Positions 1 to 64,000 are shown, counted from the first letter of the stretch. The stretch: 64,000 nt of DNA from Blastocladiella emersonii ATCC 22665 (GCA_025594325.1 JANHCV010000003.1:930001-994000); one strand, 5' to 3'. The notes: generated by a model not told the origin, from the letters alone. Translations and numbers: made by a program.

Positions 1-1198
1 CGGACGCGGACAGGATGCGCTTGGACACGATGCTCTGCATGACGAAGATGACGGTCGAGAGCGCGGCGAACGTGAACCCGATCGGGTTGAATGCCATGCT
101 CGCCTTCCCGAACGTGCAGGCGAGCACGACGCCGGCCATGAGCGGGACGAGGGCGACGTAGACGCGGGCCGGGTACTTGACGCCCCACCCGACGCGCGAC
201 ACGACGACGGTGAAGAGCGGCGAAAGCGCCTTGACCGTGTGGACGAACGCGACGGGGACGCGCGCCATGGCCATGGACGCGCACATGTGTCCGCCGAGCT
301 GGAACACGGCGAGCGGGGCCATCGTGCGGACGACGGCGCCGTCGAGCGGGCGCAGCGTGAACCACCCGCGCGCGTGGCCCAGCTGGCACAGCACGGCCAC
401 CGACGCGAACTGCGCCAGCGTCAGCGTCACCGGGTACGGGAACGACAGCAGGATCTGCTTCTTGGCGTTGTTGGTCAGCGCCGACGCCGCGTACCACCCG
501 AGACACAGCAGCGGCAGCGCCATGGACGCGAGGAAGGTGAAGATGCGCGCCCACGCCAGCGTGGCCGCGGCGGATACCGCACCGAGCAGCGAGCTCGAGG
601 TCGCGTGCGACGTCCATGACGCGCGCAGCGGCGAGCCCGGGCGGGATGAGGAGAAGGCGGGCGGCAGCAGCGAGAAGCTCGCGGACGACGACGACGGCGA
701 TCCATTGGCGGTAGCGCCCAGGAAGTAGTTTTGCACGTTGATCTGCACGCCGCGGCCGGCCTCGGCAAAGGCGCGCAGCGTGCGCGGCGACGGGAGGCCC
801 GCGAACACGCCGGAACTGCTCTTTTCGGAAGACGAGGGGGAAGCGCCCGCGCTCCCCGCGGCAGCGGCAACGTGCAGCAGCGACGACGGCTTGTGCTTGG
901 CCGAGTACTCGTAGGACGGCGGCGGGAGGAGCGACGGCGGTTGCATCGGTTGTGATGGCGATGGGTCAAAGTAGCCCGAGTCGGACGCCTCGGGCATGCC
1001 GATGGCGACGCTGCCCGAGCTGCTCCGTGACGCGGAGGCCGTGGTGGTGGTGGCGGCGAGGTAGGACGCGGCCGAGGTGCTGCGCGAGTGGTGGATCAGG
1101 CGGCGCATGGGGGTGCCGGCGAGCCCGCCGTTGGGCGCCATGGCCGAGGCCTCGTGGCTCGGCGACGATGGCCGCGGCGCTGCGTGGTGGTGCTGCAT
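1..1198 (-). CDS. Triose-phosphate/nucleotide-sugar transporter family protein (SLC35E1/Sly41-like); 3' end runs off the window
   Basis: Hand translation of the minus strand (missing from the ORF track because it is edge-truncated): ATG at 1198, low-complexity N-terminus, then CLGWYAASALTNN..KQIL.SFPYPVTLTLAQF...FQLGGH.CAS.AMARVPVAFVHTVKALSPLFTV, typical of the TPT family. Confidence 0.85.
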   Translation of the reverse strand, partial: MQHHHAAPRPSSPSHEASAMAPNGGLAGTPMRRLIHHSRSTSAASYLAATTTTASASRSSSGSVAIGMPEASDSGYFDPSPSQPMQPPSLLPPPSYEYSAKHKPSSLLHVAAAAGSAGASPSSSEKSSSGVFAGLPSPRTLRAFAEAGRGVQINVQNYFLGATANGSPSSSSASFSLLPPAFSSSRPGSPLRASWTSHATSSSLLGAVSAAATLAWARIFTFLASMALPLLCLGWYAASALTNNAKKQILLSFPYPVTLTLAQFASVAVLCQLGHARGWFTLRPLDGAVVRTMAPLAVFQLGGHMCASMAMARVPVAFVHTVKALSPLFTVVVSRVGWGVKYPARVYVALVPLMAGVVLACTFGKASMAFNPIGFTFAALSTVIFVMQSIVSKRILSAS

Positions 1199-1627
1199 GA
1201 TACTGGGTGATGGAGGGTGCAGTCGCAGCGGTGGTGGAGAGAGATGCGAGCAAGCGGCTGCAGGCTGCCCCCCTTCTAGTGCTGCGTGGCGTGTCTATGG
1301 GAGCGCGGATGGCTCGTCTATGAAAGTGCGGGAATCGAAGCTTGGGAGCGGCAGCGGCCGCGGAAGAGAAGTCGGTGGGCGCCCACGCCAGCGGGCGGCG
1401 CCGCAAGACGGCCGGCTCGAACAAAACGCCACAAATTGCACGGCGAATCGCAAGTCGCGACGCATCACCTGATGCGCCCGCACCCGAACGACGCGTTATC
1501 GGCGCGTCGCGCAATGTCTCGCACCTCACATGATGTCTCGCGCCCTCCCTCTCTCTCCCGCCCGTATCACGCGCGCCGCCTGTCTCGCGTCGCGCCCCCC
1601 GACCACGGCCACCGTCACGAGGGCACT

Positions 1628-2095
1628 ATGAGCAGCGCACAACCGCATCCCGTGCTCGCCACCGTGGCCACGATCGCCGCGCCGGCCACGTACCGCCTCA
1701 CGACCGCGGGCGACTTTGTCGCGTGGACCGCCGCCGTACCCGACCCCGCCGTGTTCCCGATCCGCACCGTGGGCCGACTTACGGCCATCGACCTCACCGC
1801 CACCTCGGCCACGCTCACCGTCGACGACCACCAGCGGCCCGGCGTCGCTGCCGCCGTTCTCGAGCTCGATCTCGCACAAATCCTCGACTTGGCCGCCTCG
1901 CTGGCTGCGGGCACGCAGGTCGACGTGGCCGGCACGCTCGAGGTCCGCGCCGCGCCGTCCAAGTTTGCGCTCCAGGCGACGCTGCTCCGGCCCGCCGAGA
2001 ACCTCGACGCAGCGCTGTGGATGCTCTCCGCCGAGAAGCTGCGCGCTCTCGTCGCGACGGCGGCGCCACCTCCTACGACGACCGGCGGCAGCTGA
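1628..2095 (+). CDS. TEN1: Small OB-fold protein, TEN1-like (CST telomere-capping subunit)
   Basis: 155-aa ORF from ATG 1628 with IRTVGRLTAID, GTQVDVAGTLE and LQATLLRPAENLDAALW, resembling the Ten1 pattern (RxxGrl..yD ... G.wV.V.G ... lqA...r...lDl.ly). An RPA3 or RMI2-type OB fold is not excluded. Confidence 0.5.
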   Translation: MSSAQPHPVLATVATIAAPATYRLTTAGDFVAWTAAVPDPAVFPIRTVGRLTAIDLTATSATLTVDDHQRPGVAAAVLELDLAQILDLAASLAAGTQVDVAGTLEVRAAPSKFALQATLLRPAENLDAALWMLSAEKLRALVATAAPPPTTTGGS

Positions 2096-2222
2096 GCCTC
2101 CGCCGCTGGGAGACACGCGTCACGCGGTGGGAACGATCGGCCAGCTGGCCGGGTTACGCGCGTCCCTTCCTTCCTTCACGCTCTCCTTCCTCGCAATTGT
2201 ACATGAACCAAACCGACCACGA

Positions 2223-3233
2223 ATGAATCCAACGCACTCGCCGCACCCGCTCCCCGTGCGCCACCCGCGGGCGGCGCCCGTGAAGCCGCGGCGCACGCAG
2301 GACGCGTCGCGCGCCCGCGACCTCCTCGTCGAGCTGCGCGGCATCGCCGCCTCGGCGTTCCGCGAGAACCTGTCGTTGCGCCAGAAGCTTGAGACGATCC
2401 CTCGTGATCCCGTCATTGCGGTCGCCGCGCAGGACATTGCGGAGATCGCGGGGTCGCTCATCGCCATGGCCGCCGAGCTCGAGCCGCTCACGCCGCGGTC
2501 GCGCAGTGAGAGAGGACCGCCGACGGCGCTGCTCTCGTACAAGGACCAGTCGACCGACACGGACCCGGCTCCGAGCTGCGACCCTGTCGCCGTGCCCATC
2601 GTGAACGAGGCCGCCGCTCCCTCGGTCCGCCATAGCCCTTCTCCCACGGTCCACCGCAGCCCGTCTCCCCGCATCCCTTCTCCCGCCTCGGCAAGCGACA
2701 ACCACGACCGCGACCGCGACGACGACCACGGCGACGACGCCGAGTCCAACTCGTCGTTCCAGCTCATCACCGTCGGCGACACGTCCGAGCTCGCCGACCC
2801 CGCGGCAGGCGACAACGACACCCTTCCTACCGCCGCGGCCGACTCTGTCCCGCGCGAACCCACCCCGACCCCCGCCGCCGCCATCTCGGACCAAGCGCGT
2901 ATCGCACACCTCGAGTCGCTGTGCACCGGCCTCGCGCAACTGATCTGGCGCGCGACGCGATCCGCGCACGTGAACCCGACCGCCGACACCCCGGCCCCGC
3001 CGCTCGCACCACGGGACGACACCGTCGACGCCATTCCGCGCTTCCTGGCCGCCGCCGAGGACCGACTCGCCCCGCTCGTCGACGCAGCGCTCGCGCGGGA
3101 CCTGCTGACGGGCTCGCCGGGCCCGCTGCTCATCGACCTAGCGTCGCCCGCGGGGCTGCGCGACCTGCTGGAGCCGCCGCTCGATGCCGACGATGTGATG
3201 CGGTTCTTGCAGCCCGACGATCTCGAGATTTGA
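2223..3233 (+). CDS. Hypothetical protein (N-terminal coiled coil, Pro/Ser/acidic linker)
   Basis: ATG 2223 in frame with ORF 1716-3233; natural amino-acid composition and GC3-rich codons; no family recognised. Confidence 0.6.
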   Translation: MNPTHSPHPLPVRHPRAAPVKPRRTQDASRARDLLVELRGIAASAFRENLSLRQKLETIPRDPVIAVAAQDIAEIAGSLIAMAAELEPLTPRSRSERGPPTALLSYKDQSTDTDPAPSCDPVAVPIVNEAAAPSVRHSPSPTVHRSPSPRIPSPASASDNHDRDRDDDHGDDAESNSSFQLITVGDTSELADPAAGDNDTLPTAAADSVPREPTPTPAAAISDQARIAHLESLCTGLAQLIWRATRSAHVNPTADTPAPPLAPRDDTVDAIPRFLAAAEDRLAPLVDAALARDLLTGSPGPLLIDLASPAGLRDLLEPPLDADDVMRFLQPDDLEI

Positions 3234-3267
3234 TATGAAGACATTTGTATACACACTCACCCGCATT

Positions 3268-5075
3268 TCACGCAACCCGGCGCCGCACACACGCGAGCGG
3301 GAACACGCCCGCGCGGCCCTGTGCGTTGACGCCCGCGGCCCACCCGTCCTGGTACTCGGCCGTGACGCGGACCACGTCGCCGGGACGGACCACGAGCTCG
3401 TCGACGAGTTCGGGCTCGAAGCCTGCGATCGCGTCGGCGAGGTACAGGGTCGGGAGGAGGATTACGGGCGGCAGTGCGGGGACCGGGTCGATGCTCGCGC
3501 CCGTCGTGTTCACGCCCACGGCGCTGTCGTTATCCCCATCACTCGTCGCCGCCGTCGAGAAGATTGCCGGCCGCGCGGGCCGCGTCAGGTTGTGCACGTG
3601 TCCGTAGCTCGACGACGCGGGGTTCGTCGGGTCGACGGTCGCGTGCGGCGACTTGACTGAACGTGGCGTGTCGAGGAACGAGAGACGTGACAGGGACGAG
3701 GCCGGCGAGTGATCCCCACCGCCGTTGGGCGTCGTCGGCGTGGGCGGGTACGGCGGCGGCGGCGGGAGCGCGCGGGCGACGTTGGTCGCCGGGACCCGCG
3801 CCGTGAGCGCGATGGGCGCGGCGGCCGCGGGCTTCTCGAGCTTGGCCGGCGAGTGGTTCTGCGCTGAAGCGGTCATTTCGACGGCGGGGACCGGCGGGAA
3901 CCCGGACCGCGGAATCGTGCTAGTGGGTGGCGGGACGTTCTTGGCGCCCTGCGCCTGCGCCCGTGCACGGCGGCGGCGGATGCAGCAGAACGCGGTGACA
4001 CTGGCGGCGATCAGGACGAGCGCGCCGCCGCCCGCGGCCGCGGCGATGATAATGGTGCGCTTCTTCTTGCTGCTGCTGTCGTCCTTCTTCTTGTCGTCAT
4101 CGTCGTCGTCATCGTGGTGGCTCGAGTCAGCCTTCTTCTTATCGTCGTCTTGGTGGTCGTCGTCCGTCGAGTGCGACTTACCCGGCTCAGCGGAGCACAC
4201 AAGCCCGTCGGCCTTGCACCCGGCCGCGCACGCCGCGTCGTGGGACTCGTACCCGCACTTGCCCGCGCGGTCCTCGTTGTTCTTCGCGCTAATACACTGG
4301 AGCGGCGACTGCTGCGCATGCTGCGCAGCGGCGCCGCCGCCGAGATCGATGCCGCGGTAGAAGGCCGTGGGCTCGATCGCCGCGAGCGCGGTGCGCAGCG
4401 TGTCGGCGTTCGGGAACACGGGCGCGTTGGTCGTCGGGGACACGCACTGGCCCGCGGTAATGGCGGTGGCAACCGACTTGAAGAACTCGTTCCCGTCGTC
4501 GGTGCACAGGTACGTCGGGGCGCGGCCGACCGAGCACGACGCGGTGCCCGAGGCCGACGCGAACTGGTTCATCTGCCACGCGCACAGGAACGACGTGAAG
4601 TACCGGATCGGGACCGACGGGGCGAACGTGCACCCGAGCGTCGCGGTGAAGAACACGTCGCGGTGTTTGAGGTACGAGTTGCGCTACACCGCGGCGTCGA
4701 TGTGTGTTAGTGGCGCGTCCGTGGCCGTGCGCGCGGTGGATGAGCCCGCCGTACCATGACGTTATCAAAGTCGCGCGGATTCCCGAGCTGGCCCGCGGGA
4801 ATCTCGAGCCTGGCCACGGTCTCGTCGATGCCCGGCTTCGCGGGCGCGCCCGTGGCCTGGCCGGCGAACCGCAGCGCGAACCCGTTGCGCTGGTCGCGCG
4901 GGACTTGCACGCCGACCGTCGACCACGCTGGGCACGTCGTCGACGACATGAGCGGCAGGCAGTCGGGCGAGGCGGCGCCGATTTGGGCAAAGGTCCCGTT
5001 GAACCGGCCGGGGCGGTTTTGCGGGGCCGCGGTGGCGAGGGTCGCGAGGAGGAGGAGAATGGCGAGGAGGGGCAT
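3268..5075 (-). CDS. Single-pass membrane protein: signal peptide, Cys-rich ectodomain, TM helix, C-terminal SH3 domain; join(4755..5075, 3268..4683)
   Basis: MPLLAILLLLATLATAA signal; intron 4684-4754 (GTACGG...CTAAC...GTAG) joins the frames; TM TIIIAAAAGGGALVLIAASVTAFCCI; SH3 YLADAIAGFEPELVDELVVRPGDVVRVTAEYQDGWAAG...GVFPLACV. Confidence 0.85.
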
Positions 5076-5739
5076 GGTGGTGGACCGTGGCCGCGGTTGG
5101 GGCGATGGCCGTGATGTTGTCATGATGGCGGTGGTGATGGCGGTCTAGGACTGCGACGAGATCCAGCTCGTCCGCGTGTACGAGGTCTAAGACTGATGAT
5201 GGGTGTAGTGTTGCCGAGAGCGAGGAGGTGCGGACGTAGAGCTGATTCTTGTGGGCTGCCGTTGCCTCGGACAAGCGGATGACGTTGCTGCAGCTGGTGT
5301 TGCCGTTGCACGGATGCTGCGGGCCCGAATCGAAAGAACGCAAGCAAGCGCAGCGTGGGTGACGATGAGGTTTGATGAAGCGCAGAGGAGAGGGAAGTGA
5401 AGCCAGCCTTCGCGCCACCGAGCAACGGCCCAACCCAAGCCACCCATGTGGCGGGTTCGTTTGATGGCTTGGGCGCGTTCGAGTCCATGGTGGCGCAGCG
5501 CGACTCACGCGTGGCCGCGCTGGCAGGCAAGTGCAAGTCCGGCGTGGTCGCGGCCGCTCCCTGCGCGGGGCAGGCAGCGAGTGATCTCTCAGTGCAAGTG
5601 CAGGAGGAGGAGCCGAAAATGCTTTTTGCAAGGACGCGAGGTGAGAGAGAGGATACATAGTAAAAGAGAAAATGTAGACTACACGAGATGGTGGAAGGGA
5701 GAGGTAGGAGAGGGGAGGAAGGAAAGGGAGACTCGAGAA

Positions 5740-8700
5740 TCACTCCATGTGCACGAACTCGGCCATCATGTCGCCGGCGATCGGCGACGTCGGGCTTGTG
5801 CCGAGCGGGACCATGCTGGCGCCGGGCGGCAGCGGGTGCGGGACCATGGCGGGCGAGCTGTAGTAGCCGATCGGGATCTGCACCCCGCCGCCGCCCACAC
5901 CGGCCGCGGACATGGCGGGGCTGCCCGGCTGCATCGTCGACCCGCGCCGCTGCTGGTGCATCTGCTGTTGCTGCTGCTGCTGCTGGTGCTGGTGGAACGA
6001 CGCGAACCCGGCCATCATCTGCTGGTCGGGACCCAGCATCGACCCGGGCCCGGCCGCCGCGATCTGGATGCTCTTGTACCCGCCGCCGGCCGCGGGTGGT
6101 GCACCGCCGCCGCCCGATGGCATGAGCGTCATGGTCGGCGCGCCCGCGGACCCGACGGGCGTGCCGGTGCGCGCGATCGGGACGGGCCCGTTGGACGGCA
6201 TGTACATGCCGTACCCGGTCTGGTACGCGGGGTTGCCGCCGTTGCCCGTATTGTTGGTGGTCGCGGGCATGACCATGGCCTGCGCCTGCTGCTGCTGCTG
6301 CTGCGGCTGGCCGGTCCCGTTTGCGTTGACGGGGATCATCATCATCATGGGCGCGGGCTGGCCCTGCTGCTGCTGCGGCGAGTAGAACATGCCCGATGGC
6401 GCGGGCACTGTGATGGCCTGCATCTGCTGCTGCGGCTGACCGTTCGGCTGCTGGGCGAGCATCTGCGGGATCCCCGTCGCCGCCGCCGACGTGCTCGCGG
6501 CGGGCGCGGCGCCAGCGGGCGAAATGAACTGGATCGGGACCTCGAGCGTGTTGCCGTCCTGGAGCAGCACGCGGAACGTCTGGACGCCGCCGTTGGCCGC
6601 GGCGAGCATCGTGGGCTGCTGCTGCATCGACATCTGGGCCTGCTGCTGCGCCTGCGCCTGCGCCTGCGCCTGCGCCTGCGCCTGCGCCTGCGCCTGCTGC
6701 TGCTGCGCTTGCCGCTGCTGGTCCTCGACCTGCCCGTTACCAAACTGCTGCATCGCGAACGGGAACTGCATGAGCGGGTTCCCGGACCCGGACATGGCCG
6801 CGACGGCCGCGGCCGCCGCCTGCTGTTGTTGCTGCTGCTGCTGATGCATCTTCATGAGCTCGTCGAGGCTGTGCGTGTGCATGAGCGCCGGCGGCGCGTT
6901 GTTGCTGACGAACATCTGCTGCTGCTGCTGCTGCTGTTGCTGGGCGCCGACCGCGGGGAGGATCGTCGACGCCGGGCGCTGCTGCTGCTGCATCGCGGAC
7001 CGCGGCGGGGCAGGCGTCGCGCCCGTGTCAGCGACGCCGGGGACGGGGAGCGACCCGGGCCGCTGCAGCGGCGACAGCCCGTGATTCACGGCGAACGCGG
7101 ACGGCGCGGTCGCGACGGGCGCAGCGAGCGGGGCCGAGGCCGTGGCGACGACGGCGGGAGTCGGCGCGGTCGCAGGTGGTGGTGGGGCGGACTCGGCCGC
7201 TGTTGGTGGTGGCGCGGGAGCAGAAGAAACCGGCGCGGGTGCCGACGAGGCTGGCGCCGAAGCTTTCGACGCTTTCGGGGTAGCGGCAGCAGCAGCCAAG
7301 CCGTTCGCCGCCGCCCCCGCCGCAGCGTTCTTGCCGCGGGTCTTGTTGGACGTGCGGTTGCGCTTCTTGATCACGTCGGAGCGCATCTCGACGGGCCGCA
7401 CGGCGCCGTGGAGCTTGAGGTACAGGCCGCACGCGTTGCACAGGGGCTCGCCGTTCTAACGCGCGGGAAATTCGAGTCAGCAAGAGGGCGGTGAGCGGCG
7501 AGTAGCGCGAGCGAGATGAGTACCTCGCCGCGGCGCCACAGCGGGGTCGTGGTGGTGTGGCAGTTGGCGCAGGTGAAGTTGTGGTTGTTGCGGCGGCCGC
7601 TGCCGCTGGTCCCGCTCGACTTGCCGCCGCCGGACGCGGCGGGCGGCTCGACCTTGGCCTTGCTCGACGCTGCCGAGGATGACGCTACGGGAGCAGCAGC
7701 AGCGGTACTCGTCGAAGCGGATGCGGTCGCGTCGCCGGAACCGGCTACCGGCGCGTTGAGCGACATGGACGCGGGCGCGACGTGCTGCTGGTGATGGTGG
7801 TGGTTCTGGAGCAGCATGGTGTCGTAGGTCGGCGACGAGGCGCCCGAGTTGATGGGCGAGACGGGCGCTGAGTTGGACTGCTGGTGCTGCGTGAGGAGCG
7901 GGCGCGGGTTCGGAGTCGGCGTCGGGTCGACGGCCATGGCACTCGACGACGACGACGATGCGGCCGAGGCAGCAGCAGCAGCCGCGGCGTCCATGCCCTC
8001 GCTGATACTCGCCTGCCTTGGCCGCTTCGTCTTGCGGTGCTCGGTGGCGGACGAGTTGGGCGCGGCGGCGCCGGGCAGCGTCGCGCCGACGTACGGCGAC
8101 TGCGCGGCGACCGACTGCAGCGCGGCGACGGCCGAGGCGGCGCTCGCGACGTTCACGCCGGCGGGCGTCGGCGGGATCGAGTACGGGTAGTAGCCCGGCG
8201 GCGCGCCCGCAGCGGCAGCGGCAGCCGCAGCCGCGGTGCCGGCGTACATGTAGGGCGGGAGGAAGCCGGGCGGCAGACCGGTGCCGGGGGCGCTGCTGGT
8301 GGCGGCAGGGCGCATCGGGTACGGCGCAGCAGCGGCACCGGAGGTGGTGGTGGTGTGCGTGGCCTCCATGGCGAGGTACCGCTCAAAGTCGGCCATGGTC
8401 GAGTCGGCGCCCGGCGCGCCCGAGGGGCCGGCGAGGCCGGGGTAGCCGACGACCATGGCGGGAGCGGACGACGACGAGGACGACGGGTCGGTCGGGATGA
8501 CAAACGCGCCGCCGGCCGGGAGGAACGGCGACGGGCCCTGCGGCGCGGCGAAGGTCGACGACGAGTCGGCGGGACGCGAGATGCCGACGGGCGGCGACGA
8601 GCGCTTCTCGACATCCACGTCCATGCCCGTCTCGGCATCGGGCGCGGCGGCGACCGGCGCAGTGTAGGCGCCCCAGATGGGATGGGCACGGGCGGGCTGC

Positions 8701-9407
8701 TGCTGCGGCTGCTGCGACGCCGGGTGCGGGGCCGCCAGCGGTGCGCTGGCCGCGTCGGTGTTGGAGACGACGAGGTGATCGGCGGAGCGGGCGCGGGTGA
8801 CGGAGCGGTCGGCGTCGCAGAGGGCGTCGGTCGACATGGGCGGCGCCGCGTCGCCCCCGGCCGAGCTGGACGGCGCGGGTGCGAGCGGCGAGTCGACGGA
8901 CGCGCGGCGGGCGGTGCGCGCCGAGGAGCCCGACGACGAGCCGAGCGGACCGGCGCTCCCGGCGCGGCGGGCGGCGGCCGACTCGGCGAGGGCGCGCAGC
9001 GGGTCCTCGTCGTCCTTGGGGAGGCTCAGCGCCATGAGGCGCCAGGTGAGGTTCTCCATGCGCTTGCCATTGGGCAGGGCGTCCTTGGCCTTGGTGTACA
9101 GCTTCCACAGCTCCTGGTTCTCGTCGGGGGTGTCGATGACCTGGATGTTGCGCTGCTTCTCGGGGAACAGCGTGCCGGCGAGCACCTGCGACACGAGCCG
9201 CGTCGTCTTGGTCGGCGCCGCGGGCGACTCGCTGCGGCGCGCACGGGCGCTGGCGCTGGTGGTGCTGCCGCCATCGGCGGGCGCGGCGGCGGGCGCGACG
9301 GCAGCCGGCGCAGCGGGCGGGTCGCTGTCCATGTGGTCGATGTGGTGGGTCGTCGGTGCATGGTCGGGGTGGTGGAGGGAGCCGGGCGGAGGCGAGGAGC
9401 GCGACAT
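5740..9407 (-). CDS. areA: AreA/Gat1-like GATA zinc-finger transcription factor (~1199 aa); join(7524..9407, 5740..7455)
   Basis: N-terminal [29 protein letters not shown] (AreA/Gat1 N-terminal motif). After removing intron 7456-7523 the finger reads [37 protein letters not shown] (C-x2-C-x17-C-x2-C). Orthology is inferred. Confidence 0.85.
6646..6693 (-). repeat. (CTGCGC)x8 hexamer microsatellite encoding a QA dipeptide run in the GATA factor
   Basis: Eight exact tandem copies, read directly. Confidence 0.9.
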
Positions 9408-11912
9408 GGCTGCGGCGCGGGCGGCCACGGGTGCGGTTCCGGGAGCGATGGGCGAGTGCGAGGGCGAGTGCGAGCAGGAGCGACTGTAGGGAGGGGAGAG
9501 ACGATTGCGGGGACTCTGCTGCAGCTCACAGCACGGAGGGGAGGGAGGGGCGGGGGAGCGGGCAGCGAGAAGGAGGCGGCCGAGACGAAGGCCCGGGTGG
9601 CGGTGGCAGCGGGTCGAGGAAGCGCAACGCGGCCGGCCGTCAAAGTCGCCAGCGCGCAGCGCCGAGGCCCCAAGAGCGGCACGATTCCGAGTCCTGCCGG
9701 TCGCCGTCGCCGCAGGCAAGCAAGCTTCTCTCCTGCACAACGCGGTGCCGGTGCACAGCAAATCGGGAGCAGCCGCGACAGCAACGAGGCCGGAACGAGG
9801 GCCGATTGGACGCAACCGATGGAACCGAGCCGGCGGCCGCAGATGACGTCCCTGACTGCGCCGAGATACGCGTGCGCGAGCAGGCGAGGGCCGCGCGCGT
9901 GGGCTACGGGTGGTGCATGAAGGGCGGGAGATCAGCAACGCCGTCGAGAGGGGAGCGTGAAAAGGCGGCAGCTGCTGCGCCGCCCGCTACATGCAGGACG
10001 TACCCGAGGGGGAAACCGAGCGTGATGGGCCGCGGTGAGACGCTGGCCGTGCTCGTCGTTGCCGAGATGGAGGGCGCGACAGACAGGACAGCAAGGCGTG
10101 CCGATGCCGGTGATCGAGGGCCGATGGGGTCGGCGGCGCTCGCTGGTCGGTGGCCGCGGGTCAAGGTCGAGGGGAAGCAGAGGACCGGTCAAGCGGTTGA
10201 CGGTCAGAGGCCGTCTGGTGCCGGGCGCAGTCGATGCAGGTGCGGGGGAACCGCCGGGACGCTCGCCGAGGTGCAAACACTCGAGAGCGGCAGCGACTGG
10301 CGGAGGGGCTGCGGGCGGGGCGCGCGGTCGGTCGCAGGTGTCCTTGGGTTGAGTAGAGAGCAACCGGGCGAGCAAGGGAGCACACAGATCCGTCCGTTGC
10401 AGGTCGAGGGTCGAGGTGGATGGACGAGGAGAGCAGAGCTGGAGGAGAGGAGAGCAGCGTCGACCGATGGCCCCATCGGCGTGGCTTGGCCGGAAGCATG
10501 TGTCAGGTGACGGCGCGTGCCCAAGGCCGAACGCGTCCCGCCGCACCGCACCCGGCTCCTCCCGCGATTGGGCAGGGACGCGCCGCGCCGCGCCGCGCTT
10601 CTCGCGACCGCACCGACCTGCCGCCCACCTGGCTGGCCGCCTCGCTCTGAGCGGAGCCGCCGTGAACCTGGAGAGCGCGCGAGTGGCTCACGCTTTCGGC
10701 TGCTGGTCGCGCGCTTTCGGTCGGTCCAACACGGACGCCCTCGGGGCCCGCCTGCGAGGCGAGCATCGCGATCGGCGGCGCACTTGAACTCTGTCGGCGA
10801 CACGGCTACAGCAGGCCCCTCTGAGAGCGGGACCTGGGCGCTGCCCGCCTGCCGAACTCGCGACTAGACCTCAGCGTGGTCGGCCATCGGCGAGACTTGC
10901 CGCTGCGGCCGGACCAAGCTCATCGTTGCCTCTTACGACCGCCCTCAGCCTGCGCCCTCGCCTCCAACGCTTCTGCAGCACGCCCTCAACCGCACATGGT
11001 CGCCCGTCACCCCATCGACTCGTCGGCGGCACGCGCGATGAGAGCGCCTTGGTGTCGCACCCGCATGTCTCGGCCGCACGGCTCTGCGAGACTGATGAGC
11101 GCGAGACGGCCACGGCACCTCCTCGACGGCCGGCGCCTCGGAACGCCTGTGTGCCTACTCCCTCCCTCACGTTGACCGCGAACCCGGACAAACTGCAGAC
11201 CGCGACCCGCCGCCGCCCGACCGTCCACTCGCACACATTGCGACTCTTGCACTCGCGCACCAAGCTACCCGCCAGCCGGCCGGTCCATCCATCGCATCGC
11301 ATCGGCGAGCCCGAAGCGAGAGAGAAGAGAGAAGCGAGAAGGGAGAAAATCGCGGAGCGGTACGTGTCGCGTGTGCCCGCTCCAGCCGCCGCAGCCACCG
11401 CCCCCGAGTCTGCGCCTTCGCCGCCGCTCCCCCTCCCCGGCTCCGCAGTCGTCGCCACCACGCATCTCGCTTGTATCGAGTCGGCACTTGCTGCAACCGC
11501 TCCTGTTTGGCCGCGACTGCCTCCCGGCGCTCCCGCACCCGCCGTCTCGCCGCGCGACCGACCGACGCGCCCCTCCCCGCCGCCCCGCCCGTTCACAAAC
11601 ACACGGGACCACCGCGACGCCACCAGTCCGCGCTGCCCCTTCACCTCCACCTCGACCTCGACCGCCGCTGCTGTCCACCGTCGTCGCTGCTCGCTGCTGC
11701 TGCGCCGTGCCAACTGTGCGCATCACATCTCCCGCCTCCCCCGATTTTGCGCGCGCGCCGGTCGCCGCCGGCCCACGCCACGCCACCGCAACCCCGCTCC
11801 GCTCGCTCTCCACACTCCTCCCCCTCCCGCTGCTTCACGACAGCTCGGCTGACACTTGCCCGCCCGCCGCGACCGACTCCAGAGCTACCCAGCACCGCCA
11901 CCAACCACCACC

Positions 11913-12655
11913 ATGTCCGAGATCCGCCGCAAGCTGGTCATTGTCGGCGATGGCGCCTGCGGCAAGACGTGCCTGCTCATCGTCTTCTCCAAGGGCGTCT
12001 TCCCCGTGGTACGCTTCCCTCTCCTCCCCGCGGGTGCCCGAGCACCCGAGTGCTGAGCGCATGCATGTCTCACTCGCCTCCCACCGTCCAGAAATACGTG
12101 CCGACCGTGTTCGAGAACTACGTGACGGACGTGCACGTCGACGGCAAGCACGTGGAGCTCGCGCTGTGGGATACGGCCGGGCAGGAGGACTACGACCGCC
12201 TGCGCCCGCTGTCGTACCCGGACTCGCACGTCATCCTCATCTGCTTTGCCGTGGACTCGCCCGACTCGCTCGAGAACGTCAAGGAGAAGTGGATCTCCGA
12301 GGTGCTGCACTTCTGCGCCGGCCTCCCGATCCTGCTCATCTCCTGCAAGCGCGACCTGCGCAACGACGAGCGCACCATCAACGAGCTGCGCCGCAACGGC
12401 CAGAAGCCCGTCACCACCGAGGAGGTCCGTCCGTTTTCCTCGTTCCCGTGTGATTCGCGCTCGTGCTGACCTGCTCCCTCGTCCCTCCCCGTCAACTAGG
12501 GCATGGCCGTCGCCAAACACATCAACGCGTACATGTACCTCGAGTGCTCGGCCAAGCTCAACGAGGGCGTCAAGGAGGTGTTCGAGCACGCCACGAGGGC
12601 CGCGCTCATGTACCCGAAGAAGCAGCGGCGAACCAAGGTCTGCCTGATCCTCTAA
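11913..12655 (+). CDS. RHO1: Rho1/RhoA small GTPase; join(11913..12008, 12092..12424, 12500..12655)
   Basis: [61 protein letters not shown] and C-terminal CAAX CLIL; two GT-AG introns. Confidence 0.97.
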
Positions 12656-13116
12656 GGATCGCGCTGGCCGGTACCCTCCTACAATGATCCACCACCCACC
12701 CACCCTCGCTTCTCTCCCCCCGCACGCATTGCACCCCCTTCCTCTCTCCCTCCTCCCCCGCCGCTGTCTCGTCGCTCGCTGCTCCCGATGCTCACCCTTT
12801 TGTCCCACCTCCCTCCTCGATGTCCCCCCGCTGCTGCTGCTGCCCGTGTTTGTTTGATGGTTGATTGATTCAGTTGACTCGCTGGCCTCACCGCCTCCCC
12901 TTCCTTCGAGAACGGCGCAGTCGCCGCCGGAAGAATCTATCGCGGCCTCGATGAGGGACCCTTGGCGACGCAGCGGCCCGTGGCCGCGACCACGGCGAGG
13001 TGAAACGCGCCCCGCCTCCTTCTGTGCCGCCCGCCGTGGAAGATCTGCTTCCCTCCCATCCATGCATCTTCTTCGGTCGCGGGCTGCACCCACTTGACGC
13101 AACGTAAACAACACAC

Positions 13117-14084
13117 ATGGACTTGGACGGGATCGGGCTCGGCCCGCAGGGCAACCGGCGCGGCGAGGAGGAGGTCGAGGAGGACCGCATGGACGTGGAC
13201 CTGGCCGACCCGCTCAACGTGCAGCGGCTGTACCTGCAGGCGCACCTGCGCACGCCGTGCATGCAGTACGAGACGGCGCTCGGCGTCTATGAGCGGTGCT
13301 GTCACGCCGCGGGGCGTACGCGTGTTCTTCTCGAGTAGCATGCGGGAGGACCAGGGAACCAACGACTGAACGTGTAGTGCCGTTCGACGCCAACCACTAC
13401 GAGACGTTTCTGACGCAGGTGAACCAGCGCATCGACTCGCTGGACCTGTCGGTCAAGCACGTGGAGCACCACACGCGCGACGCGGCGTACTGCATGCTGG
13501 TGAACGCGCGCGCCGACGACATTGCCAAGCTGGCGACCACGCTCAAGCCGGCCGAGCTCAGCGTGTTCCGCGTCATCGTATCCAAGATCGCCGAGGGCAC
13601 CGTCGGCCAGCTGTCGTCCATGGAGATCCTCAACTGCGTGCCGTCGGTCGCGGGGACCACCATCACCAAGGCCGCGTTCCAGGCCTCGGTGCTGCCCAAA
13701 CTCGTGCACGACGCATGGCTGGAGGAGACCAACGCCGGGTTCTTCACGCTCGGCGTCCGCGCCCTCACCGAGCTGCGCCAGTACCTCCTCGACGCGCACC
13801 CGGAACTCCCGCAGTGCGTCGTGTGCAGCGAGGTCGCCCTGATCCACGTCGCGTGCCCGTCGGGCGACGCCGTGTTCCACCGCCGCTGCCTCGACACGCG
13901 CCGCAACCGCGCCGGCGCACTCCTCCCGTGCCCGACGTGCAAGACCGCCGTCACGCTCCCCGGCACGCTGTTCCCGCGCGCGACGCAGGGCGCTGTGACG
14001 GGCCGCCGGAAGCGCCCCCGCGTCCAGGCCGACGACGAGGAGGAGGCCGAGGGCGGCGAGGAGGACGAGATCGAAGAGGACTGA
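13117..14084 (+). CDS. NSE1: Nse1 (Smc5/6 non-SMC element 1) with RING-like domain; join(13117..13315, 13378..14084)
   Basis: Winged-helix-like region (VNARADDIAKLAT, LVHDAWLEETNAGFFTLGVRALTELRQYL) followed by CVVC...C...HRRC...CPTC; intron 13316-13377. Confidence 0.85.
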
Positions 14085-14461
14085 ACGCGGCCGATCATCA
14101 TACACCCGGGAATTATTTATTATCCGCGGCGACGGAGTATTATTGTGACGTCAGTCAGCTGACGCGCGGCCGCCGCCGCCCCCAACGCCGGCCCGGGCGC
14201 GCGGAGCAGAGGAGCGCGGACGCGCGCGGTGGTGGGCGTCGGTTGCCCCGCCCTTTGGCGGCCCCGTGTCCCCGCCCCCTCCCTTCTCACGCTCTTTCAC
14301 TGCCTGCTCCTCCTCTTCTTGTTCAACATCTTGCACATCTACAACGTATCACACCTACGGCCGTCGCTCCCGACCGCCCATGTATCGATCTCCAACGCCG
14401 CCGCCGAGCCTCCCGTAACACAGCGACCGAATTCGACGACACCCCCTGCACGCTCCCGACC

Positions 14462-15912
14462 ATGATGAACCTCGCTGGCGTGCACCTCGGCGACGAGGTC
14501 AGCCTGCGCGGGATCCGCGACATTGTGTTCCCCGAGCACAACGACCACGTCCCACACATTGCCATCGACGTACGCTTCCGCCGCCCGCCGCCTGGCGCGC
14601 GATCCGTTCCGCGGCTTCCGCACTAGCGAGAGTGAGCTCACACGCGCGTGGGTCCATCCCTAGATTGGCGGCAGTCTCGCCAAGGTCGCCTACTTCACGC
14701 GCCACAGCACGTCGAGCCCGGGCTCGTCGGCAGCCTCGTCCGCCGAGTCCTCGGGCACCGCGTCGTCGCTCGCCGCCGCGTCCCTCGTCGACGCCGCTGC
14801 CGCCGCCGCGGCCGTCGCCGCCGGCGGGCGCGGCAGCCCGATCGCGCACGGGATCTCGGGCGGCCGGCTCAACTTTGTCAAGTTCGAGACGGCCAAGATC
14901 GCCGAGTGCGTGGCGTTCCTGCGCCGCCTGTACGAGGACCAGGACGCCGCGGCGCTTCTCGTGGTCTCGTCGCGCTCGCCGTCCCCACCACCACCACAAC
15001 CGGCGGCCTCGAGCAGTGGAGGCGAGCCGCCAAGGGAAAGAGGCGCTCGCTCCCCCGCGCGCATCCTCCTCGCGACGGGCGGCGGCGCGCACAAGTTCTG
15101 CGACCTGCTCGAGCGCGAGCTCGGCGTTACTATTTACAAGTACGACGAGATGGAGTGTCTCGTCAAGGGTGCGCGTCATTTCGGCCTGCTGTCCTCTCCC
15201 GCCACCGTCGCTGACCCTCACGCAACACGTCTGTCTAGGCCTCAACTTCCTCGTCAAGTACGTGCCGCGCGAGGTGTTCAGCTACCGCGAGAACGAGCCG
15301 ATCCAGTTCGAGACCACGCCGCCCGCCGAGGCGTACCCGTACATGCTCGTCAACATCGGCTCGGGCGTGTCGATCCTCAAGGTGACGGGGCCCGGCGAGA
15401 TGGAGCGCGTGAGCGGGACCTCGCTCGGCGGCGGCACCTACTGGGGGCTCATGTCCATGATCGCCACGGGCCAGGGCCGCGCGGCGCTGACCTTCGAGGA
15501 CATGCTCGAGCTGTCCAAGGACGGCGACAACACGAACGTCGACATGCTGGTCGGCGACATCTACGGCATGGACTACGGCAAAATCGGGCTCAAGTCGACG
15601 ACCATCGCGTCGACCTTTGGCAAGGTCTTCAAGAAGACCCCCGACGAGCGCGCCAGCACGCGTATCAACGACGTGTCCCGGTCCCTCCTCTACATGGTCT
15701 CCAACAACATTGGCCAGATCGCGTACCTCAACGCCCGCGCCCACGGCATCCCGCGCATCTACTTTGGCGGGTACTTTATCTGCGGCCACCCCATCACCAT
15801 GCACACGCTCTCGTACGCGATCCACTTCTGGTCCCGCGGCGAGACCAAGGCCCTGTTCTTGCGCCACGAGGGGTTCCTCGGCGCCGTCGGCGCGTTCCTC
15901 CAGCACCAGTGA
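14462..15912 (+). CDS. CAB1: Type II pantothenate kinase; join(14462..14569, 14664..15168, 15239..15912)
   Basis: Spliced AID|IGGSLAK, ATGGGAHKF, DEMECLVKG|LNFL, YPYMLVNIGSGVSILKV, RVSGTSLGGGT, DMLVGDIYG, FLRHEGFLGAVGAF. Confidence 0.95.
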
Positions 15913-16037
15913 GGAGGATGCGCGGGGAAGGTCGGTTGTTGGTCGGTTGACGGATGTCTGTACAATACCATTGTCGTGTCGCTCGCTACGCTGAAAGCTG
16001 AGGCATAGGGCGAGAGAAAATACATATTCAACTACAA

Positions 16038-16263
16038 CTACGACTTGGCGCCTCCGCCGCCGCCGCCGCCGACGGTGCTGCTGCTGCCGCCTGCTCCGCT
16101 CGCGCTCGCGCCCGCGCCTGCACCCGCGCCGCCCGCGCCGCCTGGGCGGTACCCCGGCGGCAGCGGCTGCCCCGGCCCCGGTCCCGCAGCGGACGCCCCG
16201 CTCGCGGTGGTACTCGCGCAGCCCGTCCGCTCGCGGTACCGGTGGTCGAGGTGCAGCTTGCCC

Positions 16264-16294
<31 letters not shown>

Positions 16295-18912
16295 GCCCGC
16301 CGCGGTAGTGCGGGTACCCGCCGCCGCCGTGCCCGTAGCCGCCGTGCCCGTGGTACGCCGGGTACGACCCGCCCGAGTTGCGGTGCCGGTACGGGTCGCG
16401 GTCCCGGTCGGAGGAGCGGTGGTCGCGATCGGAAGAGGACCGGTGGTCCGAGCGGTGGTCCCGGTCACGGTCGCGGTCGCGGTGGTCCCTATCGCGGTCC
16501 CGATCACGATCCCGGTCACGGTGGTCCGAACGGTCGCGGTCGCGGTGGGCGGACCGGTCCCTGTCGCGGTCACGATCGCGCGGCGCGCTGCGGTCGCGGT
16601 GCCCGCCACGGTCCCGCTCGCGGTCACGGTCGCTGCGGCCCCCGGTCCCGCGGTCCCGCTCGCGCTCGCGTTCGCGTTCCCGCAGTTCGCGCTCGCGCTC
16701 GCGCTCCCGCGCCGACTGGTCGCGCGCCACGGCCGCGGGCGTCGTCAGCGGGAACTCGATGTTGATGTCGATCTCGCGGTCCATGCGGTCGCGCACCCCA
16801 CCTGCGCTTGCCCCGCCGCTCCCCGCCGCCTGGTGGTGATGGTTCAGCAGCGCGTCGGTCGCGGCCGAGATGGTCGCGGAGCCCGCGGAAACCACGCTCG
16901 TCGGGGTCCCTGCGGACGCGGTGCCGGCCGTCGTGGACGCGCCCGTGCCCGGAACGACGGTGGATGCGGCCGTGGACCCGGGAGCGGTTGCGGTTGCGGT
17001 CGCCGGGCCGGTGGAGCCCGCCGCCGCCGGGAGCGCGTGCCGTGACGAGGAACGCGGCATGCGCGACGTGCCCTCGCCGCCGCCTGGACGTACCGGGAGC
17101 GACATGCCCTCACCGCCCGGGCGCGTCGGGAGCGACGGGTGGCCGCCGCCGCCGCCGCCGCCGCCCGAACCCGGGCCCGGCACACCGCCACTGGCGCCGG
17201 TACCACTTGATGGGTACGCGGGGTACTGGAGCGGCTGCTGCGCGTGCGGGGGAGCGTGGTGCTGGTGCGAGTGACCGTGCGGCGGCGGTGGCGGGCGCGA
17301 GTGGAACCCGCGGGACTGGTGGGACGGCTGGGCGTTCGGGTACCCGCCCCGGTTCAGCGGCGGGGGCCCAAACGCGTCGTTCCCGGACCCGCCGTGACCC
17401 GCGGCAGCCGCCGCGCTGCGCCGCTTGTCCTGGCGGACCTGCAGCTCGTGGCAGTCCTCCTTGATGACCTGGATGCGCGACGGGTCGGTCGGCAGCGGGT
17501 GTGCCGTGAACCACGGGTGCTCGAGCGCGGCGAGCGCCGTCGGGCGGACCGCCGGGTTCAGCAGCAGCAGCGAGTCGAGCAGGTCGATCATCAGCTCGTC
17601 GGTCGTGAGTTTGTTGCGCGGGCTACAGGGAGAAGGGTCAGTCCGGTGCGAAAAGTGGCGGGAAGTCAGGGGGGAGCCGTACTTGTCGAACAGGGACCTG
17701 AGCAGCAGCTTGAGTGTGCGCGGGTACGGGTTGAAACTGACGATGCCGTCGGGCTTCACGACCGACCGCCACTGCGGCCACACCTCGTCGTTGGGCGAAC
17801 CGCACACCTTGAACACGACGTGGATCTGGTCGTGGTCGCTGGACCCGCGGAACAGCGGCTCGCGCTTGAGCATCTCGGCAATGATGCATCTGGAGAGTGG
17901 GAAATCGGCGTCAGTCGAGTTCCATGGTGGGATCAGACCGGCGAGCGTACCCAGCACCCCAAATGTCAATAGACGTGTCGTAGTGCGTGGATCCGAGGAG
18001 CAGTTCGGGCGGCCGGTAGTACCGCGTGACGACGAGACTGGTCATCTTGCCGCGGCTCTCGGGCTCGTACGGCCGCGCGAGACCAAAGTCGGCGATCTTC
18101 AGGATGCCGTGGTTGTTGATGAGCAGGTTGGCGCCTACACGATGTAAGTTTCGGGGGTCAGCGACAGGCGCACGATACGCGAGAAGGCGGAAGCAGCGTA
18201 CACTTGAGGTCGCGGTGCAGAATGTTGTTGCTGTGCAGGTAGTCGAGCCCGTCAAAGAGTTGCTTCGAGTACGACTTGATCTGGCCCATGTCGAACGTGA
18301 CGCGCGGGTTCTCGAGCAATCTGCGCGGCGGATTGGGTCAGCCGCACGGTGACGTGTGACTCGGCGAGGCGCGCGTACCCGCTGAGATCGTGCTCGAGGT
18401 AGGGGAACACCATGAACACGTTCATCTTGCCCTTAGTGTTGCTGTCGCCTACAAGCCATGGTAGCGGGTCAGCGGGCGCGTCGAGGCAGGGTGCGGCGCA
18501 CGGCGAACGTACGCTGGGTGACGACGTCGACGAGATCCACCACGTTCGGGTGCTTGAGCCGCTTCAGCAGCTTGATCTCGCGCATGGCCGTGATGGGGAG
18601 CTACGCGGGCGGGCGCCGAGTCAGCAGCCGGTCGACTGGCTGCGGCGGAGTCGAAGATACGGACCCCTTCGTTCTCGTTCTCCAGAAGCAGCCGCTTCAG
18701 CGCGACGATCTCGCCCGTTGCCCGCGATGTGCCCTTGCTCACCTCGCTATCGATCCGAGCAGGCAAAGTTGGTCCTCGTCGGACGAGTACAGGCTGCGCG
18801 GTGGGATCGCATACCCAAAGGTGCCCTCGCCGACCTTGCCGACCACATCGTAGTCGAACTGCGGTAATGGCGGAAGGGGCGGCGGTACGGCGGCGGGCGG
18901 AAGTGGTGACAT
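16038..18912 (-). CDS. BUR1: Bur1/Sgv1/CDK9-type cyclin-dependent kinase, multi-exon, with Pro/Gly- and RD/RE-rich C-terminal tail
   Basis: Exons give [77 protein letters not shown]; about 7 short introns. Start ATG 18912 is inferred. Confidence 0.88.
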
Positions 18913-19378
18913 GATTTCGGCCCGCGCAGTCTCACGGACGTGGGTGGTCGATGCGTGTGATTCCGTTGCAGTATGAGAGGGGCCGCTAGCTGCGGGAGCT
19001 CGATCGAGTCGGGCAGGGAGGCGAGGCACAGTGGAGGACGCGAACGACGTGGCCGAGGCGGCGGTCAAATCTGGGGGCGCATCACCTGATGGAACGCGTG
19101 ACGGGCGGCACGTTTGCGCGACGCGTCTCGCGCGCGAGACACACGTGATCCTGGCACTGATCGACCCAGCTAGTGTCGGCTCGACCTTCCCAATCCCTGC
19201 CCGAGTAGTCCATGACCATGAATCATGGACGACGACGAGCTGATCGAGTGCTGTGTTCCCAGTACCCGTCAACACGAAACGATTAACTCGCAGGCGGTCG
19301 AACATGGCCCTCACCGAAATTCATGGTCGTGGTCGCTCGAGCTTACCTCGTCACAGTGAACAGTGAAGGCGAAACAAG

Positions 19379-19423
19379 TAGTCTGTATGGTTTAAGGAGG
19401 TTCTGTTCACAGTGCCAAAGCCA
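19379..19423 (+). repeat. 45-bp direct repeat, copy 1 (copy 2 at 21827..21871, one mismatch)
   Basis: TAGTCTGTATGGTTTAAGGAGGTTCTGTTCACA(G/A)TGCCAAAGCCA seen at both sites. Confidence 0.9.
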
Positions 19424-19648
19424 CTCGCCCATGGACGCGCGCCTCGCGACGAATGTGGCGCGCCTCGTTCCCCCGTGCTTGCTTGCTTGCCTCGAGCGAC
19501 TGAGCCGAGCCGCATCGCTCAAAAGGACCCCGCGCTCCCTTCCAACTTGCTGGTCAGCGACTAACCGACCAACCATCAACCTCACAACTAAACGTCTCGA
19601 TCTGCTGGCCAGAACCCGACCCCATCTACACTCCTCAACTCCAACACC

Positions 19649-20434
19649 ATGAAGATCACCAAGTCCATCATCCTCGTCGCCATCGCCACGGTCCTCCTCG
19701 CCGCGACCGAGTCCGCGTCGGCCCTCCCGCTCAACCGCCGCGAGGCCACGGCCGTCCGCGCCTCCGTCGATGCGACCGGCAACATGAAGACCGAGGTCCC
19801 GCCGGCCGCCGCGGTCAGCGAGGGAGCCGGTGCTGGCACTGGCGCTGGCGAGCGCAAGGAGTCGACCGAAGGCGGTGCCGTTGGCGAGCGCAAGGAGTCG
19901 ACCGAGGGCGCCCGTCGCGAAGGTGCTGCCGAGCAGCGCAACGGCGGCGGCGGCGCTCGTAACCAGCGCGAAGGCGGCGCTCAACGCGAGGGCGGAAACG
20001 CTCAGCGTGAAGGCGGTGCTCAGCGCGAGGGCGAAAACGCTCAGCGCGAAGGTGGAAACGCCCAGCGCGAAGGCGGTGCGCAGCGCGAGGGTGGTAACGC
20101 TCGTAACGAGGGCCGTGCTCAGCGCGAAGGCGGCAACGCGCGGAACGAGGGCGGCAACAACGCGCGCAACGAGGGTGCTCGGAACGAGGGCAGCAACAAC
20201 AACAACAACAACAACAACGACAACCGCCAGCAGCAGCTGAACCGCCTCGGCACCGACCTGCGCCGCAACATGGACGACATGAACCGCTCGCTCAACGAAG
20301 TCGACCGCGTCCTTCGCAGCGGCAACGTTGGTGCCTCGGAGCTCGACCAGGTCGCCCGTGACTCGCGCGAGTCGCTCAAGTTCGTGCAGAACGTGCGCAA
20401 CAACCTGCTCGACATCGACAACGCGACGCGCTGA
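19649..20434 (+). CDS. Secreted protein with (Q/N)REGG(N)A tandem repeats, poly-N and helical C-terminus
   Basis: Signal peptide MKITKSIILVAIATVLLAATESASA, then LNRR (Kex2-like site); intronless 261 aa with strong codon bias. Confidence 0.85.
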   Translation: MKITKSIILVAIATVLLAATESASALPLNRREATAVRASVDATGNMKTEVPPAAAVSEGAGAGTGAGERKESTEGGAVGERKESTEGARREGAAEQRNGGGGARNQREGGAQREGGNAQREGGAQREGENAQREGGNAQREGGAQREGGNARNEGRAQREGGNARNEGGNNARNEGARNEGSNNNNNNNNDNRQQQLNRLGTDLRRNMDDMNRSLNEVDRVLRSGNVGASELDQVARDSRESLKFVQNVRNNLLDIDNATR

Positions 20435-20585
20435 ACGGTTCCCCATTCCTTACCCACAACTCGTCGATCGCGGCTGGCCCGGGCCGACGACCTTCTTTCC
20501 CCACACTGTACACACCCTTGACGAATATACGATTGAAACGAAACACTTTCTTCAGTCTTCAGGCTTCGAGTGTTGACTGAGTAAT

Positions 20586-21142
20586 CGCGGCGGATTGGGT
20601 CAGCCGCACGGTGACGTGTGACTCGGCGAGGCGCGCGTACCCGCTGAGATCGTGCTCGAGGTAGGGGAACACCATGAACACGTTCATCTTGCCCTTAGTG
20701 TTGCTGTCGCCTACAAGCCATGGTAGCGGGTCAGCGGGCGCGTCGAGGCAGGGTGCGGCGCACGGCGAACGTACGCTGGGTGACGACGTCGACGAGATCC
20801 ACCACGTTCGGGTGCTTGAGCCGCTTCAGCAGCTTGATCTCGCGCATGGCCGTGATGGGGAGCTACGCGGGCGGGCGCCGAGTCAGCAGCCGGTCGACTG
20901 GCTGCGGCGGAGTCGAAGATACGGACCCCTTCGTTCTCGTTCTCCAGAAGCAGCCGCTTCAGCGCGACGATCTCGCCCGTTGCCCGCGATGTGCCCTTGC
21001 TCACCTCGCTATCGATCCGAGCAGGCAAAGTTGGTCCTCGTCGGACGAGTACAGGCTGCGCGGTGGGATCGCATACCCAAAGGTGCCCTCGCCGACCTTG
21101 CCGACCACATCGTAGTCGAACTGCGGTAATGGCGGAAGGGGC
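20586..21142 (-). pseudogene. 557-bp duplicate of the 5' exons and introns of the CDK gene (copy of 18324..18880), lacking the start codon
   Basis: Constant offset of 2262 with identical ORF translations (18412/20674, 18449/20711, 18458/20720); breakpoints read by eye; the upstream kinase frame meets a stop before any ATG. Confidence 0.9.
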
Positions 21143-22235
21143 TCAAGCAATGCATCTGCGCCGCGCACAGTCGGCGCTCCGCGTCATGGTTAAACGACGA
21201 CGGTGCGCGTCCATCCCGTGGCTGCACTCGAATCTCGACTCGTGGTGCTAACGCTTGCCCATGCAGACCACAAGCTCGTTTAGGTCGCGGCCCTGGTCCA
21301 AGTACCGGGCCAAGCTGGCGCGCGCCCGCGCTGTCGTTCGCGTCAACGCCGATTTTGGCCTCGCCCGCCGCCGCCAACGCCTCAAGGCTCGCCCACCTTT
21401 GTCAAGACGGCCTCGTCTCGCCCGTGCTCCTTCCCGTGACGCTCGACCCCGTCCTTCTCGATGCTGTCGTATCTGACCAGCCGTTGGGAACATGGGCGGG
21501 CACCAAGTCCAAGATCATCACCTCGTCTCGCTCAAGACCTCGTGATGCAGAACCACTGCCGCCCTGTGTTCAGCCGTAGTTCACGGCGGCGCGCGGGTCG
21601 CCTGGTCTTCACGGCCAGTGGTGGCGGTTGGGGTGTGCTGGAGCAAGTGGGGCGACCCTGTCGCTGCCCAAGACTCTTCGTACATTCTACGCCTCCGCTC
21701 ATGGTGACCCGCGCCGCTAACAACCACTGGTATGCCCCATGGTCTGTGTGCCCCCGACGAGCGGCGCGGTGCGCAGTGGTTCTCATGATGAGGAAGACGT
21801 TATGGGATCCAAGTGAGAGAGATTTATAGTCTGTATGGTTTAAGGAGGTTCTGTTCACAATGCCAAAGCCAAAATACAGCCACAAAGCAGATGGAATCAC
21901 GAAATGATTGAAGTGGCTCTTGAGCGGCTGAGCGAGCCGCTGCGCCCCCGCAATGGTGGCGCAGCGTGGCTCCGCTTGCGATCCGATCAGTTCAAACGAC
22001 CAGGTCATGACGCCGAAGCTATTTCTGAACGCTCTGGAAGCTTCGGAGCGGCTTCTGGACCACGTATAAGAGGCGCGTCACCCCCGCATCTCAACTGTCC
22101 ATCGTCCACAACCTCCTTGCTGTGTGAGTTGAGCTCCACGGTCCCCTCCAACCAACCAACCCTCATCTCCCTTGTGGCTGGTCCACCACCTCCTTCTGTA
22201 CAGTTCCCCTCCCCAAACCACAACCTACCTTCGCC

Positions 22236-24883
22236 ATGGTCAAGCTCCTCTCGGTCCTCGCTGTTGCCGCCGCCCTCGGCTCCTCAACCATGGCCAACCC
22301 GGTCGCGCTCGACGACTTCCTCAACTTCGACAAGCCCCGCCTGTCGCTGGACGGCAACTCGGGCGGCGAGGTGGTCAACGTGTCGCTGAAGACGGCGCCG
22401 GCGTCGCGCGTCGTCGTGTACTTTGACGCGCCCAACACCAAGTTCGACAAGTGCGCGCTCGAGTTCACGCCGCAAAACTTCAACAAGCCGCAGCCGCTCA
22501 CGGTCGTGTCGATGCCGTACCTCTCGATTGCGCCCGCCGAGCGCCAGGTCCCCGTCACGTTCACGGCCTTCTCGGACGACTGCAACTACCGCCACTACGG
22601 CAAGTCGGCCCAGCTCCCGACGGTCCGCGAGAAGGGCAAGACGGGCCAATGCCAGGTCACCGGCGACCCGCACTACCGCTCGTTTGACACGCGCGCGCTG
22701 TACCACTACCAGGGTCCGTACATCTCTTCGCTGATGGCGGGTGTGATGTCGATTCGCTCACTAACGCACTCTCCTCGGAAACGATAGGCGAGGGCGACTT
22801 CTACCTCGTCAAGTCCGACTTCATCACGATCCAGGCGCGCCAGGGCAAGTGCTTCAGCAAGGCGACGTGCATTGTGGCGCTCGCGGTCCGCTACGGGCCG
22901 GCCTCGTTCGTCATCGACGCGAACCAGCCCGACCCGAACCTGTGCCTGCAGGTCGTCACCACGACCGAGGGCGCGACCATCTCCAAGACGCGGTCGGGCA
23001 CCACAACCTCGGTGAACGTGGCTTTCAACGCGGGCTCGAACCTCAAGGTCGACATTCTCAGCAGCGGCCGCGACAAGTACCTCAACGTGTACTTTGATGC
23101 GGCCAACGTGCTCAAGGGCAAGCTGCAGGGTCTGTGCGGCCGCTTCGACGGCGACGCCAACAACGACTTCACGGGCCGCGACGGCCGCGTGTACGACTCG
23201 CAGGGCATCATCAACTACGCGGCGCAGGACGTGCTCAACGTCAAGCCCGGGTTCCAGAACACGGACCTGTTCAAGTTCGGCGAGTCGTGGCGCGTGCCCA
23301 ACGACGACTCGATCTTCAAGTGCCGCGACAAGTGCGCGGGCAGCAACGCGCGCCTGCCGATCGACGCGCCCGTCACGCAGTGCCGCCGCCCAGACGCGTC
23401 CAAGGTCGTGTGCGTCAAGCCGCCGCCGACCCTCACGTCTTCGGGCGTCCGCCCGCCTGGCGCGACCACCTCGGTGGGCGGGGGCGGTGTCATCATCTCG
23501 TCGACGTCGGCCATCACCTCGCGCGCGGGGACCACGTCGGTCATCGGCGGCGGCACCGTGTCCACGCTCCCCGGCCTCCCGACCGGCCCCGTCGTGACGA
23601 CCGTGATCGGCGGCGTTACGACCACGATTCGCACGGGCACGACGCAGCTGCCCATCGGCGGCGGCGGTGTGACGACGACGGTCATCGGTGGCGTGACGAC
23701 GACGATTGGTGGTGGCGGCGTGATCCCGCCGTTCCCGACGCTCCTGCCTCCGGGCCAGCCCGGTCAGCCGGGCCAGCCTGGCGGCTCCACGCTCATTGGC
23801 GGCGGCAGCTCGAGCGGGATCATCTCGACGGGCACGGCCGTCGGTTCGACCACGTCGCGCCTCATCACCTCGGTCATCACGTCCGGTACCGCGACATTCA
23901 CGACCACGTTTGTCTCCGGCGGGGGCAGCGTCTCGTCGGGCACGGCCATCGGCTCCAGCACCTCACGCGCGTCGACGAGCACGATCGGCGGCGGTGGCGG
24001 CTCGGTCACGACGTCGCGCGCCGGTTCCGTGATTGGCACCTCGACCCGCGTGGCCACGTCGACCGTGCCGGGCGGCAACCGTCCGGGGTACACGTACGTC
24101 CCGTTGCCGCCGTCGTGCCCGAAGCCGATCGTCGTGTTCCCGGTCCCGCCGGGCTACCGCAAGCAGAAGAACCTGCCGCGGTACATTGGCGAGGAGCCCA
24201 AGATGCCCGAGGTGCGGGCGCTGGCCGAGGCGCCGGCCGAGGTGGTCGCGGCGGCGGCGGGCGAGTGCGCCAAGAAGATCGTGGCCATCGACGACTGCGA
24301 CGAGGAGGTCCAGGCGTACGTGCAGATGTGCGAGGCCGATATTCAGGCCCAGATGAACCCGGACGCGGCCGTCGAGGCGCACCGCCTCGCGTACACGCAC
24401 GTTTGCGCGCGCAACATCCTCTCGCAGGCGCAGGAGCCCTTCCCCGAAGTCGCCGAGAAGGCGCGCGCCACGGCGCAAAAGTACGCGTTCGGCACCAACC
24501 AGTGCGACGAGCAGTGCATCAACTGCACCGAGGGCGGGTGCGTGCAGTGCCGCGACAACGACGCCTTCGAGGTGCAGAACGGGCGCTGCGTCGCCCGCAC
24601 CGCGCTCCAGTACCAGGCCGAGTTCTTCGCCCCCAAGCCCGCGTTCCGCGCCCTGACCGACGAGGAGACGACGCAGCCGCTCAACGACGAGGACGCCAAG
24701 CGCGCCGCTGAGGACCCGACCTTCAACCCGTCGGCGGCCGAGGCCCAGGACACCATCATCGTCACGACGCCCAACAACAACGCCGACCAGGGCAAGGACG
24801 GCAAGGCCGCGTCGAGCGCGACCCGCGTCGCGCTCTCTTCGCTTGCGGGTCTCGCGGCGGTGGTTGTTTCGGTCATGTTCTAG
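22236..24883 (+). CDS. Secreted, probably GPI-anchored von Willebrand factor type D (VWD) protein with mucin-like T/G linker; join(22236..22713, 22788..24883)
   Basis: Signal peptide; CQVTGDPHYRSFD, GEGDFYLVKS, LQGLCGRFDGDANNDF and FGESWRV are VWD hallmarks; Cys-rich distal region; hydrophobic C-terminus AASSATRVALSSLAGLAAVVVSVMF. Confidence 0.85.
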
Positions 24884-24974
24884 TTCCTTTGATTCATATT
24901 GTAACATGTTTATATTGTGTTTGCAATGGTTCAAGTGTGATGAGCAAGTCAGTGTGATGATTTCGTGGCCACGG

Positions 24975-27476
24975 TCAGCGCGTTGAAGCTGATGGCCGCC
25001 GCGCAGTCTGCTCCGTCATGAGGATTTCATTGCTGCCGACGCCCTCGCGCCGAGTCAAAGGACGTGACTTGTGTGCCGCGGACACGGCGTTGTGCGCGAT
25101 CCGGCGACCCGAGCAGCGGCAGCAGCACCACTTGTACAGCGCGAGCAGGACGAGGATGCCGACGGCCGCACCTATGACGGCCGCGGCCACGACGTTGGTC
25201 GAGATCCACTGGATGATCTTGCCGAGCGTGTCGGCGTCGCTGCATACGCCCTGTACGCAGGTACCGCCTACACGACGATTCGAGATGAGTCGCTGCGGAC
25301 GGGATCACGGGCGCGATGAGAGAACGTACTGGAGCCGCATGGCGTGCCGTCGAGGAACATGCCCGAGAGCTGGCGGCAACCGAACGCGCTTGACTGGCAG
25401 AAGAGGTAGCACTGGCCCTTGAACAGCGACGGACTACGCGCGGTGCTCGCGAGGTCAGCGGTCCCGGGCAGCGTAGAACAGCCCAGCGCGCCGATCAACG
25501 TACCACTCGCCTTCAATCTCGTCGACCACGGTCGCGTTGGCGCCCTCGCTCGGCTGACTCCGCAGCTTGCACTGCAGGTCGCGCGTCGTGCACTGGCCGC
25601 TCGCGCAAGTCCCGTTGCTGGCGCCGGCACCGAGCGAGCAGCTCATCCCGTTGTCGTAGTACGCGTCGGGCGGGCAGTGGCGCGACTGGCCGTCGCAAAA
25701 GTCGGGCTGGTCGCACACGCCGCGGCTCGGGCGGCACAGCGTGTTGCTCTCGCGCGTGCGCAGCTTGCACCCGCTGCAGCACGCGTCCGACTTGTCGCTA
25801 AGTTCGCGCGCGGTGTGAGTACGGCTTTTGCGAACTTTTCGTGCAGCAGAGGGCGTACTCGCACTGCGCGCTGGCCTTGAGCGTGCAGTTGGAGTTGCAG
25901 CACGCGTTCCCGCGACACGCCGTTGCGCCGCCGCAGTCGCACTCCTCGCCGGCCTCGACGATGCCGTTCCCGCACTGCGCGACCGAGACGACGGGCCGCG
26001 TCCCCGGGTCGGCGAGGCAGGTTCCCAGCGTGCCGTACTTTGAGCAGATCTCGTTGGCCGAGCACGGGCTGAACTGGCGGTTGTCGACGCGCGAGTACGG
26101 GTTCATGATGTAGGACTTTGGGCACAAGTTGCACGACGCGGTCGAGTCAGCGATCGACGTCGTGTTCCCGCACGCGCAGCAGCCCGACGTCGGGCACTTG
26201 GTGTCGATAGTACAGTCGTGGCGCGCCCCAAAGTTGTGCCTACACACGAACCATGGTCAGCGAGGGCTCGCCGCAGTGAGCGGCCCGAAAGCGCGTACCC
26301 GATCTCGTGCGCCGTGACCACCCATTCCGAGTCGGACGGGAACGAGCTGGGCGACGCAGTGACGCCAGCGCCCGTCACGTACTCGGTCCCAGTGCCGTCG
26401 GCCGCGGACTGCGAGAAGACTTTGGTCGAGCACGCCGTGTTGAGCCACGCGAGCCCAATAGTTGACCCCGTCGCGCAGCCCGTGTACAGGTGCCAGATCC
26501 CTGCGGCGGCGTTCCGTGTGCCGCGCCACTTCGAAAAGTCCGAGAGCCGGTTCGAGATGGTATAATTGGCCGAGCAGGGGACGTTGAAGGTACCCGAGCC
26601 CGTCGCGTTGCACGTCGCGAAGGGCACGATCTCGAGAATGCCGACCTGGATGTTGAACTGCGCCTCGTACGCGGCCGAAACGGCCAGGTAGTTGTTGAGA
26701 ACCTGCTCCTGCGCAGCGTCGACGGAGCCGTACTTGGCAATGTAGGTGCAGTCCATGGCGACGCTCGTGTAGAGAATCTTTTTGCTCGTCGGACACCCGG
26801 CTGGTGCGCGTTTCCGCAGCAGCCCGGCGCCGGGCAAGGTGTGCGACAGCGGGAACGCGTGCGTCGAGCCGTCGTGGTGGTCGTCGGCGCCGCACTGATG
26901 CGTTACATTGGACGGGGTCCGCCGATCCGACGCGCGGTACACGACGAGGGCGGCGGATGAGGGCCGTCGGCGACCCGCCACTGCAGCCGCATTCTCGAGG
27001 CTGACATCGAGTCCGCGCCGGTGCAGTTTTGCGTAGCGGTCGCCCTGCACGACGTGATAGTGCTCGCCGCGGGCCGTGAACCGGCCCTCAAACAGCGGCG
27101 GGCTCGCCTCGAGCAGCGGGTCATGGCGGCGGCGGCGGTGCACGAGGAACGTGGCCGATTGCGAGGCGCTTGCGCTGCTGTACAGGTCATAGTGTCGACC
27201 GACTCGCGCGTGTAGCGTGGGATGGAGGCCGTCCCACGGCGCGAGGGCAAAGTCAAAGTCCTCGCCGTCGACTGAGAAAACGAGTCGCGCCGCCGTGATG
27301 GACCCAGGCAGCTCTCGCGACGGCGTGAAGCGGACCGAGTGCGGATCAATCCAGTGCAGGTCGCGCAGGCCAGCGCCGAGATTGCTCGCCGCGACGACCG
27401 CCGCCAAGATAGCAAGACACAGGGTAGCGAGCAGTACGCGGCTGTTGCAGCAGGTGTTGTTGCATGGAGACTTCAT
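24975..27476 (-). CDS. ADAM-family (reprolysin/disintegrin) metalloprotease, multi-exon, with TM helix
   Basis: Signal/prodomain; spliced HEIG|HNFGARHD (intron 26240-26298); Met-turn YIMNP; disintegrin CGNGIVEAGEECDCG and CDQPDFCDG; DGTPCG; TM VVAAAVIGAAVGILVLLALY. Confidence 0.92.
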
Positions 27477-28350
27477 TCGCAAGGTTTTAAGAGGGAAAGG
27501 GGAGGGGTGGGAACAAGCGGCGGGAAAAGACGAGCAACGCGTCGCGTTTCATGCATCACGTTAGCGCCTATCAGGCGAGCGCCGCCTGTTCGGGCTCGCC
27601 CACGCTTCCAGCACGTCTCTACCTTGGCTACCGCGCCGTCATGCCTGAAGACTCCATGCAATACACACATGGATCCTGAAAGGATACGATTCTTGCGTCA
27701 TGAAAGCGAGCGTCGCCGTTCCGCGTCCCTCGGCGTTGGTGTGTTTCGGCGGCGTCCCAGGAGCGGCGACTACCGCCCGAAAACTTCGCGGAGATGCTTC
27801 TGGCCACGATGGAGCAGTACATTAAGGATTGTAACGCTGTCACTTCAAACTGTCCCCACCTCCCTCAACGTTCGGTTCCTATTCAAAAGTCAGCGTGCTG
27901 CATTGCCGCTTTCATCACCACCATGCTCGCGCGCCTCCGAAGCGATAAGGAGCACATGAAACGGAGGGCAGAGCTCTTGAAAGTAACGGCTCAAACTCGC
28001 GGCATCCGGACCTCAGCCCTGTCCACATCGCAAAACCTGCAGCAGCGGTTCGGGGCCCGATCGCGGCCGGATCGCGGCCAGAAAGCAGCATCCGGGCCGG
28101 ATCTGTGATATTACCCTGACGCGGACCGGATCTGGCTCAGACGCCGCGCGGGCGGCGCGAGCGGGGTCGGGGCAGCGTCTGGGCAGCGTTGGGGCGGTAT
28201 CCGGCCCAGATCCGGCCCTGATCGTGCCGTGATCCTGCCCTGATCTCGCCCAGGTCCGGGACAGAGGCTGCCGTGATGCCGCCGCGAAGTGCGCACCGAT
28301 CGTGTCACTATCCCGCTCGCATCGTGGCCGGATCCGGGCACACGTCGCAG

Positions 28351-28448
28351 TCAGATCCTGGCCGTATCGTCGCCGGATCCGGGCCATGTCGCGCTCAGAT
28401 CCTGGCCGTATCGTCGCCGGATCCAGGCCATGTCGCGCTCAGATCCTG
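28351..28448 (+). repeat. 44-bp tandem repeat x2.2 in the left subterminal block
   Basis: TCAGATCCTGGCCGTATCGTCGCCGGATCC(G/A)GGCCATGTCGCGC at 28351 and 28395, partial third copy at 28439. Confidence 0.9.
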
Positions 28449-28600
28449 ACCCAGTCGGGGAGTCATCCGCAGCATTCGGGTATATATATATACAATATCA
28501 TCATATCGGAACACGCTTGGGCGGCCGGCCGGCCGGCCTGCCCGCTCGCCCGCCCCCACCCCACGGTGCGACAGCGCGTGCGCGCGCGCGCGCCCTTGGC

Positions 28601-29310
28601 CTACTTCTTGGCCTTGGTCTTCGTTCTGCGAGGCACCGAGATGGCGAACGCCGCGAGCGTCGCCGCGCGCTTGGCGCTGGGCTTGCGCACGCGCGTCAAC
28701 TTGGCCCGCGTCGCGGGCGTTGCGGGAGGCGCGGGTGGCGCGTTCTCGACGTTGTTGGTCGGGTCCGTCTCCTGCGTGACTTGGGCATCGGTCCACGCCG
28801 ACTCGTTGTCTTCGGCGCGCTCGTCGTCCTCGATGACGCCACTCTCGGTCGCCGCCGACTGGAGCAGCTTGGCCTCGGTCTCGCCGTCGACCACGCCCGC
28901 TGGATCTTGAGCAGCAGCCGCAGCATCGACGGCCGCGGCCGGCGAGGTGAGCCCGTGTGCCGCGCCGACTTGGGGCTCGACCATGGACCCGCTGGTCGGT
29001 GTTGCACCGGCACTGACACCTGCAGCAGCGGTGCGATGGGCTGGGAGGTGGGGGCGATGGCATGAGCGTCAGCGTCGGTCACTCGGACGCGGAGACAGCA
29101 GCGAAGGGAGCATACGACGAGGCCGCTGCTGCAGTGGCGGAGGTGGTGGTGGCCGAGGTGGTGGCGGGGTCGGCGAACGTGGACGACGAAGGGGACTGGC
29201 GTCGCTCTCGCCGCCCTCGTCATCGAGAGGGGAGGGAGAGCGGGAGCGGGAGCGGGCGGGCGGGCGGGCGGGGCGAGGGGCGCCCTGGGGGCGCCCCCTC
29301 TTCGCCGCCG
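28601..29310 (-). pseudogene. Low-complexity (RS/Pro-rich, acidic then basic) gene fragment with intron 29041..29115; no clear start codon
   Basis: GTATGC...CTGAC...CCCAG intron joins RSRSRSPSPLDDEGG...LQQRPR in frame to PHRTAAAG...MVEPQVG...KTKAKK-stop. The 5' limit is approximate. Confidence 0.45.
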
Positions 29311-31014
29311 CTGTGCAGCACGCCGCCAAACGCGCCAACGCGCCAACGCGCCAACGCGCCAATCACGTGCTCGACGCGTCGCTGCCTCGACGCCTCGCCG
29401 CCGTGCCGCAATCTCTCCCGCGCGCACGCACGCCAACGCTGGTCCGCCCACGCCCAAAGTAGCTCCCATGTAACTGCCCGCTACGCACGGTGGCCGCCGC
29501 CGCAGTGGTCGCTGCTGCCGCGTCCCCACGCTGTCCACCTGTCCCTGGTGGGCGGGTATGGCGTCGCCCGCGGCGGGCATCACGACCACGTTGCGCGGCG
29601 ACTACTTTCGCTCGCCCTCGCCGCGCGGATCGACCCATAGCAATCAATACATGCATTTGATACTTGACACCGCATCTCACCGTCCCGCCGCAGCTCGCGG
29701 CCATGGCAGCTGCAGCCCGCGGCCAAGTCCCCCGTCTGGGCCGGATCTGGGCCCGGCAACCAGATCTGGCCCGGATCTGAGCCAGACGGCTCATCTGGGC
29801 CGGATCCCGCCCCGACACCCGAGCCCCTCCGCGCGCGCCCACCCCGCCGCCCGCGTCTGAGCCGGATCCGGCCCAGAAGCGCAGTCTGGCTCAGATCCGG
29901 ACCAGAGCGGTGCTGCAGGTTTTGCGATGCAGCTTTGTGACCTCTCGGTCCGGCTCAAAGTTGCCCGCGTCTGAATGATGAATATGGACGTCCACATCAG
30001 CCTGGTTTTGTTGGAGTTTGATTTGCTTTATGAACAAGAGCGAGACCTCGACCCGTTGGTCGCCTCGTCTTGGATGCGCGAGCTCGCGGTCAAGGCATCC
30101 AAGACGAAAACGGAACTTGAGCTGTGTTATGGATTGATTTCTGATTTAGGCGAGCTGTTCCTCGAGCTAGAGATCGTCCGCTTGGTACATGCAATTTCCC
30201 TTTGACAAAAGCAGTCTGCGACACACGTGTGTGTGCCTGAAAAGCGGGTATCCGCGGCATGCCTCGTGTGTCCTCAGACGTTCGAACTCAACAACTACCA
30301 CACGAACTGCTGCCGCGAGACCACCACTGCACTGCATTCGTCGCCGTGCAAGCAGGTCAAGAAGTAGTGCAACAGGTGGAAGATTTCGACGTGAATCATA
30401 AATCGTAAAAACTCCAAGGTACACGATCCCGCTCGGCAAACCTTCTGTTGAGGATGCGGCCTTCAGAAGCTGGTTCTTGAGGACCAATTCGCGGACACCG
30501 GATCGAGGGCTAAAGCCCTCTTTCTAGACCGGGTCGCTGCCGGACAGGGTGCCGACGCTCACGTGAGCGCCATGCACGTGAGCGACCCGAAAACGCGTGA
30601 CAGACGCGTCGTTTCTCATGTGACTGCTGTGGCGCAACGCGTCCTGGCCTTGCACGTGATCGGCCTCGGCCCAACCCCCGGAAGCGCGTCGCTTGACGCT
30701 GTTCCGCTCGGCCATCGCGGAACGTTTAACGCTTTGCACCGACCCTCGACCAGGCCCGCGAGACTCCGAGCACATGAATGCGTGAGAGATGCAGAAGCGC
30801 GGTAAGCCGCTAACGGAGCCCGTGCTTGGCGTGCGTGTTGGAGAACGGAGCCCGTGTTCGGTGCACATCCTTAAACGATGCGGTTCACCTGGGAGCCGCT
30901 AGCGCAGGCTCGTTGACGTGGGCGCGAGTTCAACGGTTGCACCGAGAACGACTTGCGAGGTCCCATGAACGTGAGTTCGAGTGAGGACTACGAGGTCGAG
31001 AGATCCGCTCTTTA

Positions 31015-31769
31015 AGTTGAGGTCCGTTACACGGACGGGTCGCTCCATGGCGTGGGTTTGCCAGACGTTGCAGCGGGCGCAGACGTCTTCGTGAGCGGAT
31101 CGCTGGAACTCGCTGTTCGCGTGAGTGCGCGTCCGCGCAACGTGCTCGCTCGAGTGGGCCGTGCTCCGCTGGATCATCGCGGCCCGCGAGCTCCAGATCG
31201 AGTGGGTCCGTGGCCACGCCGTGAACTTGGAGAATGAGGAGGCCGACGCGCTCGCCAACAAGGGCTGCCGCGCATCTCCCGCTGTGAATCGCCGCCGCCG
31301 CCGTCGCGTGGACCTCGATGCGCCCTTCACGGCGCGCAGGCGCGGCTGCGACTTCAACTCAGTCCCGCGACGCTCTCTCCGCCGCCTGCACGACGCGCGA
31401 CACGACCCGCTGCTCGCTCTGACCGCGTCCGCTGGCATCACGTCCTCCCCCATCGATGTCCCAGCCCTTGTCACTGCGCTTCGGGGCAGCACGCGCCGCA
31501 TCCACCCGAGCGAGTCCCTCACCGCGAACTCGCTCCCGTGCTTCCAGCTCCGCGCGCTCGCAGGCCAGCTGCCGACCCGCAGCTGTTTGCACCAGCTCTG
31601 GCCGCACCGCTACGAGTCCCCCAACTGCGCCGAATGCCCAAAAACTGGCGGCAAGGTCGCCGACACTCAAGCGTACGCGTTTGAGTGCACACTCTTTGTG
31701 CGCAATCGTCTCCGCGGCACTGGACGACGTCCGCATCGTAAACGCCCTCGCTCGGTCGACAAGGGCTAG
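31015..31769 (+). mobile_element. Degenerate non-LTR retrotransposon 3' remnant: RNase H plus RT-associated zinc finger
   Basis: EVRYTDGS near 31020; IEWVRGHAVNLENEEADALAN (RNase H C-terminal motif); then AGQLPTRSCLHQLWP..YESPNCAEC...AFEC. Frame disruptions present; no RT domain seen. Confidence 0.75.
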
Positions 31770-32110
31770 ATCGGGGGCGGGCTCCGCACCAGCGTCACCG
31801 GATCGCTCGCCGAGCGCATTCTCAACCCAAAACACATGAAGCACCGTGGCCGCCATCGTGGACGCACCACTCGTAGCGTGGTTCAAACAGGTTTACTGAG
31901 ACGAACTCATCGATCCACGCCTCGCGCTCCTGCCGCGACGGCCATCGCCTCGAGCGCCATGCAGGAGCTTGCTTGGCGCCCTCGCTGCAGCGCGATTGCT
32001 GATGCCGCGCCGGTGACACATGACGGTGCCCTGCCGCCACTCAACGCGAGCGACCAACCGCACCATCCTTTGTTGAAGCGCGCGCATCGCGCAGCAGGGG
32101 AACGCGCTGT

Positions 32111-32246
32111 GCTGCGACGCGCAAAGCTGCGACGCGCAAAGCTGCGACGCGCAAAGCTGCGACGCGCAAAGCTGCGACGCGCAAAGCTGCGACGCGCAAA
32201 GCTGCGACGCGCAAAGCTGCGACGCGCAAAGCTGCGACGCGCGAAA
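32111..32246 (+). repeat. 15-bp minisatellite (GCTGCGACGCGCAAA) x9
   Basis: Eight exact copies plus one variant, with no spacers. Confidence 0.95.
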
Positions 32247-33280
32247 CGTGGCGCGGGCTTTAGCCCTCGATTGAAAACCAGACGCGAAGCGTCTAGGCGC
32301 CTCAAGTATAATTCGATAAAAGATCTTCACATATTAGCAACAGAATGGAGAGCACACGTGAGCAATCACCATGAATGACGGTTCGTGGTGGCTAAATCGC
32401 ATAGCAGCCCGCTTGCCAATGGAGCGACGCACGATGATTCGAATACCAGTTCCAAAAACACTTATCCCACGACGGGATAATACTTGCGAGATGCATCTGA
32501 TGTTTTGAGCGCCATTTGCGCGCTTCCGAGCGGAAACTGTGGGCGAGATCGCATCCTAATCAAACTGGTGGACGCGCTGCGCCACTCACGTGACTCGATT
32601 GGCAGGCCGAGCCCGCGCCTCCATCCCGCCTTTCGGCCCGCACGTCGCAATGACCCCGTCGAATCAAGCACTCCAACTTCATGCAAATGTTTAAAAAGTA
32701 GTCAGCGCTTCATTATCCCGCTCCGTACCCGAGAGTGACGAGGCATCAGGCACCACTCACACGCCGCGCGAGCCTGCCGTGGTCACCCCATGACTTCGGC
32801 GATCGCGGCGCGTTTCCCGGACCTCGAATGATGGAGTAACGTTTAACCTAGACCTTGGAAAGCCCGTCTGGTAAATTTTGCATCAGGTTCTCTCATCGTT
32901 TGCGAAGTGACGACCTTGACGACAGCGGCGCTCTGACCAAACAACCCTTGCCGCGCAGATACTTTGATATCACAAGAACAATTTAATGGTGCTCACTAAG
33001 CCCTTGAACATCACGGTTGCGATAAAAGCGGCGTGAAAAAGCGGCCGGCTGAGATAGTGGCCGCAACAACTGAGAACGTGTCAACCGCTTGAGAACATAG
33101 TCGTCGCACAGTCTCCGCGTGCCACTATGCTGTGATGGCTGGAGTGATCAGGTGGATCAGGTGGGCTAGGACAGCCTCTGAAGTCTTGGTCAACTTGCAT
33201 GCAAACAGCTGCGGCCTTTCGACTTGACACTGCGGTAACAGTTCCAAGTCCTTGCTCGCTTCCAGACATCCAGCGCGGCA

Positions 33281-33762
33281 ATGGAGACACCTGCCGCAAA
33301 CCACACCACAGCGGCCTCGTCCCAGCTTCAACAAGCTGGTCAAGATTCAGCCCGAACACTCGAGAAAGCTGATGACGTTTTCAGCCGGTGGGTTTACCAC
33401 TTGTCCTTCTCGTTGGAGTGGTGTGTCCCCGAGTTCAATCGCCAGACGCTATGGCTCGATTCTGTCACGGCCGCGCCACAGTGCAGTCCAGCAAGGCGCG
33501 CCACGAAGGCGTTGATGGCCGAAACTGTCGCGGTGGCCTTGGTCCCGTCCGACTGAGAGGCTCTCAGGCACAGCGAGAGCGAGTTGACACGCTCTCGGTC
33601 GCAATTGAATCGTTCGTCGAAGACGGACGTGGCCGTCCGTATGACTTTGTTCGGTGGACGTGGCTCCGTGATGATTTACTTGATGGCGAAGACTGGTCGC
33701 AGTACTTGGAAACCTTTGGAATGTCAAATGATTCTCGTATCAAGGAGTTTGTGATGCCTTAA
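33281..33762 (+). pseudogene. Probable frameshifted remnant of an unknown gene
   Basis: Protein-like stretches in two overlapping frames (LEKADDVFSRWVYHLSFSLEWCVPEF; AIESFVEDGRGRPYDFVRWTWLRDDLLDGEDW), followed by a GT-rich 3' flank. Confidence 0.3.
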
Positions 33763-34406
33763 GGTATTACGTTGTGCGTTTGTTGTTTGGTTGTTGATCG
33801 GTTGTGTGATGGGGCTCGCAAGAGTTGCTCCTAGGGACCCCCAAGGTGAAGTACACTAAACCTAGTGGTTCTGGCATGACAGCCGCCGCCCCGACGCATT
33901 CAAGATGGTATGCGCCAATCCACCGCTGATCCTCGCGTCGTTGTGTGTTCGCCTGCCTGGCGCGACTACTTGGTCGTCGTCAGCCATTTGTAGGTCGACA
34001 AGCTATGCCCAGCGCCGTATCCTCACGCGCTGCGCGGCCGATGTGATCGCTGCGGCTCGAGTGCTCATCCGGCAGCCTAGTCGTCGTCAGATGAGTGGCT
34101 GGAAGGACAAATGCTTGTGAGGTACACGATATGCGCACGCACACGCCAAGGAGATCTTGAAGCAGAGCAGCTGCACTTCTTGAAGGTTTTGGCCCGCATT
34201 CGGCCCCGCTCCCTGCCACTTCCTCCCGCATAGAAACCTCCCCATCAACTCCCAGACTCGCACGGCCTCCGTCATCTCTCTCGCAACTCTAACAACCCGA
34301 TTCACCTTCACGTTCACGCAGGCCAGGCTCAACGTCGTGTCCTCCCTCTCCAATCACAGCGCATCTCTACTTCGGCTCCCGCGGTAGCTGCCCTTTCCCC
34401 ACTCCC

Positions 34407-34891
34407 ATGTCCACTGAGCCTCGAGCAACCCAGCAGCAGTACCTCAACATCATTTCCCACAAGGAACGGAAAGTTTTGGCGGGGATCGCCTACTCACTCA
34501 ACTTTGCGTCCCGCACGGTGAGCGAGATTTTCGTTTTAACTGACGAGTCGGCTGACTTCCTCAGCGTCAAACGAGATCCATCGCTGGTGCGGGACCGAGA
34601 AGCTGCTGAGCGGGACCTCCTCCTCGCTGATATATCCGACTGGAGCGCGCTCGTCTCATGGCCCTCCGTACCCGCTTCCTCGCGTTCGCTTCCAAGTTTG
34701 ATGCTCCCTGTGATCAGCTTGACGATGCGCAGACTCAATTCAAGCTTGATCAGTTTGTCGAAATCGGCCGCTCAGTGACCGCTCTTGAGATCATGATACT
34801 TATGCACGGATTGGCGGCCCTGCTCTTTTTCAAGTCAAGCTCCCTGAGTTTCGCTCAAAGCTCTCCGGCCACTGATGATATCCTTGAATAA
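34407..34891 (+). pseudogene. Probable frameshifted remnant of an unknown gene
   Basis: ORFs 34407-34778 and 34658-34891 overlap; each is protein-like on one side of ~34660. Confidence 0.3.
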
Positions 34892-35192
34892 GTTTCTCAG
34901 TTGTCCGAATGCCATCATCGATTCCGTTCTGAGCTGGTGGTGAGGGAGGCGTGATGGCCCTCCTGATCAGCTTTGCTCCGACGCGCTGCGCCACTCTTGT
35001 GACTCGATTTGAGGGTTCGCGCTCAACTTCCCTGCTCGCGCAGATCATCCGATGGAACATGTAAACAGTCGTGTTCTCACTCACGGTCATAATGTCGCTC
35101 GACGTCTTGTCCATGAGCCAAACTGAATACCACGAGGAACGCCTGACACGAGAGGGCGAAGAAAACTGCTTCTATCAGTCGATATATCGTCT

Positions 35193-37553
35193 CTATGGGA
35201 GCTGATCCGCTCGTGCGCCAAAGCTCTCCGCGTCCATCTGAACCACGCTCGCCGTCTCGGACCGCGTTTGTGGCGGCGCCGTGGCCGCACTCGCCGCCAC
35301 CGACGCGTCGCACGGCCCCTCGACATCCACATCGAGCGACGTGTGGCTCGACTTCATCACGAGGACATGCGCGCCGTCCGCCGCTTGCTCGTCGCGCGCC
35401 GCGACCTGCGTGAGCCCGACGGGCTGCGCGGTCGCCTCGACGACGCGGATCGTGGTCACGTCAGGCGACGACACGGACCCGACGCGTTCGGCCGCCGCCC
35501 CTGCGGAGAACATGGTGACGAGCGGCGACCCGGGGCTCGGCGGGACCGCGAGGTGCGACAGCGGCGACGTGGGCGCGAGCAGCGTCAGCGGGCGCGGGTG
35601 GTGGCCGTGGCGCGGTGACCGCAGACCGCCGCCGCTGACGTGGAACCCGGTCGTCGACTCGGCGTACGACGACCCCATGGTGCGGATCGAGAGCACGTCC
35701 GCGTCCTGCGTCCGGTCGACGCTGCGGGACCGGAACGCCGGGCGGAACGCGTGCGGGAACTCGAGGTCGTCGTGCGCGGGCGACTGCGGCGCGCCGCCGC
35801 CGCCGTACGTGGGTATCGGCGGAGCCATGTCGAGGACCGACCCCATGTCGTCGTCGTCCGAGTACTCGCCGAGCTCGTGCACGATCGAGTCGCGGTCGAG
35901 CGAGTCGAACGCCGTGGTGAAGGCGGCGCGGACCCAGCCCGACAGCTCGGCGCCCGTCACCTCGTCGGCGCCGCCGGCCTCGTCCTCGCCGTCGTACTCC
36001 TCGTCCGGGTCCGCGAACGCCGACGCGGCGCCGAACACGGACACGTGCGAGTGGGCGTGCGATCCGACGGCCGACCCGCTGTTCGAGCTCGTGCCGTAGA
36101 CCGAAAAGGACGCCGCCGACCCGGACATGGTGCGGGCGGGCGGGTTGTCGATGACGCGCGGCGTGGTGGGCGAGTCGAGCGCGACCTCAGACGACGTGGC
36201 GCTGGGCGACGCAGTGACGACGACGTTCGCGAGCGCAGACGTGGGCGTCTGGAACCCGGTCATGAGCCGCGGCGGCGGCATCGCTGCGACCGCGCCGCTC
36301 CCACTACTGATACTCCCACTGGCGCCGGTTGGGTCCGGCACGAACCCGGACGGCCAGTCGGGCGACCCGTTGCCAAACGACTTGGTCGACACGGACGCGG
36401 CGCGCGAGTGCGCGTTGTACAGCGTCGCGCTCGACACGCTGCCGCCGGACCCGCGGCGCTCCGCGCGCGACGCGTACAGCGTCGGCGAGTACTGCGCGGG
36501 CGACGAGCCGAGGATCATCCCGGCCGAAGGATCGCCGGCGGGGGTCCCGCTGCGCGGCAGGCTGCCGGACCGGTACGGCGACCGCGCGCCGCCGCCGCCG
36601 CCGCTGCCGCTGTGCCGGTTGCGCGGCGACGCGGTGCGCGCGGGCCGGTGCAGCGTCGCGGCGTCCTGGCTCGACGACAGCATGGAGGCGAGCGGGGTGG
36701 CGGGACCCGCGTCGGAGTGCGTCGCGCCGTCGTGGCGCAGCTGGGCGAGCGGCGGAGCCCGTACGACGGGCGAGGTGGCGGCGACGGGCACGTCGCTCGC
36801 GCCGTGATGGCCGTGGTGCAGGTCAATGTCCGAGTTGTGCGGGGACATTTCGATGTGCATGTCGCCGGCGTGGACGGCCGCGAGCGACTTGTGCTGCGGG
36901 TACCCGTTCACGGCAGCGTTTGACGCCTGCTGCTGCTGCGCGCGGAGCTCGTTGTGCGTGGGTTTGAGGACGGCCTTGGACCGCGGCGGTTTGCCCTTAC
37001 CGCCGCTGCTGCCGCCGCGAGCAGCGCTGGCGCCCGTCCCAGCGCGCCTCCGGGCGCGCACGACGAGCACGGCGACGACAAGCAGGATCAGGGCGCCGGC
37101 GCACCCGCCGACGGTCGCGAGCGTCGACTTGGACCACTTGGTCGGGTCAGCGGCCACAGATCCGACGCCAGAGCCACCAGAGGCGGGACCAGGCGCACCT
37201 GCGGACCCGCTACTGCCGCCGCCGGTCGCAGCGTTGGTGGTGGCGGCGCCCGCGAGCAGCGTCGACGAGGCCGAGGTCGAGGGGGTATCGCGGCGGGTAT
37301 CGGTCGGCGCGAGGTTGTTGCTGTTGCCGCTGCTGCTGCTCGGGCGGACGACAGTCGAGCTGGTCGCGCTCCCGCCGCCGCCGGTCACGGAGCCGGAGAC
37401 GGCGTCGCCAATGTCGTCGGTCGGGCTCGGCGCGGGTCCGACCGTGGCCGACGTGGCGAACGGCGTCGTGAAGGTGATGGGCGCGGTCGTGTTGCGCGTC
37501 GGCACGACCGTCGACGTGACGGTGATGGTCCGCGTGAGGCGAGTCGTGTCCAT
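35193..37553 (-). CDS. Ser/Thr-rich single-pass membrane protein with a long disordered cytoplasmic tail
   Basis: 786-aa ORF; T/S-rich N-terminus; TM TLATVGGCAGALILLVVAVLVV followed by RARRR. No signal peptide is visible, so an upstream exon is possible. Confidence 0.75.
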   Translation of the reverse strand: MDTTRLTRTITVTSTVVPTRNTTAPITFTTPFATSATVGPAPSPTDDIGDAVSGSVTGGGGSATSSTVVRPSSSSGNSNNLAPTDTRRDTPSTSASSTLLAGAATTNAATGGGSSGSAGAPGPASGGSGVGSVAADPTKWSKSTLATVGGCAGALILLVVAVLVVRARRRAGTGASAARGGSSGGKGKPPRSKAVLKPTHNELRAQQQQASNAAVNGYPQHKSLAAVHAGDMHIEMSPHNSDIDLHHGHHGASDVPVAATSPVVRAPPLAQLRHDGATHSDAGPATPLASMLSSSQDAATLHRPARTASPRNRHSGSGGGGGARSPYRSGSLPRSGTPAGDPSAGMILGSSPAQYSPTLYASRAERRGSGGSVSSATLYNAHSRAASVSTKSFGNGSPDWPSGFVPDPTGASGSISSGSGAVAAMPPPRLMTGFQTPTSALANVVVTASPSATSSEVALDSPTTPRVIDNPPARTMSGSAASFSVYGTSSNSGSAVGSHAHSHVSVFGAASAFADPDEEYDGEDEAGGADEVTGAELSGWVRAAFTTAFDSLDRDSIVHELGEYSDDDDMGSVLDMAPPIPTYGGGGAPQSPAHDDLEFPHAFRPAFRSRSVDRTQDADVLSIRTMGSSYAESTTGFHVSGGGLRSPRHGHHPRPLTLLAPTSPLSHLAVPPSPGSPLVTMFSAGAAAERVGSVSSPDVTTIRVVEATAQPVGLTQVAARDEQAADGAHVLVMKSSHTSLDVDVEGPCDASVAASAATAPPQTRSETASVVQMDAESFGARADQLP

Positions 37554-37941
37554 GGTGGGAACGTTGGCGAGTGAGGGGGAGGGAAGTGTGAGAGGGCGGG
37601 GCCGGGCAGGCGAGATCCCCGGTGATGGCGCGGTGATCCCCGCGCGGCACCGAGTGCAGCGAGTCGCGACGCCGTCTAGTACGTTCTATGCGAGTTCCTG
37701 AAGCGGTCGGCGAGGGTGGGGAGAGAGAGGGCCGTTTCAGGCCGGGGTGGCGGCGTCTGGTCGGCGTGACTGGCGCGCCGCGGACCCGGACTGGGGGCGA
37801 ACAACGCTCGGCGAGTCGTTGCGCTCGCTCGTGAGCAGCGAGCGCCGCAGCGGCCTCGCGTCCCCACCTTGATCAAAATCTGAGCTGCTAGTGGCCCACA
37901 TGGCCTTGATTGTACTATATTACCTGCCCCGCTCGCCACGA

Positions 37942-40656
37942 CTACGCCTCGGGTCTCGCCTCGTCCTGCTGGTCCATGGCCGTCTGGAGGCGACACACCA
38001 TCTCGACCGCGTCCGTGTACTTGTACATGCCGGCGACGCGGCGGACGGGGAGGGAGAGGTGGTCAAAGGCGATGGCCACGTTCTCGGGCCGCATCGCCGT
38101 CTCGATCTTGGGCAGCTTCGGGTACCGCTGCGAAAAGTGCGTCAGCAGCAGCGCGCGCGCGCCCATGCGCTCAAACACCGACACGGCCTCGGCCGTCGTC
38201 GAGTGCTGCTTCTTGCGCGCCTCGGCGCCCATGTCGCTCTCGAACGTTGCCTCGTGGATCAGGAGACCGGGGGACAGGCCGCCCGCCCGGCCCAGCGCGA
38301 CCAGCCGCTCGCACGGCCGCGTGTCGCCCGAGAACACCAGGCTGAGGTCGGCCGGGGAGACCGACGACACGAGGCGCAGGCCGTAGCTGAACGACCGGTG
38401 GATCACCGGCACCGTGTGCAGCGACTGCAGCTGCAGCGCCGCGAGGACCGGCGCGAGCGACGCGGGCGGCGGCGGGAGCTCGCCCGCGGACGTTGTTGGC
38501 GAGGCGGCCGCCGCGGGCGAGTCCACGTCCATTTCCCCAGGAACGGCGGCGCCGCCCTCGTCCATGTCGAGGTCAATCTCGCCCTCGGAACCCGGCACCG
38601 TCACCGCGTCCGTCGTCTCGATCTCGGCCACCTTGACCGCGCCGCCGTCGACGCGCACCGGCGAGTTGGTCGCCGACCGCTTGCGCCCACCCGACGACCC
38701 GGCGCGCCCGCGGGACACGCCGGCAGCCGCGGTCGCGGTCTCGTCGGTGCTCGACGCGCGCGACCGGCTGCTGGACCGCGACGACCGGTCCGATTTGTTG
38801 TTCCCGTTGTTGCGCGCCTTGCGGTCGACGTCGGGGAACGCGAGCACGTCCTCGGCATCGACAAACGTGATGCGGTGGAGCCCGACGGGGTGCACCGAGT
38901 CGATCTCGCGCAGGAAATTCCACAGGCGCCACGGGCCGACGATCGTGACCGGGTGCGCCGTGTGCGCGAGCAGCCGCGTCAGGCCGAGGTGGTGGTCGGC
39001 GTGCAGGTGCGACACGAAGATGAGCTTGAGCGAGTCGAGCAGGTGCTGCAGCGTCGGGTGGCGGAACTCGACGAGCGCCGTGGCCGGCGCGTCCGAGACA
39101 TCGACGGGGACCAGCCGCGCCAGCTGGCCGAGCGTGCCCTCGCCGCAGTCCATGAGGATCGGGCCCGCGGGCGTCGATACCAGCGTCGAGCTCACGTTGC
39201 GGAACTTGGACGGGATCGCCGACCCGGTGCCGAGCGGGACCACGACCCAGTCGCCGTCGTCCTCGGTCACGGGCGCGCGCGCCGCCGCGGTCGCCGTCTT
39301 GAGCAGCGCGGCGCTCTTGGGCTTGTTCGCCGCCTCGGCCGCCAGAATCTTCTCAGCGACCGCCGCCAGGTTATTGCGCTCGGCGGGCTCCATGGGCGCG
39401 ACGGCGAATTTGGGCTCGACCTGCACGTCCGTCAGCGGCTGCGCGATGAGCACGGACCCGCTTGCCGCGCCCTTGGACGTCAGAAGCTGCAGCGCGGACG
39501 CGTCGCCGCCCGCCGTCTTGTAGCTCGGGAAGTACTCGGGCGCGAACGTGTGCAGCATGGTCTGCGCGACGCCGACCGACGCGAAGCTCGGCGGCTGGCC
39601 CGTGGCGGCTGCGTCGAGGACGAAATGGCGCGTCGATTTCGCGAAACACGCGGCGTCCGCTACGTACTGCGTGAACTCGGGCGAGGTGCCGACGTCGCGG
39701 CCGAGCATGTGGAAGACGAGCGCGCCGTCGGTCGCGGCGGACGTGAGCGCGCGCAGCTCGGCGCTTGCATGGGCGGCGGCGGCGTGGGCAGGGGTCGGCA
39801 GGTCGAGCACGACGAAGATCTGGCCGGGACGCGACGGGCCGACGACCTGGTCGGCGCGGATCACGGTGCCGTCGGGCAGCGTCACGTTTTCGCCGCGCAT
39901 CAGCTGGCCTGTTTGGGTGTGCGCGCGGTTGTTAGCGTCGCGAGGGTCTCACGGGCGAGGCAGGGGCAGGACCGTACCGAAGATGGGTCCCGGCTTGAGC
40001 CCGAGCGCGCGAGCCTTTTGCACGTCAAACTTGCCGCGGACCTCGGGCCCGCGCAGCACGTAGGCGACGGTGCAGTCGACGTGGCGGCCGAGGATGGCGC
40101 CGGACCCGCCCTTGGGGATCAGCTCCTTGCTGCCCTGGAGCCAGCGGACGTAGCGGGCGGCGAGCTCGTCCGACTGCTCGGCGCGTGCGCGCTGGTCGCT
40201 GCCGTTGCCGTCAGCGGCGTCGGTGGCGGCAGCGGGGCGCAGCAGGACCGTTTGGACGGCGAGGTTCTCGTCGTTGTGGGCGGCCACGACGTCGTGCGAG
40301 TCGGCGCGCTCGCACACGCGGAACTGCATGGCGTTCGGGTAGATGAAGTGGCGGAGCGAGGCCATGAAGCGGGTGGTATTGGGCGGGCCGTGGACGTGGA
40401 TCGGGCCCTTGGACGCCGACTCCTGGGCGGCGTCGGAAAGCGTCAGCATCATGCCGGGCAGACCGCCGACGGTGTCCCAGTGGAAGCGAGTGAGGAAGAT
40501 GTTCTTGAGCTTGGGCAGGCGGATCTTGTGCTCGACGGCAAACCGCTGGGTGCCCTCGCCGCAGTTGACGAGGTACCTCTGCGAGTCGAACTTGAACAGC
40601 AGCGACGGGCCCATGTCGGCGGCGCCCGTGCCGAGGATCTGCACCGAGTACTTCAT
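37942..40656 (-). CDS. TRZ1: tRNase Z long form (ELAC2/Trz1); join(39978..40656, 37942..39908)
   Basis: RYLVNCGEGTQR, GKFDVQKARALGLKPGPIFG|QLMRGE, PLGTGSAIPSKFRNVS, MDCGEGTLGQL, SHLHADHHLG, FSGDTRP, LIHEATF, KQHSTTAEA, LLTHFSQRYPK. Confidence 0.96.
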
Positions 40657-41733
40657 GGTGCGGACTTGAGCGGTGTGGCGGAACGGGTGGTGACGGTGGG
40701 TGGACGGCGAGCGCGGTGCAGCGAAGAGGAGCCAAGCAGCGCGGGTGGGTAGGGTATGGAGCGCAGAGGTAGGCGAGGCGGTCCCGCTATATAGGGCAGC
40801 GAGGACAAGGCGCGACAGCTTGGCGACGGCGGGGGGCGACCGGTGGTGGGGACGCGGTCGACGGAACAGGGGGTACGGGAAGGTCGGGCGTCGACGCGGC
40901 GGATCAGCCGGAATGACGAGGAACGAGTCGTTGGGCTTGCTGAGGACGAGGATGAGCAATCAAGCTGGGCGTTGCATGGACTCGCGTTGCATTCGGGTGC
41001 AGGGACTAGCGAAAGCGAGGAGCCGGTTAGATCAACGCGGAGACGGCGGCGCGCTGATCGGTTGACTCGAAGCGTGTTTTCCGCCGTCAGGTGATGCGTC
41101 GCCGTCGCGTCACAATCGCCTCTCCCCTTCCGCGAGATGCTGCGAGCTCGCGGGGATAATCGATGAGCGAGATGGCGAGCCGTCGGCGTCATTCAATCAG
41201 GGCCCGGCTTGTAGCGGGTGGTCGGTCGTGATCGGCGGCCCGAACGAGCTGACAAGGGAACAGGCAGTCCATTCGAGTCCATATGCATCGAGTCAATGGT
41301 ACGAGCAAAACAGGCGGTGCAGGCCCTCTTGCGCGCGCCGGTAGTCTCGGTCCGAGACAAGCGCGCGAAGGAACGGACACGACGCGAGCAGGTGCGAGAC
41401 GCGAGAAACAATCACGTGCGCGGCTGAACGCGAGACAGGTCGCGTTTTCGCTCGAACGCGCAGCGCCGCGTCCACCGGGTCACTCCGCGGGCCGGTCCGC
41501 TTGCCTTCGCCGATGGCCTTCCACGCCGGCCATGATGCGCGTGTCTCAGAGAATCAGCTCGCCGAGACGGGCGCCCGGCCAGCACACACGCTCGGCCCTG
41601 AACCGGACCGCTCAAAGTCGCGGCCGCGCGCCCGCCGCCCGCTCTCTCTCCCTCGTCGACCGCGCGCCATCACCCACGCCGATCAACGCACTCACCACGC
41701 ACCACCACCACCACCCACCACACCACCACCACC

Positions 41734-42454
41734 ATGTCGATGCAGTCCGCGCAGCCCACGTACGGCTACCCGGCCAAGGAGTACCCGAACATCACGCCGG
41801 CGAGTGCGGGCGGGTTGTCGTCGATCACGGAGACAATCACAGCGCCCATCTCGCGTGCGACGTCGGGCCTGGCGAGTCTCGCGGCGCCGCTGACGGACAC
41901 GGCGGCGTACTGGGGCCGGCTCGGCTACGACACGTTCCGCGTGTACTGGGACGCGTACGTGCTGATGTCTCACTCGCATTCCCCCGAAGCAGCACACTCA
42001 CTCCCCCTCGCTCCCCTCCCCGATGCGTAGCTACCCGGTGCTGCGCGCGTTCACGTACGCGTTCGGTGCGCTGACGGCGATCCCGAACCTCATCTTCCTC
42101 ACGTACGCGGCCATCTCGTTCGGGATCGTGGCGACGATCGCGACGGTCGGCGTGCTCGTGGTCGAGGGCGGGATCCTCGGGTTCGGCATGCTGTTCCTCG
42201 GGCCGATCCTGTTCTTCTCGTTCTGGGGCGCCCTGATCGCCGTCGGCCTGTTCACGGCCGCCTTCTACGGCCTGCGCGCCTCGTCCATCACGCTCAGCAC
42301 GGCGCAGTCGGTCACGGGCGACTCGGGCATCGTCGGGGGCAGCGTCGGTCTCGCCAAGAACGCGCTCGCCACGACGGCCGACCTCATGGAGAAGGCCGAG
42401 GCCGTGGTCGTTGGCCGCGAGGGCCTGCCCGTGCCCATCGCCGGCCGCGTCTAA
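41734..42454 (+). CDS. Promethin/LDAF1-like hydrophobic membrane protein; join(41734..41954, 42031..42454)
   Basis: Intron 41955-42030; long hydrophobic stretch YPVLRAFTYAFGALTAIPNLIFL...VGVLVVEGGILGFGMLFL. The family call is recognition by eye. Confidence 0.6.
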
Positions 42455-43005
42455 GTGCGGCGCGTCGGTCGTCGTCGGTCGTCGTTGGTCGCCGTGTCGT
42501 GTCGTGTCGCAGGGCCGCTCGTTTCCTCACCCATCACCCCGTACCATATCATTCTACCTCCCTCCCATCCCGTACGCGCGCGCCCAGAGTTGAGGGCGAG
42601 GAGTTTGTCACGCCGCCGTCGTCGTGTGAGAATCGAAAAACGTGTTTGTTCTGAACCAAAAACCGCTCGCCCGTCTCGACTGAATGTCAAGGTGTCGTGG
42701 CCGCGCGCGACGCGCTCGACGTGCACGGGCGGGAACGAGAAGTTCCCTCGCGCCGTGCGAGTCATTCGTTGATCTGGAACAAGGCGGGTGCGGCGGACGC
42801 GGCCGAGTGGCGGTGGCTTAGACTCGGAGGGTGGCGCAGCCGTCAACTGACTGAACGACGCGTGAACGACCGCTGTATGCCTTTCCCTTGGCTATCGCGC
42901 GTCGCAAAGGAGGAAGGTATGAACACAGAAGGAGATCAAATTACACGCGTGGTTGAGATTTTGGTTACAATGGTAGGTATCACGAACTGAAAACAAAGTA
43001 AGAGC

Positions 43006-44052
43006 TCAAGAAACGATGGCCGCGGACCGCAGCACGACGACGGGCGCCACCGAGGAGACGGCGCTCGGGAGGACCTTGACGCCGTGCTTGATCGGGCGCG
43101 ACTTGGACTTGGACTCGTACGACGACACGGAAGACACCTTGACGGTACTGGATGCACCGTCCAGGAGGCTGCCGATGCGAGTCTTGAACGACGACCACCG
43201 CGAGGGAGCCGCAGACTCGTCAAAGCTGTTGTTGGCCAGCGTCTGGTCCGAACCAAACTCCTCTGACACAGGAGCGAGGTTTGGACCGTTGTTGTTGGCC
43301 GACTCGGGGAGCTGAACGACCGCCGCTGCCACCTCCACCTTGACCTCGGGGTTCGCCGCGGTTGGCGACGCACTGCCACGGTGGCCGGCATGGCGGCGGA
43401 CCCAGCGCAGCACTTTGCCAGCGGCGCTGCGCTTCTTCTCGGTCGGAATGGTGGTGGTGGTGTTGGCGGACACGGGAACCTCGGAGACGGTACCCGACGC
43501 GGGAACCTGGATCGCGGCGGCCTGGTCGTTGCTCTCGATGACCTTGAAAGCCGAGGCAACCGACGCGGCCGACTTGGACTCGGCCGTAGTAGCAACAGCG
43601 ATAGCGACGGGGGCGGGCTCGAAGGTGGCGCGCAGGGCCGATACATGCACCGTAGCGAGCGCCGCCTCGAGCTCCGCCGTTGTCGCTACACCACCAAACG
43701 CGGCGACCGACTTGATGGTACCGTCGCCGCGCTGCTGAACGCCGTCGTGATGGACGAGGTGAAGCTTGTCCGAAGACCGCGAGCAGGGCGAACGAGTCGC
43801 GGGCGAGCCGAGCGGAGACGCAAACTGCTCGAACTGCGACTTGAGAGTGCCGACCGAGGAGGTCGGCGTCGAGTCGACGACGCACTCGTCGTTGTCGCTG
43901 TGCTTGGTGTTCTCGGGCGCGTTGCGGCTGGTACCGGTCGTGGGAGCGACCACGACGCGGAACGACGACAGCTGGACCGAGGACACGGCAATATTGGGCG
44001 ACGACGAGGTCGAGGTCGAGGTTGAGGGAGCGAGGGCAAGCTGGGAAGACAT
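43006..44052 (-). CDS. Ser/Thr/Ala-rich hypothetical protein, copy 1
   Basis: ATG 44052 (MSSQLALAPSTSTS); intronless, natural composition; no family recognised. Confidence 0.65.
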   Translation of the reverse strand: MSSQLALAPSTSTSTSSSPNIAVSSVQLSSFRVVVAPTTGTSRNAPENTKHSDNDECVVDSTPTSSVGTLKSQFEQFASPLGSPATRSPCSRSSDKLHLVHHDGVQQRGDGTIKSVAAFGGVATTAELEAALATVHVSALRATFEPAPVAIAVATTAESKSAASVASAFKVIESNDQAAAIQVPASGTVSEVPVSANTTTTIPTEKKRSAAGKVLRWVRRHAGHRGSASPTAANPEVKVEVAAAVVQLPESANNNGPNLAPVSEEFGSDQTLANNSFDESAAPSRWSSFKTRIGSLLDGASSTVKVSSVSSYESKSKSRPIKHGVKVLPSAVSSVAPVVVLRSAAIVS

Positions 44053-44829
44053 GGTGTGCGACAAGGTGGTCTTGTGGGGGAAACAATACCTCCTCGGAAA
44101 GTCCTGTTGGAAAGTGAAGAGCGAGAGCTGGAGGGGGTCGGCTGGCCGCGTTTTATGGGACGATCCGCCTCTGCATGCGACCTCCCGACTTTTCGCGCAT
44201 CGACGCGCTCATTGGTCGAGGATTCAAAGATGAATACATGCACTTCCTGGAGGAGCTCATGTGATCCGTGCTGGGTGGCGCAGCAGCGGTCAGCAAAGCC
44301 ACCATCGCGGGCTGGCGCGAACGCGTCGCGTTTCAAGTCCTTGCCGCGAGCCGGGCTCTTGCGATAGCACGCGCGGGTCCAGCTGCGCATCGGGACACGG
44401 GGACACCAACGAGGCATGGCAGCTCGAGGGCGGCGCAGTCATGTTGAAGAGCCACTCGCGGCCACGGGCGCCGCCCATGATCGCGACGCGAACATAGACC
44501 AAGTGGGCCTGAAAGTTCGAACAAACTATCGTCCATGGAGTCTGCTCTATTCATCTAGCGCAACTGCTAGAGTTGCCGGAACCGGGGAGCTGCCGCTGGG
44601 TGCGGGGGCAGCAGACACAGTGCGCATACGACTTCAAACTAGCTCGCCGTTCAATCATGGGAGAGGAGTTCTCAAGCGAGAGGTAGCAGAATTGTAGATC
44701 AAGAGAGCAACGGTGGAGTTTAGGTAGACTATAGACAAGTTTATACAAAAACGCGGCGACATCTAGTTGTAGCGCAGGCGAGCGAACGAGCGAGTGCGAG
44801 TGCGACATGGGCGGCACGGCACCCCTAGC

Positions 44830-45633
44830 TTAGCAGCAGCCGTGGTTGATGGGCAGGATCGTCACGTCGCAGTCGTTGCTGGTGTTGTTGTTGATGGGCA
44901 TGATGTGGAAGTCGCTGCTGCCACTGCCGGTGCTGCAGTCGCCCGAGGGGCCCCAGGTGGCCGGGTTGCCGCCGACAAAGCCGTCGGCCGAGTGGTGGCC
45001 CTGGAACTGGGTCTGCGACTGCGACTGGAACGCGTCGCCGTGGCCGTTGGACCACTGGCCCTGCGACTGCGACTGCGACTGGTGCTGCGCGGCGTCGCCG
45101 TGGCCGTTGCCCCACTGGGTCTGCGACTGGGACTGCTGCTGGGCGCCGTTGCCGCCAAACTGGGTCTGCGACTGCGACTGGGCCTGGTCGACCGAGTGGT
45201 GGTTACCCCAGTTGCCCTGGAACTGGGACTGCGACTGCTGCTGCGCGGCGTCGCCGTGGTGGCCCCAGTTGCCCTGGAACTGCGACTGGGACTGCGACTG
45301 AGCAGCGTCGCCGCCCCACTGAGTCTGCGACTGCGACTGCGACTGCTGCTGGGCACCCGAGCCGTGGCCGAACTGGGTCTGCGTCTGCGACTGGAACTGG
45401 GCCTGGTCGACCGAGTGGTGGCCCTGGAACTGCGACTGCGACTGGGACTGCGACTGCACGGCGTCACCGCCAAACTGGGTCTGCGACTGCGACTGCTGCT
45501 GGGCGCCGTTACCGCCGAACTGGGTCTGCGACTGGGACTGCGACTGAGCGCCGTGGCCGCCAAACTGCATCTGCGACTGCGACTGCGACTGGGTCTGGAC
45601 GGCGGGGACGTGGATGGGAGCGCAGAAGGTCAT
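44830..45633 (-). CDS. Q/S/G-rich pseudo-repeat protein (267 aa) ending in CC, copy 1
   Basis: About 12 repeats of QSQSQ(T/S)Q(F/W)G(G)xxA; ACC-rich start context; TATA-like element upstream. Confidence 0.8.
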   Translation of the reverse strand: MTFCAPIHVPAVQTQSQSQSQMQFGGHGAQSQSQSQTQFGGNGAQQQSQSQTQFGGDAVQSQSQSQSQFQGHHSVDQAQFQSQTQTQFGHGSGAQQQSQSQSQTQWGGDAAQSQSQSQFQGNWGHHGDAAQQQSQSQFQGNWGNHHSVDQAQSQSQTQFGGNGAQQQSQSQTQWGNGHGDAAQHQSQSQSQGQWSNGHGDAFQSQSQTQFQGHHSADGFVGGNPATWGPSGDCSTGSGSSDFHIMPINNNTSNDCDVTILPINHGCC

Positions 45634-46395
45634 CTTGGCGGTGGTTGAGGGAGTGGGAGGCGGTGTGGTGGTGGAGGTTGGGATTGCCGAGTGTGCTGAT
45701 CAGCTGGAAGAGAGGCCGGGGCGCGCCATGGTCTTATACTCTCTCGCTCACCGACGACTGCGACTCAAGAGCAAGTAGAAGTGGTGACGCGTGGCTAAAA
45801 ATGGTCGCCGCGGCCGTCGCGTTTCAGCAGCAGCGGCGCCCCGCAGACCTCGACCGCTCACCGCAAGGCGCGCAGCGGTTCGCGGTCGGCAGCTTCACCT
45901 CTCTCGTGTGGGCTCGCTGCGGATGCGCAGCGGCTCACTGCTCGCCCAAGTTCACAAGTTCCCGTAGCCTCGACCCGCCGCGAACAGCCGAGGGTGAGCC
46001 GGCCAACGCCGTTTCAACTCGGTCGGCGTTGCCCTCAGGACAGTGGCGCAGTCCACGGCGATGATCCATTCGATTCCATTGCATGGAGTGCATCGCTTCA
46101 TTGTAGTGGGCGAGCAAGGGCGCAAGGGAGCGGTGGCAGCGTTCGCGAAGGCGAGACCAAGCGATCAGCGCTGTCTCGCTCCGCTCACGTGTTTGTTCGA
46201 CGCGTCTCCACTTCTCCGTGTTCTTGCACGGTCGAGGCACGAGACAGGAGTGATAGAGACAACAAACGAGATGTAGTTTAATCGCACAGATCGCGGCCAA
46301 CTGACGGTGCGGCTCGGTAGCACGCGTCGTCGCGCCCGCTTGAGCCCGCCCCCGCCGTCGCCTCGCTCGGGACGGCCAAGGACCGGCTCGCCGAC

Positions 46396-46490
46396 TGTCG
46401 CGCGCGTCCCACGCTGCGCCGCGAGAGGGTCAAGTTGAGGTGGATGAGGTCAGAACGAGGAACGGGTCCCGATTAATGGGAACTGCGACA
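46396..46490. mobile_element. Possible 95-bp solo LTR or MITE (mirror at 57359..57453)
   Basis: Begins TGTCGC and ends GCGACA; flanks CCGAC and CCGCC (5-bp TSD-like, one mismatch). Confidence 0.25.
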
Positions 46491-47002
46491 CCGCCGCCAC
46501 GACGCACTACTTGGGATGCACCCAAGGTCGCTGCCCCACTCACCCCCAAGCGCGGCGAAACCACCCACAACCCAGCTCCATCCAGCCTGCTCCCTCGAGG
46601 TTGACACCGACCCTAGTCGACCAGCAGAGAGAGTCCCATACTCGCAGCGGTGACGCACCAGCGGTCCGGCTACTCGCTTGGCGAGGTCACTGCGCGGGAC
46701 GGGTGATGCGGCACATGCGTCGAGGACTCTTCGCGGCGCGATCCAGGAGACGATGTCGAGTCGGAGAGACAGCGGACAAGGGAGCGATTGGGTAAGCGAC
46801 CAGATTTGGACGATGGATGCGCGCAAGAGGTGAGGGGGCAGCAGCCGACTGCGAGAGCGGCACACCTCGGATGTACCCGTTTTGCACGCCGCAGGTAGGC
46901 TGATACAATGGGTTGGCTTCCCGGACGGGATGCGAGGGAAACACAAAGGAGATGGAGGAGGAAGGGGTGGATTGCGATGCAGGAGCTGTACGGGGGCGGC
47001 GA

Positions 47003-49939
47003 TCAGCACGCGCGAGTGAAGTGCGAGAGTGGGTCGACGTGTACCAGACCGGCAATGTTGGACGAGAGGAGCAGCGTGTCGATGTTGTAGATGGCCATGG
47101 TCGAGACGCGGAGCGAGCGCGGGGTGAATGTTCTTGGGTGTAGTAGCAGCGAGAAGGCGACGCTGGTCTGTGTGTTTGAGAGGTGAACAAACAAGAGTCA
47201 GCGAGTAGCACTCGGGATGCGGGTTGGGGATGGGTCGTACCGAGTCCCAAAGTAGTCGACGAGTTGAGGTACCCGACGGCCCACCTCGAGCGCGGGTACT
47301 TGAGCCGCACGAGCACACGCGGCACCGTTGAGGACCTGATCGGCCGCGGCGCTGGTGGTGGTTGATCTCTCGAGTCGGCAGCGTGTACCAGAGCCCGACG
47401 AGATGTCGAGGCTGTCGTAGCTACACGAAGCGGCGGCGTGAGCACGCGATTGGTCGACCGTAGCGCGAGCAGGGCGTACGAGCGCTGACAAACCCTTGAT
47501 GATCACTGTGGACCGCCGAGAGCATCGAGCTGCGACACGACCTCCTTGAGCAGCGTGTACGAGCGCTTGTTGAGGACTCGGTCGGCCGTCGTGACTGACG
47601 TCGCACGGCGACATGCCCGTGTTGGAGAGCCCGACGAGATGTTGAAGCCGAGTCGGCCACGGAATCGACGTGGACGAGAACAGCTTGCGCGCACGCGTGG
47701 TCACGATGACGATGTCGTGGCCCTGGTCGTGTGGCACCTACGCGAAACGGCAGTGTGAACACGCGATTGATCGACCGCAGCGACAGCAGAACGTACGAGT
47801 GCTGAGAAAACCCTCGATGATCACCATGGACCGCCAATAGAACCCGAGTCGCGGCTGCTGCCGCCGATCAGGCGCGCGAGAGCGTGAAGGCGACTCGACT
47901 CGGCCGCCGCGTTGATGTTGCAGCACCACGCCATGTTGATGGCCTGGCGTTGCCGAGCTCGGCCAGACTTGGGGTTGATGCGTCACGGCGACTACACGAT
48001 GCACGAGTCAGCTACGAGGTTTCGTTTGCAGGAGCACACGTTGCAAAGTACCGAGAATGTATGCCCAGCTGGCGCGAGAATGGTCGGCGACCATGTGCGC
48101 CGCGTCGGCGACGTGCGCCAGAGCCCGACGAGGTGTTGAAGCTGCCGAACCGCCGCTGAGTCAATCTGGACACCGACGAGGTCATGTCGCGCGCGCGAGG
48201 TGACGATCGTGATGTGGTTCCACCCGTTCTGTGATGGCTACACGAGGCAAACGGGTGAACACGCGATCGGCAACCACGCTCGGATCAGGACATACGAACG
48301 CTGGAGCGTTACCCCCTTGGTTACGTGAACCGCGCGAGTCTCGAGCTGTGGCTGCCGTCGATCAGGTGCACGGGAGCGCAACGTCGAGCTGGTCCTCGAT
48401 CCCGACTCGATGATGAGGAGAAACCGCCGCCGCCGCTTGATCAGTGCGGGCGCGGACGAGAAGAAGTTGCGCGCGCGCACTCGAGGCCTTGATGATGGTG
48501 TCGTGGTGGCGCGACGACTACACGAAGCAGCGATGTGAGCATGCGATCAGTCGACCGCGACGACGACGGAACGTACAAATGCCGAGAAAGTCCTTGACAA
48601 TCACCGCCGAGCGCCGAGCGCCGAAAGCGTTGAGCCGCGTCTACCGCCGATGAGGTTCAAGAGTGTGGTGGCGACCCAGCTGCTGCGTCGATGGCACGGC
48701 GCGACGTCGCCGTGCATGGTCGCGCGAGTGGATCGACCCACCACGGTGGCCACGAGGCCATGAAGATGAGGAGCTCGTCGGGCGCGAGTAGGTGAGACGC
48801 AGTTGCGCGTCAGGCGGCCGAGGACTCGGTCGGCCTTGGTGACGGTGATGGTGATGGATGGCGCCGCGTGGTGCACGCGCGGGCTGGAGCCCGACGAGAA
48901 GGAGAGGGAGAAGACGAGCAGCTGCGGGATCGACGCGGATCAGAACGTTGCGCACGCGCGTTCTTCTGGTCGTGCGGTGGCTACACAAGGCAAAGGAGGT
49001 GAGTGAACACGCGATTGGCAAGCTGCGCGGACATGGGGACGTACGATTGCTGAAGTCGAGCCCCTTGACCACTGTGAACTGCGCGAGCGCCGAGCCCTGG
49101 ACGCCGTGGATCGGAATGAGAAGACGCGATGGCGAACTCGACGATGCATAGACGGTACGGTGGGGCGCCGCCGAGCTTGGCCAGGCTCGCACGTCGACCT
49201 GTCGCGGCGGCCGCGAGAGCATGAAGAAGGCGAGGAGCTCCTTGCGCGCGCGGGCACTTGAGCTGCGTGTGGTGGAGCCCGACGAGAACTTGTCGCGTGC
49301 GGGAGGCGACAATCGTGACCATGGTCACGAACGGTCGCGCGGTGGCTACACAAAGCGAAAGGGTGAACACGCGATCGGTCAACTACGCCAAGATGAGAAC
49401 GTACGATGGCTGAAGTTGAGCTCCTTGACCACCGAAAACCACGCGATCGTCGAGCCCCGGACACCGTCGATCAGGGCACGAGAAGACGCAATGGCGCGTT
49501 CGGCGACGCGTCGACAGCACGGCGGGGCGGCGCCGACCTTGGCCGAGCTCGTAGGTCGCTTCGTTGCGGCGGCCACGGGCATGATGATGACGAGGAGCTC
49601 CTTGCGCGCGAGCGCTTGAGCAGCGAGTGCGCGGCCATGACCATGATGATGGCGAGGAGCGCCTCGATCGCGCGTGTACTTGAGCAGCGGGTGTACGTGT
49701 CGTAGGGGAACTTGGTCGGCCTTGGTGATGGTGGTAGTGGTTGGCGCCGCGCGTGTCGCCGCGCGTACTTGAACCCGACGAGATGGCGAGGCCGAGCCGT
49801 CACTGGATCGCCGACGCGGTAACAGCCGAGAGAATACGTCGCGCGCGTGAGGTCGTGATGGCGCCGTGGTAGTGCTGCGGCTACACGAGGCAGAAGAGTG
49901 AGTATGGGAACGGCCAGCTGCCCAGAGATCAGGTCGTAC
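47003..49939 (-). pseudogene. Decayed multi-exon gene built from tandemly duplicated exon+intron units, copy 1
   Basis: Mirror of 53910..56846. Confidence 0.5.
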
Positions 49940-52900
49940 GAAGGCCGAACCCGAACTACTTGGGCGCCGCGAACTGCACGAGCGTCGAGCCGTGGACGCC
50001 GTCGATCAGGCGCGCGAGAGCGTGGCGTCGCCGAGCTAGTAGCCGAGCATGGCCGGGCGAGTAGGTCGATCCGTCACGGCGGTCACAAGCATGACGTGGT
50101 CGAGAGGAGAGCGAGCAGGAGGAGAGGAACGAGATGCGAAAGCTCGAGCTCTACACAAGAATTACGGGCGGGATGGCACGAGGATAACAAACGGGAGTCA
50201 GCAACACGATCATATTGTTGTTGCTGGTACGGGGAGGCGTTGCGACCGGGCCGTTCGAGGAAGGGCATGATGAGGATGAGGCAAGTCGTGGTCGCGGCCA
50301 CCGACGCTCATGACAGCCGAGGGAAAGGAACGAGAGAGATGAGAGCGAGCCTCAACCAATGCGTCTCGCCGCCGCCGACGCTCAGGATGAGAGGAGGTGA
50401 AGGGATGAGAGCCCGCCGCCGCGGACGCTCAGGATGAGAGGAGGTGATGGTGAAGGGACGGGAGCGTCGACCACCGACTCGTCTCGCCGCCGCTGACGCT
50501 CAGGGTCGGGAAAGCGAGGAAGGAGGAGATTCGTCGTCGAGATAAGCTTGAAAGTCCCCCGTACCGTTCATCTTCATGCGCGCGCACACACACGGGCAGC
50601 GAGCGAGGCGAGGTGATGGTTGATACATGGTGTTGTGCGGGAGGATGCCCGACCCGGATCGGATCGCGGGCGCTGGTCATGGTCGATGCGTGCGTGCCGT
50701 CGAGTACTTGCGGTTGCAAGGAGTATGAAGGGCGCGAGCGCGAACGTTGGAGGGGGAGGGTAGGCCGTGGGAGTGCGAGCGTGCGGCGGTAGCGGTGGTG
50801 CACGGGCGGGACGGCAAGACGCGCATCGCGACGCGTCTGGATCAGAGTGGTAGGCCAGTGCGTGAAACTACATTTCCGCGCGGATCATAACGTAGCAACG
50901 CCGGGAACGAGTCGCGGCGCGAGACCCGCCGTGCCCGCGCGCGAAATTGTCTCGCGCTGTGTCTCGCGGCTCATCAAGGGTGGCGAAAACGTCCACGTGC
51001 GCTCGCTCGCTCGCTCGCGGAGACCATCGTCGATTGCCGCGGGAAGTGGAGCGCGGTGGCGGGGGACGCGTCTCGAAAATGGAGACAGCCGGGACGCGTC
51101 GCGCCCGATGCGAGACGTCACGCGAGCCGCGCGTGCCGCGCTTCTCGAGACATCTCGTGATCGGTCGGGGACCACCCGGAGACACCACGTGTGCAGCACG
51201 CCGCGAGTTTCGCGAGCCGTCACACAAGCAATCTTATCGACGCGGGAGCGCGAACACCGGACTGACGTATTTGCCGTGGCCTTCTATCAGGCTCTCCTTC
51301 CCTGGCTCTCCATCGATTGGAGCGGTCAACAAACCTGAAAGTCCGTTGGCGCGCTCTGACTGCCTTGAAGCCGCTGAAGCTGGCCACGACGCAGCGCGTT
51401 CAACCGCAGCGGATCCTCCTCGTGCTACTCCCTTCCTGGCACCGTATCAGCGTCACCGATGCACTGGGCCCGTGCTTGCGTCGAGGACACGGACGCGCGG
51501 AAGATCGCGGGCTTCTGACGCGGTACAAAGGGTGTACTTGTTGTGGTTGAGACCCGACCAGTGTGGGCCCTGCCGGGGAGGCGACTGCCGCCGAACGCTG
51601 GTGTGGACAGCTGCATGGCGTGGAAGAAGATCGAGCGGGCTCGGCACACCTCCCCGAAAAGGAGACTCAGAGCGGATCCGGGCGACATCGACGAGAAGCG
51701 GCGAGATTGGGGAGAAGCCGAGCGGGTTGCCCTAATGTATTTCGTTCGAGTTCCATGAGCCGTCACGGCGCGAGTTCTGTTGCATGGAGTCCAGTGTGAG
51801 GAGTGCGGATCGGGGGTCGAGGGTGCGGAGGAAGATGGCGCACCAGCAGGGATCGTCGGGCGGAGCGCAGACCACCTCGAGCAGGCGTGGGTGTCGATCA
51901 CGTTGCACCTGCAGGGGCTGCGACGCGACGCGTTTGACGCTCTCGCGCTCTACACAAGATCACCGGTATTGGACGGCGGGAGTGTTGAGCCCGGAGGCAC
52001 ATGAAGCAAAATGCTGACCGGACCTTCAGCGGTGCCGTGGCCGAGGGGGTAGTACGGACCGGTGTACTCGCGACTCGGCCACGGAGCCGTACAAGCCCAA
52101 TAGCGAAGCGGGACTCGTTAAGGTGGTGTCTCGCCCCACTCCCGTCCAGCTCCAGGAAGGATCTAAACGATGCTAAGGTCACGCATGATGAAGTCGATGC
52201 GGGTGGGACGCGAGAGGCTCGCGGATGGGTCGGCGATGGTTACGATGTTCGCAAAGCGACGGCCCGTCTGGATGTGGCCGACTGAAGCCGGGTGGCGCAT
52301 CTCCAGCAGGGCGATCCTCATACACATGATATGAGTTGGTCCGCCGTGTCACTGTACATGGGCGAGATCATGGCGGCTGCCGCAGGAACAGACCGATACA
52401 GAGGGAGTAGGAGCAGGGATATCGTTGCAGCTAGTTGCCGGGGCTTCTATGCATAGGATTCATGGTCTCTACAATTAACGATTTGGACGTGGGTACGTGG
52501 GAGAGCAGCGATCGACGAGGCGATCACGAAGACGAAAGCACTCAGCAACGGGTCACGTGGTGTGAGCGACACGTTCGTTCTCGACAATCCGAGCCGGCTT
52601 TCAGGATGTCTTTTGACACTGGGCAGTCACCCGTCATGACTCTCATCATGATTCTCGATTTATTCTTAAGAAACTGCACACATTGATCCCGGACGAACCC
52701 CCGCGAAGCGCGGCACGCGCGGCTCGCGTGACGTCTCGCATCGGGCGCGACGCGTCCCGGCTGTCTCCATTTTCGAGACGCGTCCCCCGCCACCGCGCTC
52801 CACTTCCCGCGGCAATCGACGATGGTCTCCGCGAGCGAGCGAGCGAGCGCACGTGGACGTTTTCGCCACCCTTGATGAGCCGCGAGACACAGCGCGAGAC

Positions 52901-53909
52901 AATTTCGCGCGCGGGCACGGCGGGTCTCGCGCCGCGACTCGTTCCCGGCGTTGCTACGTTATGATCCGCGCGGAAATGTAGTTTCACGCACTGGCCTACC
53001 ACTCTGATCCAGACGCGTCGCGATGCGCGTCTTGCCGTCCCGCCCGTGCACCACCGCTACCGCCGCACGCTCGCACTCCCACGGCCTACCCTCCCCCTCC
53101 AACGTTCGCGCTCGCGCCCTTCATACTCCTTGCAACCGCAAGTACTCGACGGCACGCACGCATCGACCATGACCAGCGCCCGCGATCCGATCCGGGTCGG
53201 GCATCCTCCCGCACAACACCATGTATCAACCATCACCTCGCCTCGCTCGCTGCCCGTGTGTGTGCGCGCGCATGAAGATGAACGGTACGGGGGACTTTCA
53301 AGCTTATCTCGACGACGAATCTCCTCCTTCCTCGCTTTCCCGACCCTGAGCGTCAGCGGCGGCGAGACGAGTCGGTGGTCGACGCTCCCGTCCCTTCACC
53401 ATCACCTCCTCTCATCCTGAGCGTCCGCGGCGGCGGGCTCTCATCCCTTCACCTCCTCTCATCCTGAGCGTCGGCGGCGGCGAGACGCATTGGTTGAGGC
53501 TCGCTCTCATCTCTCTCGTTCCTTTCCCTCGGCTGTCATGAGCGTCGGTGGCCGCGACCACGACTTGCCTCATCCTCATCATGCCCTTCCTCGAACGGCC
53601 CGGTCGCAACGCCTCCCCGTACCAGCAACAACAATATGATCGTGTTGCTGACTCCCGTTTGTTATCCTCGTGCCATCCCGCCCGTAATTCTTGTGTAGAG
53701 CTCGAGCTTTCGCATCTCGTTCCTCTCCTCCTGCTCGCTCTCCTCTCGACCACGTCATGCTTGTGACCGCCGTGACGGATCGACCTACTCGCCCGGCCAT
53801 GCTCGGCTACTAGCTCGGCGACGCCACGCTCTCGCGCGCCTGATCGACGGCGTCCACGGCTCGACGCTCGTGCAGTTCGCGGCGCCCAAGTAGTTCGGGT
53901 TCGGCCTTC

Positions 53910-56846
53910 GTACGACCTGATCTCTGGGCAGCTGGCCGTTCCCATACTCACTCTTCTGCCTCGTGTAGCCGCAGCACTACCACGGCGCCATCACGACCTC
54001 ACGCGCGCGACGTATTCTCTCGGCTGTTACCGCGTCGGCGATCCAGTGACGGCTCGGCCTCGCCATCTCGTCGGGTTCAAGTACGCGCGGCGACACGCGC
54101 GGCGCCAACCACTACCACCATCACCAAGGCCGACCAAGTTCCCCTACGACACGTACACCCGCTGCTCAAGTACACGCGCGATCGAGGCGCTCCTCGCCAT
54201 CATCATGGTCATGGCCGCGCACTCGCTGCTCAAGCGCTCGCGCGCAAGGAGCTCCTCGTCATCATCATGCCCGTGGCCGCCGCAACGAAGCGACCTACGA
54301 GCTCGGCCAAGGTCGGCGCCGCCCCGCCGTGCTGTCGACGCGTCGCCGAACGCGCCATTGCGTCTTCTCGTGCCCTGATCGACGGTGTCCGGGGCTCGAC
54401 GATCGCGTGGTTTTCGGTGGTCAAGGAGCTCAACTTCAGCCATCGTACGTTCTCATCTTGGCGTAGTTGACCGATCGCGTGTTCACCCTTTCGCTTTGTG
54501 TAGCCACCGCGCGACCGTTCGTGACCATGGTCACGATTGTCGCCTCCCGCACGCGACAAGTTCTCGTCGGGCTCCACCACACGCAGCTCAAGTGCCCGCG
54601 CGCGCAAGGAGCTCCTCGCCTTCTTCATGCTCTCGCGGCCGCCGCGACAGGTCGACGTGCGAGCCTGGCCAAGCTCGGCGGCGCCCCACCGTACCGTCTA
54701 TGCATCGTCGAGTTCGCCATCGCGTCTTCTCATTCCGATCCACGGCGTCCAGGGCTCGGCGCTCGCGCAGTTCACAGTGGTCAAGGGGCTCGACTTCAGC
54801 AATCGTACGTCCCCATGTCCGCGCAGCTTGCCAATCGCGTGTTCACTCACCTCCTTTGCCTTGTGTAGCCACCGCACGACCAGAAGAACGCGCGTGCGCA
54901 ACGTTCTGATCCGCGTCGATCCCGCAGCTGCTCGTCTTCTCCCTCTCCTTCTCGTCGGGCTCCAGCCCGCGCGTGCACCACGCGGCGCCATCCATCACCA
55001 TCACCGTCACCAAGGCCGACCGAGTCCTCGGCCGCCTGACGCGCAACTGCGTCTCACCTACTCGCGCCCGACGAGCTCCTCATCTTCATGGCCTCGTGGC
55101 CACCGTGGTGGGTCGATCCACTCGCGCGACCATGCACGGCGACGTCGCGCCGTGCCATCGACGCAGCAGCTGGGTCGCCACCACACTCTTGAACCTCATC
55201 GGCGGTAGACGCGGCTCAACGCTTTCGGCGCTCGGCGCTCGGCGGTGATTGTCAAGGACTTTCTCGGCATTTGTACGTTCCGTCGTCGTCGCGGTCGACT
55301 GATCGCATGCTCACATCGCTGCTTCGTGTAGTCGTCGCGCCACCACGACACCATCATCAAGGCCTCGAGTGCGCGCGCGCAACTTCTTCTCGTCCGCGCC
55401 CGCACTGATCAAGCGGCGGCGGCGGTTTCTCCTCATCATCGAGTCGGGATCGAGGACCAGCTCGACGTTGCGCTCCCGTGCACCTGATCGACGGCAGCCA
55501 CAGCTCGAGACTCGCGCGGTTCACGTAACCAAGGGGGTAACGCTCCAGCGTTCGTATGTCCTGATCCGAGCGTGGTTGCCGATCGCGTGTTCACCCGTTT
55601 GCCTCGTGTAGCCATCACAGAACGGGTGGAACCACATCACGATCGTCACCTCGCGCGCGCGACATGACCTCGTCGGTGTCCAGATTGACTCAGCGGCGGT
55701 TCGGCAGCTTCAACACCTCGTCGGGCTCTGGCGCACGTCGCCGACGCGGCGCACATGGTCGCCGACCATTCTCGCGCCAGCTGGGCATACATTCTCGGTA
55801 CTTTGCAACGTGTGCTCCTGCAAACGAAACCTCGTAGCTGACTCGTGCATCGTGTAGTCGCCGTGACGCATCAACCCCAAGTCTGGCCGAGCTCGGCAAC
55901 GCCAGGCCATCAACATGGCGTGGTGCTGCAACATCAACGCGGCGGCCGAGTCGAGTCGCCTTCACGCTCTCGCGCGCCTGATCGGCGGCAGCAGCCGCGA
56001 CTCGGGTTCTATTGGCGGTCCATGGTGATCATCGAGGGTTTTCTCAGCACTCGTACGTTCTGCTGTCGCTGCGGTCGATCAATCGCGTGTTCACACTGCC
56101 GTTTCGCGTAGGTGCCACACGACCAGGGCCACGACATCGTCATCGTGACCACGCGTGCGCGCAAGCTGTTCTCGTCCACGTCGATTCCGTGGCCGACTCG
56201 GCTTCAACATCTCGTCGGGCTCTCCAACACGGGCATGTCGCCGTGCGACGTCAGTCACGACGGCCGACCGAGTCCTCAACAAGCGCTCGTACACGCTGCT
56301 CAAGGAGGTCGTGTCGCAGCTCGATGCTCTCGGCGGTCCACAGTGATCATCAAGGGTTTGTCAGCGCTCGTACGCCCTGCTCGCGCTACGGTCGACCAAT
56401 CGCGTGCTCACGCCGCCGCTTCGTGTAGCTACGACAGCCTCGACATCTCGTCGGGCTCTGGTACACGCTGCCGACTCGAGAGATCAACCACCACCAGCGC
56501 CGCGGCCGATCAGGTCCTCAACGGTGCCGCGTGTGCTCGTGCGGCTCAAGTACCCGCGCTCGAGGTGGGCCGTCGGGTACCTCAACTCGTCGACTACTTT
56601 GGGACTCGGTACGACCCATCCCCAACCCGCATCCCGAGTGCTACTCGCTGACTCTTGTTTGTTCACCTCTCAAACACACAGACCAGCGTCGCCTTCTCGC
56701 TGCTACTACACCCAAGAACATTCACCCCGCGCTCGCTCCGCGTCTCGACCATGGCCATCTACAACATCGACACGCTGCTCCTCTCGTCCAACATTGCCGG
56801 TCTGGTACACGTCGACCCACTCTCGCACTTCACTCGCGCGTGCTGA
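53910..56846 (+). pseudogene. Decayed multi-exon gene built from tandemly duplicated exon+intron units, copy 2
   Basis: Seven similar 58-64-nt GT-AG introns, each preceded by similar sequence; no continuous reading frame across the exons. Confidence 0.5.
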
Positions 56847-58107
56847 TCGCCGCCCCCGTACAGCTCCTGCATCGCAATCCACCCCTTCCTCCTCCATCTC
56901 CTTTGTGTTTCCCTCGCATCCCGTCCGGGAAGCCAACCCATTGTATCAGCCTACCTGCGGCGTGCAAAACGGGTACATCCGAGGTGTGCCGCTCTCGCAG
57001 TCGGCTGCTGCCCCCTCACCTCTTGCGCGCATCCATCGTCCAAATCTGGTCGCTTACCCAATCGCTCCCTTGTCCGCTGTCTCTCCGACTCGACATCGTC
57101 TCCTGGATCGCGCCGCGAAGAGTCCTCGACGCATGTGCCGCATCACCCGTCCCGCGCAGTGACCTCGCCAAGCGAGTAGCCGGACCGCTGGTGCGTCACC
57201 GCTGCGAGTATGGGACTCTCTCTGCTGGTCGACTAGGGTCGGTGTCAACCTCGAGGGAGCAGGCTGGATGGAGCTGGGTTGTGGGTGGTTTCGCCGCGCT
57301 TGGGGGTGAGTGGGGCAGCGACCTTGGGTGCATCCCAAGTAGTGCGTCGTGGCGGCGGTGTCGCAGTTCCCATTAATCGGGACCCGTTCCTCGTTCTGAC
57401 CTCATCCACCTCAACTTGACCCTCTCGCGGCGCAGCGTGGGACGCGCGCGACAGTCGGCGAGCCGGTCCTTGGCCGTCCCGAGCGAGGCGACGGCGGGGG
57501 CGGGCTCAAGCGGGCGCGACGACGCGTGCTACCGAGCCGCACCGTCAGTTGGCCGCGATCTGTGCGATTAAACTACATCTCGTTTGTTGTCTCTATCACT
57601 CCTGTCTCGTGCCTCGACCGTGCAAGAACACGGAGAAGTGGAGACGCGTCGAACAAACACGTGAGCGGAGCGAGACAGCGCTGATCGCTTGGTCTCGCCT
57701 TCGCGAACGCCGCCACCGCTCCCTTGCGCCCTTGCTCGCCCACTACAATGAAGCGATGCACTCCATGCAATGGAATCGAATGGATCATCGCCGTGGACTG
57801 CGCCACTGTCCTGAGGGCAACGCCGACCGAGTTGAAACGGCGTTGGCCGGCTCACCCTCGGCTGTTCGCGGCGGGTCGAGGCTACGGGAACTTGTGAACT
57901 TGGGCGAGCAGTGAGCCGCTGCGCATCCGCAGCGAGCCCACACGAGAGAGGTGAAGCTGCCGACCGCGAACCGCTGCGCGCCTTGCGGTGAGCGGTCGAG
58001 GTCTGCGGGGCGCCGCTGCTGCTGAAACGCGACGGCCGCGGCGACCATTTTTAGCCACGCGTCACCACTTCTACTTGCTCTTGAGTCGCAGTCGTCGGTG
58101 AGCGAGA

Positions 58108-58115
58108 GAGTATAA
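58108..58115 (+). promoter_or_regulatory. TATA-like element (GTATAAGA) ~105 bp upstream of the Q/S/G-repeat gene (mirrored in the left arm)
   Basis: Rare TATAA run in very GC-rich DNA; a similar GTATAAGA lies ~170 bp upstream of the VWD gene. Confidence 0.4.
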
Positions 58116-58215
58116 GACCATGGCGCGCCCCGGCCTCTCTTCCAGCTGATCAGCACACTCGGCAATCCCAACCTCCACCACCACACCGCCTCCCACTCCC
58201 TCAACCACCGCCAAG

Positions 58216-59019
58216 ATGACCTTCTGCGCTCCCATCCACGTCCCCGCCGTCCAGACCCAGTCGCAGTCGCAGTCGCAGATGCAGTTTGGCGGCCACGGCG
58301 CTCAGTCGCAGTCCCAGTCGCAGACCCAGTTCGGCGGTAACGGCGCCCAGCAGCAGTCGCAGTCGCAGACCCAGTTTGGCGGTGACGCCGTGCAGTCGCA
58401 GTCCCAGTCGCAGTCGCAGTTCCAGGGCCACCACTCGGTCGACCAGGCCCAGTTCCAGTCGCAGACGCAGACCCAGTTCGGCCACGGCTCGGGTGCCCAG
58501 CAGCAGTCGCAGTCGCAGTCGCAGACTCAGTGGGGCGGCGACGCTGCTCAGTCGCAGTCCCAGTCGCAGTTCCAGGGCAACTGGGGCCACCACGGCGACG
58601 CCGCGCAGCAGCAGTCGCAGTCCCAGTTCCAGGGCAACTGGGGTAACCACCACTCGGTCGACCAGGCCCAGTCGCAGTCGCAGACCCAGTTTGGCGGCAA
58701 CGGCGCCCAGCAGCAGTCCCAGTCGCAGACCCAGTGGGGCAACGGCCACGGCGACGCCGCGCAGCACCAGTCGCAGTCGCAGTCGCAGGGCCAGTGGTCC
58801 AACGGCCACGGCGACGCGTTCCAGTCGCAGTCGCAGACCCAGTTCCAGGGCCACCACTCGGCCGACGGCTTTGTCGGCGGCAACCCGGCCACCTGGGGCC
58901 CCTCGGGCGACTGCAGCACCGGCAGTGGCAGCAGCGACTTCCACATCATGCCCATCAACAACAACACCAGCAACGACTGCGACGTGACGATCCTGCCCAT
59001 CAACCACGGCTGCTGCTAA
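58216..59019 (+). CDS. Q/S/G-rich pseudo-repeat protein (267 aa) ending in CC, copy 2
   Basis: Translation identical to 44830..45633. Confidence 0.8.
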   Translation: MTFCAPIHVPAVQTQSQSQSQMQFGGHGAQSQSQSQTQFGGNGAQQQSQSQTQFGGDAVQSQSQSQSQFQGHHSVDQAQFQSQTQTQFGHGSGAQQQSQSQSQTQWGGDAAQSQSQSQFQGNWGHHGDAAQQQSQSQFQGNWGNHHSVDQAQSQSQTQFGGNGAQQQSQSQTQWGNGHGDAAQHQSQSQSQGQWSNGHGDAFQSQSQTQFQGHHSADGFVGGNPATWGPSGDCSTGSGSSDFHIMPINNNTSNDCDVTILPINHGCC

Positions 59020-59796
59020 GCTAGGGGTGCCGTGCCGCCCATGTCGCACTCGCACTCGCTCGTTCGCTCGCCTGCGCTACAACTAGATGTCGCCGCGTTT
59101 TTGTATAAACTTGTCTATAGTCTACCTAAACTCCACCGTTGCTCTCTTGATCTACAATTCTGCTACCTCTCGCTTGAGAACTCCTCTCCCATGATTGAAC
59201 GGCGAGCTAGTTTGAAGTCGTATGCGCACTGTGTCTGCTGCCCCCGCACCCAGCGGCAGCTCCCCGGTTCCGGCAACTCTAGCAGTTGCGCTAGATGAAT
59301 AGAGCAGACTCCATGGACGATAGTTTGTTCGAACTTTCAGGCCCACTTGGTCTATGTTCGCGTCGCGATCATGGGCGGCGCCCGTGGCCGCGAGTGGCTC
59401 TTCAACATGACTGCGCCGCCCTCGAGCTGCCATGCCTCGTTGGTGTCCCCGTGTCCCGATGCGCAGCTGGACCCGCGCGTGCTATCGCAAGAGCCCGGCT
59501 CGCGGCAAGGACTTGAAACGCGACGCGTTCGCGCCAGCCCGCGATGGTGGCTTTGCTGACCGCTGCTGCGCCACCCAGCACGGATCACATGAGCTCCTCC
59601 AGGAAGTGCATGTATTCATCTTTGAATCCTCGACCAATGAGCGCGTCGATGCGCGAAAAGTCGGGAGGTCGCATGCAGAGGCGGATCGTCCCATAAAACG
59701 CGGCCAGCCGACCCCCTCCAGCTCTCGCTCTTCACTTTCCAACAGGACTTTCCGAGGAGGTATTGTTTCCCCCACAAGACCACCTTGTCGCACACC

Positions 59797-60843
59797 ATGT
59801 CTTCCCAGCTTGCCCTCGCTCCCTCAACCTCGACCTCGACCTCGTCGTCGCCCAATATTGCCGTGTCCTCGGTCCAGCTGTCGTCGTTCCGCGTCGTGGT
59901 CGCTCCCACGACCGGTACCAGCCGCAACGCGCCCGAGAACACCAAGCACAGCGACAACGACGAGTGCGTCGTCGACTCGACGCCGACCTCCTCGGTCGGC
60001 ACTCTCAAGTCGCAGTTCGAGCAGTTTGCGTCTCCGCTCGGCTCGCCCGCGACTCGTTCGCCCTGCTCGCGGTCTTCGGACAAGCTTCACCTCGTCCATC
60101 ACGACGGCGTTCAGCAGCGCGGCGACGGTACCATCAAGTCGGTCGCCGCGTTTGGTGGTGTAGCGACAACGGCGGAGCTCGAGGCGGCGCTCGCTACGGT
60201 GCATGTATCGGCCCTGCGCGCCACCTTCGAGCCCGCCCCCGTCGCTATCGCTGTTGCTACTACGGCCGAGTCCAAGTCGGCCGCGTCGGTTGCCTCGGCT
60301 TTCAAGGTCATCGAGAGCAACGACCAGGCCGCCGCGATCCAGGTTCCCGCGTCGGGTACCGTCTCCGAGGTTCCCGTGTCCGCCAACACCACCACCACCA
60401 TTCCGACCGAGAAGAAGCGCAGCGCCGCTGGCAAAGTGCTGCGCTGGGTCCGCCGCCATGCCGGCCACCGTGGCAGTGCGTCGCCAACCGCGGCGAACCC
60501 CGAGGTCAAGGTGGAGGTGGCAGCGGCGGTCGTTCAGCTCCCCGAGTCGGCCAACAACAACGGTCCAAACCTCGCTCCTGTGTCAGAGGAGTTTGGTTCG
60601 GACCAGACGCTGGCCAACAACAGCTTTGACGAGTCTGCGGCTCCCTCGCGGTGGTCGTCGTTCAAGACTCGCATCGGCAGCCTCCTGGACGGTGCATCCA
60701 GTACCGTCAAGGTGTCTTCCGTGTCGTCGTACGAGTCCAAGTCCAAGTCGCGCCCGATCAAGCACGGCGTCAAGGTCCTCCCGAGCGCCGTCTCCTCGGT
60801 GGCGCCCGTCGTCGTGCTGCGGTCCGCGGCCATCGTTTCTTGA
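59797..60843 (+). CDS. Ser/Thr/Ala-rich hypothetical protein, copy 2
   Basis: Mirror of 43006..44052. Confidence 0.65.
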   Translation: MSSQLALAPSTSTSTSSSPNIAVSSVQLSSFRVVVAPTTGTSRNAPENTKHSDNDECVVDSTPTSSVGTLKSQFEQFASPLGSPATRSPCSRSSDKLHLVHHDGVQQRGDGTIKSVAAFGGVATTAELEAALATVHVSALRATFEPAPVAIAVATTAESKSAASVASAFKVIESNDQAAAIQVPASGTVSEVPVSANTTTTIPTEKKRSAAGKVLRWVRRHAGHRGSASPTAANPEVKVEVAAAVVQLPESANNNGPNLAPVSEEFGSDQTLANNSFDESAAPSRWSSFKTRIGSLLDGASSTVKVSSVSSYESKSKSRPIKHGVKVLPSAVSSVAPVVVLRSAAIVS

Positions 60844-61394
60844 GCTCTTACTTTGTTTTCAGTTCGTGATACCTACCATTGTAACCAAAATCTCAACCAC
60901 GCGTGTAATTTGATCTCCTTCTGTGTTCATACCTTCCTCCTTTGCGACGCGCGATAGCCAAGGGAAAGGCATACAGCGGTCGTTCACGCGTCGTTCAGTC
61001 AGTTGACGGCTGCGCCACCCTCCGAGTCTAAGCCACCGCCACTCGGCCGCGTCCGCCGCACCCGCCTTGTTCCAGATCAACGAATGACTCGCACGGCGCG
61101 AGGGAACTTCTCGTTCCCGCCCGTGCACGTCGAGCGCGTCGCGCGCGGCCACGACACCTTGACATTCAGTCGAGACGGGCGAGCGGTTTTTGGTTCAGAA
61201 CAAACACGTTTTTCGATTCTCACACGACGACGGCGGCGTGACAAACTCCTCGCCCTCAACTCTGGGCGCGCGCGTACGGGATGGGAGGGAGGTAGAATGA
61301 TATGGTACGGGGTGATGGGTGAGGAAACGAGCGGCCCTGCGACACGACACGACACGGCGACCAACGACGACCGACGACGACCGACGCGCCGCAC

Positions 61395-62078
61395 TTAGAC
61401 GCGGCCGGCGATGGGCACGGGCAGGCCCTCGCGGCCAACGACCACGGCCTCGGCCTTCTCCATGAGGTCGGCCGTCGTGGCGAGCGCGTTCTTGGCGAGA
61501 CCGACGCTGCCCCCGACGATGCCCGAGTCGCCCGTGACCGACTGCGCCGTGCTGAGCGTGATGGACGAGGCGCGCAGGCCGTAGAAGGCGGCCGTGAACA
61601 GGCCGACGGCGATCAGGGCGCCCCAGAACGAGAAGAACAGGATCGGCCCGAGGAACAGCATGCCGAACCCGAGGATCCCGCCCTCGACCACGAGCACGCC
61701 GACCGTCGCGATCGTCTCGGCGCGAACGGCAGGCGGCTTGTGTTGAACCAACTTGATCGGATAGCAAGCGAGAGCGTGCAGGAGAGCCTCCTTCATGTGT
61801 GGCAACCGAAGCGAGTCGAGCGGCCCTGACTCAAGGAGCTGGTCGCCAAGTATCGGTGCGAACGCGAACATCCAATCGAGCATGCGCGAGACGCTGGTGA
61901 CCGCCACGACCCCCCTCGGGAAGTGTTCACCGAGGTAGCGGGAGAGTTCGATTTCCTCCGAAAGCATGTGGAACAACAGCTGCACGTCGATCGCCAGTTC
62001 AAGGTCGCTGATCGCCTCTAGGACGCCAGGGTTCCAAGCGAGGAGTGGGAGAACCGCGAGATAGTCAAGCAAGGACAT
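61395..62078 (-). CDS. Chimeric ORF: ~120 codons of an unrelated gene fused in frame to the promethin-like C-terminal ~106 aa
   Basis: ...HKPPAVRAE|TIATVGVLVVEGG... reads without a stop across the arm boundary at 61716/61717. Expression is unknown. Confidence 0.45.
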   Translation of the reverse strand: MSLLDYLAVLPLLAWNPGVLEAISDLELAIDVQLLFHMLSEEIELSRYLGEHFPRGVVAVTSVSRMLDWMFAFAPILGDQLLESGPLDSLRLPHMKEALLHALACYPIKLVQHKPPAVRAETIATVGVLVVEGGILGFGMLFLGPILFFSFWGALIAVGLFTAAFYGLRASSITLSTAQSVTGDSGIVGGSVGLAKNALATTADLMEKAEAVVVGREGLPVPIAGRV

Positions 62079-62707
62079 TGGTCGGACAGCTTGACAAGCG
62101 GGCTCGCCCAGTACCACGAGTGAGCGCCGCCAGAATACCGGGACAGATACAGCGCGTGGGAGACCGAGTGCCAGCATGCACGCTTCACGTCAAGCAACTC
62201 GGGCGCTCGTTCGAACGTGTCTTCGAGCAGCTTGCGGGCCGCCGTCGCGTCTCCGCTCGCGATGACGGCAAGAATCAGCTGGAGCTGCGAGAAGCCGGGT
62301 GATTTGAAACACGACGTGAGCTGCGGTGCGAGGTGCGGGCGGTGGCCAACCAGCTTGTTCTTGCGCTCGGGAGGATCGATGAGCGCAGTGCAGCGCTTCG
62401 GATCCGATTTCGCAGCTTCTCGAGCGGGCTGTAAGAGCTGAAGAAAGGTGTCCGACGTTACATAGAAGAGGCCGCGGCTGCGATAGCCCGGTTTGCCTGG
62501 TGCGACGCACTGCAAGTAGCCGATGAGGTCGGTCAGAGGAAGCTTTCCCGACGCGATGTCTACCTTGTCAAGGACGTGGTCCCGCGAGCTGCACCACGGC
62601 GGCGAGCAGCTCGAACGGGACGTCACCCAGTCGAAAGTCGCCGTTACCGACTCCGCTGTCGGGAGCCTTGCCCGGATCGGCCGCTGGGACATAGTGCGCA
62701 GAGTCAT
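62018..62707 (-). pseudogene. Unknown lower-GC ORF, probably the 5' part of the gene interrupted by the right arm
   Basis: 229-aa ORF, protein-like up to ~62170, where the protein-like frame switches to ORF 61395..62177. Confidence 0.35.
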
Positions 62708-62859
62708 GTTTCATTGAAGTTGACGCATGCTCCATGGTGACGAGGTGGCAGGAAGCGCTTACGGCGACGAAAGCGCACTTAAGGAAACTCCACGCCACCG
62801 CGCCAACGCGATGATTTCTTCACGTGTTGACCGTATACATGTATTTCGACCACCCCATC

Positions 62860-64000
62860 TCAAAACTGGCCTGCCTCGGCCAACGTGCCATCAAGCACCG
62901 CGACCTGGTCCATGTCGAGCCGGCGAACCCGGCCACGGACCTCGTCGGCGACCGCGTCCGGGATCGCGGCCACGAGCGCCGCGACCACCGCGTCGGTGGG
63001 CGGCGTGACGTGCGCCTCGACCACTAACGCCTTTCGCAGGACAGCAAGCGCCATCCACGCCGCGTCGCCGGTGCGCGGTGCCGCGACGAGCGCCTGGATC
63101 GCGTCACGGGCCGCTGGCCGTAGATCCTCGCCGTCCGCCTGCCCCGGCGCAAGGAACACGGGCGCGAGCGCCATGACGGCCTGGTGCGCGAGCCGCGGCT
63201 GGATCGGGGTCCCGGCCGTCGACACGCGGGACTCGTCGGGCCGCGTCGCTGCCGCGATGATGGAGCACAGGGCGCGGGCAGCGCGGAGCGACGACTTGCC
63301 GGTCCCCGCCGCGATAGCGACGACCTCGCTGCCGTGGTGCTGGACCACGGTATCCGCGCCGTAGTCGGGCGACTGGCGCGCGGCGGCCGCGAGAAAGTCG
63401 AGCGTCGCGTCGACTATGTACGCGTGCGCTGCAGCGCCAGCGGAAGTCGACGGCGCGAGCGAGACGACTTGCAGGATGCGGTAGATTTCGGGGTTGGTGT
63501 ACCGGTCGTACCCGGGCAGCTTGTCGAGCGTCGCGGTGGCGAGACGGAGCAGCTCGACGCGGACGCGCGGCGGCGCCGCCGGGACCAGGTTGCGCGCGTG
63601 GTGCAGGATGTGCAGCAGGACCTGCGCGGCGTGCGGGAGCGAGGACTTGCCGTCGGCGTCGAGGTCCGCGCCCTCGTTCGGGTCCGTCTCCATGGCCTGC
63701 GCGTCGGTCCCGTCGGAGAACGCGTCCGACGGCGACGTCGCCTTGGCGAGGTTCTCGGCGTCCAGGGCCGAGTTGACGAGCACGTCGCCGTACGTCCGCT
63801 TGAGCCACGGCGACGCCGCAGTGAACCGCGCGGGGAGCACCGGTTTCGACTCCCCGACCGCTGCCCGTGGCGGCTTGGCGAGCGAGGGACCGAGCGGCAC
63901 CATCGCCGTGTGCACGAGCTCGAGGATAACCTCGGTAAACTCCTTCCACAGCTCGGGCTGCGCGAGGTGCCGGCTGAGCGCGGCGAGGATCTCGACGACC
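62860..64000 (-). CDS. C-terminal part of an alpha-helical (ARM/HEAT-like) hypothetical protein; start lies outside the window
   Basis: Frame open from the window end (VVEILAALSRHLAQPELWKEF...) to the stop at 62860; amphipathic Leu/Ala-rich helices. Confidence 0.65.
   Translation of the reverse strand, partial: VVEILAALSRHLAQPELWKEFTEVILELVHTAMVPLGPSLAKPPRAAVGESKPVLPARFTAASPWLKRTYGDVLVNSALDAENLAKATSPSDAFSDGTDAQAMETDPNEGADLDADGKSSLPHAAQVLLHILHHARNLVPAAPPRVRVELLRLATATLDKLPGYDRYTNPEIYRILQVVSLAPSTSAGAAAHAYIVDATLDFLAAAARQSPDYGADTVVQHHGSEVVAIAAGTGKSSLRAARALCSIIAAATRPDESRVSTAGTPIQPRLAHQAVMALAPVFLAPGQADGEDLRPAARDAIQALVAAPRTGDAAWMALAVLRKALVVEAHVTPPTDAVVAALVAAIPDAVADEVRGRVRRLDMDQVAVLDGTLAEAGQF

Follow-up and report, generated by a model that had tools for sequence, protein, structure and literature searches.

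We conclude that a 19.6-kb palindrome in the genome of the early-diverging fungus Blastocladiella emersonii (palindrome A) is most likely a genuine structure, older than the near-identity of its arms suggests, and that the arms are probably held identical by arm-to-arm gene conversion. The palindrome lies within the window, the whole 64-kb stretch of DNA that was analysed, which contains no N; the genome spans 32.65 Mb in 21 contigs. We infer the gene conversion, the founding fold-back and the order of events from paralogues in this one assembly, where at least four palindromes, A included, share the same spacer and two further loci carry a single arm.

Direct comparison of each position x with 103849-x paired 42133-51144 with 52705-61716 over 9,012 nt with 1 mismatch (99.99% identity), in exact agreement with an original prediction, made from the sequence alone, of a 19.6-kb palindrome with 9,012-bp arms, a 1,560-bp spacer and one substitution at 46138/57711. 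Chance falls far short of explaining so long a repeat, and its reading as an inverted segmental duplication was upheld. Arm pairing ended abruptly at 42132/61717. At the inner ends, a repeat search and BLAST added 3 nt to each arm (51145-51147/52702-52704; 1 mismatch and 2 matches), and assigning these to the arms reduces the spacer from 1,560 to 1,554 nt. The elements of the palindrome are as follows.

42133 to 51144, plus strand: left arm, the reverse complement of 52705-61716 with 1 mismatch
52705 to 61716, minus strand: right arm, the mirror of the left arm
51145 to 52704, plus strand: spacer S, single-copy and non-coding, common to palindromes B (100%), C (~91%) and D (~78%) and single-arm locus E (~84%)
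46265 to 51144, minus strand: non-coding inner arm block (mirror 52705-57584)
46138 (partner 57711), no strand: the sole arm-to-arm difference, A at 46138 and G, read on the complement, at 57711
43009 to 44064, minus strand: S/T-rich orphan gene, GC3 0.81 (mirror copy 59785-60840, plus strand)
44833 to 45633, minus strand: Q/S/G-repeat orphan gene, GC3 0.92 (mirror copy 58216-59016, plus strand)

At the one site where the arms differ, G was found in the right arm of A and in both arms of B and of C, and adenine only in the left arm of A, which identifies 46138 by comparison as a new G>A change in that arm. The two intact genes that the original prediction described as doubled, the S/T-rich and the Q/S-rich open frames, are each present with a mirror copy, and both are orphans, having no match in Pfam or the ESM Atlas. 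When the A and B copies of the S/T-rich gene were compared, all eight indels (8/8) were multiples of 3. The Q/S/G-repeat gene belongs to a multi-copy family with matches on contigs 1, 8, 11, 18 and 19; contigs 8 and 18, as well as C15:2.086 Mb, also showed inverted pairs of this family.

The centre of the palindrome appeared to be non-coding. A coding role for the spacer and inner arms was rejected on finding no GC3 signal and no 3-periodicity of substitutions relative to C, D, E and F, and the 14 open frames of this region had no match in Pfam (they form part of a set of 20, the other 6 being gene and flank frames). Searches of palindrome A for tRNA genes and Rfam families were likewise negative. 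The inner arm block contains a degenerate array of seven intron-like 51-nt motifs (47438-49948), and the arm ends beside the spacer are CG-rich and laden with short palindromes. The spacer is not self-complementary and has no copy within the arms; the idea that it is a decayed older palindrome was discarded, its self-match being limited to one of 52 nt at 77%.

We then compared palindrome A with the other loci in the genome that share its spacer or arms. Three further palindromes are built on the same spacer, and E and F are single-arm relatives.

C15:1150666-1164646 / 1166201-1180181: palindrome B, 13,981-nt arms, on the same contig as A and 183 kb away
C16:995496-1002835 / 1004423-1011764: palindrome C, 7.3-kb arms
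C1:3526508-3528671 / 3531815-3533978: palindrome D, 2.2-kb arms
45577 to 58272 of the window, no strand: central zone of near-identity between A and B, with 0 differences at 45577-48062 and 50248-53601 and ~1% at 48062-50248 and its mirror

Divergence between loci ranged from 8 to 22% (8-9% for A and C, 10-16% for A and E, 17-22% for D, 8-15% for the outer arms of A and B), and the A/B and C spacers differed by 8.6%. Within palindromes, only one internal difference was found in the ~32 kb of paired arm of A to D together: the arms of B had 0 differences apart from a single dinucleotide near the outer edge (35 nt away), those of C had 0 in 7,270 nt with all differences lying within 70 nt of the outer edge, and those of D had 0 in 2,150 nt. 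The 220 substitutions and 30 indel events that separate A from B, and the 628 substitutions that separate A from C, are each present in both arms of their palindrome. Substitutions between A and B (155 transitions, 65 transversions) showed no strong one-directional C>T change of the kind expected from a RIP-like bias. The arm/spacer junctions of C are offset by no more than 8 nt from those of A and B. More generally, three distinct boundaries of homology cluster at the arm/spacer junction within ~50 nt, that of F at 51102, that of C at 51136, and that of A and B at 51144, and homology to E began 10-20 nt or less from the left end of the spacer. The outer limits are different in each of A, B, C and D. 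In E the right end of the spacer continues straight into the arm, and in A the right arm faces TTI1, so the right arm is probably the original copy.

These fixed differences in both arms, combined with junctions within 8 nt, suggest that the palindrome predates the split between A/B and C and evolves in concert. Since the same palindrome is found at loci diverged by 8-15% (B) and 8-9% (C), the identity of the arms would reflect homogenisation and not youth. The argument for age rests on conservation of the A/B-C junctions, as arm trees would look alike under concerted evolution and under repeated re-formation; the junctions of A and B do not count as independent evidence because their centres have recently exchanged. 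The signs of conversion are indirect. A and B resemble each other in a mirror-symmetric mosaic, some tracts being 100% identical and others diverged by ~1% or by 8-15%; the near-identical central tracts look like exchange between the two palindromes, and the residual differences in B and C are confined to the outer edges. A recent burst across the genome could also account for perfect arms in each of the four palindromes.

The outer edges carry a record of further change, much of it within a promethin-like gene.

41734 to 42451, plus strand: promethin-like gene of two exons (PF16015; GC3 0.95; exons from tblastn against the B copy)
61398 to 61716, minus strand: truncated right promethin copy, the last 106 codons (from the Pfam search and exon structure by tblastn)
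41735 to 42132, plus strand: segment X, promethin exon 1 with the beginning of exon 2, outside the present arm and homologous to both B arms
61703 to 61730, no strand: deletion junction at the outer edge of the right arm, located by comparison with B
61717 to 64000, minus strand: right flank Y, ~90% homologous to the outer part of both B arms

The promethin gene is intact on the left side only, where it matched PF16015 with 40.5 bits (cut-off 27; E 2.5e-10). As the original prediction had placed it, the outer breakpoint (42133) falls inside exon 2, shown by the PF16015 match and exon mapping. The right copy scored 17.7 bits, under the cut-off of 27, and is fused to an upstream open frame that looks non-coding from its GC3 of 0.70. 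At the deletion junction, ~701 bp of B (C15:1175118-1175818) is absent, as is the 398 bp retained on the left side of A, and the microhomology there (TCGCGA...) is short and imperfect. Sequence beyond 61716 had been described as unique; this holds within the window, where it has no inverted partner, but not in the genome, where it matches both B arms at ~90%. Homology of Y to the B arms extends to window-equivalent position 64746, and Y carries the 3' portion of a TTI1 gene that is intact (open frame 62863-66414). A is flanked by tRNase Z at one end and TTI1 at the other. Because X on the left and Y on the right are contiguous parts of the B arms, both arms of A appear to descend from a longer arm. 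By this comparison X is evidently a leftover of that arm, and the edge at 61716 is best read as a later 701-bp deletion that cut the right promethin copy, not as the original duplication breakpoint. Two other accounts of these edges were set aside: the left flank (40700-41734) is unique in the genome and is not an arm-truncating repeat, and insertion of the right arm into a resident gene does not fit the continuity of the right end of the spacer with the arm in E, C and D, the contiguity of arm and Y being ancestral. The B arms reach further out, taking in a fragment of TTI1 and 1.2 kb of local sequence (Z). Z is in both B arms and absent from A, so at least some of palindrome B arose or was extended after A and B separated, which shows that new inverted copying does occur in the family.

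The original prediction called the duplication very recent, a reading under which a one-off inverted duplication by fold-back or template switching would have left arms that are identical for want of time. We consider this unlikely. It draws on the single difference in 9,012 nt, the sharp outer boundaries, a 1.56-kb spacer inside the fold-back range of 766-70,466 bp (median 3.4 kb; PMC3907307), the new inverted copying of Z in both B arms and the different arm limits of D, which may have formed independently. It would nevertheless need A, B and C to have formed separately after 8-15% divergence, each with the same spacer and with both junctions within 8 nt, at a site where the single-arm relative E has no inverted homology, including microhomology that would make it a hot spot. 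The 220 and 628 substitutions shared by both arms also speak against recency. Separate births predict a spread of ages, whereas all four palindromes are equally perfect, and the 701-bp deletion would have to fit into the time of one substitution.

An assembly artefact, whether a fold-back chimera or a mis-joining of near-identical repeats, had been proposed as the main alternative and is in our estimate very unlikely. The centre of A is nearly identical to that of B, which could confuse an assembler, and which way round the spacer lies with respect to the flanks depends on reads longer than ~9 kb or on the single SNP. Against this, the centre is 1.56 kb of genomic sequence and neither a read adapter nor a turn of zero length, E has the same spacer beside its single arm, and three paralogous palindromes have the same design. 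Variants specific to A (220 substitutions and 30 indels relative to B) occur in both arms, each arm on its own unique flank (tRNase Z or TTI1), and one arm-specific SNP was kept. The locus is deep in its contig, 0.97 Mb into 2.64 Mb, and the contig runs on for hundreds of kb on either side. According to the B. emersonii genome paper, the assembly was built from ~185x HiFi reads with adapter-containing reads removed; their mean length of 10.5 kb is enough to cross the spacer and both junctions.

A mobile foldback-type element with very long terminal inverted repeats, of which the four palindromes would be insertions, is extremely improbable: several copies over three contigs and inner arms of degenerate subrepeats, as in foldback elements, recall such an element, but a Pfam search of 20 open frames from the arms and spacer found no domain of a transposase, reverse transcriptase or recombinase, each copy has outer limits of its own, and arm homogenisation would still be required in each copy. 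Common termini, a target-site duplication and, in autonomous copies, a transposase, the marks of foldback or long-TIR transposons, were not found here. Homology between A and B passes beyond the arms into host genes (promethin, TTI1), indicating segmental duplication and not insertion; together with the negative domain, tRNA and Rfam searches, this also disfavours the aberrant transposition suggested earlier.

Returning to the preferred reading of an old, homogenised palindrome, the founding inverted duplication would have mirrored the sequence to the right of the 1.56-kb segment onto its left side, probably by fold-back or template switching, before A/B and C parted. Frequent intrachromosomal, non-allelic gene conversion between the arms would have followed, so that new mutations were either erased or copied into both arms. 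The whole palindrome would also have been copied elsewhere to give B and C, and A and B would still be exchanging sequence over 183 kb. Its edges would be dynamic, the right arm of A having been clipped by the 701-bp deletion that truncated one promethin copy and the arms of B having grown outward. In practice, two fast-evolving orphan genes would each be kept as an always-identical pair.

Primate and mouse sex-chromosome palindromes (human Y P1-P8, X) are kept by arm-to-arm gene conversion (PMC8600007; PMC8327919; bioRxiv 10.1101/800185; Rozen et al. 2003, as cited in PMC5490193). Palindrome A resembles them in its multi-kb arms, >99.9% identical around a unique spacer, in arm identity far above the divergence between related palindromes, in arms that carry members of a multi-copy gene family, and in edges that gain and lose sequence. 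Features typical of that class were found here, namely >99% identical multi-kb arms, a unique spacer and, with paralogues compared, concerted evolution; the counterpart of shared junctions in long-separated lineages is again paralogous, with C within 8 nt of A/B at 8-9% divergence. In contrast to those palindromes, A is in a fungus, in an ordinary contig interior between the housekeeping genes tRNase Z and TTI1, with no sign of a sex chromosome or of suppressed recombination, and its persistence is judged from paralogues in one genome and not from orthologues in other species. Its 9-kb arms are at the small end of the sex-chromosome range. Gene-bearing palindromes are also described in the bdelloid rotifer Adineta vaga and the parthenogenetic springtail Folsomia candida (PMC5490193), which share with B. 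emersonii many inverted collinear blocks scattered on the ordinary chromosomes of a microbial or small eukaryote, and gene conversion as a proposed consequence. Palindromes in those two animals are recognised by gene order and have diverged much more (Ks ~0.2 in Folsomia), whereas the arms of A are letter-identical. The link with asexuality is doubtful in B. emersonii, where Spo11, Mnd1 and Hop2 domains in the genome weaken asexuality as an explanation.

Fold-back inverted duplications (PMC3907307; yeast work in PMC10622511) have the same arrangement of inverted copy, 1-3 kb spacer and original copy, with the mirror copy attached at one spacer end, and fold-back is by analogy a plausible founding event both of the palindrome family and of the outward growth of B. 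The single-copy spacer of 1.56 kb is within the ~1-70 kb of such events. In fold-back events, inverted microhomology of 2-8 nt or more is expected where the end of the spacer meets the beginning of the duplicated stretch; the present sequence of A, which may differ from the parental one, has 1 mismatch beyond the arm ends and then 2 matching nt, so at most 2 nt can be seen. Fold-back duplications arise de novo and typically involve a dicentric intermediate as well as a terminal deletion, whereas A is interstitial, has kept its flanking genes and is conserved among paralogues that have diverged; the same structure at the diverged loci B and C is not that of a recent event private to one locus. 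In Candida albicans, inversions and changes in copy number are driven by long inverted repeats (Todd et al. 2019, as cited in PMC7371428), likewise in a fungal genome with long, highly identical, recombining inverted repeats. For the most part, the C. albicans repeats are gene-family or transposon copies that lie far apart, in contrast to the compact palindromes with a conserved centre seen here, and the papers found describe no concerted evolution of a palindrome family for them.

A more speculative idea, to which we give little credence, is that the conserved 1.56-kb centre or the adjacent arm ends are a cis-acting module that makes and keeps palindromes. Such a module could, for example, be a site-specific break or replication-fork barrier, setting off fold-back copying and arm-to-arm repair time after time. 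The clustered boundaries of F, C, A and B, the start of homology to E, the outward-grown arms of B and the perfection of all palindromes examined would fit. If this were true, B. emersonii would host a self-propagating family of perfect palindromes that carries fast-evolving orphan genes as identical pairs.

The best-known palindromes maintained by gene conversion are those of mammalian sex chromosomes, and their proposed role there is to protect genes that lack a recombination partner. The same pattern of perfect arms, palindromes deeply diverged from one another, a conserved centre and growing or shrinking edges is seen here in an early-diverging fungus, and its occurrence in an ordinary chromosome region suggests that it is not tied to sex chromosomes. 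Self-correcting palindromes are a known kind of structure, here in a new organism, whose genome paper makes no mention of palindromes. B. emersonii could offer an inexpensive laboratory model in which to measure arm-to-arm conversion, flipping of the spacer, and how palindromes are born and lost. For annotation of its genome, the finding is a warning that "identical" duplicates need not be "young".

Direct comparison of 42133-51144 with 52705-61716 showed that the two arms of the window palindrome (A) are reverse complements over 9,012 nt with one mismatch, A at 46138 against G on the complement of 57711, around a 1,560-nt spacer; the coordinates, lengths and mismatch of the original prediction were thus all right. 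Arm pairing stopped sharply at 42132/61717. A repeat finder and BLAST lengthened the arms by 3 nt per side (one mismatch plus two matches), which, if counted, leaves a spacer of 1,554 nt. The window is 930001-994000 of contig 15 in an assembly of 32.65 Mb and 21 contigs. The published ATCC 22665 assembly was built from ~185x HiFi reads of mean length 10.5 kb, and the genome paper makes no mention of palindromes or inverted repeats (PMC9730499). Codon-position GC marked three coding stretches in each arm, and the genes of the left arm and of both flanks are as follows.

37945-40959, minus strand: tRNase Z gene, flanking A on one side
41734-42451: promethin-like gene of two exons, exon 2 crossed by the arm boundary (PF16015, E 2.5e-10; exons searched one by one, by reference)
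43009-44064: S/T-rich orphan gene (codon-position GC)
44833-45633: Q/S/G-repeat orphan gene (codon-position GC)
62863-66414, minus strand: open frame of an intact TTI1, A's other flank (PF24173, E 1.2e-15; PF21547, E 2e-11)

The S/T-rich and Q/S/G-repeat genes are whole in both arms, as expected from the predicted doubling of two intact genes. All 8 indels separating the S/T-rich frame from its sister copy are multiples of 3, which marks it as a real, fast-evolving gene. In the spacer and the innermost 4.9 kb of either arm, codon-position GC gave no coding signal, substitutions relative to four relatives lacked codon periodicity, and searches for Pfam, tRNA and Rfam matches found none. This inner block carries seven intron-like motifs of 51 nt in a degenerate array (47438-49948, mirrored at 53901-56411; GTACG...CTCAC on the outward strand, with TAG ~17 nt downstream) spaced by 280-535 nt; possible readings are a repeat-exon gene in decay and a non-coding transcript. 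At its inner end (51080-51147) the arm is CG-rich and contains the short perfect palindromes GACGCGTC (twice) and GACGTC; three boundaries of homology, at 51102 for F, 51136 for C and 51144 for A/B, lie no more than ~50 nt away.

Searching the arm and spacer of A against the whole assembly, and comparing the matches retrieved, identified a family of six loci (contig numbers precede coordinates).

A, this window: 9,012-nt arms, 1,560-nt spacer
B, C15:1150666-1164646 / 1166201-1180181: 183 kb from A, 13,981-nt arms, spacer 100% identical to that of A
C, C16:995496-1002835 / 1004423-1011764: 7.3-kb arms
D, C1:3526508-3528671 / 3531815-3533978: 2.2-kb arms, 3.1-kb middle comprising the spacer and an inner remnant of one arm
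E, C15:2287159-2294016: spacer and a single arm only
F, C19:1574362-1586236: single arm without the spacer, 6.2-kb insertion

Pairwise distances (A-C 8-9%, A-E 10-16%, D 17-22%, F 19-33%) suggest the branching order (((A/B, C), E), D), F. The insertion in F (C19:1579320-1585562) has its own decayed inverted repeat (1580716-1581632 / 1583210-1584093, 81%), and the arm segment just past it is 88.7% identical to A, compared with 78-82% for the remainder of F. Members of the Q/S-repeat family and the promethin/S/T-rich pair are also found in inverted pairs, the two members scoring equally in BLAST, at C8:22701-30631, C8:95916-101940, C18:482363-487730 and C15:2086115-2092023, which suggests further small palindromes. 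Copies of the promethin/S/T-rich pair at C15:1950460-1954101 and C15:2296080-2298269, opposite in orientation and identical in bit score, are ~345 kb apart and could form an inverted duplication with very wide spacing.

We aligned both arms of A with both arms of B. The two palindromes are separated by 220 substitutions and 30 indel events, all of which occur in the two arms of one and in neither arm of the other. Position 46138 was the sole within-palindrome difference in this alignment, and since its A is confined to the left arm of A, it is a new G>A change there. Between A and C, 628 substitutions were common to both arms, again with no within-palindrome difference except 46138. The arms of B have one dinucleotide difference, 35 nt from the outer edge; those of C have none in 7,270 nt, all their differences lying within 70 nt of the outer edge, and those of D have none in 2,150 nt. 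The ~32 kb of paired arm in total thus held one internal difference, compared with 8-22% between loci.

A tree cannot tell an old palindrome from one that formed repeatedly, but the distinction can be drawn from the junctions. On both sides, C passes from arm to spacer within 8 nt of where A/B does, while the spacers themselves differ by 8.6% and are without recent exchange. The single-arm locus E has no inverted homology at the junction position that would make it a hot spot. Together these make it much more likely that the palindrome arose once, before A/B and C split, than that it formed three times independently at the same pair of breakpoints and, given a single origin, the differences common to both arms would require continuing arm homogenization. 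The original prediction of a very recent duplication was not borne out, given these shared differences and the junction of C. An assembly artefact is argued against because the arms turn on 1.56 kb of genomic sequence that is found next to a single arm at E too, variants specific to A occur in both arms with each joined to its own unique flank, one arm-specific SNP persists, the locus lies deep within a 2.64-Mb contig and HiFi reads are long enough to cross the spacer (mean 10.5 kb, PMC9730499); the one less secure point is which way the spacer faces relative to the flanks. A therefore appears to be an old, self-homogenizing palindrome, one of a family.

We also examined the edges of A and B. 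The left side of A keeps 398 bp (X, 41735-42132) and the right side ~3 kb (Y, 61717-64746); because both are contiguous pieces of the arms of B, both arms of A probably come from a longer arm. The right arm of A lacks ~701 bp of B (1175118-1175818), the first 398 bp of which are kept on the left, and the deletion junction has short, imperfect microhomology (TCGCGA...). The outer breakpoint does fall in promethin exon 2, as first noted, but marks this later deletion relative to B rather than the founding breakpoint. On the right, 106 promethin codons remain, fused with an open frame whose GC3 of 0.70 makes it look non-coding.

Both arms of B carry a TTI1 pseudogene fragment (C15:1177072-1179069, mirror 1151886-1153772; codons 557-1183, 87.5% amino-acid identity, one in-frame stop). 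As TTI1 is intact beside A, B probably stems from an A-like locus. Past the fragment, both arms of B share a 1.2-kb segment found nowhere else in the genome, suggesting that, once the loci had separated, new inverted copying lengthened these arms or made them afresh. Palindrome edges thus appear to shrink, as in A, and also to grow, as in B. Identity between A and B is a mirror-symmetric mosaic along A.

Left half out to ~44200: 8-15% from B
44461-45147: 1-2% from B
45577-48062: no difference from B
48062-50248: ~1% from B
50248 through the spacer to 53601: no difference from B

Such a pattern would be expected if conversion between A and B had taken place several times, at different dates, and each event had then spread to both arms.

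In E, C and D the right end of the spacer continues directly into an arm, and in A the arm at this end leads on to TTI1. This points to the right arm of A as the original and the left as an added copy, joined at the left end of the spacer, and contradicts a reading in which the right arm is an insertion within a resident gene. For the founding event alone, the layout and spacer length would fit a fold-back or template-switch inverted duplication, a class with spacers of 766-70,466 bp (PMC3907307).

Elsewhere in the window, a perfect 300-nt direct repeat (18324-18623 / 20586-20885, 2,262 nt apart) could reflect a tandem duplication or bound a small element as its terminal repeats; a further pair of 45 nt (19379/21827) and a coding-like tandem repeat of 39/21 nt (19963-20160) lie nearby. 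A lower-GC region holds ~10 copies of the 15-nt tandem repeat ACGCGCAAAGCTGCG (32072-32275).

To our knowledge, no sexual cycle has been described for B. emersonii. Domains of Spo11 (TP6A_N), Mnd1 and Hop2 (TBPIP) were matched above the Pfam cut-off (C17:1414606-1414770, C3:954383-954481, C1:4604652-4604783), indicating from sequence that the genome has at least some of the meiotic toolkit, and for this reason we do not favour a link between the palindromes and asexuality. In its behaviour A matches the palindromes that gene conversion maintains on the sex chromosomes of primates and mouse (PMC8600007, PMC8327919, bioRxiv 10.1101/800185) and, more loosely, those of Adineta vaga and Folsomia candida (PMC5490193). 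It differs from these in its host and chromosomal setting, and in resting on a comparison of paralogues, not of orthologues. A is a structure of a known kind, here in a new organism.
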